A stretch of DNA of 64,000 nucleotides from Trichoplax adhaerens (Eukaryota; Animalia; Placozoa), in the NCBI RefSeq assembly GCF_000150275.1, contig NW_002060949.1:1857836-1921835 (forward strand). Direction: 5' to 3'. Below the pieces are notes generated by a model, which saw only the letters and a program-made list of their open reading frames with translations, was not told the origin of the DNA and made no database searches. The translations under genes were made by a program, and so were the position numbers. Below are positions 1-64,000 of the stretch, in pieces; within the stretch, counting starts at the first letter, position 1, and each line of letters begins with the position of its first letter.

Positions 1-3000
1 AAACAAAGACTATTTTATACTGGATATTACACTTAAGATATCATTTTACTATTTTTTTTCTTTTATCTCTTGATCAACTGCGTTGTTAGGCAGAAATTTT
101 ATACAATTTGTGCTAATTGTGCATCACATTATTTTACATTTCAATAGTTATATATCACAATATAATTTAAAACTCAGCTGCACTTTCTACTTTTAGTTCA
201 AGATTCCGGTCTCAATCTTTACTCTATATCGCTTTGGTTTCGCGATATTAGGGCTCTAATTAAGAATAAATTAGTAATATTAAAACGACCTTAGAAATTT
301 CGTACATTTAATAGCATTATACCGTTTGTAATATTATGTTAGGAATATGAATACTGTAATACTTTTAATAACAAGTGTAACTAGAGACATCAAATTTATT
401 ATTAACAGCAGATTTCTATCGACGTTCGTAAAAATACATTGTACATATGATCTATCTTCTGTAAATCAATAAGCGTAAAGTGCATACGCACCTTATGCGA
501 AATTTATTACCATCGATAGTCATTTTAACAATAATTTTGACTGTAATGTATGATAACTAAAGGATATTGATCTTCTACCTCAGTGATGTATTGTATACAT
601 ATATTTATTATTCCATCGCTATGGTTAGAAAGTCGGCGTTTATAACTATAATAATAGTACCACGTAAATTGAAAGTATTAGATTTCTTATTGTCTAAAGT
701 TATTATATTATGGATAGTATATTAGCCCACTAGGATGATTATTTAAAGGAAAGAAGATCATCTGTCACGTATTCAACTTTTATCTTTAGTTTATTTTTCA
801 TCATTCATGGATATGATCAATCAGGCGATACAAGCTTATTAATTAATCACTAATTTATTTTATATTGCATTTAGATTTAACAAATTATATCCTAATAGCT
901 ATTAACAAAAATTCGGTAGCTAATACACGTATAGGTAGAAAATATCTAATTAGAAGGGTGTCTCATTATTATCAATTGTAGAAGAATCAGACCTATCAAG
1001 GTTTAGAGTAGTCATTATTGCACCATGACATATTTTAACTAGAGATTGCAATATAAGGCCAGCAAACAATATCCATAGAGAACATAATATTTAATCAAAT
1101 TTCCTTGCGCTAATGGGATAAAAAGTTAGCAATATGTCCGGATAAACAATAAAATACCCGTATAATCTAATTTGTTATCGGCATCTATTATTGGTATAAA
1201 ATAAAGCTAAAATAATTAACCCCAAGGTCGTGATAGCATTGTTGAGCGAGAAATGTGAATGATACATATTCGATATATGCAGTAATATTACGACAGTATA
1301 GAAATTTTAATGCTTGTTATAAATCTAATTAACTAAGCTTATAATGCACTAGTGAAAATAACATTCTAACGGGAAGTATTTTTATCACTGAGAAAGGTGT
1401 AAATGTATTGGCTATCAATAAAGCTGAAAAATTTAAATATAATAATTGTACTAGCACGGTAGAACTCCATAATATCATAACTAATTCAAAAGAACTTGCC
1501 AAAACAAACTCTATCAAACAATTAAATGACGCATGTACCCAACCAGGTACTATACTATCACATATAACGTGATTAATTATAATTATGACCTGGTGCATCT
1601 ATGCGTAGTCAGATGTAATGTTAGTTGAGAAATACATTTCACCGTATCGATTTAGAGTTAAGAAATAAAAAATTTCTTGATATGAGCAGTATCAAATCTC
1701 ATTTTCTAGCTATGGATCATCGCAAATTAAGAGTAAAACTTGAATAAATATCACTTGCAAGATTCTTTTCCCATCGTATTTAATTATTTGCTATATAAAA
1801 TATTATTAGAGTGTGAACAAATGGCATGATTGCTAATGGCCTATGTTACATATACCGCACAATATACTTATACATTTAAGCAATATATCAAGATAAATCT
1901 AGCGTATAAAAGAAGTAAAATCTATGGCCGTATAATTTTTTTCGTTAAGTTTAAAAATTGTACCTATTTCTAAACTATAATGCAAATACTTTTAGATATA
2001 AGTACAAGAGTGAAAAAATAAAAAACAAAAACCGATATTTAAGCTGCAATTTTTTTTACAGTTTTTATACCTTTACATTAGAATATTATTAAATATTTTG
2101 CGAATAATGACAAGTAGCTAACTATTCAATTACTGTATTTGCATTAATTTACCTCAATTTTATCAATAGCTAAAAAATAAAAAAAAGGTAAATTTTTTGT
2201 GGAAATGGTGGTAAAAGGCGTAAGAATCTTAGAGTTCGTTCACATAGATCAAATCTCGCCAGTTCTAATAGATTTGTGATTGCAACACCATAGTAAGTAA
2301 AAAAAAATTGCTATTATGTTTATAGCTAACTTTATCCAAATTCATATCGGTAATAATAATTCATAAATGTAGTGAAAACATAACTAGCACAGAGCTAGAG
2401 CAATAATACAGATGATATGGGAAGGAGGAAATTTTGTAGATGTGCTACCAGGTAATTAATAATATAAAAGGTACATTAGCAGGTGTATGCGGTTATAAAA
2501 TTCTCTTTTCCTTACAAATAATTATGTACTATTGTCTCGAGTTCGCAGATACTGCAATACTTAGTGTTAGCTGCTCCGTATTCTTCTCTCTTTATAACCA
2601 CATGGTATCATTATACAGTACAGAGATATTATGCGAAGATATTTATGAATTTTTGACATTGGTGACGGCTTACCTTTTAGTGGTAATACATCAGTCATAG
2701 TCTTTGATTTTATACGTACAACGGGTACTTTAAAGCTAGTAGATCCGATGAAAATTAGAGCAGCTAAGTTGAGAATATATTGTTATGGCAATCAATTATT
2801 AAATGCGATATGTGTATTACATTTATTAAAGTTCCTTAAACCGCTACATACTTGGATATCATTCTGAATAATTCTTTTGAAATAGAATCACATTGAGATT
2901 TTTTTAAGAGCATAAAATAGTCACTGTGAAGGTAAAAGTGAATTAATCTGCTGTTGGTTAGTCTATGTACCATATTATGGAATTAAAGCTTCCTTATACT

Positions 3001-3104
3001 TTTAATATATGGTAAAAGTCACAGAATATTTTCATAGCTATAGTTTAGCAAGCATACGATTGGTATACCAGAACATAAGGCAAAAATCTTTCGATTTAAC
3101 CAAG

Positions 3105-3750
3105 CACCCGCAAATGTATCTCAGTTATTTTAACAAATTAATTGATTCTTATAATTATCAATTCAACTAAGTTGCATCTTTGTGAACCTTTTGAATATCA
3201 AGAACTTCTCGATCTAGCCGTAGGTCTAAAAATGTACTCCTGTAATTTTAACAATAAATCGATTCTTATAATTATCATTTCAACTAAGTCGCATCTTTGT
3301 GAATCTTCTGAATATCAAAAATTTCTCGATCTAGCCGTAGGTCTAAAACTGTACTCCTGTAATTTTAGCAATAAATCGATTCTTATAATTATTAATTCAA
3401 CTGAGTTGCATCTTTGGAACGTTATAAATATCAAGAATCTCTCGATCTAGCCCTACGTCTAAAAAAGTATTCCTGTTGTTCTATCCATAAGTTGATTATT
3501 CTTATTCTAGCCACGCTGCATCTTTGTCAAGCTTATCAACATCAAGAGTCCCTCGATAGGTAGGCATATATCATAAAAAAGTATTCCTGTTATTCTAGCA
3601 ATAAATTGATTCTTATAATAATTATTCCAACTAATTTGTATCTTTGCGAACCTTATAAGCATCAAGAATTCCTCGATCTAGCTATACATCTAAAACAATA
3701 ATCTAGTTTTTGTATCAGTAATTGATTCTTCTTATCATTATTCCAATCAC
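3105..3750. repeat. Tandem minisatellite, ~117-bp unit, ~5-6 progressively diverging copies
   Basis: The unit ...gattcttataattatc..caactaagttgcatctttgtgaa..atatcaagaacttctcgatctagccgtaggtctaaaa.tgtactcctgtaatttta.. recurs at ~117-bp spacing. ORF 3142-3450 is just the repeat translated. Confidence 0.9.
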
Positions 3751-6409
3751 ATAAAAATATAACGATAGACACTTCTTCAGTACGGTATTAATATCATAAT
3801 ATTTGGGTTTTAAACTACAAAATTTGTACGTGACCATAGTACAGTAATTGCATAGATATTGCGTAATTTCAGGATTAATATACACATATACCATAATGAA
3901 TTAATTATATAACGGAGATATTTTGTAAGCATAAAGAATAGCATCGATACTAACTGGCTAATACACCGGCATTAAGCATTAATAGTAATGAACTGATTAT
4001 GGCAGTAAGAAGGTCGTTATCGTCCTCCATGTAAAGGTGGCATCATGATTGATAGTTTAAAGGCAATCAGTTTACGCTGATAGAGCTGATACCGTTGGCT
4101 TTATTTGTGTTAATGTGTGTGCAAGATGGATATTACTCATCAGTATTTGAACTGATTTAGACACCGTGTGCAATAGAGGTTGATCTAGTCAGTGGAGCAT
4201 TGATGTAAACTGACAGCAAACAAGAAATAAGAACCCGCTAAGTGTACTCCATAGTTTGTAAGTGGATGATACTACGGTCGCAACACAATCAAGTCCATCG
4301 CCACAATACCATAAAGTCTTATAGTGGACTAGCATACAGTATATACGTTAAAGTGGAACGTTGTATCGTGAGAAGTTCATTAGGATATGACTTTAATTAT
4401 GTAAGTTGCAACCTAGCACAACAGACTGCGAAAATTGAAGAAAATTATAAATTGATATTTAACACTACCGCAAGTATGCGTGTATATCGATGATTGTCTT
4501 TTCTATTTTGAGCGTCTAATCTTAACCATTTTGGCTGTCACTTAAGATCAAGAATTACCTCTTGATAGAATCAGTTAGTAATGTGTGTAGGTGATTGATT
4601 GTAAATTGCTTAGATCATTGCGGGAGTGCCAAGGATATTTTAGTTTTTGTAGCAACTGTCTATGTCGAAGTGTAAAGCCTGATAAATATACAACGGCATG
4701 CAAACTGTGAAAACATGTTTTGTTGTTGTGCAGAATTGAGTTGGATCTTTAAGTACAATATTATAATAAAAATGGAATTTGTTTCATGAAATCCCATGCA
4801 GGCATTCAGCTATACATTTTATATAAGTAGGAGTCGCCTAGCCATTAGAATAGGAATAAGTAGAGCCCTTTATAGAGGGAGGTGCATATCTACAAAAAGC
4901 AATTGTAATGTAAATGTCTTCAGTCTTTTTTTGTTAACCGCATTATGGCTAATTTATACAAATATCAGTGTTAAGCACAATGTTGGCGATCCTTTAAGGG
5001 CCATATGTTGTTATATGGAATGCAGACAATGTAGAGATATAAAGCAGTCATTGTACTATGTTGATATTTACTTTCAACATTATAAATATGCAGTTCGTTA
5101 TTTAGGTTACATTCTTGCTTTTCTTAGGATATAACATGTACAATGCAAGATTGTAAGACCATTTGTAAAAGAGATAGATTTATCTTATTAATTATAATGC
5201 TATTACGCTATGATGTCTTTAGACGTGATTCTAATGACTTCAGTTTTTAATTAATTTTAGCCAATAATAATATTTTTATCAGAAAAATAATTAGGCTGAA
5301 GTTAGTGTAGTATTCTTATGCCAAACATTACATAATATGATTAACTTATAGGATCAGAAATTCAGAATACCAGAACTACTATAGATGGGTTCTATCCTCT
5401 ATCCTTTTACTCGTATTCATTTACAAATGATTTTATTTTAGATGTTATGTAAGCGTATAATATGATTACCTTGATTGAATCCGAATAGAACGAGATAGGT
5501 TCTATCCCCTGTCCTTATATTAATTTGTAAATTATCTTATGTTCTATTTGGATTCATTCAATTTACAGTACAGTATTCTTGTCTAGTTTTTATCCATCTT
5601 TCGTGGCTAGGGTTTTATCGTATTGTACATTTTCAATTTTAGTTACAACTAGCGTATAGTAACTAGTCAGCAATGGATGTAAAATGCATTTCCGTCATAA
5701 GTATTGTAGGCGACTGTAAAAAATGAAATGTATCGACTTTTCGCTGGATAATAGTGTAATCGCATACGCTCATTTCGTATATTCGTCTTAGACGTCGGAG
5801 ATGTATGAGTGTACAGCAAATTAATCCAAAATTGATCTCCTTCGATAGCGGCTTGCCTAAAATATACACGGCAATAGCTGGGAAATTCCCCTTATTTTTT
5901 AGTCGTTGTTAAATGAATCGTCGTTTGTCAGATAGACGTATATGCACATTGCTGAATGTATCTTGTTAACTGTCCAAAATTGCAAATTATGGTCATTACT
6001 CAGGTCTAGGAGGATTCCATCCTATGGTGGAAAGATATACCTGTACATGATACGAATGAAGTACTGTATCTGTAGTATACGTTACTGATCGAGGACGTCC
6101 ATTCGATTGGACTGGAGCAGATTCAGCGGTGTTGATCGGTGAAAAAGTTTTCGAGATATTTTTTCTCATTATAGTTATGCTCACACATAACATAATTTAT
6201 TGGATAGATGGGACAAGAAGTTGCCATTTTCAATAGCTCTGCCAAGTCTTTTAGGCAGGATATAAGAGTACAGCTTACTGCATGTGATTGATATGATGCA
6301 GAGGAAAGAGATCGCTTTAGGCCGTATAAAAAAAAAAGCATTTCCACATTGCGGCACTGATTAATATTATATTGACAGCTTACTACTCGGATATTAAATC
6401 AGTCGTGTG

Positions 6410-7735
6410 CATTTAATTTTCCTTTATACTGGTAAAAAAGTGATTGCAACTTGTAAGTCATTTCAAGTGTAATGATTAGAAATCAATGTGATGGATTAAT
6501 ATTTTAATGGAGGCATGATTGATTTTGGAGGCAAATACTACTCGTATAGGCGTATTAACCCAGTCGTATACACTAAGATTTCCTTTGCAGAGGCGAAAAG
6601 AGATTGTAAATCCTTTCAAGTATCAAGGCTAGAAATGGATGTGTAGCCTTTCTACATTTCTATTCAATATAAGCAAGATCGATTTTCGAGTAGTCTGACT
6701 GTATGTTATGAGTTCTGTGAACTTCTGTCCACTGGAAGGGGAAGCTTAAAACGCTCGATGAATCTAGTCCAGTGCACTGAGCTCTTCCATTGCATTAGTG
6801 AAAAGTGATTTAAAGCCATTTCAAATGTAAATCAATCTTTTACAAAGGCAATATCAATTTAAGAGCCAAGTATAGCATACTGTTTTTGGCCAACTACGAA
6901 AGAAAGAGAACCCTATTAAGCCGTAGAACAAGGAGTTTCATTGCAACACGAATTCATATTGGCGCTAGTATCTCATTTAAATCAGTGGTATACAGTGAAT
7001 TTTCTTTTACACTAGTGAAAAGCGATTGCAAGCCATTTGAAGCGTAAAGCCTACAGAAATCAATCTTTATCCATCAATATTACATGAAGTCAAGATTGAT
7101 TTTACGGTGAAAAAGTTGGCGAGCAGCTCGGCGACGCTTCTTAAGCGCCAGGGTTTCATTTAAACTAGTGACATGCAGTGAATTTTCCTTTGCACTAGTG
7201 AAAAGTGATTGCAAGCCATTTGAAGCGTAAAGCTTACAGAAATCAATCTTTATCCATCAACATGAAGGCAAGCTTGATTTTACAGTGAAGATTCATTTTT
7301 GAATTTGTAACAAAAAGTTGCATTAAGTGCTTGGATGATCTCATTTAAACCAGTGATATGCAGTGAATTTTCTGTTACACTAGTGAAAAGTGATTGCAAG
7401 CCATTTGAAGTGTAAAGCTTACAGAAATCAATCTTTATCCATCAACATGAAGGCAAGATTGATTTTACAGTGAAAATTCATTTTTGAATTTGCAAAAAAA
7501 AGTTGGCGAGCAGCTCGGCGACGCTTCTTAAGCGCCAGGATCTCATTTAAACCAGTGGCATACAGTGAATTTTCCTTTGCACTAGTGAAAAGTGATTGCA
7601 AGCGATTTGAAGCGTAAAGCTCACAGAAATCAATCTTTATCCATCAATATGACATGAAGGCAAGATCGATTTTACAGTGAAAAATTCATTTTTGAATTTG
7701 CCCCAAAAGTTGGCGAGCAGCTCGGCGACGCTTAT
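6410..7735. repeat. Tandem array of ~180-200-bp units (4 well-conserved copies plus ~3 degenerate upstream copies)
   Basis: cagtgaattttcctttgcactagtgaaaagtgattgcaagccatttgaagcgtaaagc.tacagaaatcaatctttatccatcaa starts at ~6993, 7177, 7361 and 7563. Three units end in aaaagttggcgagcagctcggcgacgctt. Confidence 0.9.
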
Positions 7736-7799
7736 TAGAGAGACATCTCTCCTAGGGTAGCCCATCCTGTCCGTCTATCGTCCGTCATCCTAGCACTCC

Positions 7800-8120
7800 G
7801 TAGTGACTGTGGCGTGGTTTGACTCAGGGCTTGGTACAAAAACAAACAAATCCTGCTGTTGTGGATGGCGCTCGCTTTGAGTGTGTACTGTACCGCGTCA
7901 GTGAGTCAGCGTAAGGGTACAGTACGGACGTATTGGCGTGTTGGCGTGCCACTAGCGGAAGTGTACGGCACAACAGTTGATGGGCTACATGGCGTGGTTG
8001 TAGCAAGAGTCAACCGCCAGACGACACGATTTAGTACTGGAGTGAAGCGTATCAATGGGTACGTACCGTACTGCATGTCGTGTTTCCTGTTTACTTGCAA
8101 TGACAAAAGAGTGACGTAGA
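7800..8120. promoter_or_regulatory. Locally GC-rich cluster of transcription-factor motifs (putative enhancer/promoter)
   Basis: TGACTCA 7820, TGAGTCA 7902, CGGAAGTG 7956, TTCCTG 8084, TGTTTAC 8088, TTGCAAT 8095, TGACGTA 8111 and four GGCGTG. A (GA)n tract follows at ~8335-8362. Confidence 0.4.
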
Positions 8121-11100
8121 ATTTTCTTTTCTTTCCAATACAATACCATCGATCCAAGCAAAACAATACATAGTGGATCTAAGTCCAGTATATAATGTGA
8201 GCATCGAATTGCCTTTGCTCATCTAATTTGTATATCAAATAGGCAAAAGGATCGCCAAGCCAAGACGATCTCATCATCCTGTATTAGCAAGTTGATCTAT
8301 TTTCCTTATTTTGCTCCATCAGTGAGGAGTGGAAAGAGAGAAGAGAGAGAGAGAGAGAGAGAAAATTTGCGCCGAAAAACTCCTTGTCGACGACTTGATT
8401 GCGTCGTCCATGCTTCCATCATTTCGCCCTTACCATCATTTGTATTATGGCGACGTTATTCGTCAACTTGGTTTACTTGATCTTCCTTCAACTCGGTCAG
8501 TCTAAACATACAAGAATTTAAATCATTTTTATTGATTTTTCATCAATAATATATTACCTTTCATCATTAACGTGTACTGAACCATTGACTCTGGCCTAAC
8601 AGGCACAACATGGATCAATAACTGATCCAATCTGACTTCAATCACCATACTGTAGCCTATGCCATACGCCAATTAGCGAGAGCCACTTCGTTCTCATCAT
8701 GTTAATTGTCATGGCGTATTGTCTAGATAACGGCAACTTACGTGATGAAAAAAAAAAATTTTTTTCCATCCACATCTCCTCCCTAACTTTCCTTCAATTG
8801 ATTTCTTCCTCTTAGTTCTGATTCCATCTTGTAATATCATCCTATCGATTGCTAGGACTTTTTTGCAAAGTAGAGGGAAAACGATCATGAGTTGACAAGT
8901 CACCAACACGCCAACCATGATACTGTTTAGTAACACTGTTATATAAATAATAATTGAGTTATGTTTTGAATGCGCCATTGGAGATGGTTAAGAAGTTGTT
9001 TTCCTTCAACATTCTACCATCGCTTCCATCATTGAAAGAGTGCAAGAACTAACGTTATCATTTTCACTTTTTGGGGTCTCTTACTTTGTTCATTTTTTTT
9101 TTTTCTCCCTTTTCTTCTCTCCGCTTGTTTCAAACGTCCAAGACGTCGCTTAGTCAACATGGCTGATTTTACCATTCAGTCTTGACATCAGTCTTTAGCT
9201 TTTCATAGCATCACATGGATATTCCCATATTCATTTCGCAGTTACAATAGGTAGTTCAACATTTACAACTGAAGAGGTAAAGCACTTTCATATTTCAGGG
9301 GGGAGGAAAGAGATCACGGCCGAGACAATGGTACCATAATCGTTACTTTGAAAGGTATCATCATTTAATTGCCCCCAAAATAGGCTTGGCATATTCACAC
9401 TACGTAAAATACCATATTAACTGCCAGGAATTGTTATTTTGACCTTATCAATCGAGTCATAGAGTAGTAGTATAGTATCTTTCTCGACAGACACAACAAC
9501 TTCATCCTATCGTTTCTTGCTATGCAAGATCCAATCTGATGATAGAATAGCGATCGAATTGGACTGCAGCACAAGTCATTTCTTTTTCTATTGCTTACTC
9601 CGTAGTCCTTTACGCCGTACTACTAGATGATATACTGCAAAGAATGCAAATGACACGAGCAATAGCCAATGTCGTCCAGATTGCCTTGCCTCTTCCTGAT
9701 TGCACCAATAACTTGATGTTGGCTAGATCTTCTAAACTATCCTTAGCCCTCGTTTAGAATAATTCAAGTAATCTGCTTCATAGGCAATCACCAACACTGG
9801 TTAATAATTTATAACCTTCATTTTCATTCTTGCCCTGCCAGTCTACTAATCTAAACTGTCTAGTCTATGGCATACCTCTGGCAATTTTGTCTCCTTTCCT
9901 TCTAGACAGGAATAAGACCAGTATGGAAGTGATCAACATCTCCATATTTTTTCCCCCTCTTTCACAATCAGCAATCTCAACTTGTGCTATCCAACGCCAA
10001 CTACTACTTTGAACAATAGCTAGAGCTATCTTGAACGCCAAAAATAGTAAATGAGACACGCATGCTTTCGATGCATTTACAAGAAGTAGAAATAATTCAA
10101 TGCGTATAGATATTATTATTCCATTTTTCTCCATTTCTAGTAAAACTAGTAGTCGAATAGGAGAACAACAATATTTGATTGTCAACATTAGCGAGAGTTA
10201 AGAAAGTTGACACTACACGTTGCGTTATGTCAACCAGTAATGCCCTTAATTTAACCAACAAAAATGATTGATTTATGATGAATTGAGATTGAATTTTTAG
10301 GCTCAATCTACAGTTATTTTGATTGAATTTATCGGCAGTAGTTGCACACGTAGTGTACATTCCTTTTGATTGAATTAATCTTGTTAGTATCGCTGTTGTA
10401 GCGAAGTATTACTGAAAATTAGAATACAATACTTTACATTTCTGACTGCCTTTAGTTACCGTTTCTTTACATGATGGAGTTATTGAAAAGGGCATACTAG
10501 TTGAAAAGATGTACAATGCAAGTATAGACTGCCTCGTCTGATGATAGTGGACTATACTGAAGACACTTTGCAAGCAACGCATCCAGCATACTACCAAAAT
10601 AATAATAGCAGTTCAATTAAAATGCCATGTTGAGGGATAGAAGAATACATTTCTAGTAAATTTATTATTATTTTTTAATTTAGCTATTAATTTGACCAGA
10701 CAAAAGTATCACAGTGTAAGCTATATTCTTCTTATTTCTACTTATGACTAAGCTTAGACTTTGAACTATTCTATTTCTTTGATATCATTGACAGAAAGAT
10801 GTATTTTGTTGTCTTCTTTTGGAGACGATAATTGCGTGATTATCAGTGCGGAAAATAGAGTCAATAAATAGATAGGGGGGATGTTGAAGAGTCTAGAGCG
10901 AAGGGATAGATGGCTTTTTACAGTGATCAGCCATCTTTTTCATACTCCATGTTAACGCAATAGTTCTCCTTGTATCCATTGTCATACAATAGTTATCATG
11001 CTCGATTTATAGGCACGATAATGTAGCTCTGGAATTTCTATTCCAGTACTCGACTTGCATGTTGTCCAATTTTCCATTTTTTTTTTTTTTGGGGGGGGGA

Positions 11101-14100
11101 GGAACGATATCTTTTATGTGATAACGCCTCTGTTGATCCTCTTAGTAGTGTTATTGATTGAAGATGATTCCAGTAGCGTTAATGAATCAATAGCCAAAAC
11201 GATTGAAACTGTTCCATCTTCCAGGTGGAAAATACTCTTAACACCCTTGTACTGTATACTAGATTGACAAGATGGCAATACTATAATTTAATCGTCTACA
11301 TGGATGAGAAATTGAACGTATTCATGCTGAAGTGAATTCGCGCATTGCATAGTCACCATCCTCAGTCTACCCTAGGATGAAAAAAAAATGCATCAATTAT
11401 AATTATTCGATATTGCCCTTAGGAAAAGGAGAAACCATTAATACAAGTACTGTAGGAACGCAAGATAACAATACCAGACATGATTCAACAATCCTCTAAT
11501 ATTCGCGATCATAGATACTCATTTTTTGCTCCCTATCATTGTTATTAACATTGAGAAATAAATAGAATTGAAGTATGATATTACAGTATTACTCATTCAA
11601 GTGGATGAGAAAGCTATTCAACTGGAGAACGATTACTTCATCATTCTGGCCATTTTGCGGAATGGATGGCCTACTATAGTTTTCTCCCTCTTTTCCGTAT
11701 CATGGTGTAGAACATGGAGTATGTTGCATTCAGTTAAGTTGAAATAGTGGATGATAGCTAAGATTAATTTACAGTTTGGATAGCATGGTGTTGCATTGAT
11801 TCATCTCTAATAATCCAATGAAAGTGTCGTATTGAGGGTTGATGTTGGCCAAGTCTTGGACTCCTTTTGCTCAACCCCATCCACCCATGTCGACTTATTT
11901 GATATAATAGCGACATGCTTTTTACAGCCTTTTTGCTCTGTTAGACACATGGAATCTTCAATCTTGATATTATTATTTTTCTTTTATTCTGCCAAAGCGT
12001 TTTTCCAATTTTAGCCAGATCGCATTGTGCTTGAAGGAGGAAATAACAGAGAAAGAGAGGGGGAATAAAGAATTCAAGAAATGGAGATATTTTCTTTTTT
12101 TCTTTCAAATTCCTTTCCTCCCCCCCCCTAAAAATAATAGCGATAAGACTCTTGCCATAGATTGCTAATATGTCCAATGGACACCATGGCTACCAACAAT
12201 TTAAGCATGCATGGCTATATAACAAACAATATCGTATATTGTCAGTTGTCGTCCATTATCATCTAATTTATAATTGATGTACCGGTGTATTGAAAGTAAA
12301 TCTGTCAATTGAATGATTATTTTAGGGCTGCATGCCATATTGTAACCGAGCTCTTTAGTCTTACTTGATTAAAGATATTTTTTTTCCTCTATCCTTTTTT
12401 TAACTTTTTTTTCTTCAAGACCGACAATCGAGACTAATTGACGTTTGATATTTACAATACCTAAATAAGCAGCAATTGAATGATTTTTCAACCAACATTG
12501 AAAATGCCATTTCCACCAAATACGACATCCATCACTGATGAACCAAAACTTTGGACTTTATCCTGCCAAATAATTTAACAACAATACAGGCAAAGCTGTG
12601 ATTTAGACACATGTACAATATCTACAGAAAAGGAATTATTTTGAAAGAAGTTTTAAAAGAACTTCCTTTAAAATTTATTCCTACATTTTCTATATATTCA
12701 ATAGCCACACAAAATGATTCATCAGATGATATGATCATCATAGCAAAATACAACACAAGATACACATTTCTCTATAGTCGAATCCGTCATCCAAGATCAT
12801 ACAATATGATCGTAGTGAAAAAATACGATACAACCAAGTGAGTAAAACCTGCCATCACGGTCTAACTTCCACTACCAGTCGACTTGCCTTGAAAATTTCT
12901 CCTAAACACTCAATATCATGCAAGTTCATCATTGGAAAGAATGATGAAACGAAATATCAATTATATTATATAGTTAATTATCGTAGTGAAAAATTGACAA
13001 GGCAACAGAACGAGTGAGAAGAATTTCTTCGCGGTCTATCAACCTTTACAATTCTAGAGGAAAGGATCATCATACGCGATTACCACACGTGAAATAGTGG
13101 CCAAAGAATCGTGGTTTAGTAGTGATCCCTAGTAAAAATGATCTCCGTTAGCTAGCTCTTTCTTACCTATGGTTGATTTCAATATGGACAATCAATATTG
13201 TTTTACTTGCAAATTCACTTTTTGAACATAATATAACCATGTAAAAGTTACTCCTTCATGTTTGTCCCCTAACCATGAGTTATTAGGTATTTGAATTTCC
13301 TGACAGTTTATACAGGTTCATTTCACAAATACCGACCTACAGTCGTTTTAGTTAGTTTTTATTTTTTTTTCATGGTAAAATACCGAGACAGTCATAAAAA
13401 TGATAGCCATTTTTTTTTTTCAATCCTACTTCGTCCATCGTGGAATAGATCGATCACGATTTGAACTTGATGTAAAAATTTTGAACTTTCTTAATAGATC
13501 ACACGATAATAGTACGAGTAATAAGAAAATGATGCGTCAAATTCATGGGATCTCCTTGGATAAAATTATTTACATTTTGAGTCATTTTGAAAAAAAGGGG
13601 AGGAGGACATACTTAAGAATATGTTTTCTATTGACTAGCGAAAACAATTTACACATCTTGTACAGCAACCTGCAATTTTATGCTATCATCAACATGGATC
13701 CCAGTTGCTATGGATGTCTTCATAAATATCATCCATGTTCAACAACGGGCCCCATCAACTACGTGTAAACCCTGCTAGTGAAACTCTCCATTTGAGTAGC
13801 AAAAGAAACGTATTCGATGGATTTCTTGAAATGATAGGCTAAGTTTTTTTTCTCCCCTCACTTGGAACACCATCATTATTTTTACCCCATTACAGTGAAG
13901 AGTGGGTGGACAGAGCGAACATGCTGTCTGGGCGATGTTTTAGCCGTGAATATCCTTCCTTATGTGATTGAAAATAATAATATGAAATGATGGCCAACCC
14001 ACGCTTGTTGACAAGGCTATGCATTACACTACTCTGTTGCTTTCTATCAAGCAATAAGCATTTTCAGCGTAATATGTTGTCATCCAAGGTTATGCCATGT

Positions 14101-14256
14101 ATTTTTTTTTTCTTTTATGCAATGAACGGAATACTTGATGATCTATGAAATTTAAATCAATTACATTTTATGTCTTTTACCTCCAACCATGTCCATTGTT
14201 GCTAAGTGAATTAGTTCAAGTTGATCATTTTAATGTGTGCAAGTTATTTTTCTATC

Positions 14257-17200
14257 ATGATCGACAACGACCATATTGAAATCTGTAATATCAATAATAA
14301 TCGTCTACTTTTTTTTATCTGTTTCTCTTTGATAATGATAACTCTAGCAATTGGTAATGTCGAAGGCGTTCTATTGCGAAGTTTATTTCTATCGCCTTCT
14401 GGAAGTATTCGTGTTAAGGATAAATCAACGTTAACACTAAACTGCACTACATCGTCGTATAATGGTACTACCAATGTGGAAAATATTCAATGGTTTAAAA
14501 TTGGCGATAATAATCAATCGTTATTGCAACCCTCTGGTCAACGTCGAGCCATAAGAGTAGGAGATCATGTTGTAGTCCAACTCCATTGGAATCGGATTAA
14601 TAGTACCGACAATGGCCGATATCGATGTCAATGGTCTCAATTTAGTCAAAATAATGATGTGACTGTAAACGTTGAAGGTAACTTAAAAAAAAAAAAAGAT
14701 TACTCAAATAAAGTTGCAGCCAATTTTTTTCCCCTTGATGTTATTCTACTTCTTTTTATATTTTAAAATCTATAGAGGTTGCTATCAATATTAATAGTAT
14801 ATAAAACATACAAATTATTACTATTACTGTATTAGAAGAGGAAAAAATCTTACTAACAAATTGTCCTTGCTAATGTAATTGCTTTCCAGTTGAAATATCT
14901 TACAGTACAGTATATGACTACCAACCAATTCGACTCTAGCTGATACAATATGATGTGTTGATTTTTCTACCTGTTATAAGCCCACTTCTTGGGAGGTGGG
15001 ATGGATCCACTTATGACCACTGACAGTAGTTTTTAACCGATAATGAATCATTTATTTTTTGTTCTTCTTTCTCTGCTGTTAATTTTTATAAATAGCAATA
15101 GGTACAACTTCTCGGTTTCACAGAGTATAAAAATCGATCAATTACAGTTTATAGTCAAAATTATCCTCTACTACTTTGACATGAAATTATTATGACACTA
15201 CAATGAACATAAAATAGGAGTTACCGTATAAGAATCCATGGACGCATTATCATACTGTACTGTACTTAAGTCGATACTTGCAGATACTACTGGATATGTT
15301 GTTGTAGACGATATCAAATCGATCGTTCAAAATGATGAATAATATATAAGTGGAAATGAAATAATTGTCAATTATAGCCGTTATCAAGTGTGATGATATT
15401 GTAGTTGCAATTGATATGTCATAGCCATTATTAAAATGCAATCAAAAATCAAGGTAGAATAGTGTAGATAAAATTGTTGCTATTCGAAAATCTTGACGTA
15501 CGTATAATAATATTATTTCAAATTGATGAAGCTTATTGATGTAATATTTTATATCATCGATACCATGAAATAGTTGCGTTTATCCAAATGTGAAATTGAC
15601 ATTATCTATAGAGCTTAATCGAAGAATTAACAATAATCTTACTTAATATTAATCTTCTAACATAGTACTATAGGGTATTGTACCAATAAGTTGAAAATAG
15701 ACGTATTGGTATATCATACTACCACAATAAATAAAAAATCCTAATCATTTAACTAAGATATAACATATATGGATAAAAAATAGACAAATTGTTGAAATAG
15801 AAATTGAAGGTAGTGTGTAATTAATAATAATATAATTAGGCTTATTGTAAAGGTTTGGATAATGCGCGAAAATATAATTTTAATGAGTCATCATCAGGCG
15901 TAAATGGTAGTGTCAAAAATAAATGAAAATAAAAAAATGATTCAAAATATTTCTTCAAAAGATAACGAATACTATACAGCTAAAGTAATAATATTATATG
16001 CTATCTGTTATAATACTTTGTATCATTGTTATCATATGTTCGAATGTTATTATTAGTTAAATTAATACTATTGAATAATACAGTATAATTAATATTCTAT
16101 ATGATTTAATTAGGCCCTCCAACATTAGCTATTACCTCAGTGAAAACGCTTTCTGGCTATGTTTATATGAGATGGAAACTTTATAACAGTGGTAATGCAC
16201 CTGTACTTTATCAAGTCTCCCGCACTATTGTCAATAACGGAATAGCATCAACTAATTTAATCATCGGATGTCTGAATACAACTACAAGCTATTGTAGAAC
16301 TATTGCTGTCGACTTCATTGTGGACTATTGCGTCCGAGCCGTCAGGAATCATGATATCGTAATAACGGCGTGTGTACTTCGATATAATGCTTTTGATGAA
16401 GGTATCAATAATTACAATAATTTTTCATTTTATTGAAATGACAGTATATAGAAAAACATTACTGATAATGGTCTTTCAATATTATATTAACTAGGACATG
16501 TATTCTTTTGCTAATAGATTTAGTCGTTAAGTATATACAAAAAATTGATATAAACAAGCTTAACTTTGTCTACTATCCCTTTCCTACTATAATATTTATA
16601 CATGTAGACTGTCATTAGATAATAAAAACTTAGTAATTGAAGTAGTCGGCAAAGCTACAAGTAATTAATACAATTTCATTTTTATTTATGACCTTTAATA
16701 TTATTACTCCGTTTTTCATTTCGTTTTTTGTATACAATATGGTATTGATAGCTATTGCATTTCAATGTATTGCCTAATATATTTCTCCTGTTCAACTGAG
16801 TATTACTAACAGTTCTGATAATTTTTACAAAAGTGCTACAAATTATAGCTAAGAAATAGGATTCATTTTAAATTAATATCAAGTAATGTTGACGCTCTTA
16901 TCCTATACTTTACATTTACAGACTCTACCTATTCAAAACTCTGTAAAGATATTATGTGCTAATAGAAAGCATCGCCATTGCATTCATTAAAATTTATACA
17001 TTTCTATATTGAAATTCAGTAATTACCAATTATAGCTAGTATTTCTAGTACGATTGTAACGATAATAGAATACACGTACGTATAATATCAACGATTCGTT
17101 AGGTTAACCAATAGCAATGGGGTAATTTTTGAATAAGATATACCAGGAGATAAGAAAATGTGTATACTTATAACACTATTAGCTATAATTATGTTTTTTT

Positions 17201-20134
17201 ATACACTTTACGAGCATAGTTAAGTAGGCTCGTAATTAGCAAGTTCGTATGTTCAGTTTATTGATGGATATAAATAAGAGATGCTAAATTTTATTCAATA
17301 GCAACATCTTAACTAAAGGTCTTATTAATTCTTCTTATACTGATTAGTTGTACCATCCCCACCGATCAACTTACATGTTATTAAGGATAAAGGCCCTTAC
17401 TTGAATTTAACATGGGCAACAGCACAAGATTATGCTATTTATTATGACAGAATTGTCAATCATATTCGTCTCTGCTATGATGTACGATTTCCAATCCATG
17501 GGAACCCAACGGTAAATTCATTATGACATCAATAAGTTTAATCAGTGAATTTACTCTTACTGTACACTACCTTTGTCTTATTATTTTATTTATTAATATT
17601 ATTTTAAACTAAGAAATGTACGTACCTTTATCTGAATACTTCTACTATTATCTCTATATTATGTATTTCTAGTATTTTCAGGGATAGTTGATATAGTACG
17701 CCTTTTATGATACTAAATAATAATCTAGTTATAATTAGAAACGAAAATCTATTACAGTTGAATTGGAGTTGCCTTAATGATCCAATTATAAGATTTAATT
17801 AGGTGTATTGTTATTATCGTAATTTATATTACCTTATATGTCTTGCATTATTATCAGTAAAAACAGAATTTGGAATTATGAATTAATTTATTGCGCTCCA
17901 CGTGATTTAATTTCGTTACAAAAACAACTACCTATTTTTAAATGGTTGTATAAATAATTTCATTACTTCAAAAATTATTGAGATATCTAACAGAAGAGAT
18001 CTAATATTGGTATATATTTTTTTCAGTGCCTTGATTTGAATAAACATCGCAAGGCATACTCATTTAATAATAATTTATTACAATATGGCTATCTCTATGA
18101 GTTCTACCTAAGGACTGTTGCCAAAAATAACAAGCAAAGCGCACCATCGTCTAAAATATATACCAACTACTACGAATCTAGTAAGTGTTATTGTTTATAA
18201 TATATGATTATTTCAATAACTATGGTACTACATTATCCAATTAGGCACAGTAGAATACATTTCTAGGTAGTGATATAGATGCAAGCTAAAGTATTAAATT
18301 ACAGTGCTCACAACATCAATTTTATACTTAATGTAGTTGCTAAAATATTATACACCAGTAGAGATATTATGCGTATTTTTATACATTGTTATTTATACCA
18401 GAACATCTAAATTATATTCATCTTTTTATTGTAGCTCCAACAGGAAGTCCAGAGAAATTTATGTGCAATTGTAAACAACCCAGTTTTCTAAAATTGAAAC
18501 GAAATTGTTCGTTCACATGGGAGGTAATACACATATACAATGTCTACATTTATGACATATATTCACTGCTGTTGAATTCATTCACAGCTAATCTCGTAGG
18601 CTGTAGCTAATAATTGTAAATCATTGCACTGTATAATAACAATATTTATAGAATACTGTATTGTATTTTGTGGACACGATTAATTAATCAAATGTATAAG
18701 TATAGCTTCATTTTGCGTAATCGATAATTGTAATTGATTTATTTCTATATTTTAGTATCCACTTCAACGAAGAAATGGTAATTTAACTCATGCCTACATC
18801 AATTTAGTACCATTTAATAATCCTGAAGGAATTGAATATCGTTGTATCGATGGTAATAAATTTCAAGCTGAATTCATACTTTGGACTAATACTTCATACA
18901 ATGGCAGTATTGTTGTATCTAACTCTATCGGCAATAGCTCAAAAGCGCATTGCATGATCGACCTAGCCTACAAGCCGATAACAGGTTTGAAAGATTGCAT
19001 TTATATATAGCTTACAATCGATAAAATTAATACAGGATGAATGCAAATAATATTATATAACTTATACAGTATCTACATATCGTAGATCGCATACATAATG
19101 AATTAACGTAATAGATATATATATATATATATATATTTTGAATTACTAGTGATACCCATGACAACCGATTTTGTTCCGTATACGTCATCCTATTCACCAG
19201 CTGATCAAGGATCACCACTTATGGTTATTACAACATGTGTTTTATCAGTATGCCTATCGCTACTTTTGCTCATGCTTTCGATTGTGCTGTGGAGATATTA
19301 TTCATCAAGGTAAAAACTATATTACTATAAGACATTCTAATATTCTTTTAATTGTGTTGCTTTTACGCTAAGAGATAGTACTATTATAGTATTTACTAAT
19401 TCCCATTAGATATAATTCTACTGTATATTTATTTACGTTTATTTTCGTATATAACATAAATGAATTTCTAAATTATTTTATCAATAGAAGAAGGAAGAAA
19501 ACAGTCACAGAATCATCTCAGAATACGGTAAGAAAATACTACCGATACCATGCTATCTAGTAATAACATTATCAATATTTTTTACTAGTTATTATACAGA
19601 GAAATGATCTAATTATGGTAATTAATTCTTATAACATATTAAGTCATTCCTCTTTTTTAATATTAGCATGTTCAAAGCCGTCCATTACCTCCCCTTCCTT
19701 CAAATTATGATTACGTAGATGTCAAAGATATCTTAAAGACCGATTATACCGAATGGACTGATATGCACGATCAGGACACTTTCTTACATGATTTCCCTAT
19801 TACTGATGATAAGTTACCTGACGTTAATATTTTACAAAGTGTCAAGAACAAGACTATAATTAAAGAACCTCAAAATGATATTGAAGTCATTAATAATCAA
19901 GTTGCTTGCATCGACAACGACTATAATACTAAGAAAGTTTACGATTTATCACCAGAATGTAAAAAAGAAGGATCATTTAGTACTTCACCTGGAGGCGGTA
20001 TATCATTAGGTTATTCAAGTTGTAGATTTGAAATCAAAGTAGCATCAGAAGAGCTGACATCATCATCTTCTTCTGGAGAATATATGCAGGTAACTCTACC
20101 CCCGTTACGAAATGAAAACGGTACTTTGGAGTAA
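14257..20134 (+). CDS. Orphan single-pass receptor: signal peptide, Ig domain, 3 FN3 domains, TM, ~170-aa non-catalytic Tyr-motif tail (~670 aa)
   Basis: Phase-consistent GT-AG exons: 14257-14677, 16114-16401, 17348-17511, 18027-18180, 18435-18523, 18756-18984, 19150-19309, 19488-19527, 19667-20134 (2013 nt in total). Ig signature LTLNC..IQWFK..DNGRYRC. FN3 signatures PSPPINL..LNLTW..YEFYLRT and P..RRNG.L. TM MVITTCVLSVCLSLLLLMLSIVLW followed by RRRKK. An alternative in-frame ATG lies at 14233. Confidence 0.85.
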
Positions 20135-21910
20135 GTTATTATCGTTTATAAGGCAAGGGAAAATTATATCTTGTACATGCTTATTCTTAATAAAGTGACA
20201 GAAAAACAAGGCCAGTTATCATTACTAATTCCTTAGCCAGATTACTATTGAGCACTTCTGGCAGTAATTATTGTTGTTACTACTATGGAATAGAGATTTT
20301 TTATATAAATTTTATGGCTATCCACAGCTTACTTTAGTTAAGCTATGATAAAAATTTTATAGCACGAATTAAATAATATTGTGCTGGAGAAGAGAAACTT
20401 TGTAAAATATAACTAAGATGCAGCCATAAAATAGATAACACATAGATATGTAATATGCATACTCTATGCAATACGGTTATAGTGTTGCGTATGCAACTTT
20501 GATTTACTATCATAAACTAATCTATTTTATCTCTATAATTGCGTTATTATTTTAAGATAATGATATTGTGGTAACGATTATTGTTGCCTGGTTCAGATTT
20601 TTAAATCAGTAACATAGCATTTGTTAAATAATTATACTTGATTTTAGTTCACCTTCAGTTGCAGCCATAACGATGGCCGTGTATATCAGTAATATTCGTT
20701 TGATCAAATCTAGCCATTCATTTTGCGGGTGTGATTAACTTTCTTGTTCAGTCGATTTGATTTGGCCGATACGATTTTAGTATTATAATGCATACTGTAT
20801 AAAGATAGTAAAATACAGACGTAGAAAATGAAATGGTAATTAATTTTATGTCACTTAAATATTCCATATATACACAGTATATTCTATTCCTTTCTATAAT
20901 ATATATATATATCTATATATGTATATGCATATGTATAATGCATTTTGAGTCTATAAGACTTCCAGATGCATTACATGAATTTAAGTTTGTAACCTTTATA
21001 ACTTTTCCAATATTACTATCAGAATGATCTTATTTCAGTTGACGCCATCAATACTTCTCGTTCTATTGAATTAATATCAATGTAGTTGGCAAGAGAACAG
21101 CTCTCATTTTTATCAGATTTAACATTATCCATTAGATTATTTATTGTATTATTGTAATTATTATCATTATTAACGTAATATTATAGTATTATAATCACCG
21201 CCGGAAAAACAAATTTCAAGTATTAGATTAGATTAGAGTCATCACAAATTTTCTCTCTTCTCGAATTCATGGGCTTTGTTAATTAAACTAAAAAAGCAGT
21301 TGTATTCTCTATTGTGAGTAATATTGTTATTGAAATATATCTTTTTAATGTGATATACGAATGTTTTAAGAGATATTATTGTAGATGGCTGTCAAAGTAA
21401 TTATCTTCCTTAATTAAAGATGAATCTCACATACGCTCTATTTACTCGTACAGAGTATAGTCTACAGTACTGATGTACTGATATTACTGATATTAGATGT
21501 AGTTAGCTCGATTCATATCATAAACCATAATCGTAATATTGTATTATTATTTATGTTAAGGAAGACATTCATATAAAATTGCTAAGCAAACGGATCTAAC
21601 GATTTCATCCTTGCAGCACAGTTTTTTTTATTGATCCACTTATATTGTGTGTTTGGCGATTCTTATTATTAAATTTTAATTTTATAAATATGGTGTTTCA
21701 CACTGTATATGTAAATTTATAAACCCTTAAGAACACATTGTCCAATATGATATTGTCTACTCGTTATAATTATCACTATAATTATGATCGTTTGTAGGCA
21801 AAAATAAATCAGTTCCGTGAAATTTTTGGCCTGTAACAATTGATTTACAGGAAAAAAAAATTACCCTCAGCAATTCCCATTCCTTTTATTGTTATAATAA
21901 GAGAGGACTA

Positions 21911-23490
21911 CCGTTTCTGTGTAATGAGCACAACTGGATTACGCAACAAAGCAGTTAAGATGTCTACCATCTTTAACGTCTTTAAAATGTGTGGACGGCT
22001 TATAAGATCCAATTTACGTATTTCAGAAGACAATTGCATTCCTCTAAAAGTATCTTGCATGGTTGTTTCGATTACATTATTTGCACATACTGTATAGTAT
22101 GAGTACAATGCTGTCTGTAAGCGAAAAGTAAAATATGGTGGGGTGTCTAAATTTCTTGTTACTCATTAATTATTAATAGCAGTTAGCTGAGTATATCATC
22201 TAGTTTATTTTTGGGGATTTCGCTCGAAATTGTTACGTATAATTACTGAGAATACCCTATGAAGTTTCTTAGCAGTAATTGAAAACACAGAAGAAGTGCA
22301 TGGATTTAGCTGGTAACGCTGTGACTGAGAACCAAAGCTAGTGGTGTAACGAGCCGCATGCGATTCTATATTATCTCAGTTGAATTAACTATGAAGAAAA
22401 AAATGTCATGCAGTAAATTTGATTTATCAATTGCGGTAGTACCTATCAGAGCAACTGTAGATGCAGTATATACTCGTATTCTACGTAAAACAATTATTTA
22501 CAATGATAATGTCGACTGTTATATTTCCTGCTGCTTTCTTTCCATGCAGTGCAATTAGTATCCGTTAATTTATTTGCGTGTGAAGTGATCGGGTTCTATG
22601 CTAGTAATTTATATAGTTAAATGAGTCTAGTATACTGTACAGCTTTTCAATTATTTATTGACCGTATACTTCAGTAGGAAGAAGAAAACTCATGTCAGTT
22701 TTACGGTGTACTACCTTGGCTTTTACTGCAGACTCAGACAAGATGATCGATCGAAGGGAGTACAAGGTTAAAAGTGTGAGAGAGGTTGATTGATTTAGCA
22801 AGACATTGTTGTGTATGGAAGATAGTATCTATTTACCCCTCGTTAACGACTAAGAAGCGAACACAACGGACATAACCCGATTACATGATACTGCACAATT
22901 TTATGAAGATTGCGGATGAGAAAAGCATAAGCATGATCGTACACTTTTACACTGTGTATAGAATAGACTAATTAATAGTACCTCAAGATCGCTACTGAGT
23001 TTTGAATGAGCAGTCGTAAATTTCGTAGCTTATTGCAATTCCAGGGACTTACTAAACAAAAATTGTACCCTCTTGTCATCATCAAGTTTCTTCTGTTCCC
23101 AAAAGAGAAGAACGGACATCAAACAAGGCCTATAGTCCAAATAATTGGGAGGCTGATCGGTTGTAAGTACTTTGCGCTAAACATTTTAAACAGCCGATTT
23201 TACAAATTGGCAGAATAGCCAGTATTCTGTTGCAATTATTGATTGTTCTCCATTAAAGTTAGTATGCTTGAAATTGTCAACACTATTCTGTATGAAACGA
23301 CAGTAAAACCAACAACTATGAGAGGAAAAGAGAGGGACAGATCCCAGGGATCATATGTAATACGCGTCTATGGCCATCAAAAAAAATTTTCCAAAACAGA
23401 TAATAATAATATCCCCTTACACAGAGTAGCTAATTATCCGCAAAATAAGCTCTCCGTTCCAAGGCTTTTTATCTATCTTAGAGTAGCAAA
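21911..23490 (-). other. Possible unannotated multi-exon gene or pseudogene of unknown product, divergent from NSMCE1
   Basis: Several AG..GT-bounded open segments: ~22715-22828 ILSSIHNNVLLNQSTSLTLLTLYSLRSIILSESAVKAK, ~21911-22114 TALYSYYTVCANN..LITQK, ~22256-22380 NIESHAARYTTSFG... A fully consistent model could not be built. Confidence 0.3.
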
Positions 23491-23689
23491 CTATGGGCAA
23501 AAGGGGCCCGAAATTTCCCCCAGTGAGTATACGTAAGATATAAAACGAGTTGCTAGATTGGCTTTGCAAAGTACAATATCTGAATGACTATATACACTTT
23601 CCGTGTTACCATATAGTAGTAGAATGATCGAAAAAATGATACGCTGCTAGTGGATCTGTTCAAGGTTCATTACTGAATCAATTCAATCT

Positions 23690-24365
23690 ACTTCGACTAC
23701 ATCTTTTGGATGAGTTTTAGTTCAAGGAATACTGAACTCGTTCCAAGTAGTTGTCTTTAAAGTAAGATTTTACGCAAAGCTTTGAAGACATCTAGTTGGA
23801 CTACTGTCTTCTGGATGTGTTTTAGTTCAAAGTAGGATATTGTGCAAAACTTTGCAGACATCTAGTTGGACTACTGTCTTCTGGATGCGTTTTAGTTCAA
23901 AGTAGGATATTGTGCAAAACTTTGCAGACATCTAGTTGGACTGCTGTCTTCTGGATGAGTTTTAGTTCAAGGAATACTGAACTCGTTCCAAGTAGTTGTC
24001 TTTAAAGTAAGATATTGCGCAAAGCTTTGAAGACATCTAGTTGGACTACTGTTTTCTGGATGAGTTTTGGTTCAAAATAGGATATTGTGCAAAACTTTGC
24101 AGACATCTAGTTGGACTGTGTTGGACTACTGTCTTCTGGATGAGTTTTAGTTCAAGTAGGATATTGTGCAAAACTTTGCAGATATCTAGTTGGACTCTGT
24201 TGGACTACTGTCTTGTGGATGCGTTTTAGTTCAAGTAGGATATTGTGCAAAACTTTGCAGACATCTAGTTGAACTACTGTCTTCTGGATGAATTTTAGTT
24301 CAAGGAATACTGAACTCGTTGCAAGTTGTTGTCCGATATTGCAAAGTAGTAGTTGTAGGATATTG
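23690..24365. repeat. Compound tandem repeat (~60-70-bp core plus a longer variant unit)
   Basis: The core gacatctagttggactactgtcttctggatg.gttttagttcaa(a)gtaggatattgtgcaaaactttgca occurs ~8 times. A variant carrying ggaatactgaactcgttccaagtagttgtc occurs at ~23725, 23970 and 24303. Confidence 0.92.
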
Positions 24366-24606
24366 CTCAAACACGCAATTTACTGTATGATTTCAGTGGT
24401 AGCATATTGTACGATATATAAGAGAATGAGGAGAGAAAGGTTAGGCTACGAGTGGTATAGCACGACCAGGCTGGCTGTAGCATGCGCAGAATGCAGCCAT
24501 CCAGTAGCAAAAGCACCAAGGTGCAGAGGTAGGAGTTCCTCGAGCTTGGCTTGCAAACAAATGCAAATACGACAGTGGTTGAGCATTTCTGTCATCAATT
24601 GCAAAG

Positions 24607-27009
24607 ATGGTCAACCGGAAATTATTACAGCTATCACTGCAATCTTTAATGGCTCATGGTTGCTTGGAGGAAAAAGAAACCAAAGCTTTAATCCAGAAAT
24701 GCTGCCAATCTTGCGAAGGTATGACTTCCAGTGGTTGGAGAGGCGTATATAGGGTTAAGGGACATGATGCAACTTGTTGTTAATCTTCCCACTCCATTTT
24801 TCTGTATTGTCTATGCTATCGATTCTAGTTAGTAGAATTAAAATGGTCGTTTTTCTTGATTAGTTTTTTCCCCTCTATCATACCAGTACTATTGCATAAT
24901 GTAAGTCGAGCGCAGTAAACGATAATTTGCGACTACCTCCAGTCTTGTAAAGGTGTCAACTGTCGTCTTTGCAACTGCAGAATTTGCGCGCCATAACCAC
25001 AACAAGCTTGCGAAACTAGACATAGATACATCGTACTAGTGAAACTGTAGCAATAGAATGTCACCATTCTAGTTCAAGTTTTAGCGTAAATAATATGTGT
25101 AATACAGGCTACAGAGTGATTGATTCGGTATAATATGGTGGGTGAACTTCAATTAGTCTAACAAATAGCACTCCAAATGGAATGGTAATGCATACATACC
25201 TGTAATTGCTTCAAGTATGAAGGCTAATAAAGCTATACTGTAAATACGTTACTGAAAACTAAGTCCTGCTACTTTTCGTAGACGATACAGACTCGAGAAA
25301 GTGGAAACTTGCGCCCCTTATCCTAGATATTGTAGAAAGATGAAAGTTCTTCACCTATTTTTCTTTATGTACAGTACTGTACTACTTTGCGTTGCTCGGT
25401 CATGCGAACACATCGATCGTGAGCAAGACTTACTGTACAAGTCGATATTACTATTTAAAATAGTTAAAATACACTATCTACTGTATATTACAGAAAATTT
25501 CTCCAATGATATATTCCGATCGATTATTAAAGAAATTAATACTCGGATTAAAAAATTCTCATTCGAAATCCGCCATGGAGCCTGTGAAGATGACGATGGC
25601 CAAGTGTACTATTGCTATGTAAGTTCGTGTAAACAAACTAATGCTATTGACTGCCTCTAGTTATATCAAATACTATCATTGTAACACGCGTGAAACTTTC
25701 AGAATATATGTCTGCGACATACTGACTCTAAAGAGATATCATTAGGTGAATACGAAAGAGGATAACCATGCCAAGTTAGCAACTTTCTACTCTGTTAACG
25801 AACTTGTCTTCTTCAACTCTATTGTAAGTTTGCAGAACGTGAGATTAATTTTTCATGCCAATCTTATTGCAATACATGTGATCTCTTCCTTTTCATCAAT
25901 GTAGCTTTTAATCGACGACGTAGATATCACAATACAGAGTATTACACATGATAGTTATACAATTGTGCAGATATCCAGCTTTACTTTCTGTCACATGTAT
26001 TTAGTTAGAGCAAGTGGTAGCCTCACCCGACGGACTTGTAATTGAAAATACTATTCTGCAAGCTAGGGAACAATTTACTGCACGTGCTGCTCAGGTTGGT
26101 TAAAAAAATGTTCTCTATACAAGAGTGTATGTGATATCGTTATACTACGCATTGACTAAATATATTTAATGCTCTCCAGCTAGACTATCTAAATCTTAAT
26201 CATGTTGATTATATTATTCTACAGCGCTCGCTCGCTCGCTCGCTTTCTCACCTTGTCAAAGTAATGGTGTTATTAGTGCGTTGAGGCAAAAATAGATCAG
26301 TTCAGAACTTAAGTTGTAACGGATTGCTTGCTGACATATTAGCTTTCCTAAATTTATATTTTTATCTACAGTAGAATTATTTACTTCATCAATAACCTTG
26401 GCAACCTTAAATAGAAACCGTTTGATAACCTTAACTGTTGCCTAAATTTTATGACCACCACTTCTAAGGAAGACTTCATTAACACTATAGGAATTTCTTG
26501 ATCGACTAGTATGTGATAAATGGTTATCACGAACTGAAGATAAAGAATATCACCTGGGTCCACGCTCTTTACTTGATCTTCTGCCATTCCTTCAAAATAG
26601 AATCAATTCAATTTGTTCTATTTGTTCATCTTTAGCCATACGAGTAAGAAATATCGATGTTCATTGAAAGAATTTATTACATAGTAGTTTACAGTATGGT
26701 CTACGCTACATATCTAATATAACTTTATATAAAATCGACAATTTCAGGCCCAACAATGCCCAAGCTGTCTAAGTAAAGCCCACGTTCATTGCTTATCAAG
26801 ATTTGCCAGTGGCAGGTTAGTTAAAACTTATTTTACAAAGCACTACAGCATACGCAATTCTAACATAACCTGTCCTGGTTATTTCTTACATTGCATGACT
26901 TGAAGATATTTTCGGACTAACTTAATATGCGTAATTCTTGTTTGTTTTCAGGAATTTTATTAAATGTCCACATTGTGATGAAGATTGGAAATGGAAGGAT
27001 TGTGATTAA
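24607..27009 (+). CDS. NSMCE1: Non-SMC element 1 of the SMC5/6 complex (winged-helix plus RING-like), 227 aa
   Basis: Exons 24607-24718, 25494-25618, 25746-25823, 26005-26094, 26491-26643, 26748-26815, 26952-27009 splice in frame (684 nt). Translation includes LQSLMAHGCLEE..EIRHGACEDDDGQVYY..KLATFYSVNEL..KWLS..YHLGPRSLLDL..CSIC..CPSC..HVHC..KCPHCDEDW, matching the recalled Nse1 motif order and C4HC3 RING. Confidence 0.9.
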
Positions 27010-28148
27010 ATATTATTGGATAGCAATTTGTTTCAGATGTCCATCACTAATTCCGTTATAAATCTTACCAAATTTTTGGCGAAAATGTCGATATAGAATA
27101 CCTCTGTAACCCTATCTTACTGCTCCGATTTGTTATTTGCAGCTGTTGCATACTGTTCTGTAACAGATATATGCATACAAGCCTATTACTGTAATATACG
27201 ACGTCATGTACTATTTATGTACAACAGTTTACATTGTGGTATTGACTGGCATTCTGTTTATAATTTTTTCATGACTTTTAATAGTGCAATAAAGTATTCC
27301 TTTTCAATTGTTTTCCTAAAGTTTTACAAGATTACATTTTTTATTTTATTCATTTAATATTCAACCTACAGGAGACTTAATATAACCCGTGATAGCGATC
27401 GTTTGGCATGACTTATTATTAATACAATATTAAAAATAAAATTGTCTAAATTACTAAAGGTTAGCCAAATGATGATAGTTATTTTCAATTACGTCAATTA
27501 TAAGAAAAGATGTATATTCGCGCTTACATTTCGGAGTTACAAATAATTTCATCCTATACGTAGACAAAAATTGTTACATAGCATATGGTAATGCAATATC
27601 TGCAGCCTGATATCAGCTAATAGCTAATAAATTAACTTGGTATTACGGAAAATCAATTACAATAACGCTTATAATTGCTCGCATCGCTATCTATACTGTT
27701 AAAAGAAATCCCAAATCCAATTACAAAATAAGTCTCATCAAGATATAAATCTATTATAAATCACTACCATATAAGAATTTCGGTCAATGTAGTATAAACG
27801 GATACTCAGTAGTTCAATGTACTACCTTTCTGTACAATTTCAGCCTTTAACTGCTGTTAAATACTTGCATTGATTAACAATTTGCAATAGTATATCTAAC
27901 ATTCTTGTGGAAATGGCAACTTAGTGTCATTATACATACGATGATTTAATTTGCGTCTTATTCATAGAGTGTTATACAGGGATATAGAACTATTGCTCGA
28001 AGCTATAAAGAATCTTACAAAATGTACCATACTCGCAGATGATACTTTTATAGAAAGAAATATACTGTACATAAACTGCACCGTTCTGACGCATACTAAC
28101 ATAGATAGCGTTTGAAACATAATATAATTATATACAGACGCTTTCGTA

Positions 28149-31100
28149 TTATGTGCGTTGCTTTCGTCGAATAGGGCGCCGAATTTTCCTTGTCGCTGTA
28201 GCTCCCGCACCTTGATTACTGTCATTTGAACTAGCACCAAAAGTAAACGTAGGGGCATTTTGACTACCACCAAAGTTAAACCCGCTAGGATTTACACTAG
28301 TATTACCAGCAGCGCCAAAATTGAAACCACTTTGTTGAACTTGTGGTGTCGCGCTTGGATTAGAACCGAATGCAAATCCTCCTGGATTAGATGATCCGTT
28401 AGCTCCAAATTGGAAGGCTGGCGTATTTTGCGAACCACTCGAAGCATTAGGCCATGTGTTATTATTAGAGCTATTATTATTATTATTGTTATTGTTGCTA
28501 TTATTTCCAAATGAGAACCCTTGTGGCTGCTGCTGCCCAATTGCACTAGATGAAGTATTACCAAAAGCAGAAGTTGAGTTGGGCAAATTCGTTTGTGGAG
28601 TATTACCTGTAAAGGAAAATCCAGTAAAAGACGATGACGTTGTTGTCGGAGGACCAAAACTGAATCCATCAGGAACGGATTTATTTCCTGAAGTATTTTG
28701 TCCAAATCCACTAACTGTTGTACTATCTTTGGTTGTTTGATTAAAGGCATTATTTACGTCAGCGGATGCGGTAGTATTTGATGTTGAGCCAAAAGGTCCA
28801 ACCGAACCTGTGCTATTGTTGGAATTATTATTCTGTTGGCCGAAAGTGAAGATACTATTGGAAGGTTGTTGCTGCTCGAATGCAACTTTATTGTTACCAA
28901 TATTACTATTAGGAGCAGCAGAAGATGTAGCATTACTTGCCTGGCCAAAATTAAAACCAGTATTTGTTTTGGGCAAAGTCTGAGTAAAAGGAGAGCTGCT
29001 TTGAGCTTGTGTCTGTCCAAAAGTGAAGTTACTAGTAGATATAGTACTAGTTGTAATTGGTTTATTTACTGCTGAGCTACCAAATGCAAATTTTGGTTCA
29101 GACGTGGTTGCTGTCGTTGTCGAAGAAGTCTGATTGAATGAAAATAGATTGGAAGATGACAAAGTATCTTTTTGACCAAAGGTGCCCGCAATGGTTGTTG
29201 TATTTTGGGTGTTTGGTGCTGTTGATGTAAACTGACCAAATTTAAAATCTTCACCAGAAGCCGTTGTAGTAGCATCTGCTGATTTACCAAAAGTAAACAT
29301 GGCTGTAGGATTCGATGCTATTTTCGGAGACGGGGCATTTTCAGATTTAGTGACATTAAGAGCTATGTTAGGCATACTACTATCATTCTTTGCAGCAGAG
29401 GCAGTAGTATTTCCAAAGGAGAATGTCACCGCATCCGGTTTTTTAGCCGCTGCATCGCTCCCTATAAAGCCGCCACTGCCAATTGTTGGCTGTACAAAAA
29501 ATTTATTGTATACAATAATATTAATACTATTAGCCTGTAGACGATTTTCATATTGTAACAGTAATAATTAGCTGTAAATAAGTACGATAAGAAAGATTAA
29601 AATATTTCACCATGTCCGATAACTACTAACTTGAACGGCTGTTTCAGGAAATTTGATTGTAGATGCTTTACCACTAGTTGTATTACCAAAAGGTTGAGAT
29701 TTTTCAATATCTTTGTTACTTGTAATAACGCTTGAAGTAGTAACTGCAACATCTGGAGTAGCTGACTCTGCCGTTGCTGGTGCATCGCTGGTAACTTTTG
29801 ACTATATAAATATTGCAATAGCTAATATCAGTAAACAATTACAACTCAATCGAGGCAAATAGAAAAACTGTAGTTACGGTAACCATATCACATTCTATAC
29901 GTGCCTGAGCCTTATCTCCAGATGCTTTAATTGGATATTGAGGGATAGGAGGCTTACCCATTGTTGATCTGTAAGCCTATACATGTAAATAATTAGATCA
30001 ATACATTAACAAAAGATAAAATCTAACATTGATACAGTAATTATCTTAATCCAAGTATTAAAGCATTTTCAAAAATCATACATGTGGTTTTTCCGCTTTG
30101 CTTTCTGATTTAGCAGCAATATCGACTAAATGAAATAATAATATTAGAAGCATGTATCTTATCAAACAATACCATGCATGCAAGAATGGCTTACCTGTTT
30201 TTTGATCTTCAGTTGGCTTTGTGTCATTACCACCAAACGTAAAATTAAAATTACCTGAACTTGGTTGGTTTAAATCATCAGTTTTATTTGTAGGTTGGCT
30301 GCCAAAAGTAAATATCGGAGCCTTAGTGCCGATATCAGTCTTTGTTTCCGCTATACTAATATTTCCACTATCATTGTCTGATTTTTTACTGCCAGTTGAG
30401 AAATTAAATTTGAAACCAGATGAACCTTCATTTTCACCTCCCTGCCCAAATATAGCAGGGTTACCCGCTTTATTAGTGCTAATGGAATTCTTATTTGCAG
30501 GTGTAAACTTGAATCCGCCTTCTAATCCTGATGAAGTACTCTCAGAAGCGACCGACGTCGATATTAGTTTAAATTGATTATTTGATGATACTTGAGTCGT
30601 TTTACTATCAAAAGTAAATCCGCCGGCGTCTATTTGATCAGTAGTGCTACCAAATTTAATTTCAGGAGGAAGAGTAGACTTCAATTTTTCATTGCTTTTA
30701 TCTATCAATAAAAACGTTAATTAATATATTAAGTTAAGTTAATTGAGTAACAATGTGTTATTGACAGTAGAAATCATAGCTAGTACGTCGAGAAAAGTTT
30801 ACCTTGACTATACTCATTTTTACTCGATCCAGGTTTACTAGCATTACATGCAATACACTCATTATCTGATTCTCCATTTCGTACAAAACACACTTGACAT
30901 TCCCAGGTATTTTTAGGTACCGATATCTTATTCCATAAGCTTGGGGTCTTAGTATCACTAGGTTGGCTATCTGTAGCCGGTTTCTTTGTTTCACAAGCGA
31001 TATTTTTTTCATCGGGAACAGTGAATAAATTTAGTGGTTTTTTCTCATCTGCAGTTTTCGTTGGTACAACTTTACTATCCTGATAAGCAATACATTTGCT

Positions 31101-34100
31101 TTCAGATTGATTGTTACGAATCAAACTAGTCTGGCATTCCGAAGTATCTTGATCATTTGATTTACTCCAAAGATTAGGTACTTTGCTATCGGATTTGCTA
31201 GGATTTTTAGATTCAGGAACGGAAACCAATAATGGCGATTTATTGAAATCTACTTTAATGTTATGTGAATCTTTATCAGTTAATCCCATCTTAGCTTTAG
31301 ATTCGGTAGAATTCCCAAAGCTAAACTGATCAATCTTATTCTCCATCTTTCCTCCTTGATTCTTTTCATTGCTGCATTTTGAAGTAATTTTTTCAGATCA
31401 AACATTCTTTATACAAATACGGTAATTGAAGCAAAAACTAACCTTGACACAATTTTAGAGCTCAACGAACTAAAATGATATTCTTCATCCTATTTAATTG
31501 TAAAGGTAAAATGAATTACGTCTAACAATGATAATTGGATCGTTAATTCATTCTAACTGTTGTTACAAAAAAAAGGAATTATGTTACATAATCATTTACT
31601 TCGTCCTTATACGATGCACTAGATTTAGGAAGAGCCGATAACGGCTTTGGATTCTTGAAAGCAAAATGTTCACTTTCCTTTTCGTTCAGTACATTGGCAT
31701 TATTCTAATGGTGTTCAATGGTTTTGTTATTAATAGGTGTTTTTAATATATAGTTGTCTACAGTATACTATTTACCTTCTTGTTCGTGACCGACATTGGC
31801 TTCTCATCTTTTACTGCAGAGCTAAAATTAAACTGAGGAAAACTGCTGTTACCAATTGGTAATGCTACTTTAGGTAATTCATATTCGGGGGTTTCAATTT
31901 CTGCTTCATTACGGTCAGTATTTGTACTTTTCCTAGGAACTCGCGTACTGAGTCGTGATGACTTCATTTTTCTTGAACTTGATTTTTGATAGCTTTCCGA
32001 GTTTGATGCATCACCACGATTTCTCATATTTGAACTTGATAAGGGTGTACTGGCATCAACACTATCAACTTCATCCTGCTTGCGATGATGATCACGCCAC
32101 ACCTTTTCCGCTAGCTCAGCACTACCGCCACTACTGTTGTAATTAGCTAATCGAGTAGTTAAAGCAGAAGATTTATCAGAGAAACGTTCAGTTTTAGTAG
32201 GAGTATCTTGACTAATAATCATTGGTTTCGTAGGAGGTGGAGACGTTACTGGTAGAACAACTCGATTACTCTTTCTTGCAGCAGAAGATGACATTCTCTC
32301 TCTTGATAGTAGTGATCTTGACTTATCAATCTGGAATGCTAACGGGGAATTCATTAGATATGATGGTTTATTCATTTCCTTCGCCGTATCAGATATGCCA
32401 TCCAAAGTGGACAATATTTGTTTTGCAGCTTCGCTTATTACAGGTGATGAAGCCTCATGAACCTGAACACGGTCCCTTACACTTACTGATACTGTTTTGA
32501 ACCTAAGTAAAAAGGACAATGTTAATGAATCACACCATAAGATTTCGCGGTCTGAAATTGAACATTACTGGAAGTATAAATGTATTTTTTTGTTACCTTT
32601 TAGGCGTACGTAATTCAGACAGGTTATCATTACTCTCTCTTTTAATGACCTTAATGTTGTCATTTGAGGCAATACCGCCATATCTAGTATTGCCGTCGTA
32701 AAACGATGATCTTAACAAACGATCTTTAGTTCTCCATACAGGTATAGTGCTATCGTTCGATATACGGGCATTATGCAGCTTCGATGATTTAAATGAGTTT
32801 ATGGAGAATGATGGACTACGTGAGTTAATTTCATTGGTATCTGTAGTACGTAACCTATCATAAGAATCGCCCTTCTCTGTAAAGTTTAAAACCGCTTCAT
32901 TTGGTCTTTGCGAAATGGTATCTACATTGAAATGCTCACCTACATTATTGACAGTAAGTAAGTAAAATTTGTCAATAAAATAAGTTAACAGCTGATAGAA
33001 AGTAGCAAATTAAAAGGAACTGTTAAAATAAGTTATTGAGATTGTTTCAAATGGTCAGCTTCTTATCATACTTCTGGTTAGAGGGTTATGATCCTGGTTA
33101 TGGTCTTCAATATGACTAGAAGTTGACGGTTGGATATCTGGAATCTAAATCAATTTTAAATCACAAACATATTTTTTGATTTAGTTAAAAATAATATCCA
33201 AAAAAGGGATAGTTGTCTCATTGTACTGCATAAGAACATCAACCGAGTTCAATATTTTGTTGTGGGTGATCAAGCCTCCTCTATCGAAATACTTGGACCA
33301 TATTTGAAGAATTAACATGACAATCGTTACCTTGGAATGATAGGAAGTAATATTGGGCACCGTTTTCGATAATGCTCTACGTTTCGCTGGTGGGGATGGT
33401 ATATCGTCACTCAATAAGTCGGCTGTAATATTGTATATAATATTGAAGATAACAAAACATATGCCGGAAGATTAGATTTATTATCTTGTGTAAAATATTG
33501 AATACTATAATTGATCACATTACGGGCTAACTGATGCTTTAGTTAACATTAGGTGGTATGCCACATAAACTTTTGATAAAACTTTACCCTGTTGATCGAG
33601 CAATGATATCGTTTAATTGTTGTAATTGTAAGTGTATCAAAGCACTTACGTGATAGATCTTGTGAGTTGGCACCATCATCATCAGGTTGATCACTTTCTG
33701 TTGAACCCCATCGAAGCCAACTTGGCATGTAATCCAAAACTTTTTCAAGGAGCGTCTACGTTATCAAAATGAAAGAATAACGAAAGAATTTCAAGTTATT
33801 CCACATACAATCAAGTAATTAATATATCGTATTGAGACATTGCCAATGGTGTAGAGACTATTGTCGAAGGAATTGTATCTAATATCATGTTTAGATAATA
33901 CAATTAAAAACGACAGAGATAGTGATATTCTGTTTAGAGTACCACTGGTCGATATTACGCGATTTCAAGCAGGGTGCATCCATGGCTGGCGTTCTACGTC
34001 ATAGAGGTTTATCAATTAAATGTTGGCAAGTATGCGAAAAGTAGTAGCGATTTTAACATCTACTCGTTATTGTTGTGAAGAGGAGAGGAAGTTCAAGGAA

Positions 34101-35236
34101 ACTACCGCAAGAAGTATATAATTGAGAGATTGTAGAAGAGACGATATTGTTATCACGTTTTGATGTACGAATTTATCACGCCATTCTAAAAAAAGCTTTA
34201 CTTCTCCAATAACTTACAGTAGATAACATGGTGATGAATATCGAAAATCTTACAAGTTTATAACCTGCAAGATGTCATCAGAATAGTGTAGTAGCAATAG
34301 CATTCATACAAATTGAATGTGCTTTCACCCTACGAGCGTATCAGGAATATGGGTCAATGAAATGGCTGTATACTGTAGACACGTAGTAGGATTGCTTGCA
34401 AAATTGATCTCACTATTCCATACTATCATGATACTTTGTGTAGGAATAACTACAGTCATTCCTATTTCAATATTAAGCACTAGTCAACGGTAATCCATGT
34501 GTAATGTACAACACAGACAAGTTGTGCTTCATCATCGTTATGTAATTCATTGAATGGAGTTGTCTATCCATTGGCCATCATTTAAGTTGTTAAGTACAAT
34601 AAAAAATCAATTAATCGGGAATTTCTTCACGACTATCGTTGGTATGATGAAGTCCATTCCCTATCTGATTGATCTAAAGTATACAAGCTACGACAATGTA
34701 ACTATAGCGTTGAAGGGTATAAAATTGGTGGTGATCAGAATTGATCACCGTATGACTATGATCAATGGATTCAAAATATTGATGATTTGGTAAGATGATG
34801 TTGCGTTTTGATTTTCTACTGTCATGAATACCGTAGAAAGTAACAACACGTACGATGTTGAAGTTAGCATGTGGGGTGGAAATTGTCTCCTTGTAATGCA
34901 GTGGTTTTTTGGCTAGCGCTTATCATCGGTAGTGTAGACATGATGGTCCAACTAGGGAGTTTCTACTGCTGAGAAGACGACTACAGTACGCCAAAATCAT
35001 TCTCAACATTACAGTCGATTCTACGTCAAAAGAGGCTGATCGCTGGTCTTGGTGATATAAAAGGTGAACATAGAGTGTAGAAAGATTGGCTATCAATCCA
35101 ATTGGTATGATTGATAAGCACAACGGAAGAATAAAAAGCTATAGGAAAAAGGGACTGTTATCCTCTTGCAATGGTGATGGCTGCACTTTGTCCATCTTAC
35201 CTTACTCCTATCATTGGATCGTCCACGTTTGGACAT
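28149..35236 (-). CDS. NUP153: Nuclear basket FG-nucleoporin Nup153-like (multi-exon)
   Basis: Predicted exon 1 35236-35201 (MSKRGRSNDRSK, GTAAG donor) and exon 2 33755-33650 (TLLEKVLDYMPSWL, resembling the Nup153 N-terminal amphipathic motif). Also a FYDGNTRYGG-type segment near 32700, SEAAKQILSTL, LP.FNFS, a RanBP2-type zinc finger at 30905-30831, a long FxFG domain and a basic C-terminus RKIRRPIRRK. Not all internal exon boundaries were resolved. Confidence 0.85.
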
Positions 35237-38200
35237 GGTAAATGATCACGCGGCGTAAGTCAAATTGACCAAAGCACCACTACAGCATGGAACACTTTTA
35301 TTAGATATAATCTTGTCAGTCAGTTGCTTGCCAACTGGATCACGTCTACACCAGTACAATGGATGCGTATCTAATCAAGAGAAGAAAAAAAAACAACCGC
35401 CAAGAATTAATTGAATTTCCTCACTAGCAATAACTTGATCAAATTGCCAATTCAATGGTTGCAAGTTATTCCATTTTCGACAATCGATGCAAATTGCAAT
35501 TACCCTTTTGAATCGGGCAGCCCTTGGAATGATGTCGCATGCAGTCGTCGATTGAGAGAAGATTTTAGCGGGTCTAGCGGGTTACTTTGCCGACGTCGAA
35601 TGGAGAATTGCTGCGGCAATTTTGATTGGTCGTATCGATTAGCGAGCTTAATACGCATGTGTGAACCACTGGAAGGCTTTTCAATCCAATCCCAGTACAG
35701 TACCAGTACAGCCGGCTACTACAGTCTATAGTACTGTAGTGGCTAGTCATTTTGGCTTGAGATTGGAATACTCGACAACGCACCGTCTATTTTCAGAGAA
35801 GATAGTACTGTACTTTGTGTACTGAACACACTGAGTGTACAGTACTGCAAAAACGGTACAGTACACTTCTAACTGTGAACTGCAATGGCCGATACGTATC
35901 GTGCCACCCACGGCCGACGCTAATTTAAACCGGTTCAACCCGCGTGCTAGATGGTGTTTTCGCTGTCCACTGAGACTTACTTGTAGGTATTCAGAACTGC
36001 AAAATTCAATTCCATTCTCATACCCGGATGTAGGTGCACCAAGGTATGAGATTTCTCATCCCATGCGCTGTTTAGCAAGCCTGCCTATGCAAGCTGTGAC
36101 TGCACTGGTTCTCTGGATGAATTAATGGCTGAATCATCTCTACTCTACCGTCCACACAGTCCTGTAAAGCGATTGACTGCTTTATACAGCACAATGGAGT
36201 GGACACATAAATCGCCAAACTTAATTGAACAAAGATCATAACATGTATCCAATCATATTCGGTAAATTTATAGTCCACATGCTTACAAGATCCGGGAGAG
36301 AACACAAATCCAACTGATAATTTGCTTATACATAATGTCGCAACATCGCCTGTCCTGTAAACTACTGCTTGTTACCTTGTAGTGTACGCGCCATAGAACG
36401 TGGGCAATCCTAGATATCGTACATTCAGGTCTATCGTACAATACTCTTTACGGCTTATCTACACCTTATCTACAGTAACTAGATTAATTAATTAATTAAG
36501 CCAATCGGAGACAATATACAAGCACCTTACAGTTAGGTTTAGAAAAATGGCACTGGTATTGCAGACAATATTGATGAGAGTATACTGTACAGTTAATCGA
36601 GAAGGCTATTTTTCGCAATATTGTATGTGTTTATAACGAGATCAAGAATCTCAGATTTGGAGCTTTCCTTTTCTTTAGTCTACTTTATTTGGAAGCCCGA
36701 GCCAAGCGCGATATCATGCACACGTTAACGAGACATCAGAACTGTGACAACAAAATAGCTCTTGTACGAACATAACTTTAATACCATATCCTAATGCACG
36801 TGAACATTTGTAGCATCACTAGCATGTGATCTTAATGAGGTAAAATGATTCTGCAGAAAAGCGATTGTACCGTAAGCACCTAAATCACTACTGTTCTTCC
36901 ACTATACACAGTACAGTACGACTAAACGAAAACTTATTGCCATCACTAAAATGAGTAAAACGCTGGTCTGGTATGAACGGAATGCATGCAACATGAGGAC
37001 ATGCAGCAAATTCAATTCTTTTCTCTTGATAGTACTGTATCGATGAGGATGTTGTGGTTAGGTAGCTTGCACAGAGAAAAGATATTCAATCGTAAGCCTT
37101 CAGTAACTCTTGAAACGTTGATTTTAACTTTTAAATGTTCGTCCTTCTAACTACCGTAGTCTAACGCTGTACAACGGGATAAACTCGTAGGGGCAACGTT
37201 TCCTAGAGACGTATCCTCACCTACATTTACTATACAAAGTACATGTAGAGAATTGGGACAAAGCACAGGAAACATGGAAATTTTCTCAATTTGGAGTACA
37301 ATGTTATAGAGCAAACTGAATACTAGCAATAAAATTATTATACAGTGAATAGTACTGCACCTGAGCACCGTAGCTTTTCGGATACCATTGACCATCTTAG
37401 CAAAAGGTGAAAAGGAAAAGTACACCGAAATATGACTATAAATTGTCAATATCGTCAGGGATAAGACGACATTTGCTTACCTACAATATACGCGTATGGT
37501 GTGATACAACATCAGCAGTTCTGTACGGTAATCTCGTAAGTTCTAGCAAATACGGTATATGCTTAGTATACTCTATTATGAAATAAATTGATATCCCTTC
37601 AAAATTGAAAATTAAAAATGAATTATGCTGCAGTACCATAACCTATGGAACACTCTTGGAGGTAAAAATGTTGAACATAATAGCTAGCTAAGAGGGTATA
37701 GAAAACATACAATTTTTCAATTTGAAGTAACTGTCCATCTCGTCAGTGCTAAAGTATTTGTTCTTGATATCGGTGTCGAACCGATGATATAATTAAATAT
37801 TACTGTTAAGCAATAGTTTGAATCTGAGATAATCTATCATTGGTGACAATTGCCGTTATAGGCAATAAGCCGTCGAAAAGTTCATATGCCATATAATTTA
37901 GTACTGCAAAGTGTACGCGAAACCATATTATCCTAATTTGTAAGCATTCATGAATACTACTTAGAAGACCTTCGAGATTTTTGAACCGTATCGTGTAACA
38001 ATATTTTTGAATTTAATTTCGTTAAAATGTATCCCAGATGGAAGCAGTATCCAATACAGAAGGGCCGGTTAAATTCTTTTCTGGGCCATCTTGAGCCAAT
38101 GCTCCATGAAACTACAGAATTGTAAATACTACTAAGAATGCTTCTGATATCAGCTTTGAGATCGGTAGAAGTTCATTTGAGCTTGCAAAAATATTTAAAC

Positions 38201-38582
38201 TATCACTTGCAGAACTGTAAGCTCGTTACAAGCGGTAGTGCACTTCATATCTAATTACGAAGTACAGTGGAATCGTATAATAATTAATTACTACTAATAA
38301 TATGTCAAGGTTGGAAAGCAATTGGATAAGCCGAGCACTATCGCTTAATTAATAAATTAAAACTACCATGCTTGATAATTTTTGACTAATCCTAGGGCAA
38401 GAATCTCCGTACTCGTAATTGTAGCAGGTTGCTACTGATTCTACATTCTAGTGAGTTAATTTGGCAAGTAAAACAGTCTGGACTTTATTACTGGTTTGCC
38501 CTAGCGGAAAACTGCTAGCACTATTAGGGTCGAGAATCTCTTACATCTAATCTGTCCGCGATTTCATTGTTTCAACAAAGTA

Positions 38583-40763
38583 ATGGAAGAAAGCTAGACA
38601 AACAACATTGCAGCAGTTTCTGAAGTGTGGATATCTCATCTCAATGCCAAGCATTTCATTTGGCAATGTTTTTTTCGTTCAAAAGAACGACCGAAAAAGG
38701 CTCTACGGTACAGATGTAAGTGTAAATATTGTGCCAAGGAAATGGATGGAAAACCTGAACGCATGGTTGGACATGTTATAAGACTTTGTAAGAAAATTCC
38801 TGATCATGAAAGGGAAAAATATTGCAGGCAGTATGCACAATCAGCAACCGCTATAGCTTTCGCAGGAAATAGGCCAGTGATATACCAAAATGAACAACCA
38901 AAGTACAAACACAAAAGCAATTTTCCACCTTTGAAGGAATTAAAAGGGGACACGGAAAAATTAAATTTGGATTTACTTCGAGCTCTCATTTCAGCAAAGT
39001 TACCCATTTCATGTGTTGATAATTACTATTTTTAAAAATTCCTTACAGATATACAATCGAATTACTAACCAGCAAATAGTAATACCCTTGGCAATGCATA
39101 TTTATCAATACTATACGCTGAAGCATGTCGAAAACGAGATCTTCAGATAAAAGAGAATGATTGTCTGACAATGTTATGGGATGGTTGGACCGATGCCAGT
39201 GGATCATCAATTTACACACTCTCGCTGCTTTACGACTATGATAAGTCGGACATATTCAGTGTACGAGAAATATCCCATTCATACCATACCGCCGAAAATA
39301 TGTATGCAGAAATTACGACAGTTATAAGTGAAAGCAATGTCACATTTAGGAAGATTAAATGTTTACTTACTAATACTGGTAGTGTTATGTTAAAACTTCG
39401 ACGATTAGCTGCTGATAATCATGCTAACGTCATTGCATTGGTCTGCGCTCTACATGTAATAGATACTATTTGCCAGGACGTATGCAGATTAGAACTTGCC
39501 AAGACAACAATGAAAGGAAATTATTCCTTGATGAACTTTATTCAAGCATCCAACATTTGGTTCAACAATGCAGGAGAATGGGAGAATAATCAACAGAATG
39601 TCTATCCTTTCCAATCCTTATGTATTACAAGATGGCATTTGATGATTAAAGTTTGTTTATTTGTTAGATGTTACGAAAATTTCTTAATGGAAATTACAAC
39701 AAAACCTGGCACATCTGAACAGTATCCAGTCCTATCTTCTAACGACACTGATAATCAAGATATTGCAACCATATATCGCCTTCATTTCACAAAGAATGAG
39801 GAACTAATAGAGATTTTAAAACCCATTGGAGATGTCATTGAACTTTTGAAAGATCAGAAGGCAAATATTGCTGATATATATCTTCAGATTATTTTATTAC
39901 ATGTCCATTACAAGCAATTGGAACCGACTTCGTCCAATCAGGCTATAAGGGACACTGTGCAGATTTTATCGAAACGTTTTAACCAGTACCTGAGTCATTC
40001 AATTTATATTCTCTGCCTATTTTTTTGGCCGAAATATCGTGATTTTGCTGTGAGTAGAAGATTTAATGTAACTTATATTGCTAAAGAAGTGGTTAATATT
40101 GCTAAAAGCTGGCGTTTTAATTTACATGCATGTCGAGCACTGTATAGAGATATACTGCTCTACAAAGATGATGCTTTCGCCCCTAGTGATTTAGCCTATA
40201 CGCCATTACATTTTTGGAAGGCTACTATCAATTATGGACAACCGATAAAACAGTTTACGCGCTGGATTTACAAGCTCAAAGGCCATGCTGCTCTCAATGA
40301 AAATTCATTTTTCAGATTTTCAAACGCAAAGCCAATCATCCGAAACGAGAGGACTGTCAATCATTTGCAAATGTACGGCACGATTGAAAGTATGCTTTAC
40401 AGAGAAATCCCAGATGATCAAAGACCAAGGAAAAGAAAAAGACATGCAACCAATGTGGACCATCTCATTTCTTCTACAGAAATGCCAACAGCTATTGCAG
40501 AGGATGAAGCAGAAGTAATTGATTTGTTACAAACACTAGAAAAAATGCTGCAAGAAGATAATACTAATGTTGAAGATGAAGAAGAGGAATTAAGTTTTCA
40601 GGCATCTGAGTTATTTGTGGACGACCTATTCGATTTGAATATATTGACCACTATACATGAAGAATCAAATTGGCCTGAAGTTTCGCTTTCTCAGCAACAA
40701 GGCGAAGAAGAAATCCAAGAAGATATCGAAAATTTCACATTCGCGGATGTATGTTCCATATAA
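38583..40763 (+). pseudogene. Inactivated hAT-superfamily transposase with N-terminal BED zinc finger (~726 codons)
   Basis: One unbroken frame from ATG 38583 with in-frame stops at 38595 (TAG), 39033 (TAA) and 39066 (TAA). Motifs: BED W..F..CKYC..H...C, first catalytic Asp in LWDGWTD, CALH (CxxH), TRW, LHFWK..NENSF dimerisation-like region and an acidic tail. The second catalytic Asp position reads Asn (LTNTGS). Confidence 0.85.
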
Positions 40764-41294
40764 CTAAATAGATTGGGATCAGTTACTATACTGTAGTGAC
40801 TTATTGTTATCGAATTATTGAACCACAATCGCTATATTTGCAATACATTTGTGTTATACACGTATATGTAAGCATTTGTAATCTACGTGTACTTCCTGGT
40901 CTGAGTTATCATGATAAGTAATAATGTATTAAGTGCAGTATAATAGTAGCAATAAATACGCAATCTATTTGGGTTGGTTACTATATATATATTCGTATAT
41001 GTATCTATAGTTAAACGAAGAGTTCAGTTGTTGTTATCCCCTCCAGCGGATGTTAGAACCCGGGTTATCCCTCTTTTCCTATTCTGAATCAATATACTCT
41101 TCTTCCCTAATAATTTGTATGCTACACTATCGATGGACTCTCGACTGCCACCTCCATCTACGAAGGTACCTACTGAAGTAAATGCCGATACGTCAGGGCT
41201 AGTAAACCCGACGGCGATAACATCATATATATTAATATAGATGTATATATAGCCCATCTTCTACAGTATATATCTGTTTATCTAATTCTAGATA

Positions 41295-44250
41295 TACTGT
41301 ATAATATCTCCCATGTGACAGAATTCTATCGATACAAATACTTCAGTTCTGTATTTCTCGATTTTTCATACATACATATATATATATGTATGTAATTTAG
41401 AATAACAACCCCATATACAGTATCAATTTAGCCCGAATGCTAATATAGATCTACTGTATATCGCCGATATTCCATACTGTATATCTGGATATCTGATTCT
41501 CTCTCTCTATAATCTCTTATGGGAGAGAATTCGTCATGTATGAATTATCATTAAAATATAGTCCGATTGAATACTTATGCAGTGTACAATATTGGTAAAT
41601 ATCTCTTCGCTAATAATACTGCAATTATACAGTGAGTAGACAGTAAATTGGAGAACTGAGTACTTAAAATTATATGTAAACAGTACGCGAAGTGGCCTAA
41701 GTGGACAGTAGGCCCAGCCAGAATAGCTCCGATTACTCTGATACTCAGCGTCAATAACAGTACTGTACTGTAGACCATTCATAAATGGGGATATAACGGT
41801 CAGTGATACTTTCATCATTTATGGACTTAAGAGCAAGTTTAACTTTCTAACTTTACCAGATTCAGATATTTCAGAATCTCTCCATCAACCTCATATATCA
41901 TTCTATTATAGCTTTACTGTATTTTTAAAGAAAAATATGGCCCGAAAGTGACAAAATGTTATGAAACAGCCTGTACAGTACAACGAATCAGGAAACTACT
42001 GTACACAGTAACGGGGGTTTCTATACGGTACTGTATGTACAGTACAGTACCCACATTTGTACTGAACTGTATTGGCATTTCGAAAGTGCTAAGATTAGTT
42101 TACAGTACGGTACAGAAAAATTTCATTTATTACTGTCGAGATTTTAAACTTCTAACCAATTTTACGCGAAAAGTATAGAATATCTAGAAAAATAAGAACC
42201 AAATTGGCATTCCTGAGTTCTTAGGCTACAACTAAGTATAGAATTTATGTAGTTTGGGCCTGATTGAACTTGCACAATTATATCTTTTCAGGGTGCCATC
42301 GAAAATAATCAGATTCTCTACACTACTGTACTCTACTATAGTTATAACATTGAACATTTCATGACCATGGACCATAGAGAAAAACTTCCATTATTTACTA
42401 ATAATCAGATTCTGTACACTACTGTACTCTACTATGGTTATAACATTGAACATTTCATGACCATGGAGAAAAACTTCCATTACTTATCTAGTAAAAAAAA
42501 AGTGACGTAATGGAATCATTGGCCACTAGCCAAGTACAGTACGGTATAACCCAAGTCAAATAACAGCCTGAACCAAAGGGTTCTAACCCAANNNNNNNNN
42601 NNNNNNNNNNNNNNNNNNNNNNNNNNNNNNNNNNNNNNNNNGTCCCGATTACTAATATGAAAGTTACTTAACGAAATTTGAATTGGTATAGAAATGAATG
42701 ATCTCTAGGATTTATGTAAATATTATTGAGAAGGTAGAAGTGATTGATACACATCAGTAGGTACTATTAGTTCTATTGCTCTCTTGCAATTCGTAGTGTT
42801 ATCCTACTGTAGTTCCCCTGTCCCAATTACTTTTGATTTCTATACTGTATATAGTAACCATCCTTATTCGGTAAACATACTAATACGAAAGTTACTTAAC
42901 GAAATTTGAAAAGTGATTGATACACATCAGTAGGTACTCTTAGTTCTATTGCTCTCTTGCAATTCGTAGTGTTACCCTACTATAGTTCCCCTGTCCCGGT
43001 TATTTTTGATTGCTATATATCATATTACAAAAAGTATTTCTAAGAGGATAATGTTCGTTAGTCAGCGATCTGATAGTTACTGAACCTCTGTTAAATGAGC
43101 ACATTATCGTAAACCGTCAGTAAAGCGACGGGAGTTTGCACTAGTACTGTATAATATCTCCCATGTGACAGAATTCTATCTATACAAATACTTCAGTTCT
43201 GTATTTCTCGATTTTTCATACATACATATATATATATGTATGTAATTTAGAATAACAACCCCATATACAGTATCAATTTAGCCCGAATGCTAATATAGAT
43301 CTACTGTATATCGCCGATATTCCATATATCTGGACATCTGATTCTCTCTCTCTATAATCTCTTATGGGAGAGAATTCGTCATGTATGGATTATCATTAAA
43401 ATATAATCCGATTGAATACTTATGCAGTGTACAATATTGGTAAATATCTCTTCGCTAATAATACTGCAATTATACAAAGAGTAGACAGTAAATTGGAGAA
43501 CTGAGTACTTAAAATTATATGTAAACAGTACGCGAAGTGGCCTAAGTGTACAGTACATACAGCAGGCCCAGCCAGAATAGCTCCGATTACTCAGATACTC
43601 AGCGTCAATAACAGTACAGTACTGTACAGTACAACGAATCAGGAAACTACAGTACACAGTAAAACGGGGGGTTTCTATACGGTACTGTACTGTATGTACA
43701 GTACAGTACCCACATTTGTACTGAAGTGTATTGGCATTTCGAAAGTGCTAAGATTAGTTTACAGTACGGTACAGAGAAATTTCATTTATTACTGTCGAGA
43801 TTTTAAACTTCTAACCAATTTTACGCGAAAAGTATAGAATATCTAGAAAAATAAGAACCAAATTGGCATTCCTGAGTTCTTAGGCTACAACTAAGTATAG
43901 AATTTATGTAGCTTGGGCCTGATTGAACTTGCACAATTATATCTTTTCAGGGTGCCATCGAAAATAATCAGATTCTCTACACAACTGTACTCTACTATGG
44001 TTATAACATTGAACATTTCATGACCATGGACCATGGAGAAAAACTTCCATTATTTATTAATAATCAGATTCTGTACACTACTGTACTCTACTATGGTTAT
44101 AACATTGAACATTTCATAACCATGGAGAAAAACTTCCATTACTTGTCTAGTAAAAAAAAGTGACGTAATGGAATCATTGGCCACTAGCCAAGTACAGTAC
44201 GGTATAACCCAAGTCAAATAACAGCCTGGAACCAAAGGGTTCTAACCCAA
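41295..44250. repeat. Direct duplication (41295-42591 and 43145-44250) flanking a 50-N gap, with nested ~100-bp tandem units
   Basis: Both copies start tactgtataatatctcccatgtgacagaattc and end ggttctaacccaa. They are near-identical apart from SNPs, small indels and a 199-bp insert in copy 1. A further local duplication lies at ~42650-43010. Confidence 0.9.
41773..41971. mobile_element. Candidate MITE-like 199-bp insertion
   Basis: Present in duplicate copy 1 and absent from the equivalent site in copy 2 (~43625). Flanked by TGTA on both sides, with imperfect inverted ends gaccattcataa / ttatgaaacagcc. Confidence 0.55.
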
Positions 44251-44497
44251 GTCAATAACCCGGTATCACCAAGAAGGCGTGTTTTTTTTCCAATACTGTC
44301 TATTGTACTGTACTGTACACTACAGTACTTTTCTGCGCCACCGTACTGTACAACAGTACTGTATACTGTACTCCAAGCATTTTATAATCTGCCCGAGTAT
44401 GACGTAGGCCCCACTGCTCCTTGCCTACCTGTGATTTCTAAAGTGGCACATTCTGCTTTCTAAAAATACTGTAAATATTGCAGATACTCCTTCAAAT

Positions 44498-47400
44498 ATG
44501 TTCAAAAGAAAGTCCAAAGCTAGTAAAGACAATGATTTAGCCAAAACGGTAAAAATAGAATAACCGAATGGACGATCTTACCTAAGTACTAAAGTTTACA
44601 GTTTTCAACGACTTTACAGTTGAAAACTTCAACTGTGCCTTCTATGTGTCTGTTGTATTACCAGTTAACAGTTATACTCGCACTCTTTCATTAGCTGTAT
44701 ACATACCATGAAAAATGTCGCTGTGGATTCATTTCAATCGTGTCATGTGTTAATTTAATTAAAAGAAATTTTGTAAAAATAACGCCAGTAACATAAATTG
44801 CCTATTTTGGACAGATATACATGTCTTACATAGGGTAAAATGCTACTACCATATTGAAGAAGGCAGTACTGACACTATTGCACCGGTCGTAATGTTCAAT
44901 GGTTTAGTCTTTCAATGGAAAGAAGACTCACTGTACACTCTTTCTATAGTAGTATATCATAATATAATATCGTACGAATGCATTGGATTAATTTTAAAAT
45001 TGTAGAAGTATATATACATACTGACAAATCTCAGTATAACGCTACACTTGAATACTGTCACCTTCTAATAGTATCCCCCACACCTCCATCATCTACAATA
45101 CTGTAGACATTTGCCAATACTCGAGTATCTTGCCAAACGATGGATGCTTTCGTATTTATTACTAACTTACTTGTGGGCTATGAACCTCAGCAATTATAGT
45201 AATTCTGTACACGTGAAATACAATCGTGTACTGATGCCAGCTTTTGTTACTTTTTATGACTATTAACTAGTACACTCGTAGATATGAAATAGGTACTGTT
45301 TTGACTCGTACTGTATAGTGCGAACGTCTACTCTCACTAGTTAATTCACCAGTTAGGATATCTCTAGGTCAAGCCCTTTAATCGTATCCTATTCATCTAC
45401 ACGGAAAATAGAGTAAAGTAGCACAATGTATATTATAGATTTAACACACGGTAGTTATGAATTGTAAGTAATTTCCAGATAATGCAATGAACGAGTTCTT
45501 TTTCATGCACTTTATATGCATATATATATATACAACACGTATAATGAACACAGCTTGGTATTGGCATGGTCAACAACGATGATGATGATGACGCTAATTT
45601 AGAAGCTGAAATGGCTGCGATCGCTGGCATATCACCATCAAAAGATAAAAAAAAATCAAAGTCAAAAGGTACAGTACATTATTATACCCGCATAATAAAC
45701 CTTCAGTGCACACTAATCATTATCTCAACAAGGTGTGGTGTATTATAAAACTTTAGCTATTCAACATACTTAGAACGAGTTTCGATGTCTAGATATTAAA
45801 ATATTGATATCTCTATGATCGACTTTTTTCTAGAAGTAACCATCAATGAAATACAAAAAATGGCCGCTAAGAACATAATGGATATCGATGATGGCAACAA
45901 TGATGATGATGATGATGAGATAGATCAAGCGGAATTGATGGTTAAATCATTTTTTTAATTAGTTTTAAATAGACTTCCCATCATTATAATATTTAGGAAT
46001 ATTTAACCACTATCATAAGCAGTCCATATAAAGCAAATTATTCTTAATTAAAGGATGAACTAAATGATTTCATTGATGAAGATGACGATATGGCTCACAC
46101 GGAGACAGCAGTCAAGGTAATGATTTTTTGTATTTCATGTGGAGTGGTATAATTTCCACGTCACTTGTATCTTAGTAATTTATGTATAATGTCTCGTAAT
46201 TGTAATTCCACCACACATTTGCTGAAAGTTTAAGCTTACATAATCAATTTACCGATATAAAAACTTAAATGTATTATTTTAAATTATAAAATAACGCTTT
46301 TTTACGTTCATTATTATTATAACTATTGAACATTATTACACAACAACTATTGCCTCTTATTAAGTACAGTATATGCAGAAATTGCAATACTAGTACATAA
46401 ACATTACAATGAAGATGGTATATTGTCATCTTAGGCCAGTGATGAAGCAAAGTCTCTTACTACAGATGATACCTTAGCAGCTTTGCAAGATAGGAAAGCA
46501 ATGTACGAAGCTGCACTAACATTTGCTACACAGTCCAATGATAGTTCACGTATGAGAAGGATTACTCGTGGCTTAAAGGTAATTTATGAGCCATTACGAA
46601 ATCCTATCAGGATTTACCAATGTAATGATAAAAATCTTGTTTAGCCTTCGTATTTGCTGTCAAAATTTTAGTCTATTACAGTATAATGAAACACCTAAAT
46701 AAACAATGTTATCATATCTTTCTATGCAGGATTTGGATTCCATGATTAAAAGTGCTTCTTCCGGTAAACTCATAAATTTGGATGAGATGCCAGGGCCTGT
46801 AAGTGTTGGTGTTTCGCCAGCTCGACCCAGAAGTGATGATAAGCCTTCAGAAACCGTAAAAGCTGAAGCCGATAACAAAATTCAAATATTAACTGAAAGA
46901 CTCTCTCAGTATAAGAAGGCAGCGCTTGCTGCCAAGAAGGATAATAACATAGAATTGGCCAAGCAATTTCTAATAATTTCCAAGGTAGTTGCAGCTATAG
47001 TTACTGCTAAAATTTACAATAACCATGGTCGGTAAACTTAATGCTCAAACATAAATATTTAACTTCCCTATTTTATTTTCATTATGTGACTAAATACAGA
47101 AAATTGAGTCAATGCTAGAATCGGTAAAAGCTGGAAACGACATAGATATTTCGGCTTTAGACCCGCCTACTTACCATGCAAAACCTCCTTCGGCAGCACC
47201 ACCAGAAGTATCACCTTCATCGGACCTACCTGCAAGCGATGAAACTCTTGATGACTCTGCAGCCCCAGTGAGTACGTTGGATGCTCTGACAATGCGGATA
47301 CAACGGTTTTCAACTATTATTGAAGCAGCTAAAGAAGCAGGAAATGGCTCAAAAGTCCGTCGTCATACAAGACTTCTAAAGGTTTATTACAAAGAGAATT

Positions 47401-50400
47401 TTGTACATTATTTTTATACGTAAATTAGATATTGACACTATATAATTGATACAATATTGCGGTTTACAATTTATAGGAAGTACAAAATGCCATGAAATGT
47501 TTTAAACAAGGCTTATCGTATGACTGGGAAGCCGTTCCGACACTGCCAGGTCAGCAGTTTTGCTAGTGTAAAATATGGTCATACATTAGAAACTAAAATT
47601 CGCTCTGGAATACCTACGTATACCGATTGAAGTTATCTCAATTTTACGTCTTGCCTACGAGTTAAACTTTTTCGTTTGCTGGATCTGCTTTACTTATTAT
47701 AATGTTGTATATGATACTGTTTTCATTTTGCACCATAACAATATTTTCTATCATTTGAATGGCTCGTTTATCAATTTTTAAGTTGATTCAAGCAGCTGAT
47801 TATATATCTAGTAAACATGATACAAATGATACTGTATGCTTAGGACTTCCCCCAGTACCGCCACCCGATTCTGGAGAGTCAAACAAATCTAGTGTTACTG
47901 CAAGTCCTAAGAAATCTGGTGGTAATCCTGCAGCTCCTGTAGATACTATGGATGCATTACTCATGAGACTTGAAAAATTTGAAAAGGCAGTCGAAACAGC
48001 CCAAGAAAATGGTAATGAAGCAAAAGCAAGACGCTCTGGAAGGATTGTTACAGTTAGTCTAAATCAATCAATTAATTAAAATCTTATTGAAAGTTAAAAT
48101 TTTACGCTTTACACTTACGATGCATACCTGATTATAATAGCAAATTCAACAAGCAATTGCACATCTTAAAGCCGGCAAACCGTATGATTGGGAATCTATA
48201 CCGGAATTACCAGGTTTGATATACAGTATTACAGAAATACGTACCTATTGTATCCCAGAAAGTATTCTTAAAAATCATTCATATAATGCAAATAAATTCG
48301 TAATTTCGCTTATTGAAAAACGTCAAGTTGCATATAACGTCACTCTTTCCGAAGAAGTCACTTTTAATAACAACTTACATTTTTAATAGGTTTTGCTCCC
48401 ATTCCGTTGCCCAATACAAGCCAGCAACCTGTTAAGGCATCTATTGAAGCTAGCGGTAATATAAAATCTCTAATTTTTTGCAACATAGTATAGCAATAAT
48501 TTTCAGTTTCTCCTTTGTTATCTGTTGATTTTACAGCTTCTAAAGTCACTCCCAAATCGTCCCCCGTGAGTACATTACCCTTGTAGTACAAAATATGAAC
48601 TATACTGCATATGCAGTGTATCTGGCGAAAATTCGCAAGATCTGTAATCCAGTGTATCAATTTTTAATGCTGCCTTTTCAAAAATATTCTGAATAAGATA
48701 TTAAATATTATTACCCCTATGTAAGCTTGCAGGCTATTTGCTAGTATTTAAGAAATAATCTCTATTTATTGTTGTAGACTAAGATGCCGACCCGAAATCA
48801 GCAACAGCTGAAATTTCTCTTAGATAGACAACATCAATTCAAAGCTGCTGCTCTAGCAGCAAAGAAGAAAGGAAATATTGATACTGCCAAGGATTATCTG
48901 AGAAAAGCCAAGGTGCAAACAACTATTTATTTTCGTTACTTGTCATAAAATTTGTAAAGTACGATATGATATTTGTAGATGGCCTTACATCGAACTAGGA
49001 TCCTAACACCTTTATTTGACTTATTTATTAAAGGGCTTTGATCAGATGATTGAAGCAGCTGAAAGTGGATTACCTTGTGACTTGAGCAATGTACAGTAGA
49101 AATTATATAGATATTCGCACAATTTAGCCTTCATACTCGAATCTTTTATTCAAGACGTTTTATAAATCATTACAATTTCTAATATCTTACTTGTGTTATC
49201 CTTTAGTTACCTCCACCACCTAATCTTGAATCAGACTCAAATCAAACAGCGGATAAGAATCAAACTGTCGATGGGCCTATTTCTGCTAGTGATGGGGATG
49301 CAAACGCCCTATATGAACGACTAGATGCTGCGATAATCAAACAGATGGAGGTTACTAGTTAAAACAGCAATCTAAATTCTCGATGTAGTTAAGCTCGTCA
49401 CCGTCGTTAAAATTAGCGGTCATATTGTCTGTCATGATAGGTTTGCTTGCAAAATACTCAATATTATGCCAAACTGGGGGACTTGGAGAATTCAAAACGG
49501 TAAACAAAGAAATGTTCTATTGATACGTTCACAAAAAATAATGAATAATACTTATTATTTTATTTAGATACGAAAAACTAGGAGCCGAGTGCCGTATTAG
49601 TTTAGACTATCTTCGAAATTCAAAGTCTCATAAAGATCCAGTTCCACGTTTTCATTATGAAATTAAAAAATTCACCGTCATCAAGTTGGTATCACTTTAT
49701 ACTCTATACCAGAATTATATTTTCTTTAATTTTGTAAAGAATTTACTGTTAACATATCTATAGGTCCTTTTCGGAAATTAGTAGTTCGGAAGCCTATATT
49801 AAAGTATCTCGGTGTATTAATCTACCTCTGCCGTCAGGTAAAACTGTACAATCTAGAACTAAGTTGTCGCTTGTAACGTTCCAATTCTTAATTACTTGTA
49901 ACTTGTATGTAGATTAGAGTCCAGTAAGCAGAAGCATGTTCTTTTTAAACCTATACTAACGAGTAGTTCTTGTAGGATACACCGCGAACGATTTCCATTG
50001 TTACGTTGCTTATGAATTTCCGTTCCCTTCGGTATGCCAAATTTACCATTGTAAAAGTTCGGCAATACTTACTTCTGATAACTTAAGATTTATTCGTAAT
50101 TACGGTAGGATGCCCCTCAAAGTGGACGAACAAGTACTGTCAAGCACACAGTTAACCCAGGTAATTTAGGGTTATATCTTAGTTATAAATTCTTCCATAC
50201 ACTTGAATATTAATGTCAATGTTTGTAGAATTCAGTGACGAAATTAAAGTCAAGATTGATAGAAAGCAACGATCGCTAGCTAGAATCTTTAAGCGCCAAT
50301 CATTAAAGCTAGAATTGCTTTACGAAAGGTGTTAACTTATCACTAACGCATTCATATTATAGTAGCCATAGTTCTAATTCTTATGAATGTCTACATATTT

Positions 50401-51913
50401 GATACGCTCAATCGTAGAGGTTTTCTTCAACGCGATAAACTATTAGCTCAAGCAAATATTAAATTAGCTGGTTTGGAAAGTAAATGCGAAGTTCATCAAT
50501 GTGTTGATGTAAGAGGAAGCATAGAATAGTTCATTATTATAATGTTACCCATTGATGTAATTTAAAAGTATTTAATATACGTAATATACAAATTTTCATA
50601 TATATCTGTCCTAACAGTTAATGGACGGTCGACGGCCTTGTGGTGGTAAAATAGAAGTCAGCATTCGTATCCGCGAGCCAGTTTCCGAAAAAGAAATCTC
50701 AGAAATTCAGGAAAGATGGCTCGTATTGGATACAAGCTCTGGAGTACCTCATGTACGATATTTAACTTAGAAAGCTGTGCATTGTTGACTCTATTGATAT
50801 TGTAGCATTTAAGTACATAGTTTAAATTTGTATTTCATGTAGATTGAGAATTTAGCTGGCGCTGCATTGGCACCTTCAATCCGGTAACTGATAAGCTTTT
50901 AAACAGTGAATTTTCTGCCTCTAGCAGCTAACATTGTATCGTACTTACGAAAATATCGATTTACTATAGCAATAAAACTGCCAAAGCGTCTAATACCACT
51001 TCAGCTAAAAGGTTAATAAAAGTATCTAGTATAAGTTATCATCAAATGTTTAAATCATGCTGGATAACTTGCTAACTCGGAATCATTATGTTATATATTG
51101 TATCCACTAGCAGCTCAACAACTCCAAACTATAGTAGTTTAGCTGTGTTAAAATCTGAATGCCAGCGAATCGAAAAGCAGGTTTGCGTTTTACACTTGAG
51201 ATAATGACGGTAGATTAGCAAGCTATAACTGATCGCATGATTGTATACTGAATTCAATACTTAACTTATTAGATGATAAGCATTAAGTCGAAAGGTACAT
51301 CTCCTCCAAAGAACTTATCGACAGCATTGAAGCATTATAAGGATCTAGCAGGTGATCTAGAAAAGAAATTGAAGTCAGGAGGCGTGTCAGCCTGGAAAGG
51401 TAACATGACTACATCTTTAGCTTTGTGTTTCCTTTAATTTAAATCTTTATGGCTCTACGCTCACTAACCAATTGATAATAATTTGGTCTATACTTTAGAT
51501 TTATACACGTATTAAGGTATCTAATATTATAGATTACTGTATTGATTCGTTTCTGTTCTACTGTAGATTATACCCAGAATCTGGAAAAGAAAATTCAGGA
51601 AGAACATGCACTAGCTGTCCAATTAAATACTCAAGGAAATAAGGTATACATGTGACGTACACGTATTTTATTTTTCTTACGATTTAGTTCATTTGATGAT
51701 CCTTTTTACGTGAAAAATTATTTTAACAACAGGCCGGAGCAGTTCAAGCCTTGCAGCGTAAAAAGTTAATGCAAAGCGAGGTACGATACTCTCATTAATT
51801 ACAAATTACTAACTTTTAGTATATTTCATTCAATAATTACAATAATATAACGACAATTTTACCAAATATTAAAACTATAGGCTGCATCCATCAAAGCCAA
51901 ATTGAAATTGTAA
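44498..51913 (+). CDS. CC2D1: Coiled-coil and C2 domain protein 1 / Lethal giant discs orthologue (DM14 repeats plus C2), >20 exons
   Basis: Exon 1 MFKRKSKASKDNDLAKT; then DDANLEAEMAAIAG; DM14 repeats (e.g. ERLSQYKKAALAAKK, DRQHQFKAAALAAKKKG); PVPRFHYE; C2 domain YEFPFPS..TVNPEF..MDGRRPCGGKIEVSIRIREP..ERWLVLD; C-terminal ALQRKKLMQSE..KLKL stop at 51911-51913. Confidence 0.9.
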
Positions 51914-53452
51914 AATCTGCAGTAAACATGAACTATGATTGGTATCAGTTAATGTATATACATATGCATTATTGAGTGTGCAAAATTACACACTTGGAAA
52001 CGTTTGTTCTGAAACAGTATAGCACTGATATCACGACGAAAAGTGATACAGTATTTGATGCGTTCTATATATATCATTAGTCTACTATTCTGTTGTACAA
52101 TGTAAAGCAGGGGTGTATTTTACGTATTTTTGGTAATCCTCAGACCCTAGACTATATATTAAATTGCATTTAAAATTAATTTGGAGCAACTTTTTAGATG
52201 AAAGACTCATTTCTTATGTCATGACAGTAGAATAAACATATGATAATATTTATGTTAAGTTGATAATTGAATGTGTTATATCTGTAACAAAGAAGGTGAA
52301 CGAATAGATTTGGTCAGAGACTACTGAATACTCTCTAATCCAAAAATAATCACTTTCTCCTAATCTAAAAGAGAAAATAGAAAGCCAACGGACCTACAGT
52401 GCAAACAATGTGGAAGCTGATTCCACTATGTACAGTATTATACTGTTCGTACTGTAAGCTAGTTGAGCATTCCTTTCTTCTTTATTTTTAGATCGGGAGA
52501 AGGGAAGAAGTGTTCATTTTAGGGAGAGGAGTTGCTTAGAAGTCCCACCTTGGGTCCTGAAGATTTTGTTAGTTTACCAAGTAATGCAAACGCTTATATA
52601 ATAACTAAGAAACTATTCTATGATCCAAGAAAAATTAAAGAAATTACTCTTATAACATATCGATGCTACTTTTTACGAGATCATTATCATCAAGTCGTTT
52701 ATGGTATCCACCATGATCAAGAAAAAAGCGATTAACTACGGTTACGCTATATCGATTGAACTAAAAAAGATGTATTTGTTGCCTATCGCTTAAATTTATG
52801 TAGCATTTGATAACAATATACTGTATTTTATTAGCAAGACTAATAATATAATTATAATCATTTACCCACCATAGTTTCATGATGATAACCTATGCACGTT
52901 CCTATTTATTTTGCATCTCTAACACTACCATATTACATTAATAGATTGTATCAGCTAGACCAATGAAAGCAACGCCCTGTTAGCATTCCCTAGTAGGTTC
53001 AATAAATAAACTTTGTCGAATTTACGTTTACAAGGTTTGAGCGTACCCGATCACGTGCAAATGCACATTTTTTTTTATTAATAACTTCTCCGGTTGAAAT
53101 TACTCACTTTAACTAAATGTAGCTAAAGTATACTAGCGTTGATTAAGTGTGATTTAAGAGTAAGCTTACAATTTCATCAGTACCAACAGCTGTCAATAAT
53201 TGTAATTATGAGCCAATAGTAGGTACCATATAGGGCTCATCAAAAAAGTTATTAATCACTGGTCCTGTTTGATCTAATTTTAAGGTTGAAAACACATAGA
53301 AACGACATTTACTTGATAAAAGTCTCTTTAGAATTACTTCTTACCGCCGTCAATGCCTATATATTACTGTAATTTATGAATAGAGACCTTTATGCTTTAG
53401 CGGATTGGATATTATTTAGCAATTATTTAAGTTTCTGTGTAGATTGGTCAAG

Positions 53453-56400
53453 ATGGGCCAGAATTGTTCAAAGGCGAAAAAATCAACGGTATCACCATCT
53501 TCATCAACCTCATCGATACCATCGCCGTTACCATTGCCTCCTCAATCCAATATCTTCATTGGCTTGTATGATTATAAAGCATTATCGCCGCAAGATTTAA
53601 GTTTTCGAAAAGGTGAGCCGCTTGAAATTTTAGAAAGCGATGGCGATTGGTGGAAAGCTCGATCGTTACATACTGGCAATGAAGGATTTGTACCGTTTAA
53701 TTATGTTCAATCCCCTAACAGCGATTTAGCCAACCTGTAAGTAAAATCAGTTATCATTTTGGGATAATTTAATTATTGATGAAAAAAATATCAAGCCATA
53801 ATGCTGTGTTAGAACACTTAATTTGTTTTGACCACCTTTCAACGCTATAACTGGCTAGTTCTCTAGAAACGTATTATATATTCAATCGTCAAGAATTACT
53901 TTGTTACCATTAACTATATCGACGTTATGATTGTGTAAATAAGACACAATACTAATTTTCCAACCTAAAACTAAGGTAGTCGTTGTTTAATCTTTCGGAT
54001 TATTCTGACATTTACTGAGCAATAACCGCTAACTATAATCCTTATAACACTGTCGACGCACAGTTTAACGTAGTATTTAATATGGTCTATATCGAAAGAC
54101 ACTTTCGGAAGATTAAAATTATTTCTTGATACGGTATTAGCAGTTTCAATTTTCGTCGTTCTGCATCCCTTTCATTGACTTTAATGAAACCAGACTTTCA
54201 TCCATTGCAACCTTCATTGAGCAAATTACTTACTATCCATACTTACAACCGGGAAATTTTTGAATAGAATTATATCAAAATATCTTTATAGCGGACATAT
54301 ACAGTATAACTTCTTATTTCGATAGCGTTAAAGTGAATCATTTTGTTGCTTTTGGCTATATCAGCTTTCGCCTTTTTGCATTGATTACAAGAATCTTCAG
54401 TAAGATAAGACCGGATTTACTGATTCTAATAGAATTCCTATTAAACCTTTATACTGTTTGAACTTGATTTCTGCGCAATCTACAGCTAATAATTGCAACA
54501 TTACCAATGCAACTTCGAGCACTTGATGTTAAATAGGTAGTTGAAGTACTTTCACCGCAGAAGTCTACAATTTTAATTACTAAAGTAAGAAATAACTTTT
54601 AAATTACTTTTATCCGTCATCTTCCTCATAGTTAGAGGTTATTTGCATACTTTATATGATATTAACAGCATGCATAACACAGACATAATAATATTGTCAT
54701 TATCATACTACATTGATCGAATGCAACGGGTATTCTTCTGACTTTTTTACCCGAAGTCGAATCATGAAAGGATATCAATTAGCCAAATATTCTACTTTGC
54801 TTGCGTGTGACCATTTACGAAGTCCGATAGAATTTATAGTATCCTCAAGAGACTATATATAATCTTACACCTATTTGACAGCCCTAAGTTTCGTAGCCAT
54901 TAAGTTAAGCGTTTATCGATTAATCAATACGAAAATGTCTACCAATCTATGATTTTCCTTATCAGATTGTTAAACTGCTCAAGGACAACCATTTTACTCT
55001 TACTTTTACTACACTGTATGCGATATGAATCAGCTGTATTGAATACTCCATAACTATGCATAAAACGATGCGAAAGTCTGGCTAAAATTCAAATAGAAAT
55101 TCGTATTGTCTTTTTCTTAATGGCCTTTGGTAAACTGGTCTAACTGGAATAAATTTCTATCTGATCGTGACCATCTATCTTTTGCTCTGCTTACATATGT
55201 TCTACGGATTTTCACGATAACTTAACTTTTCTATTCCGTAGTAGAATACTTAGCAAAGCGCTTTAGAGTATCGTAAAGATATTTTAAAGTTACTACAGTA
55301 TCATAATTTCTTCAATAACTTCGGGTGCCTAAACCATGAAGAAAATTTTGATACTCTTCATGATTCTTCGGAAAAATTGACATTTCCATTTTTGTAACCA
55401 TTAAACGATCATTTTTGTAATAGAATCTGTATAGTCGGAGGGAAGGCAGTTGAGTGAGGAAGACAATCAAAGGAAAAAAGAACCTTTAAACGTCTGTAAC
55501 TAACTGTGAGAACTCTTTAAAGTCTATGTTAAAAGGAAAGCGTTTAATTACACCAACCAATAATTTCCCTCTTATGACATACAGTAGACCATGCAGGTAA
55601 AAGAAGAACCTGTTGAGTACCAAAAAAGAAGGAAAGCATTTATACAGTAAAAGCTATTGCCTTGGATTGTAACGGCCTTTCCCCCAAAGTATTCACTATA
55701 TGATTACTTAACCTTTATCCCATCTGTTACTAACGTACGTCGTAAAATATCAATTCTTCTATTACGCTTAATGGCTTAATTTATATTTTTCGTAAATACA
55801 GTGCTTCATCTTTCATTCATCTTATTGCCTATTACCCCATGCATTATTGACTGGACTTAAAATTACTGTCATGCAACAAATAATTACAAAATCAACCATT
55901 ATTAACTAATATATTTTTTTTTAGTTGGTTCTTTCCTGAAATGAAACGTAATGCCGCTGAAGTTCGTTTAATGCAACGTGATGTTAAACGTGGAGGCTTC
56001 TTAATTCGTCATTGTGAAAGCCAACCGAATCAATATGCCTTGTCTTTCCGTGCTGGTGATGTTATCAAACATTATCGTATTCGTAAATTAGATTCTGGTG
56101 GCTATTATATCAGTCTGCAATCGCAATTTAAGACACTGATTGAATTAGTGGAGCACTATCGACAAGCTAAGAATGGTTTATACTGTCGATTAGGAAATCC
56201 TTGTCTGCGAGCAGTTGGCCCAACACCAGGAATAGCCTCGGATGTGTGGGAAGTACCGCGAAATTCTATCAAGTTAACTAAAAAATTAGGGGCTGGCAAC
56301 TTCGGTGAAGTTTGGTCTGGTAAATGGAATGGTACTACGGATGTTGCAGTCAAACAAATGAAAGTGGGTGCAATGAAAAGGACTGCTTTTTTAGGTGAGG

Positions 56401-57074
56401 CAGCAGTGATGAAAAAGCTACGCCATGATCATCTTATCCAATTATTGGCCGTCTGCTCTGATGGCGAGCCTATACTAATCATTACAGAGTTAATGGAAAA
56501 TGGTAACTTATTAAGCTTCCTTAACACAAAAGATGGACATGCATTGACCGAAGAGTCCTTAATTAACATGGCAGCACAAGTAGCTTCTGGTATGGAGTAC
56601 TTAGAGAAAAAGAATTATATCCATCGTGATTTGGCTGCTCGTAATATTTTAGTCAATAAACATAATGTATGTAAAGTAGCAGATTTTGGTTTGGCACGTT
56701 TAGTGGATGAAGATATCTATAGTACTAAAGAAGAAACCAAAATTCCAATTCGATGGACTGCATTAGAAGCTATCCTTTATAACCGTTGTTCAATTAAATC
56801 GGATGTTTGGTCGTTTGGAGTACTGTTATTTGAAGTAATAACGAAAGGTAAAACACCATATGCTAACTTTAGCCATAAACAAGTGATTGATTATATACAA
56901 CGAGGCGAAAGAATGGATAGACCTAATTGTTGTCCAGAAGCATTATATACATTAATGCTTGCTTGTTGGAAATACGAGCCAGAAGATCGACCAACATTTG
57001 AATTTTTACATAATGCGCTTGAAAATTTTAGTTCGATGGCAGAATCAAGTTATAATGAGACTGAATTACCTTAG
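53453..57074 (+). CDS. Src-family (Frk/Src42A-like) non-receptor tyrosine kinase, copy A
   Basis: Two coding exons, 53453-53736 and 55925-57074 (phase 2). MGQNCSK myristoylation start; SH3 (GLYDY..DLSF.KGE..WW..G.VP.NYV); SH2 (GFLIR); kinase [21 protein letters not shown]; C-terminal tail Tyr (SSYNE). Confidence 0.93.
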
Positions 57075-58227
57075 CCTAAGTTATTGGATTATTTAGGATA
57101 TAAATTCATATTGATAGAGAAAACGCTAGAACATGGGATACAATTTTCGTGCTATTACAAGAGTTAGTCTACTCCATTATTATACAGTAATTTACTATAA
57201 CAGATTAATTTTTTGGACAATGATTAATCATACACATACAATGTAGCGCATAATAATACAATTGCAGCTAATATTCAGCAATTATTATTAGCTCAATACT
57301 GACTTTGAATTACATCAAACTACGTTATCTCATCTCCTAATAGGTCACTAACCAATTAATGCTCTAAATTTAGATAAATGCATAATGTGCCGGATTAAAC
57401 AACATGAGAATACATGTTGTAGTTGTTGCCAGCTATATTCAATTTTATTCTATTCAATGAATGCTTCAATAATGAAGAGACATCATATATTACCATGATA
57501 TTGCCTTGAGTTTTTAGTTTGGCTACTGTGTATATAAAAACCAACTTTGTGAGCACAGCTAAGCAATAATGAAATAATTGTAGCAAGGTAGATAACTTCA
57601 ATAACAACTAAGATTATTGGATAATCAGTTTAATCAGATATTAAAATGGATAAAATAGAAGATAACTTTTCTCGATTAGATCAATAATTGAAAAATGAAT
57701 TGAAATTTCGGTACCAAGTTTGAATCAAATTGCATTGTCTGTCATTGCTTGCGATTGAAATTAGAATAATCTTAATATTGTTGAAAAATTCGCTATTAAT
57801 GAAATAGGCTTCGGATCAAAATTTACAGCGAAATGCTTGGTGTCAATAAGAAATAAATCTTTAATAGGTTAATACGTAATGTCATGTTTTGTCTCTGTGA
57901 AGAAGAATACGCTCGCAATGGAATCAACTTTGCGGCTGGATAGTATTAACGAAATGCTTAAGAAGAACACATAAATATTCAAAATATGGTCATGATATCA
58001 TACGTTATTTCGAAAGAAGAATATACATTCAACAGATATTATTTTCTTTCGTAACTAAGCTTATGACTGAACTAACCTTACACATGTAAAAATTTTCTTT
58101 GAATCATAATCTACTAAATTCTGTAGGAAATCGATTATTTCGTCTTAAAGATGGCTGTAATCTGAAATGTTACTTTGTCAATTTGATACCGGATCGAAAT
58201 TTTCTTACTTATCAATTCTTTATTTAA

Positions 58228-58705
58228 ATTTAACGACGGTATTTTCTTCTTAGCTTCGGTTATAGCTATCCCACACTAGAGTATCTTTAGATTTGATCAA
58301 AGCTTTATCAAGTATTTAGGAAGCTTAAAGCTAACGATTCAATTCAATTTAACGACGGTATTTTCTTCTTAGCTTCGGTCATAGCTATCCCGCACTAGAA
58401 CATCTTTAGGTTTGATCGAAGCTTTGTGAAATATTTCGGAAGCTAAAAGCTAAAGATCGAATTCAGTTGAACGACGGTATTTTCGTCTTAGCTTCGGATA
58501 TTATCTTTAAATTTGATCCTTGGTTTTTATGAAATACGGTACTTAGGAACTTAAAAGCTAAAGATTGAATTCTATTTAACGACTGTATTTTCTCTTAGCT
58601 TCGGTCATATCTATCCCATACTACATTGTCTGTAGATTTGATCGAAGTTTTCCATGAAATATTCAGGAAGCTTAAAGCTAAACATCGAGTTCCATATGAC
58701 GAACA
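58228..58705. repeat. Tandem minisatellite, ~105-120-bp unit, 4 copies
   Basis: tttaacgacggtattttcttcttagcttcgg..atagctatccc..actag....atctttag.tttgatc.aagc.. recurs at ~58229, 58348, 58468 and 58575. Confidence 0.88.
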
Positions 58706-59044
58706 TTGAATTTTACGATTTACATTCTGTATTTTGGATATTTCCCATATCAGTTGATCAGTTGTTAAGATGACAAAATTGATTTTGCCTAATAGGCCGT
58801 ATCAATATGGCGGATAACACTTTTTTAATGCCTTCAAAGCGATAGTATATTCATAATTTAGCTTCCCTTAATTCTAAATAAGCGTATCACAGGTTTAGGG
58901 TTATCCTATATAGCACAACCTTGCTTGTGTAGTAATCAGGAGTAATTCCAATAATCGTACGCACAGTTATGCCAAAAGGATTTTAAAAGTATATCCCTCT
59001 TCCAACAACGTTTACTCGTAAAGCAATCTTTGAAAACTATGATT

Positions 59045-59415
59045 ATGCCTGACTCATGCAGCTATATCATCATAATTTTAAAGCATGTCTCTTCTATCAA
59101 AGCTTAATGAGATAACCACTATGATATCAGGTTCATGTATAGTTATAATATAAAAAAATTTAAAAAGCATGTCTCTTCCATCAAAGCTTAGTGCGATCGT
59201 CAATAACCATCATGATATCAGACCCATATACACTTTACAATCTATTGTACAGTTACATCATAAAGAATCTGAAAGCCCTTCTCTCTTCCATAAAAGCTTC
59301 AAAACAATCGTCGACAAACGTAATAATTAATCATATCAGATTCATGTACAGTTATATCATTGAAACTTGAAAGCATATCTCTCGTTTATTAAATCTTAAA
59401 ACAACCGTAGACATA
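59045..59415. repeat. Degenerate tandem repeat, ~90-125-bp unit, ~4 copies
   Basis: Recurrent atatcag.ttcatgta.agttata.cat....aaagcatgtctcttccatcaaagctt. Confidence 0.65.
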
Positions 59416-59931
59416 CTTGTAATGACACAATTTCATCCAAATTTTTTCGACTGCCATAGGCATGAATTATACCTGCCCAAATAAGCATTCTAAGTTTTCA
59501 TCGTGCTGACTTCTAATTTACTCCGCATTCCTAAATAGTAAGTCAATCGAAAGCGAATTTATCAGGCGAGTTCTACCTTCTCCAATAATGAACAAAAGTA
59601 CTGTACTCTTCTATCTGGCTTAAACACTACAGTTAAATATTCCAGTAGATAGTCTGTAGTACTGAATAATAATTTTGACGTAATTGCAAACATATCGGCA
59701 TACTTAAATATCATAGCAAGTTTTTTTACCGTGGCCGTAATTCTCATGTGGCTCATTCACTTCTCCTTTACGAGATAATATTGGCATATTGACAAGCACT
59801 TGGTAGTCTAGATCTCCGATAAAAGACTGTAAATAATACCGTAGAAGTAAAAGAAAAGAAAAAGCAACTTGGCAAATTTTTCGTTAAATTGGAGCATCTT
59901 GTGGCCTAATTGTCAGCTTAACTGCTAATAC

Positions 59932-62882
59932 ATGGGTGCATGTTCGTGCAAGAAAAAAAATTCTCCGATTTCGCTAAAGAGGTTGCGCTCGGCATCAGTT
60001 GAGGATGCAAAAGTAGCAGCGTCTATGCAGCGAACTATGCTATCCTCATTATCATCGGATATTTATAACGTCTTTGTTGGTTTGTATGATTATAAAGCAT
60101 TATCCCCGCAAGATTTAAGCTTTCAAAAAGGCGAGCCACTTGAGATTTTAGAAAGCGATGGCCAATGGTGGAAAGCTCGATCGTTACATACTAAACATGA
60201 AGGATATATACCATTTAACTACGTTCAATCTTCTCGAAACGATCTAGCAAATCTGTAAGTTAACTGTGCTATTTTTAGATATATAGTAAACTATCCACTC
60301 ACTTTTCCATCGGATAATTTATTCTACCTCAGTTTTGCATCTTTAACCACTTCTAATAATATCACTTTGCCATTTTAATGTGTTCATTCGAGTCAATAAG
60401 ATGAAGATATCAACTGTAGTATCGGTATTAAATTCGATGATAAAGTAGAAGATGTTTTATAATTCTCACGTCAGGAGTATTTAGCATAGGGTGGGCGCAA
60501 TGAATGTAATGACTTTTATCCATGAATGAAGTATACGAAGGTTATCATGCAATTATCTTTCTAAATGATTCGTAGCAAAATAGTTTTGCAGGGGATGAAT
60601 TTCTACTTCTTAGTGATTGTTACGGTTAGATTAAAACTATCAGCGTCTGGAAACTATAACAGTAAGCAAATTGTGCATACGTATCTACTGTACATTGTTG
60701 TTGGGTAAATCCTGAATTATCTCTTGATCCTGTAGCTACACATACTATAGAAATAAAAATCGTCCAAAAACTAGCTATACTATCCACTCTTTGAATAAAT
60801 GATTTATCCCTTAAGTTAATTAGATAGCTATTAATTTTATGGCTTAAGCTATTCACTGACCAATACTTAAATTAGTATTCTTGCCGAATACATTATACTT
60901 CGAAAGTTTAGCAAGGTAGAAAATGATGATATTGAAATAACATTAGAAATCGTCGATCCTTTTTAGAACATGCAATATAACCTAAAGACATAATATGCAT
61001 ATATGGAATCACTCAGTAGAGAAATTCTCTAAACAAAAGACAACTATTTCGCAGTAACATCCTGTACTTTTGCTATAGCTCAAAGGAAAATCTAGGATAT
61101 TTTCATCTCTCATGAAGAAAATTTCGCTACTGATTTTTGGATAGACTGATAACTTCACTGTTACAGCAGAAATGATACAATTCGAGGAAAAGCATTTGCT
61201 TGACTAAAATGATTTCGTCATGTTCAATAGGATATGAACAACTGTCTTTATTTATATCATAAGTATGAATTCTTTTATATAGACTTTCCATTCAATCTTG
61301 TGGTAGAGCTAGTTTCGTTCTAATGGACTATGAACTGGCTATCCCTCTCTTATTTACTTTTATTAAGAATCATACATCCTTATACCAACATACGCACACG
61401 CCTATGGGCTCAGTTATTTTTACCCTAAATCTCTTTGCGATAGTATCCAATAATTCTAATTGATAGATCAACTGTCTATCCTCACGTATCACTAATTTGC
61501 ATTGCAAAACATTAATTTTTCTATTGCTCTTAATCGATATTTCGTAAATACCATACCTTTCGTTCATCTTATTGACTAGACTATTTTTTATCTCTTCCTC
61601 TTAATCATCAATATAATCATGCAGCAAATGATTACGAATCTTGCATTACTGACGATGAAAGTATAACTTGCAATTTATTAATTTCAGTTGGTTCTTTCCT
61701 GAAATGAAACGCAATACTGCCGAAATTCGTTTAATGCAATGCGATGTTAAACGTGGAGGCTTCTTAATTCGCCCTTGTGAAAACCAACCAAATCAATACG
61801 CCTTATCTATCCGCGCTGGTAATGTTATCAAACATTATCGTATTCGTAAATTCGATTTTGGTGGTTATTATATCAGTTTGCAATTGCAGTTTAAGACGCT
61901 GATTGAATTAGTTGAATTCTATCAACGAGGTGCGAATGGATTATACTGTCGATTAGGAAATCCTTGTCTGCGAGCGGTTAATTCAACGCTGGAGCAAGCC
62001 TCGGATCATATCATAGAGTTAGATGCTACTCCCCAGACGTCTGAGCCGGATATTTGGGAAGTACCGCGAAATTCTATCAAGTTAACTAAAAAATTAGGGG
62101 CTGGCAACTTCGGTGAAGTTTGGTCTGGTAAATGGAATGGTACTACGGATGTTGCAGTCAAACAAATGAAAGTGGGTGCAATGAAAAGGACTGCTTTTTT
62201 ACGTGAGGCAGCAGTGATGAAAAAGCTACGCCATGATCATCTTATCCAATTATTGGCCGTCTGCTCTGATGGCGAGCCTATACTAATCATTACAGAGTTA
62301 ATGGAAAATGGTAACTTATTAAGCTTCCTTAACACAAAAGATGGACATGCATTGACCGAAGAGTCCTTAATTAACATGGCAGCACAAGTAGCTTCTGGTA
62401 TGGAGTACTTAGAGAAAAAGAATTATATCCATCGTGATTTGGCTGCTCGTAATATTTTAGTCAATAAACATAATGTATGTAAAGTAGCAGATTTTGGTTT
62501 GGCACGTTTAGTGGATGAAGATATCTACAGTACTAAAGAAGAAACTAAAATTCCAATTCGATGGACTGCATTAGAAGCTATCCTTTATAACCGTTGTTCA
62601 ATTAAATCGGATGTTTGGTCGTTTGGAGTACTGTTATTTGAAGTAATAACGAAAGGTAAAACACCATATGCTAACTTTAGCCATAAACAAGTGATTGATT
62701 ATATACAACGAGGCGAAAGAATGGATAGACCTAATTGTTGTCCAGAAGCATTGTATACATTAATGCTTACTTGTTGGAAATACGAGCCCGAAGATCGACC
62801 AACATTTGAATTTTTACATAATGCGCTTGAAAATTTTAGTTCGATGGCAGAATCTAATTACGATGAGACTAATTTGCCTTAG
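59932..62882 (+). CDS. Src-family (Frk/Src42A-like) non-receptor tyrosine kinase, copy B
   Basis: Exons 59932-60254 and 61688-62882, with the same intron position and phase as copy [10 protein letters not shown] start, SH3-SH2-kinase and tail Tyr (SNYDE). Confidence 0.93.
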
Positions 62883-64000
62883 TCCACTGCTATTATTTAT
62901 GCAGGACGCGATTTACTATGACGGATTAATTTCTTTTACAAGAATTAATCATATAATTTACTGATAGACCTTTATACATTTGATACTCTAAACCTAGACA
63001 CTTGTATAATATGTCCGATTAGCTATTCTTAAACAACACGAGTATGCATACATGTTGTAGCTATTGCCAACTATATTCCATTTATTCTATTCAATGGATG
63101 TTTCAACTTCAGCAAAGGTCACAGTATATTATTACATAGTCTGTTAAATCAATAGGCTAATAAAAGTGATAAAATACTCTGTTCAAGACAAAACTTCTCC
63201 GTTACTTTAAGGATTGAAAATTGACTTAAAATTTAAGTGCCAAGTTTAAATCAAATCGTATTGCCTATCACTGCTTATGATTGAAACTAGAGTAATCTTA
63301 GTTTAATTGAAAAATTCGTTATAAGTAAATGTTCTTACCATCTAATTTACATCCAAGTAATAAGGAAATGCTTGACATCGATAAGAATTCAAATGAATTG
63401 CTTAAAATATAAATAACGTAATGTTTTATTCTATAAATAGAAGTATATATTTAACGGATAATGATTCTTTTCCTAATAGTATCCACGACTGCAATAATAT
63501 TATACCCATAGAGGTAAAGGCTTTTTCTTTTTACCGCTATGGTTGTACTGCTAAAAATTTCCTTGAAATCATTTCCGTACAAAAATACTTATGACATTGG
63601 ATTGCTATTTTATTCTTAGTAGTAGCTATACATTTAGGACGTACCTTGTCATTTTCGTAACCGATTAAAGCTCTTTCTAAAAATATCATTCAGCAATATT
63701 GCTTAAGTCAAGCTTTTTTGACACAATGAAGGAATAAAACATTAGAGTATGCGGGTATTAATGATAACCGCAATGCTACTACACCTTTTGGCATATAGAA
63801 TTCGTTTCATGATATCACCTACGATTATTCACTGGTAGTTTATCTAACAACTTACCCCATCGCAATTAAGATATTCACTATACAGAGATCGAACAGCAAT
63901 AAGTCAAATTCTTTAAAGGTTCATTTTATTTTGGAATGATGTTGATTAACTTATAGTAAATTTAAATATGCTCTTTTTGCACGATATAAAATCTCCGTAC

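Follow-up and report, generated by a model that had tools for sequence, protein, structure and literature searches.

p130Cas binds Src through two short elements, RPLPSPP and YDYV, and RPLPPLP is the canonical class I SH3-binding motif; on both points the literature agrees with the prediction from which this analysis started. The PxxP element and the tyrosine are separated by ~20–25 a.a. in Cas and by about 20 a.a. in FAK, the linker of which carries RALPSIP upstream of pY397-AEI. Nephrin, Neph/Kirre, Dscam-Dock, PECAM-1 and SIRPalpha share a type I topology, an Ig(/FN3-like) ectodomain and a tail that is rich in tyrosine and devoid of a catalytic domain. The tails of such kinase-less IgSF adhesion receptors serve as substrates of Src-family kinases and as docking platforms for SH2/SH3 adaptors; YDxV is a docking motif used by nephrin. 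Class I cytokine receptors are likewise kinase-less and borrow a cytoplasmic tyrosine kinase, JAK, at a membrane-proximal proline motif, Box1. The first coupling of phosphotyrosine signalling to non-RTK surface receptors is poorly documented outside bilaterians. Here we describe a gene in a 64,000-nucleotide stretch of Trichoplax adhaerens DNA (the window), the predicted product of which is a plausible SH3/SH2 docking receptor, an example of this well-known kind.

The gene is predicted to be a single-copy, nine-exon gene on the forward strand, encoding a type I membrane protein of ~670 a.a., with AG/GT at all junctions and phases that stay consistent from the first exon through to the stop codon. 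Exon 1 (14257–14677; donor AAG/GTAACT at 14678) contains the ATG, a hydrophobic stretch resembling a signal peptide, and an Ig domain, and ends in phase 1; an ATG at 14233 is an alternative start to that at 14257. Exon 2 (16114–16401, symmetric phase 1-1) would encode a whole beta-sandwich module (FN3/Ig-like). A second FN3-like module appears to be divided between exon 3 (17348–17511, phase 1 to 0; N-terminal half, PSPPINLHV...LNLTW) and exon 4 (18027–18180, phase 0 to 1; C-terminal half, YLYEFYLRTVAKNNKQSAPS), and a third, membrane-proximal beta-sandwich module between exon 5 (18435–18523, phase 1 to 0; N-terminal half) and exon 6 (18756–18984, phase 0 to 1; C-terminal half). Exon 7 (19150–19309, phase 1 to 2) encodes an extracellular stalk, the TM helix LMVITTCVLSVCLSLLLLMLSIVLW and a basic stop-transfer sequence, RYYSS(R), and its 3' end reads ...LWRYYSS in phase 2. 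Exon 8 (19488–19527, phase 2 to 0) is a 40-nt mini-exon encoding (R)RRKKTVTESSQNT; it restores the frame, so that the R of the docking motif sits 23 residues past the TM helix, bearing out the predicted distance of ~25 a.a.

Exon 9 (19667–20134), with its acceptor AG at 19665–6, reads from 19667 as HVQSRPLPPLPSNYDYVDVKDILKTDYTEW...GEYMQV... up to a stop codon at 20132–4, and encodes a non-catalytic, probably disordered cytoplasmic tail of 155 a.a. with seven conserved tyrosines. Its opening, HVQS-RPLPPLP-SN-YDYVDV, is in frame with the ORF at 19763–20134. Since the ATG-based ORF list begins only at 19763, the docking motif is hidden from the ORF track; the original prediction of a spliced last exon concealing RPLPPLP-SN-YDYV upstream of this ORF was exact in both coordinates and frame.

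Family, PDB and fold searches were run exon by exon. The Ig domain in exon 1 was recognized by Pfam Ig_2 (E=6.4e-8, 33.2 bits against a cut-off of 27), and also by Ig_3 (30.3, cut-off 30) and ig (23.6, cut-off 21.8). The sequence reads as type I, with the signal peptide LLFFICFSLIMITLAIG after the ATG and the TM helix followed by RYYSSRRRKK, and the protein is thus predicted to be an Ig-superfamily type I membrane receptor with an Ig domain, a signal peptide, one TM helix and a C-terminal tail. No FN3 Pfam match was obtained on any exon in the exon-by-exon scan, in which two of the three FN3-like modules, being split across exons, were each searched as single halves. Exons 3 and 4 had no significant family match, the FN3 hallmarks of exon 3 being visible by eye only, and comparison with PDB sequences gave no significant match for exons 2, 3 or 6 (E≥0.46). 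The ESM atlas look-alikes of exon 2 were fn3/Ig-like (0.94, a language-model lead), and AF2 modelled this exon alone as mostly beta with low confidence (pLDDT 56). The assignment of the three further ectodomain modules as FN3-like beta-sandwiches is therefore unconfirmed: of the Ig/FN3 ectodomain originally proposed, the Ig part is supported by its Pfam score, but the FN3 part has no profile support.

The cytoplasmic portion (~174 a.a.) gave no Pfam match and no ESM atlas look-alike, revealing no catalytic domain, and its AF2 model (pLDDT 34) suggests that the tail is probably disordered. The receptor is kinase-less, as had been proposed, and a receptor tyrosine kinase was ruled out on the same grounds.

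A word search and a full HMMER search with the tail yielded one orthologous ORF only, on a 1.9-kb genomic contig (Logan SRR30664516) presumed to come from another placozoan. Among 1.84 billion representatives, HMMER detected no tail homologue besides this one, and the Trichoplax protein itself also lacks an annotated model there. DNA encoding PLPPLPxNYDY was absent from the metagenomes scanned (0 matches), no tail paralogue was found in the Trichoplax genome, and exon 2 had just one marginal, far-off match there (E 0.015). The gene is so far known only in placozoans, and the suggestion of an "early-animal" module is not supported, the tail homologue being limited to one other presumed placozoan.

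The orthologue supports the gene model, which is coherent by its splice sites and phases: the exon 9 acceptor is at the same position, and a 37-nt mini-exon (vs 40 nt) likewise restores the frame. Only ~60% of the introns could be aligned with the orthologous contig. The exon 9 tail is 82% identical between the two species, with a dN/dS of 0.105 at a dS of 0.99, and is under strong purifying selection. Exon 6 is less conserved than the tail (70% identical, 53/76), and both of its two cysteines are missing from the orthologue. The TM stretch is identical at 28 of 30 positions, vs 71% over the whole of exon 7.

We then compared the docking motif itself. RPLPPLP (19679–19699), which contains PPLP, is identical in the orthologue, and the class I SH3-ligand pattern ([R/K]xxPxxP; optimal Src/Yes ligand RPLPxLP) is found in both species. 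The V at −4 in VQS-RPLPPLP also fits the extended psi-xx-RPLPxLP consensus of Src/Yes. The tyrosine pair YDYVDV (19706–19723) comprises Y14, in YDYV (19706–19717), and Y16, in YVDV. All seven tail tyrosines are kept in the orthologue, as is Y16-xx-V (YVDV to YAEV), and SNYDYV is replaced by TNYDYA; the Cas-like YDYV, YDxV and ITIM readings are thus not conserved. Of the proposed bipartite motif, RPLPPLP and the YxxV of the second tyrosine were retained, but YDYV was not. The same substitution bears on the proposal of an ITIM-type inhibitory receptor, in which SNYDYV would recruit a SHP-type phosphatase. Although SNYDYV in the window does match (S/I/V/L)xYxx(I/V/L), as originally pointed out, the orthologous sequence departs from the consensus at positions −2 and +3, and the site is single, with no second ITIM/ITSM for a tandem-SH2 phosphatase, making this reading highly improbable.

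Our tentative reading, which we consider possible, is that the tail recruits a Src-family kinase through RPLPPLP and that its tyrosines then serve as SH2 docking sites. The juxtamembrane class I ligand VQS-RPLPPLP would recruit a membrane-anchored Src-family kinase by its SH3 domain with no need for phosphorylation, and SH3 engagement would open the kinase. The opened kinase could then phosphorylate both adjacent tyrosines and the remaining five that are conserved in the tail, all of which would become docking sites for SH2 domains. As the tyrosines follow the PxxP motif by 2–4 residues, a single kinase molecule would probably be unable to engage both with its SH3 and SH2 domains together; use of the two kinds of site one after the other, as a switch, or in trans would be more likely. 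What is said here of binding, phosphorylation and partners is inference throughout.

The motifs might be functional and yet be read by proteins other than Src kinases. Ligands of the RPLPPLP type are bound by further SH3 domains as well, that of p85 among them, and PPLP is a match for class II WW domains. RPLPPLP/PPLP would then bind an SH3 domain of the Nck/Dock, Grb2, Crk, p85 or cortactin type, or a class II WW domain, and the YxxV motifs (Y16 YVDV/YAEV and Y139 YMQV) would be AP-2-type YxxPhi endocytic signals or adaptor SH2 sites. Consistent with this, the features shared by both species are generic, consisting of a class I PxxP motif with PPLP inside and two YxxPhi motifs. However, the combination of Arg at −3 with Leu at P−1 in a class I ligand is the optimum for Src/Yes, not for Nck, Crk or Grb2. 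In addition, YDYV fits the Nck-SH2 motif YDxV that nephrin uses, but YDxV is lost in the orthologue. In favour of such readers, a Crk orthologue has been reported for Trichoplax, and the genome contains many SH3 matches. Weighing these points, we regard readers other than Src kinases as rather unlikely.

We also considered whether RPLPPLP-SN-YDY is a coincidence without a specific docking role, the tail being conserved for other reasons, such as binding via other blocks or via the TM helix, which is polar and conserved. Genome-wide, the degenerate DNA pattern that encodes RPLPPLP had 4 matches vs 3 for the reversed control, so the string by itself is not significant at the DNA level. Nor is the motif better conserved than the tail average (82%; 0.82^11 ~ 0.11): its dN/dS (0.18) is if anything above that of the rest of the tail (0.087), the best-conserved tail blocks lie elsewhere (residues 61–95 and 113–143), and the exact YDYV is not retained. 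Moreover, the match was picked post hoc from many possible motifs. On the other hand, the two other true RPLPPLP sites in the genome both lie in proline-rich low-complexity stretches, and that of exon 9 is the sole isolated site, inside a coding exon under selective constraint. An optimal ligand matched exactly over seven residues, in a probably disordered and accessible juxtamembrane segment of a constrained tail with conserved flanking tyrosines, has the look of a real docking site, and we therefore judge pure coincidence to be unlikely.

The docking reading calls for a Src-type kinase, and two such genes had been predicted in the window. Kinase A (53453–57074, forward strand) starts with MGQNCSK and has an SH3 exon reaching to about 53737 and an SH2 and kinase part at 55941–57074; kinase B (59932–62882, forward strand) starts with MGACSCKK and has an SH3 exon at 59932–60258 and an SH2 and kinase part at 61668–62882. 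Both matched Pfam SH3_1, SH2 and PK_Tyr_Ser-Thr. The best PDB match of kinase A was c-Src (3.7e-121, vs ~1e-100 for Abl), with an alignment reaching the Src C-terminal tail, and its SH3 domain best matched HCK, Lyn and Fyn. At the DNA level, kinase B is 98.2% identical to kinase A in the kinase part and 88% in the SH2 part. Both proteins begin with an MG acylation signal and retain the ligand-binding residues ALYDY / D-LSF / WW / P-x-NY. With the SH3-SH2-Tyr-kinase order and c-Src as the closest solved relative, the two neighbours are, judged by their domains, genuine Src-type kinases, in agreement with the prediction.

In the whole genome, we found about five Src-type kinase genes in a tandem cluster, with kinases A and B at its edge; all Src-like kinase-domain matches of ≥54% identity fall within one ~88-kb cluster on this contig (1.911–1.999 Mb). 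The receptor and these kinases might accordingly be thought to form a genomically linked receptor/kinase module, given that the receptor lies 33 kb from the cluster edge and that a random gene would lie so close with an estimated probability of ~0.2%. The original description of the receptor as "near" two Src-family kinases is accurate in that they share the window, but they are separated from it by at least four unrelated genes (Nse1-like, a RanBP-type zinc finger gene, a hAT-like ORF and CC2D1/Lgd-like), and there is no receptor paralogue in or near the Src cluster. Functional gene clustering is rare in animals, and the coincidence of position was noticed post hoc. A linked module is thus very unlikely.

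Finally, we compared the receptor with the described systems. As in Cas, a class I RPLPxxP motif lies N-terminal to YDYV, and both halves of a p130Cas-type bipartite site are present in the window, the orthologue keeping RPLPPLP but having YDYA. In contrast to p130Cas, the receptor lacks an SH3 domain, a YxxP substrate domain and a CAS_C domain, and its two motifs are 2 a.a. apart, compared with the much longer spacing in Cas and FAK. Membership of the p130Cas (BCAR1/CAS) family was rejected, as no such Pfam matches occurred on any exon; the single CAS_C match in the genome lies elsewhere than the receptor gene. The FAK linker resembles the receptor tail in having PxxP upstream of a YAE(I/V)-type Src-SH2 site, represented by YAEV in the orthologue, but FAK is a cytoplasmic kinase without homology to the receptor.

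The nephrin group matches the receptor in topology, ectodomain type and tail, but no sequence relationship with it is detectable, the receptor has one Ig domain rather than many, and its YDxV is not conserved. To our knowledge, a perfect class I SH3 ligand is not among the documented docking motifs of nephrin. The receptor thus appears to be like the docking sites of nephrin, PECAM, FAK or Cas in kind and a relative of none.

The likeness to class I cytokine receptors raises the further alternative that a JAK-type kinase uses the membrane-proximal proline motif as a Box1 site. Its position about 20 a.a. below the TM helix is Box1-like, and the ectodomain would consist of FN3-like modules. However, the motif is of the SH3-ligand type rather than a FERM-binding Box1, and the receptor has neither WSxWS nor the conserved cysteine pattern: no W[ST]xW[ST] occurs in the forward frames of 14.0–19.3 kb, and the membrane-proximal cysteines of exon 6 are absent from the orthologue. 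A genome search gave no JAK-specific Pfam match, the control for this search being uninformative. We therefore rejected a class I cytokine receptor, and consider a Box1-type site improbable in the extreme.

Returning to the docking-receptor reading, a perfect Src-type SH3 ligand with conserved tyrosines and about five tandem Src paralogues make up a concrete candidate pair that is cheaply testable. As this receptor kind is well known from bilaterians, the gain would be one of evolutionary breadth, not a new principle; if the docking reading fails, the protein is simply a further IgSF orphan that happens to match a motif. A stronger version would hold that this is a lineage-specific placozoan kinase-less IgSF receptor, hard-wired to Src kinases by a compact SH3-ligand/tyrosine cassette beside an expanded Src cluster, which would mean that immunoreceptor-like, non-RTK phosphotyrosine signalling was invented independently in an early-branching lineage; we hold this to be decidedly unlikely.

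The Cas and FAK genes of the same genome allow a comparison of docking sites within one animal. RPLPxPP/YDYV was not seen in the C-terminal ORF of the Trichoplax Cas gene, which does have YDxP repeats. FAK in this genome keeps DDYETI at the expected linker position, which suggests that Trichoplax possesses the Src-SH2 docking grammar.

The receptor was modelled by combining plus-strand open segments of the AT-rich window (GC 0.28-0.39) with AG/GT sites, which gave nine plus-strand exons encoding ~670 aa in total, with unbroken phases (1, 1, 0, 1, 0, 1, 2, 0). Exon 1 (14257, or 14233, to 14677) contains a signal-peptide-like stretch and an Ig domain that passes the Pfam cut-offs (Ig_2, 33.2 bits versus 27). 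Exon 2 (16114-16401), exons 3 and 4 (17348-17511 and 18027-18180), and exons 5 and 6 (18435-18523 and 18756-18984) probably encode three beta-sandwich modules, each with FN3-like hallmarks. We grade the FN3 assignment as no more than probable, since exon-by-exon Pfam and PDB sequence searches returned no significant match for these modules. The nearest ESM atlas clusters of exon 2 are fn3/Ig-like (0.94), and its single-sequence AF2 model is mostly beta, with a low-confidence pLDDT of 56. Exon 7 (19150-19309) carries the TM helix and ends with ...LWRYYSS in phase 2. The 40-nt exon 8 (19488-19527, (R)RRKKTVTESSQNT) brings the reading back into frame, which places the Arg of RPLPPLP 23 residues below the membrane.

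Exon 9 (19667-20134, preceded by an AG at 19665-6) is open from 19667 and reads HVQSRPLPPLPSNYDYVDVKDILKTDYTEW...VYDL...GEYMQV... up to the stop at 20132-4. On re-reading of the sequence, RPLPPLP (19679-19699) and YDYV (19706-19717) were located exactly where the original prediction had placed them. As also proposed there, the motif is absent from the ATG-based ORF track, because the listed ORF opens only at 19763. The 174-aa tail has neither a Pfam match nor an ESM atlas look-alike, in agreement with the claim that the receptor has no kinase domain, and is probably disordered, with an AF2 pLDDT of 34.

RPLPPLP is known from the literature as a canonical class I SH3 ligand, and its occurrence here might be pure coincidence. 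In the 105.6-Mb assembly (1,414 contigs), a degenerate DNA pattern for RPLPPLP matched four sites, versus three for the reversed control, so that the string by itself is not significant genome-wide at the DNA level. RPLPPLP is truly encoded at three of the four sites; the other two coding sites (C1411:4626186 and C1413:7436866) are embedded in low-complexity sequence rich in proline, ...PPFPRPLPPLPRPL... and ...VPRPLPPLPPLPLPRPRPRPRPP..., respectively. The weight of the motif is in its isolated position within a constrained juxtamembrane coding segment, not in the string alone.

This constraint was evaluated by comparison with an orthologue. No paralogue of the tail was found in the same genome, and a word search and a full HMMER scan (1.84 billion representatives) each identified one protein, P0001, a 123-aa ORF on a 1,885-bp genomic contig (L005, Logan run SRR30664516), which we take to derive from another placozoan lineage because dS is ~1. 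Judging from these searches, the receptor is an orphan, so far only in placozoan sequences. The L005 alignment begins at the same exon 9 acceptor (19664), the preceding intron is only ~60% alignable, and the TM exon likewise ends in phase 2, with the frame restored by a 37-nt mini-exon (40 nt in the window). The shared acceptor, the diverged intron and the mini-exon of different length support the nine-exon model, including the predicted acceptor and frame. Tail identity is 82%, as against 70% and 71% for exons 6 and 7. Of the differing tail codons, 47 are synonymous and 28 non-synonymous (Nei-Gojobori dN 0.103, dS 0.987, dN/dS 0.105). Both results indicate that the tail is a real, constrained polypeptide. 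The TM helix within exon 7 (19210-19295) is identical at 28/30 positions despite the divergent adjoining extracellular stalk, and its polar residues (TT, C, S, C, S) hint at contact with a partner helix or self-association.

The orthologue reads RVQS-RPLPPLP-TN-YDYAEV at the corresponding site. It keeps RPLPPLP, all seven tyrosines, YMQV at Y139 and, at the second tyrosine, YxxV (YVDV/YAEV), whereas the Cas-like YDYV and its YDxV form are lost; conservation thus holds for RPLPPLP but not for YDYV. An ITIM receptor, suggested by the consensus match of SNYDYV, is disfavoured since the orthologue has TNYDYA. A Box1/JAK-type receptor is likewise disfavoured, as WSxWS, the conserved cysteines and a detectable JAK are all missing. 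The motif region is no better conserved than the remaining tail: at 82% per-site identity, eleven unchanged residues would arise with a probability of ~0.11, dN/dS is 0.18 for codons 1-32 versus 0.087 for the rest, and the blocks without any amino-acid change lie at residues 61-95 and 113-143.

The best reading of these sequences is that the receptor may be a docking receptor for an SH3 protein. The juxtamembrane PxxP would bind this protein, most plausibly a myristoylated Src-type kinase, which would phosphorylate the neighbouring and distal tail tyrosines and thereby create SH2 sites. Alternatively, other proline readers together with YxxPhi sorting signals could explain the same motifs. SH3 docking would resemble, in kind and without homology, nephrin-type kinase-less IgSF receptors, which Src-family kinases phosphorylate and SH2/SH3 adaptors read, and the bipartite Src sites of Cas, which binds Src via RPLPSPP and YDYV, and FAK. 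The gap between PxxP and tyrosine is 2-4 residues in the receptor versus roughly 20-25 in Cas and FAK, making it unlikely that one kinase molecule engages both sites at once; sequential, switch-like or trans binding would be more plausible. The single CAS_C match in the genome is the Cas orthologue (C1414:10213030-10216488), with YDxP repeats (YDVP/YDIP/YDTP) upstream; its 422-aa C-terminal ORF showed neither RPLPxPP nor YDYV. The FAK linker exon between FERM and kinase (C1408:3969225-3969350) reads ...EEDEDEDDYETIENL, with DDYETI where the vertebrate linker has YAEI, a candidate equivalent of the autophosphorylation and Src-SH2 site DDYAEI.

The two predicted Src-family kinases, A (53453-57074, MGQNCSK) and B (59932-62882, MGACSCKK), both on the plus strand, were confirmed by their SH3, SH2 and Tyr-kinase Pfam domains, N-terminal MG acylation signals and closest match to c-Src among solved structures (3.7e-121 over an alignment that reaches the C-terminal tail, versus ~1e-100 for Abl). 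Their SH3 domains are nearest to HCK, Lyn, Fyn and Lck and possess the ligand-contact residues ALYDY, D-LSF, WW and P-x-NY. The kinase-domain DNA (836 bp) is 98.2% identical between them, the SH2 part only 88% (55919-57074 versus 61682-62882), and the N-terminal unique regions differ. The pair lies at the receptor-facing end of a ~88-kb tandem Src-like cluster (window 53453-62882 plus C1408:1972377-1998772), with three further intact-looking kinase domains and one with stops on the minus strand, 52-78 kb past the window end (C1408 1.972-1.999 Mb). The fragment with TAG and TAA stops is at C1408:1979799-1980179. No Src-like kinase match of at least 54% identity was found elsewhere in the genome. 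That receptor and cluster constitute a linked module is an unlikely reading: 33 kb and at least four unrelated genes (an Nse1-like gene, a minus-strand RanBP-type zinc finger gene, an intronless hAT-like ORF and a CC2D1/Lgd-like gene) separate the receptor from the first kinase, and the linkage is loose. The observation behind the original prediction is confirmed and its interpretation partly supported; specificity for Src, the parallels with Cas and ITIM and a receptor/kinase module are unproven.

Among the intervening genes, an Nse1-like exon lies at 25301-25660. The intronless 530-aa ORF (39171-40763, plus strand) resembles DUF659 weakly (E 7e-6, below cut-off) and is probably a hAT-type transposase-derived gene. 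Three plus-strand exons at 46706-48079 encode CC2D1A/B DM14 domains (E ~1e-8), indicating an Lgd/CC2D1 orthologue. A 50-bp N run (42592-42641) is flanked by a direct repeat (41295-44250), in which 41295-42591 and 43145-44250 share two matching blocks of 487 and 630 bp (95-97% identity); the sequence here was either duplicated recently or misassembled around the gap. Degenerate tandem repeats with 79-91% identical copies occupy GC-richer stretches at 6970-7737 and 23686-24333.
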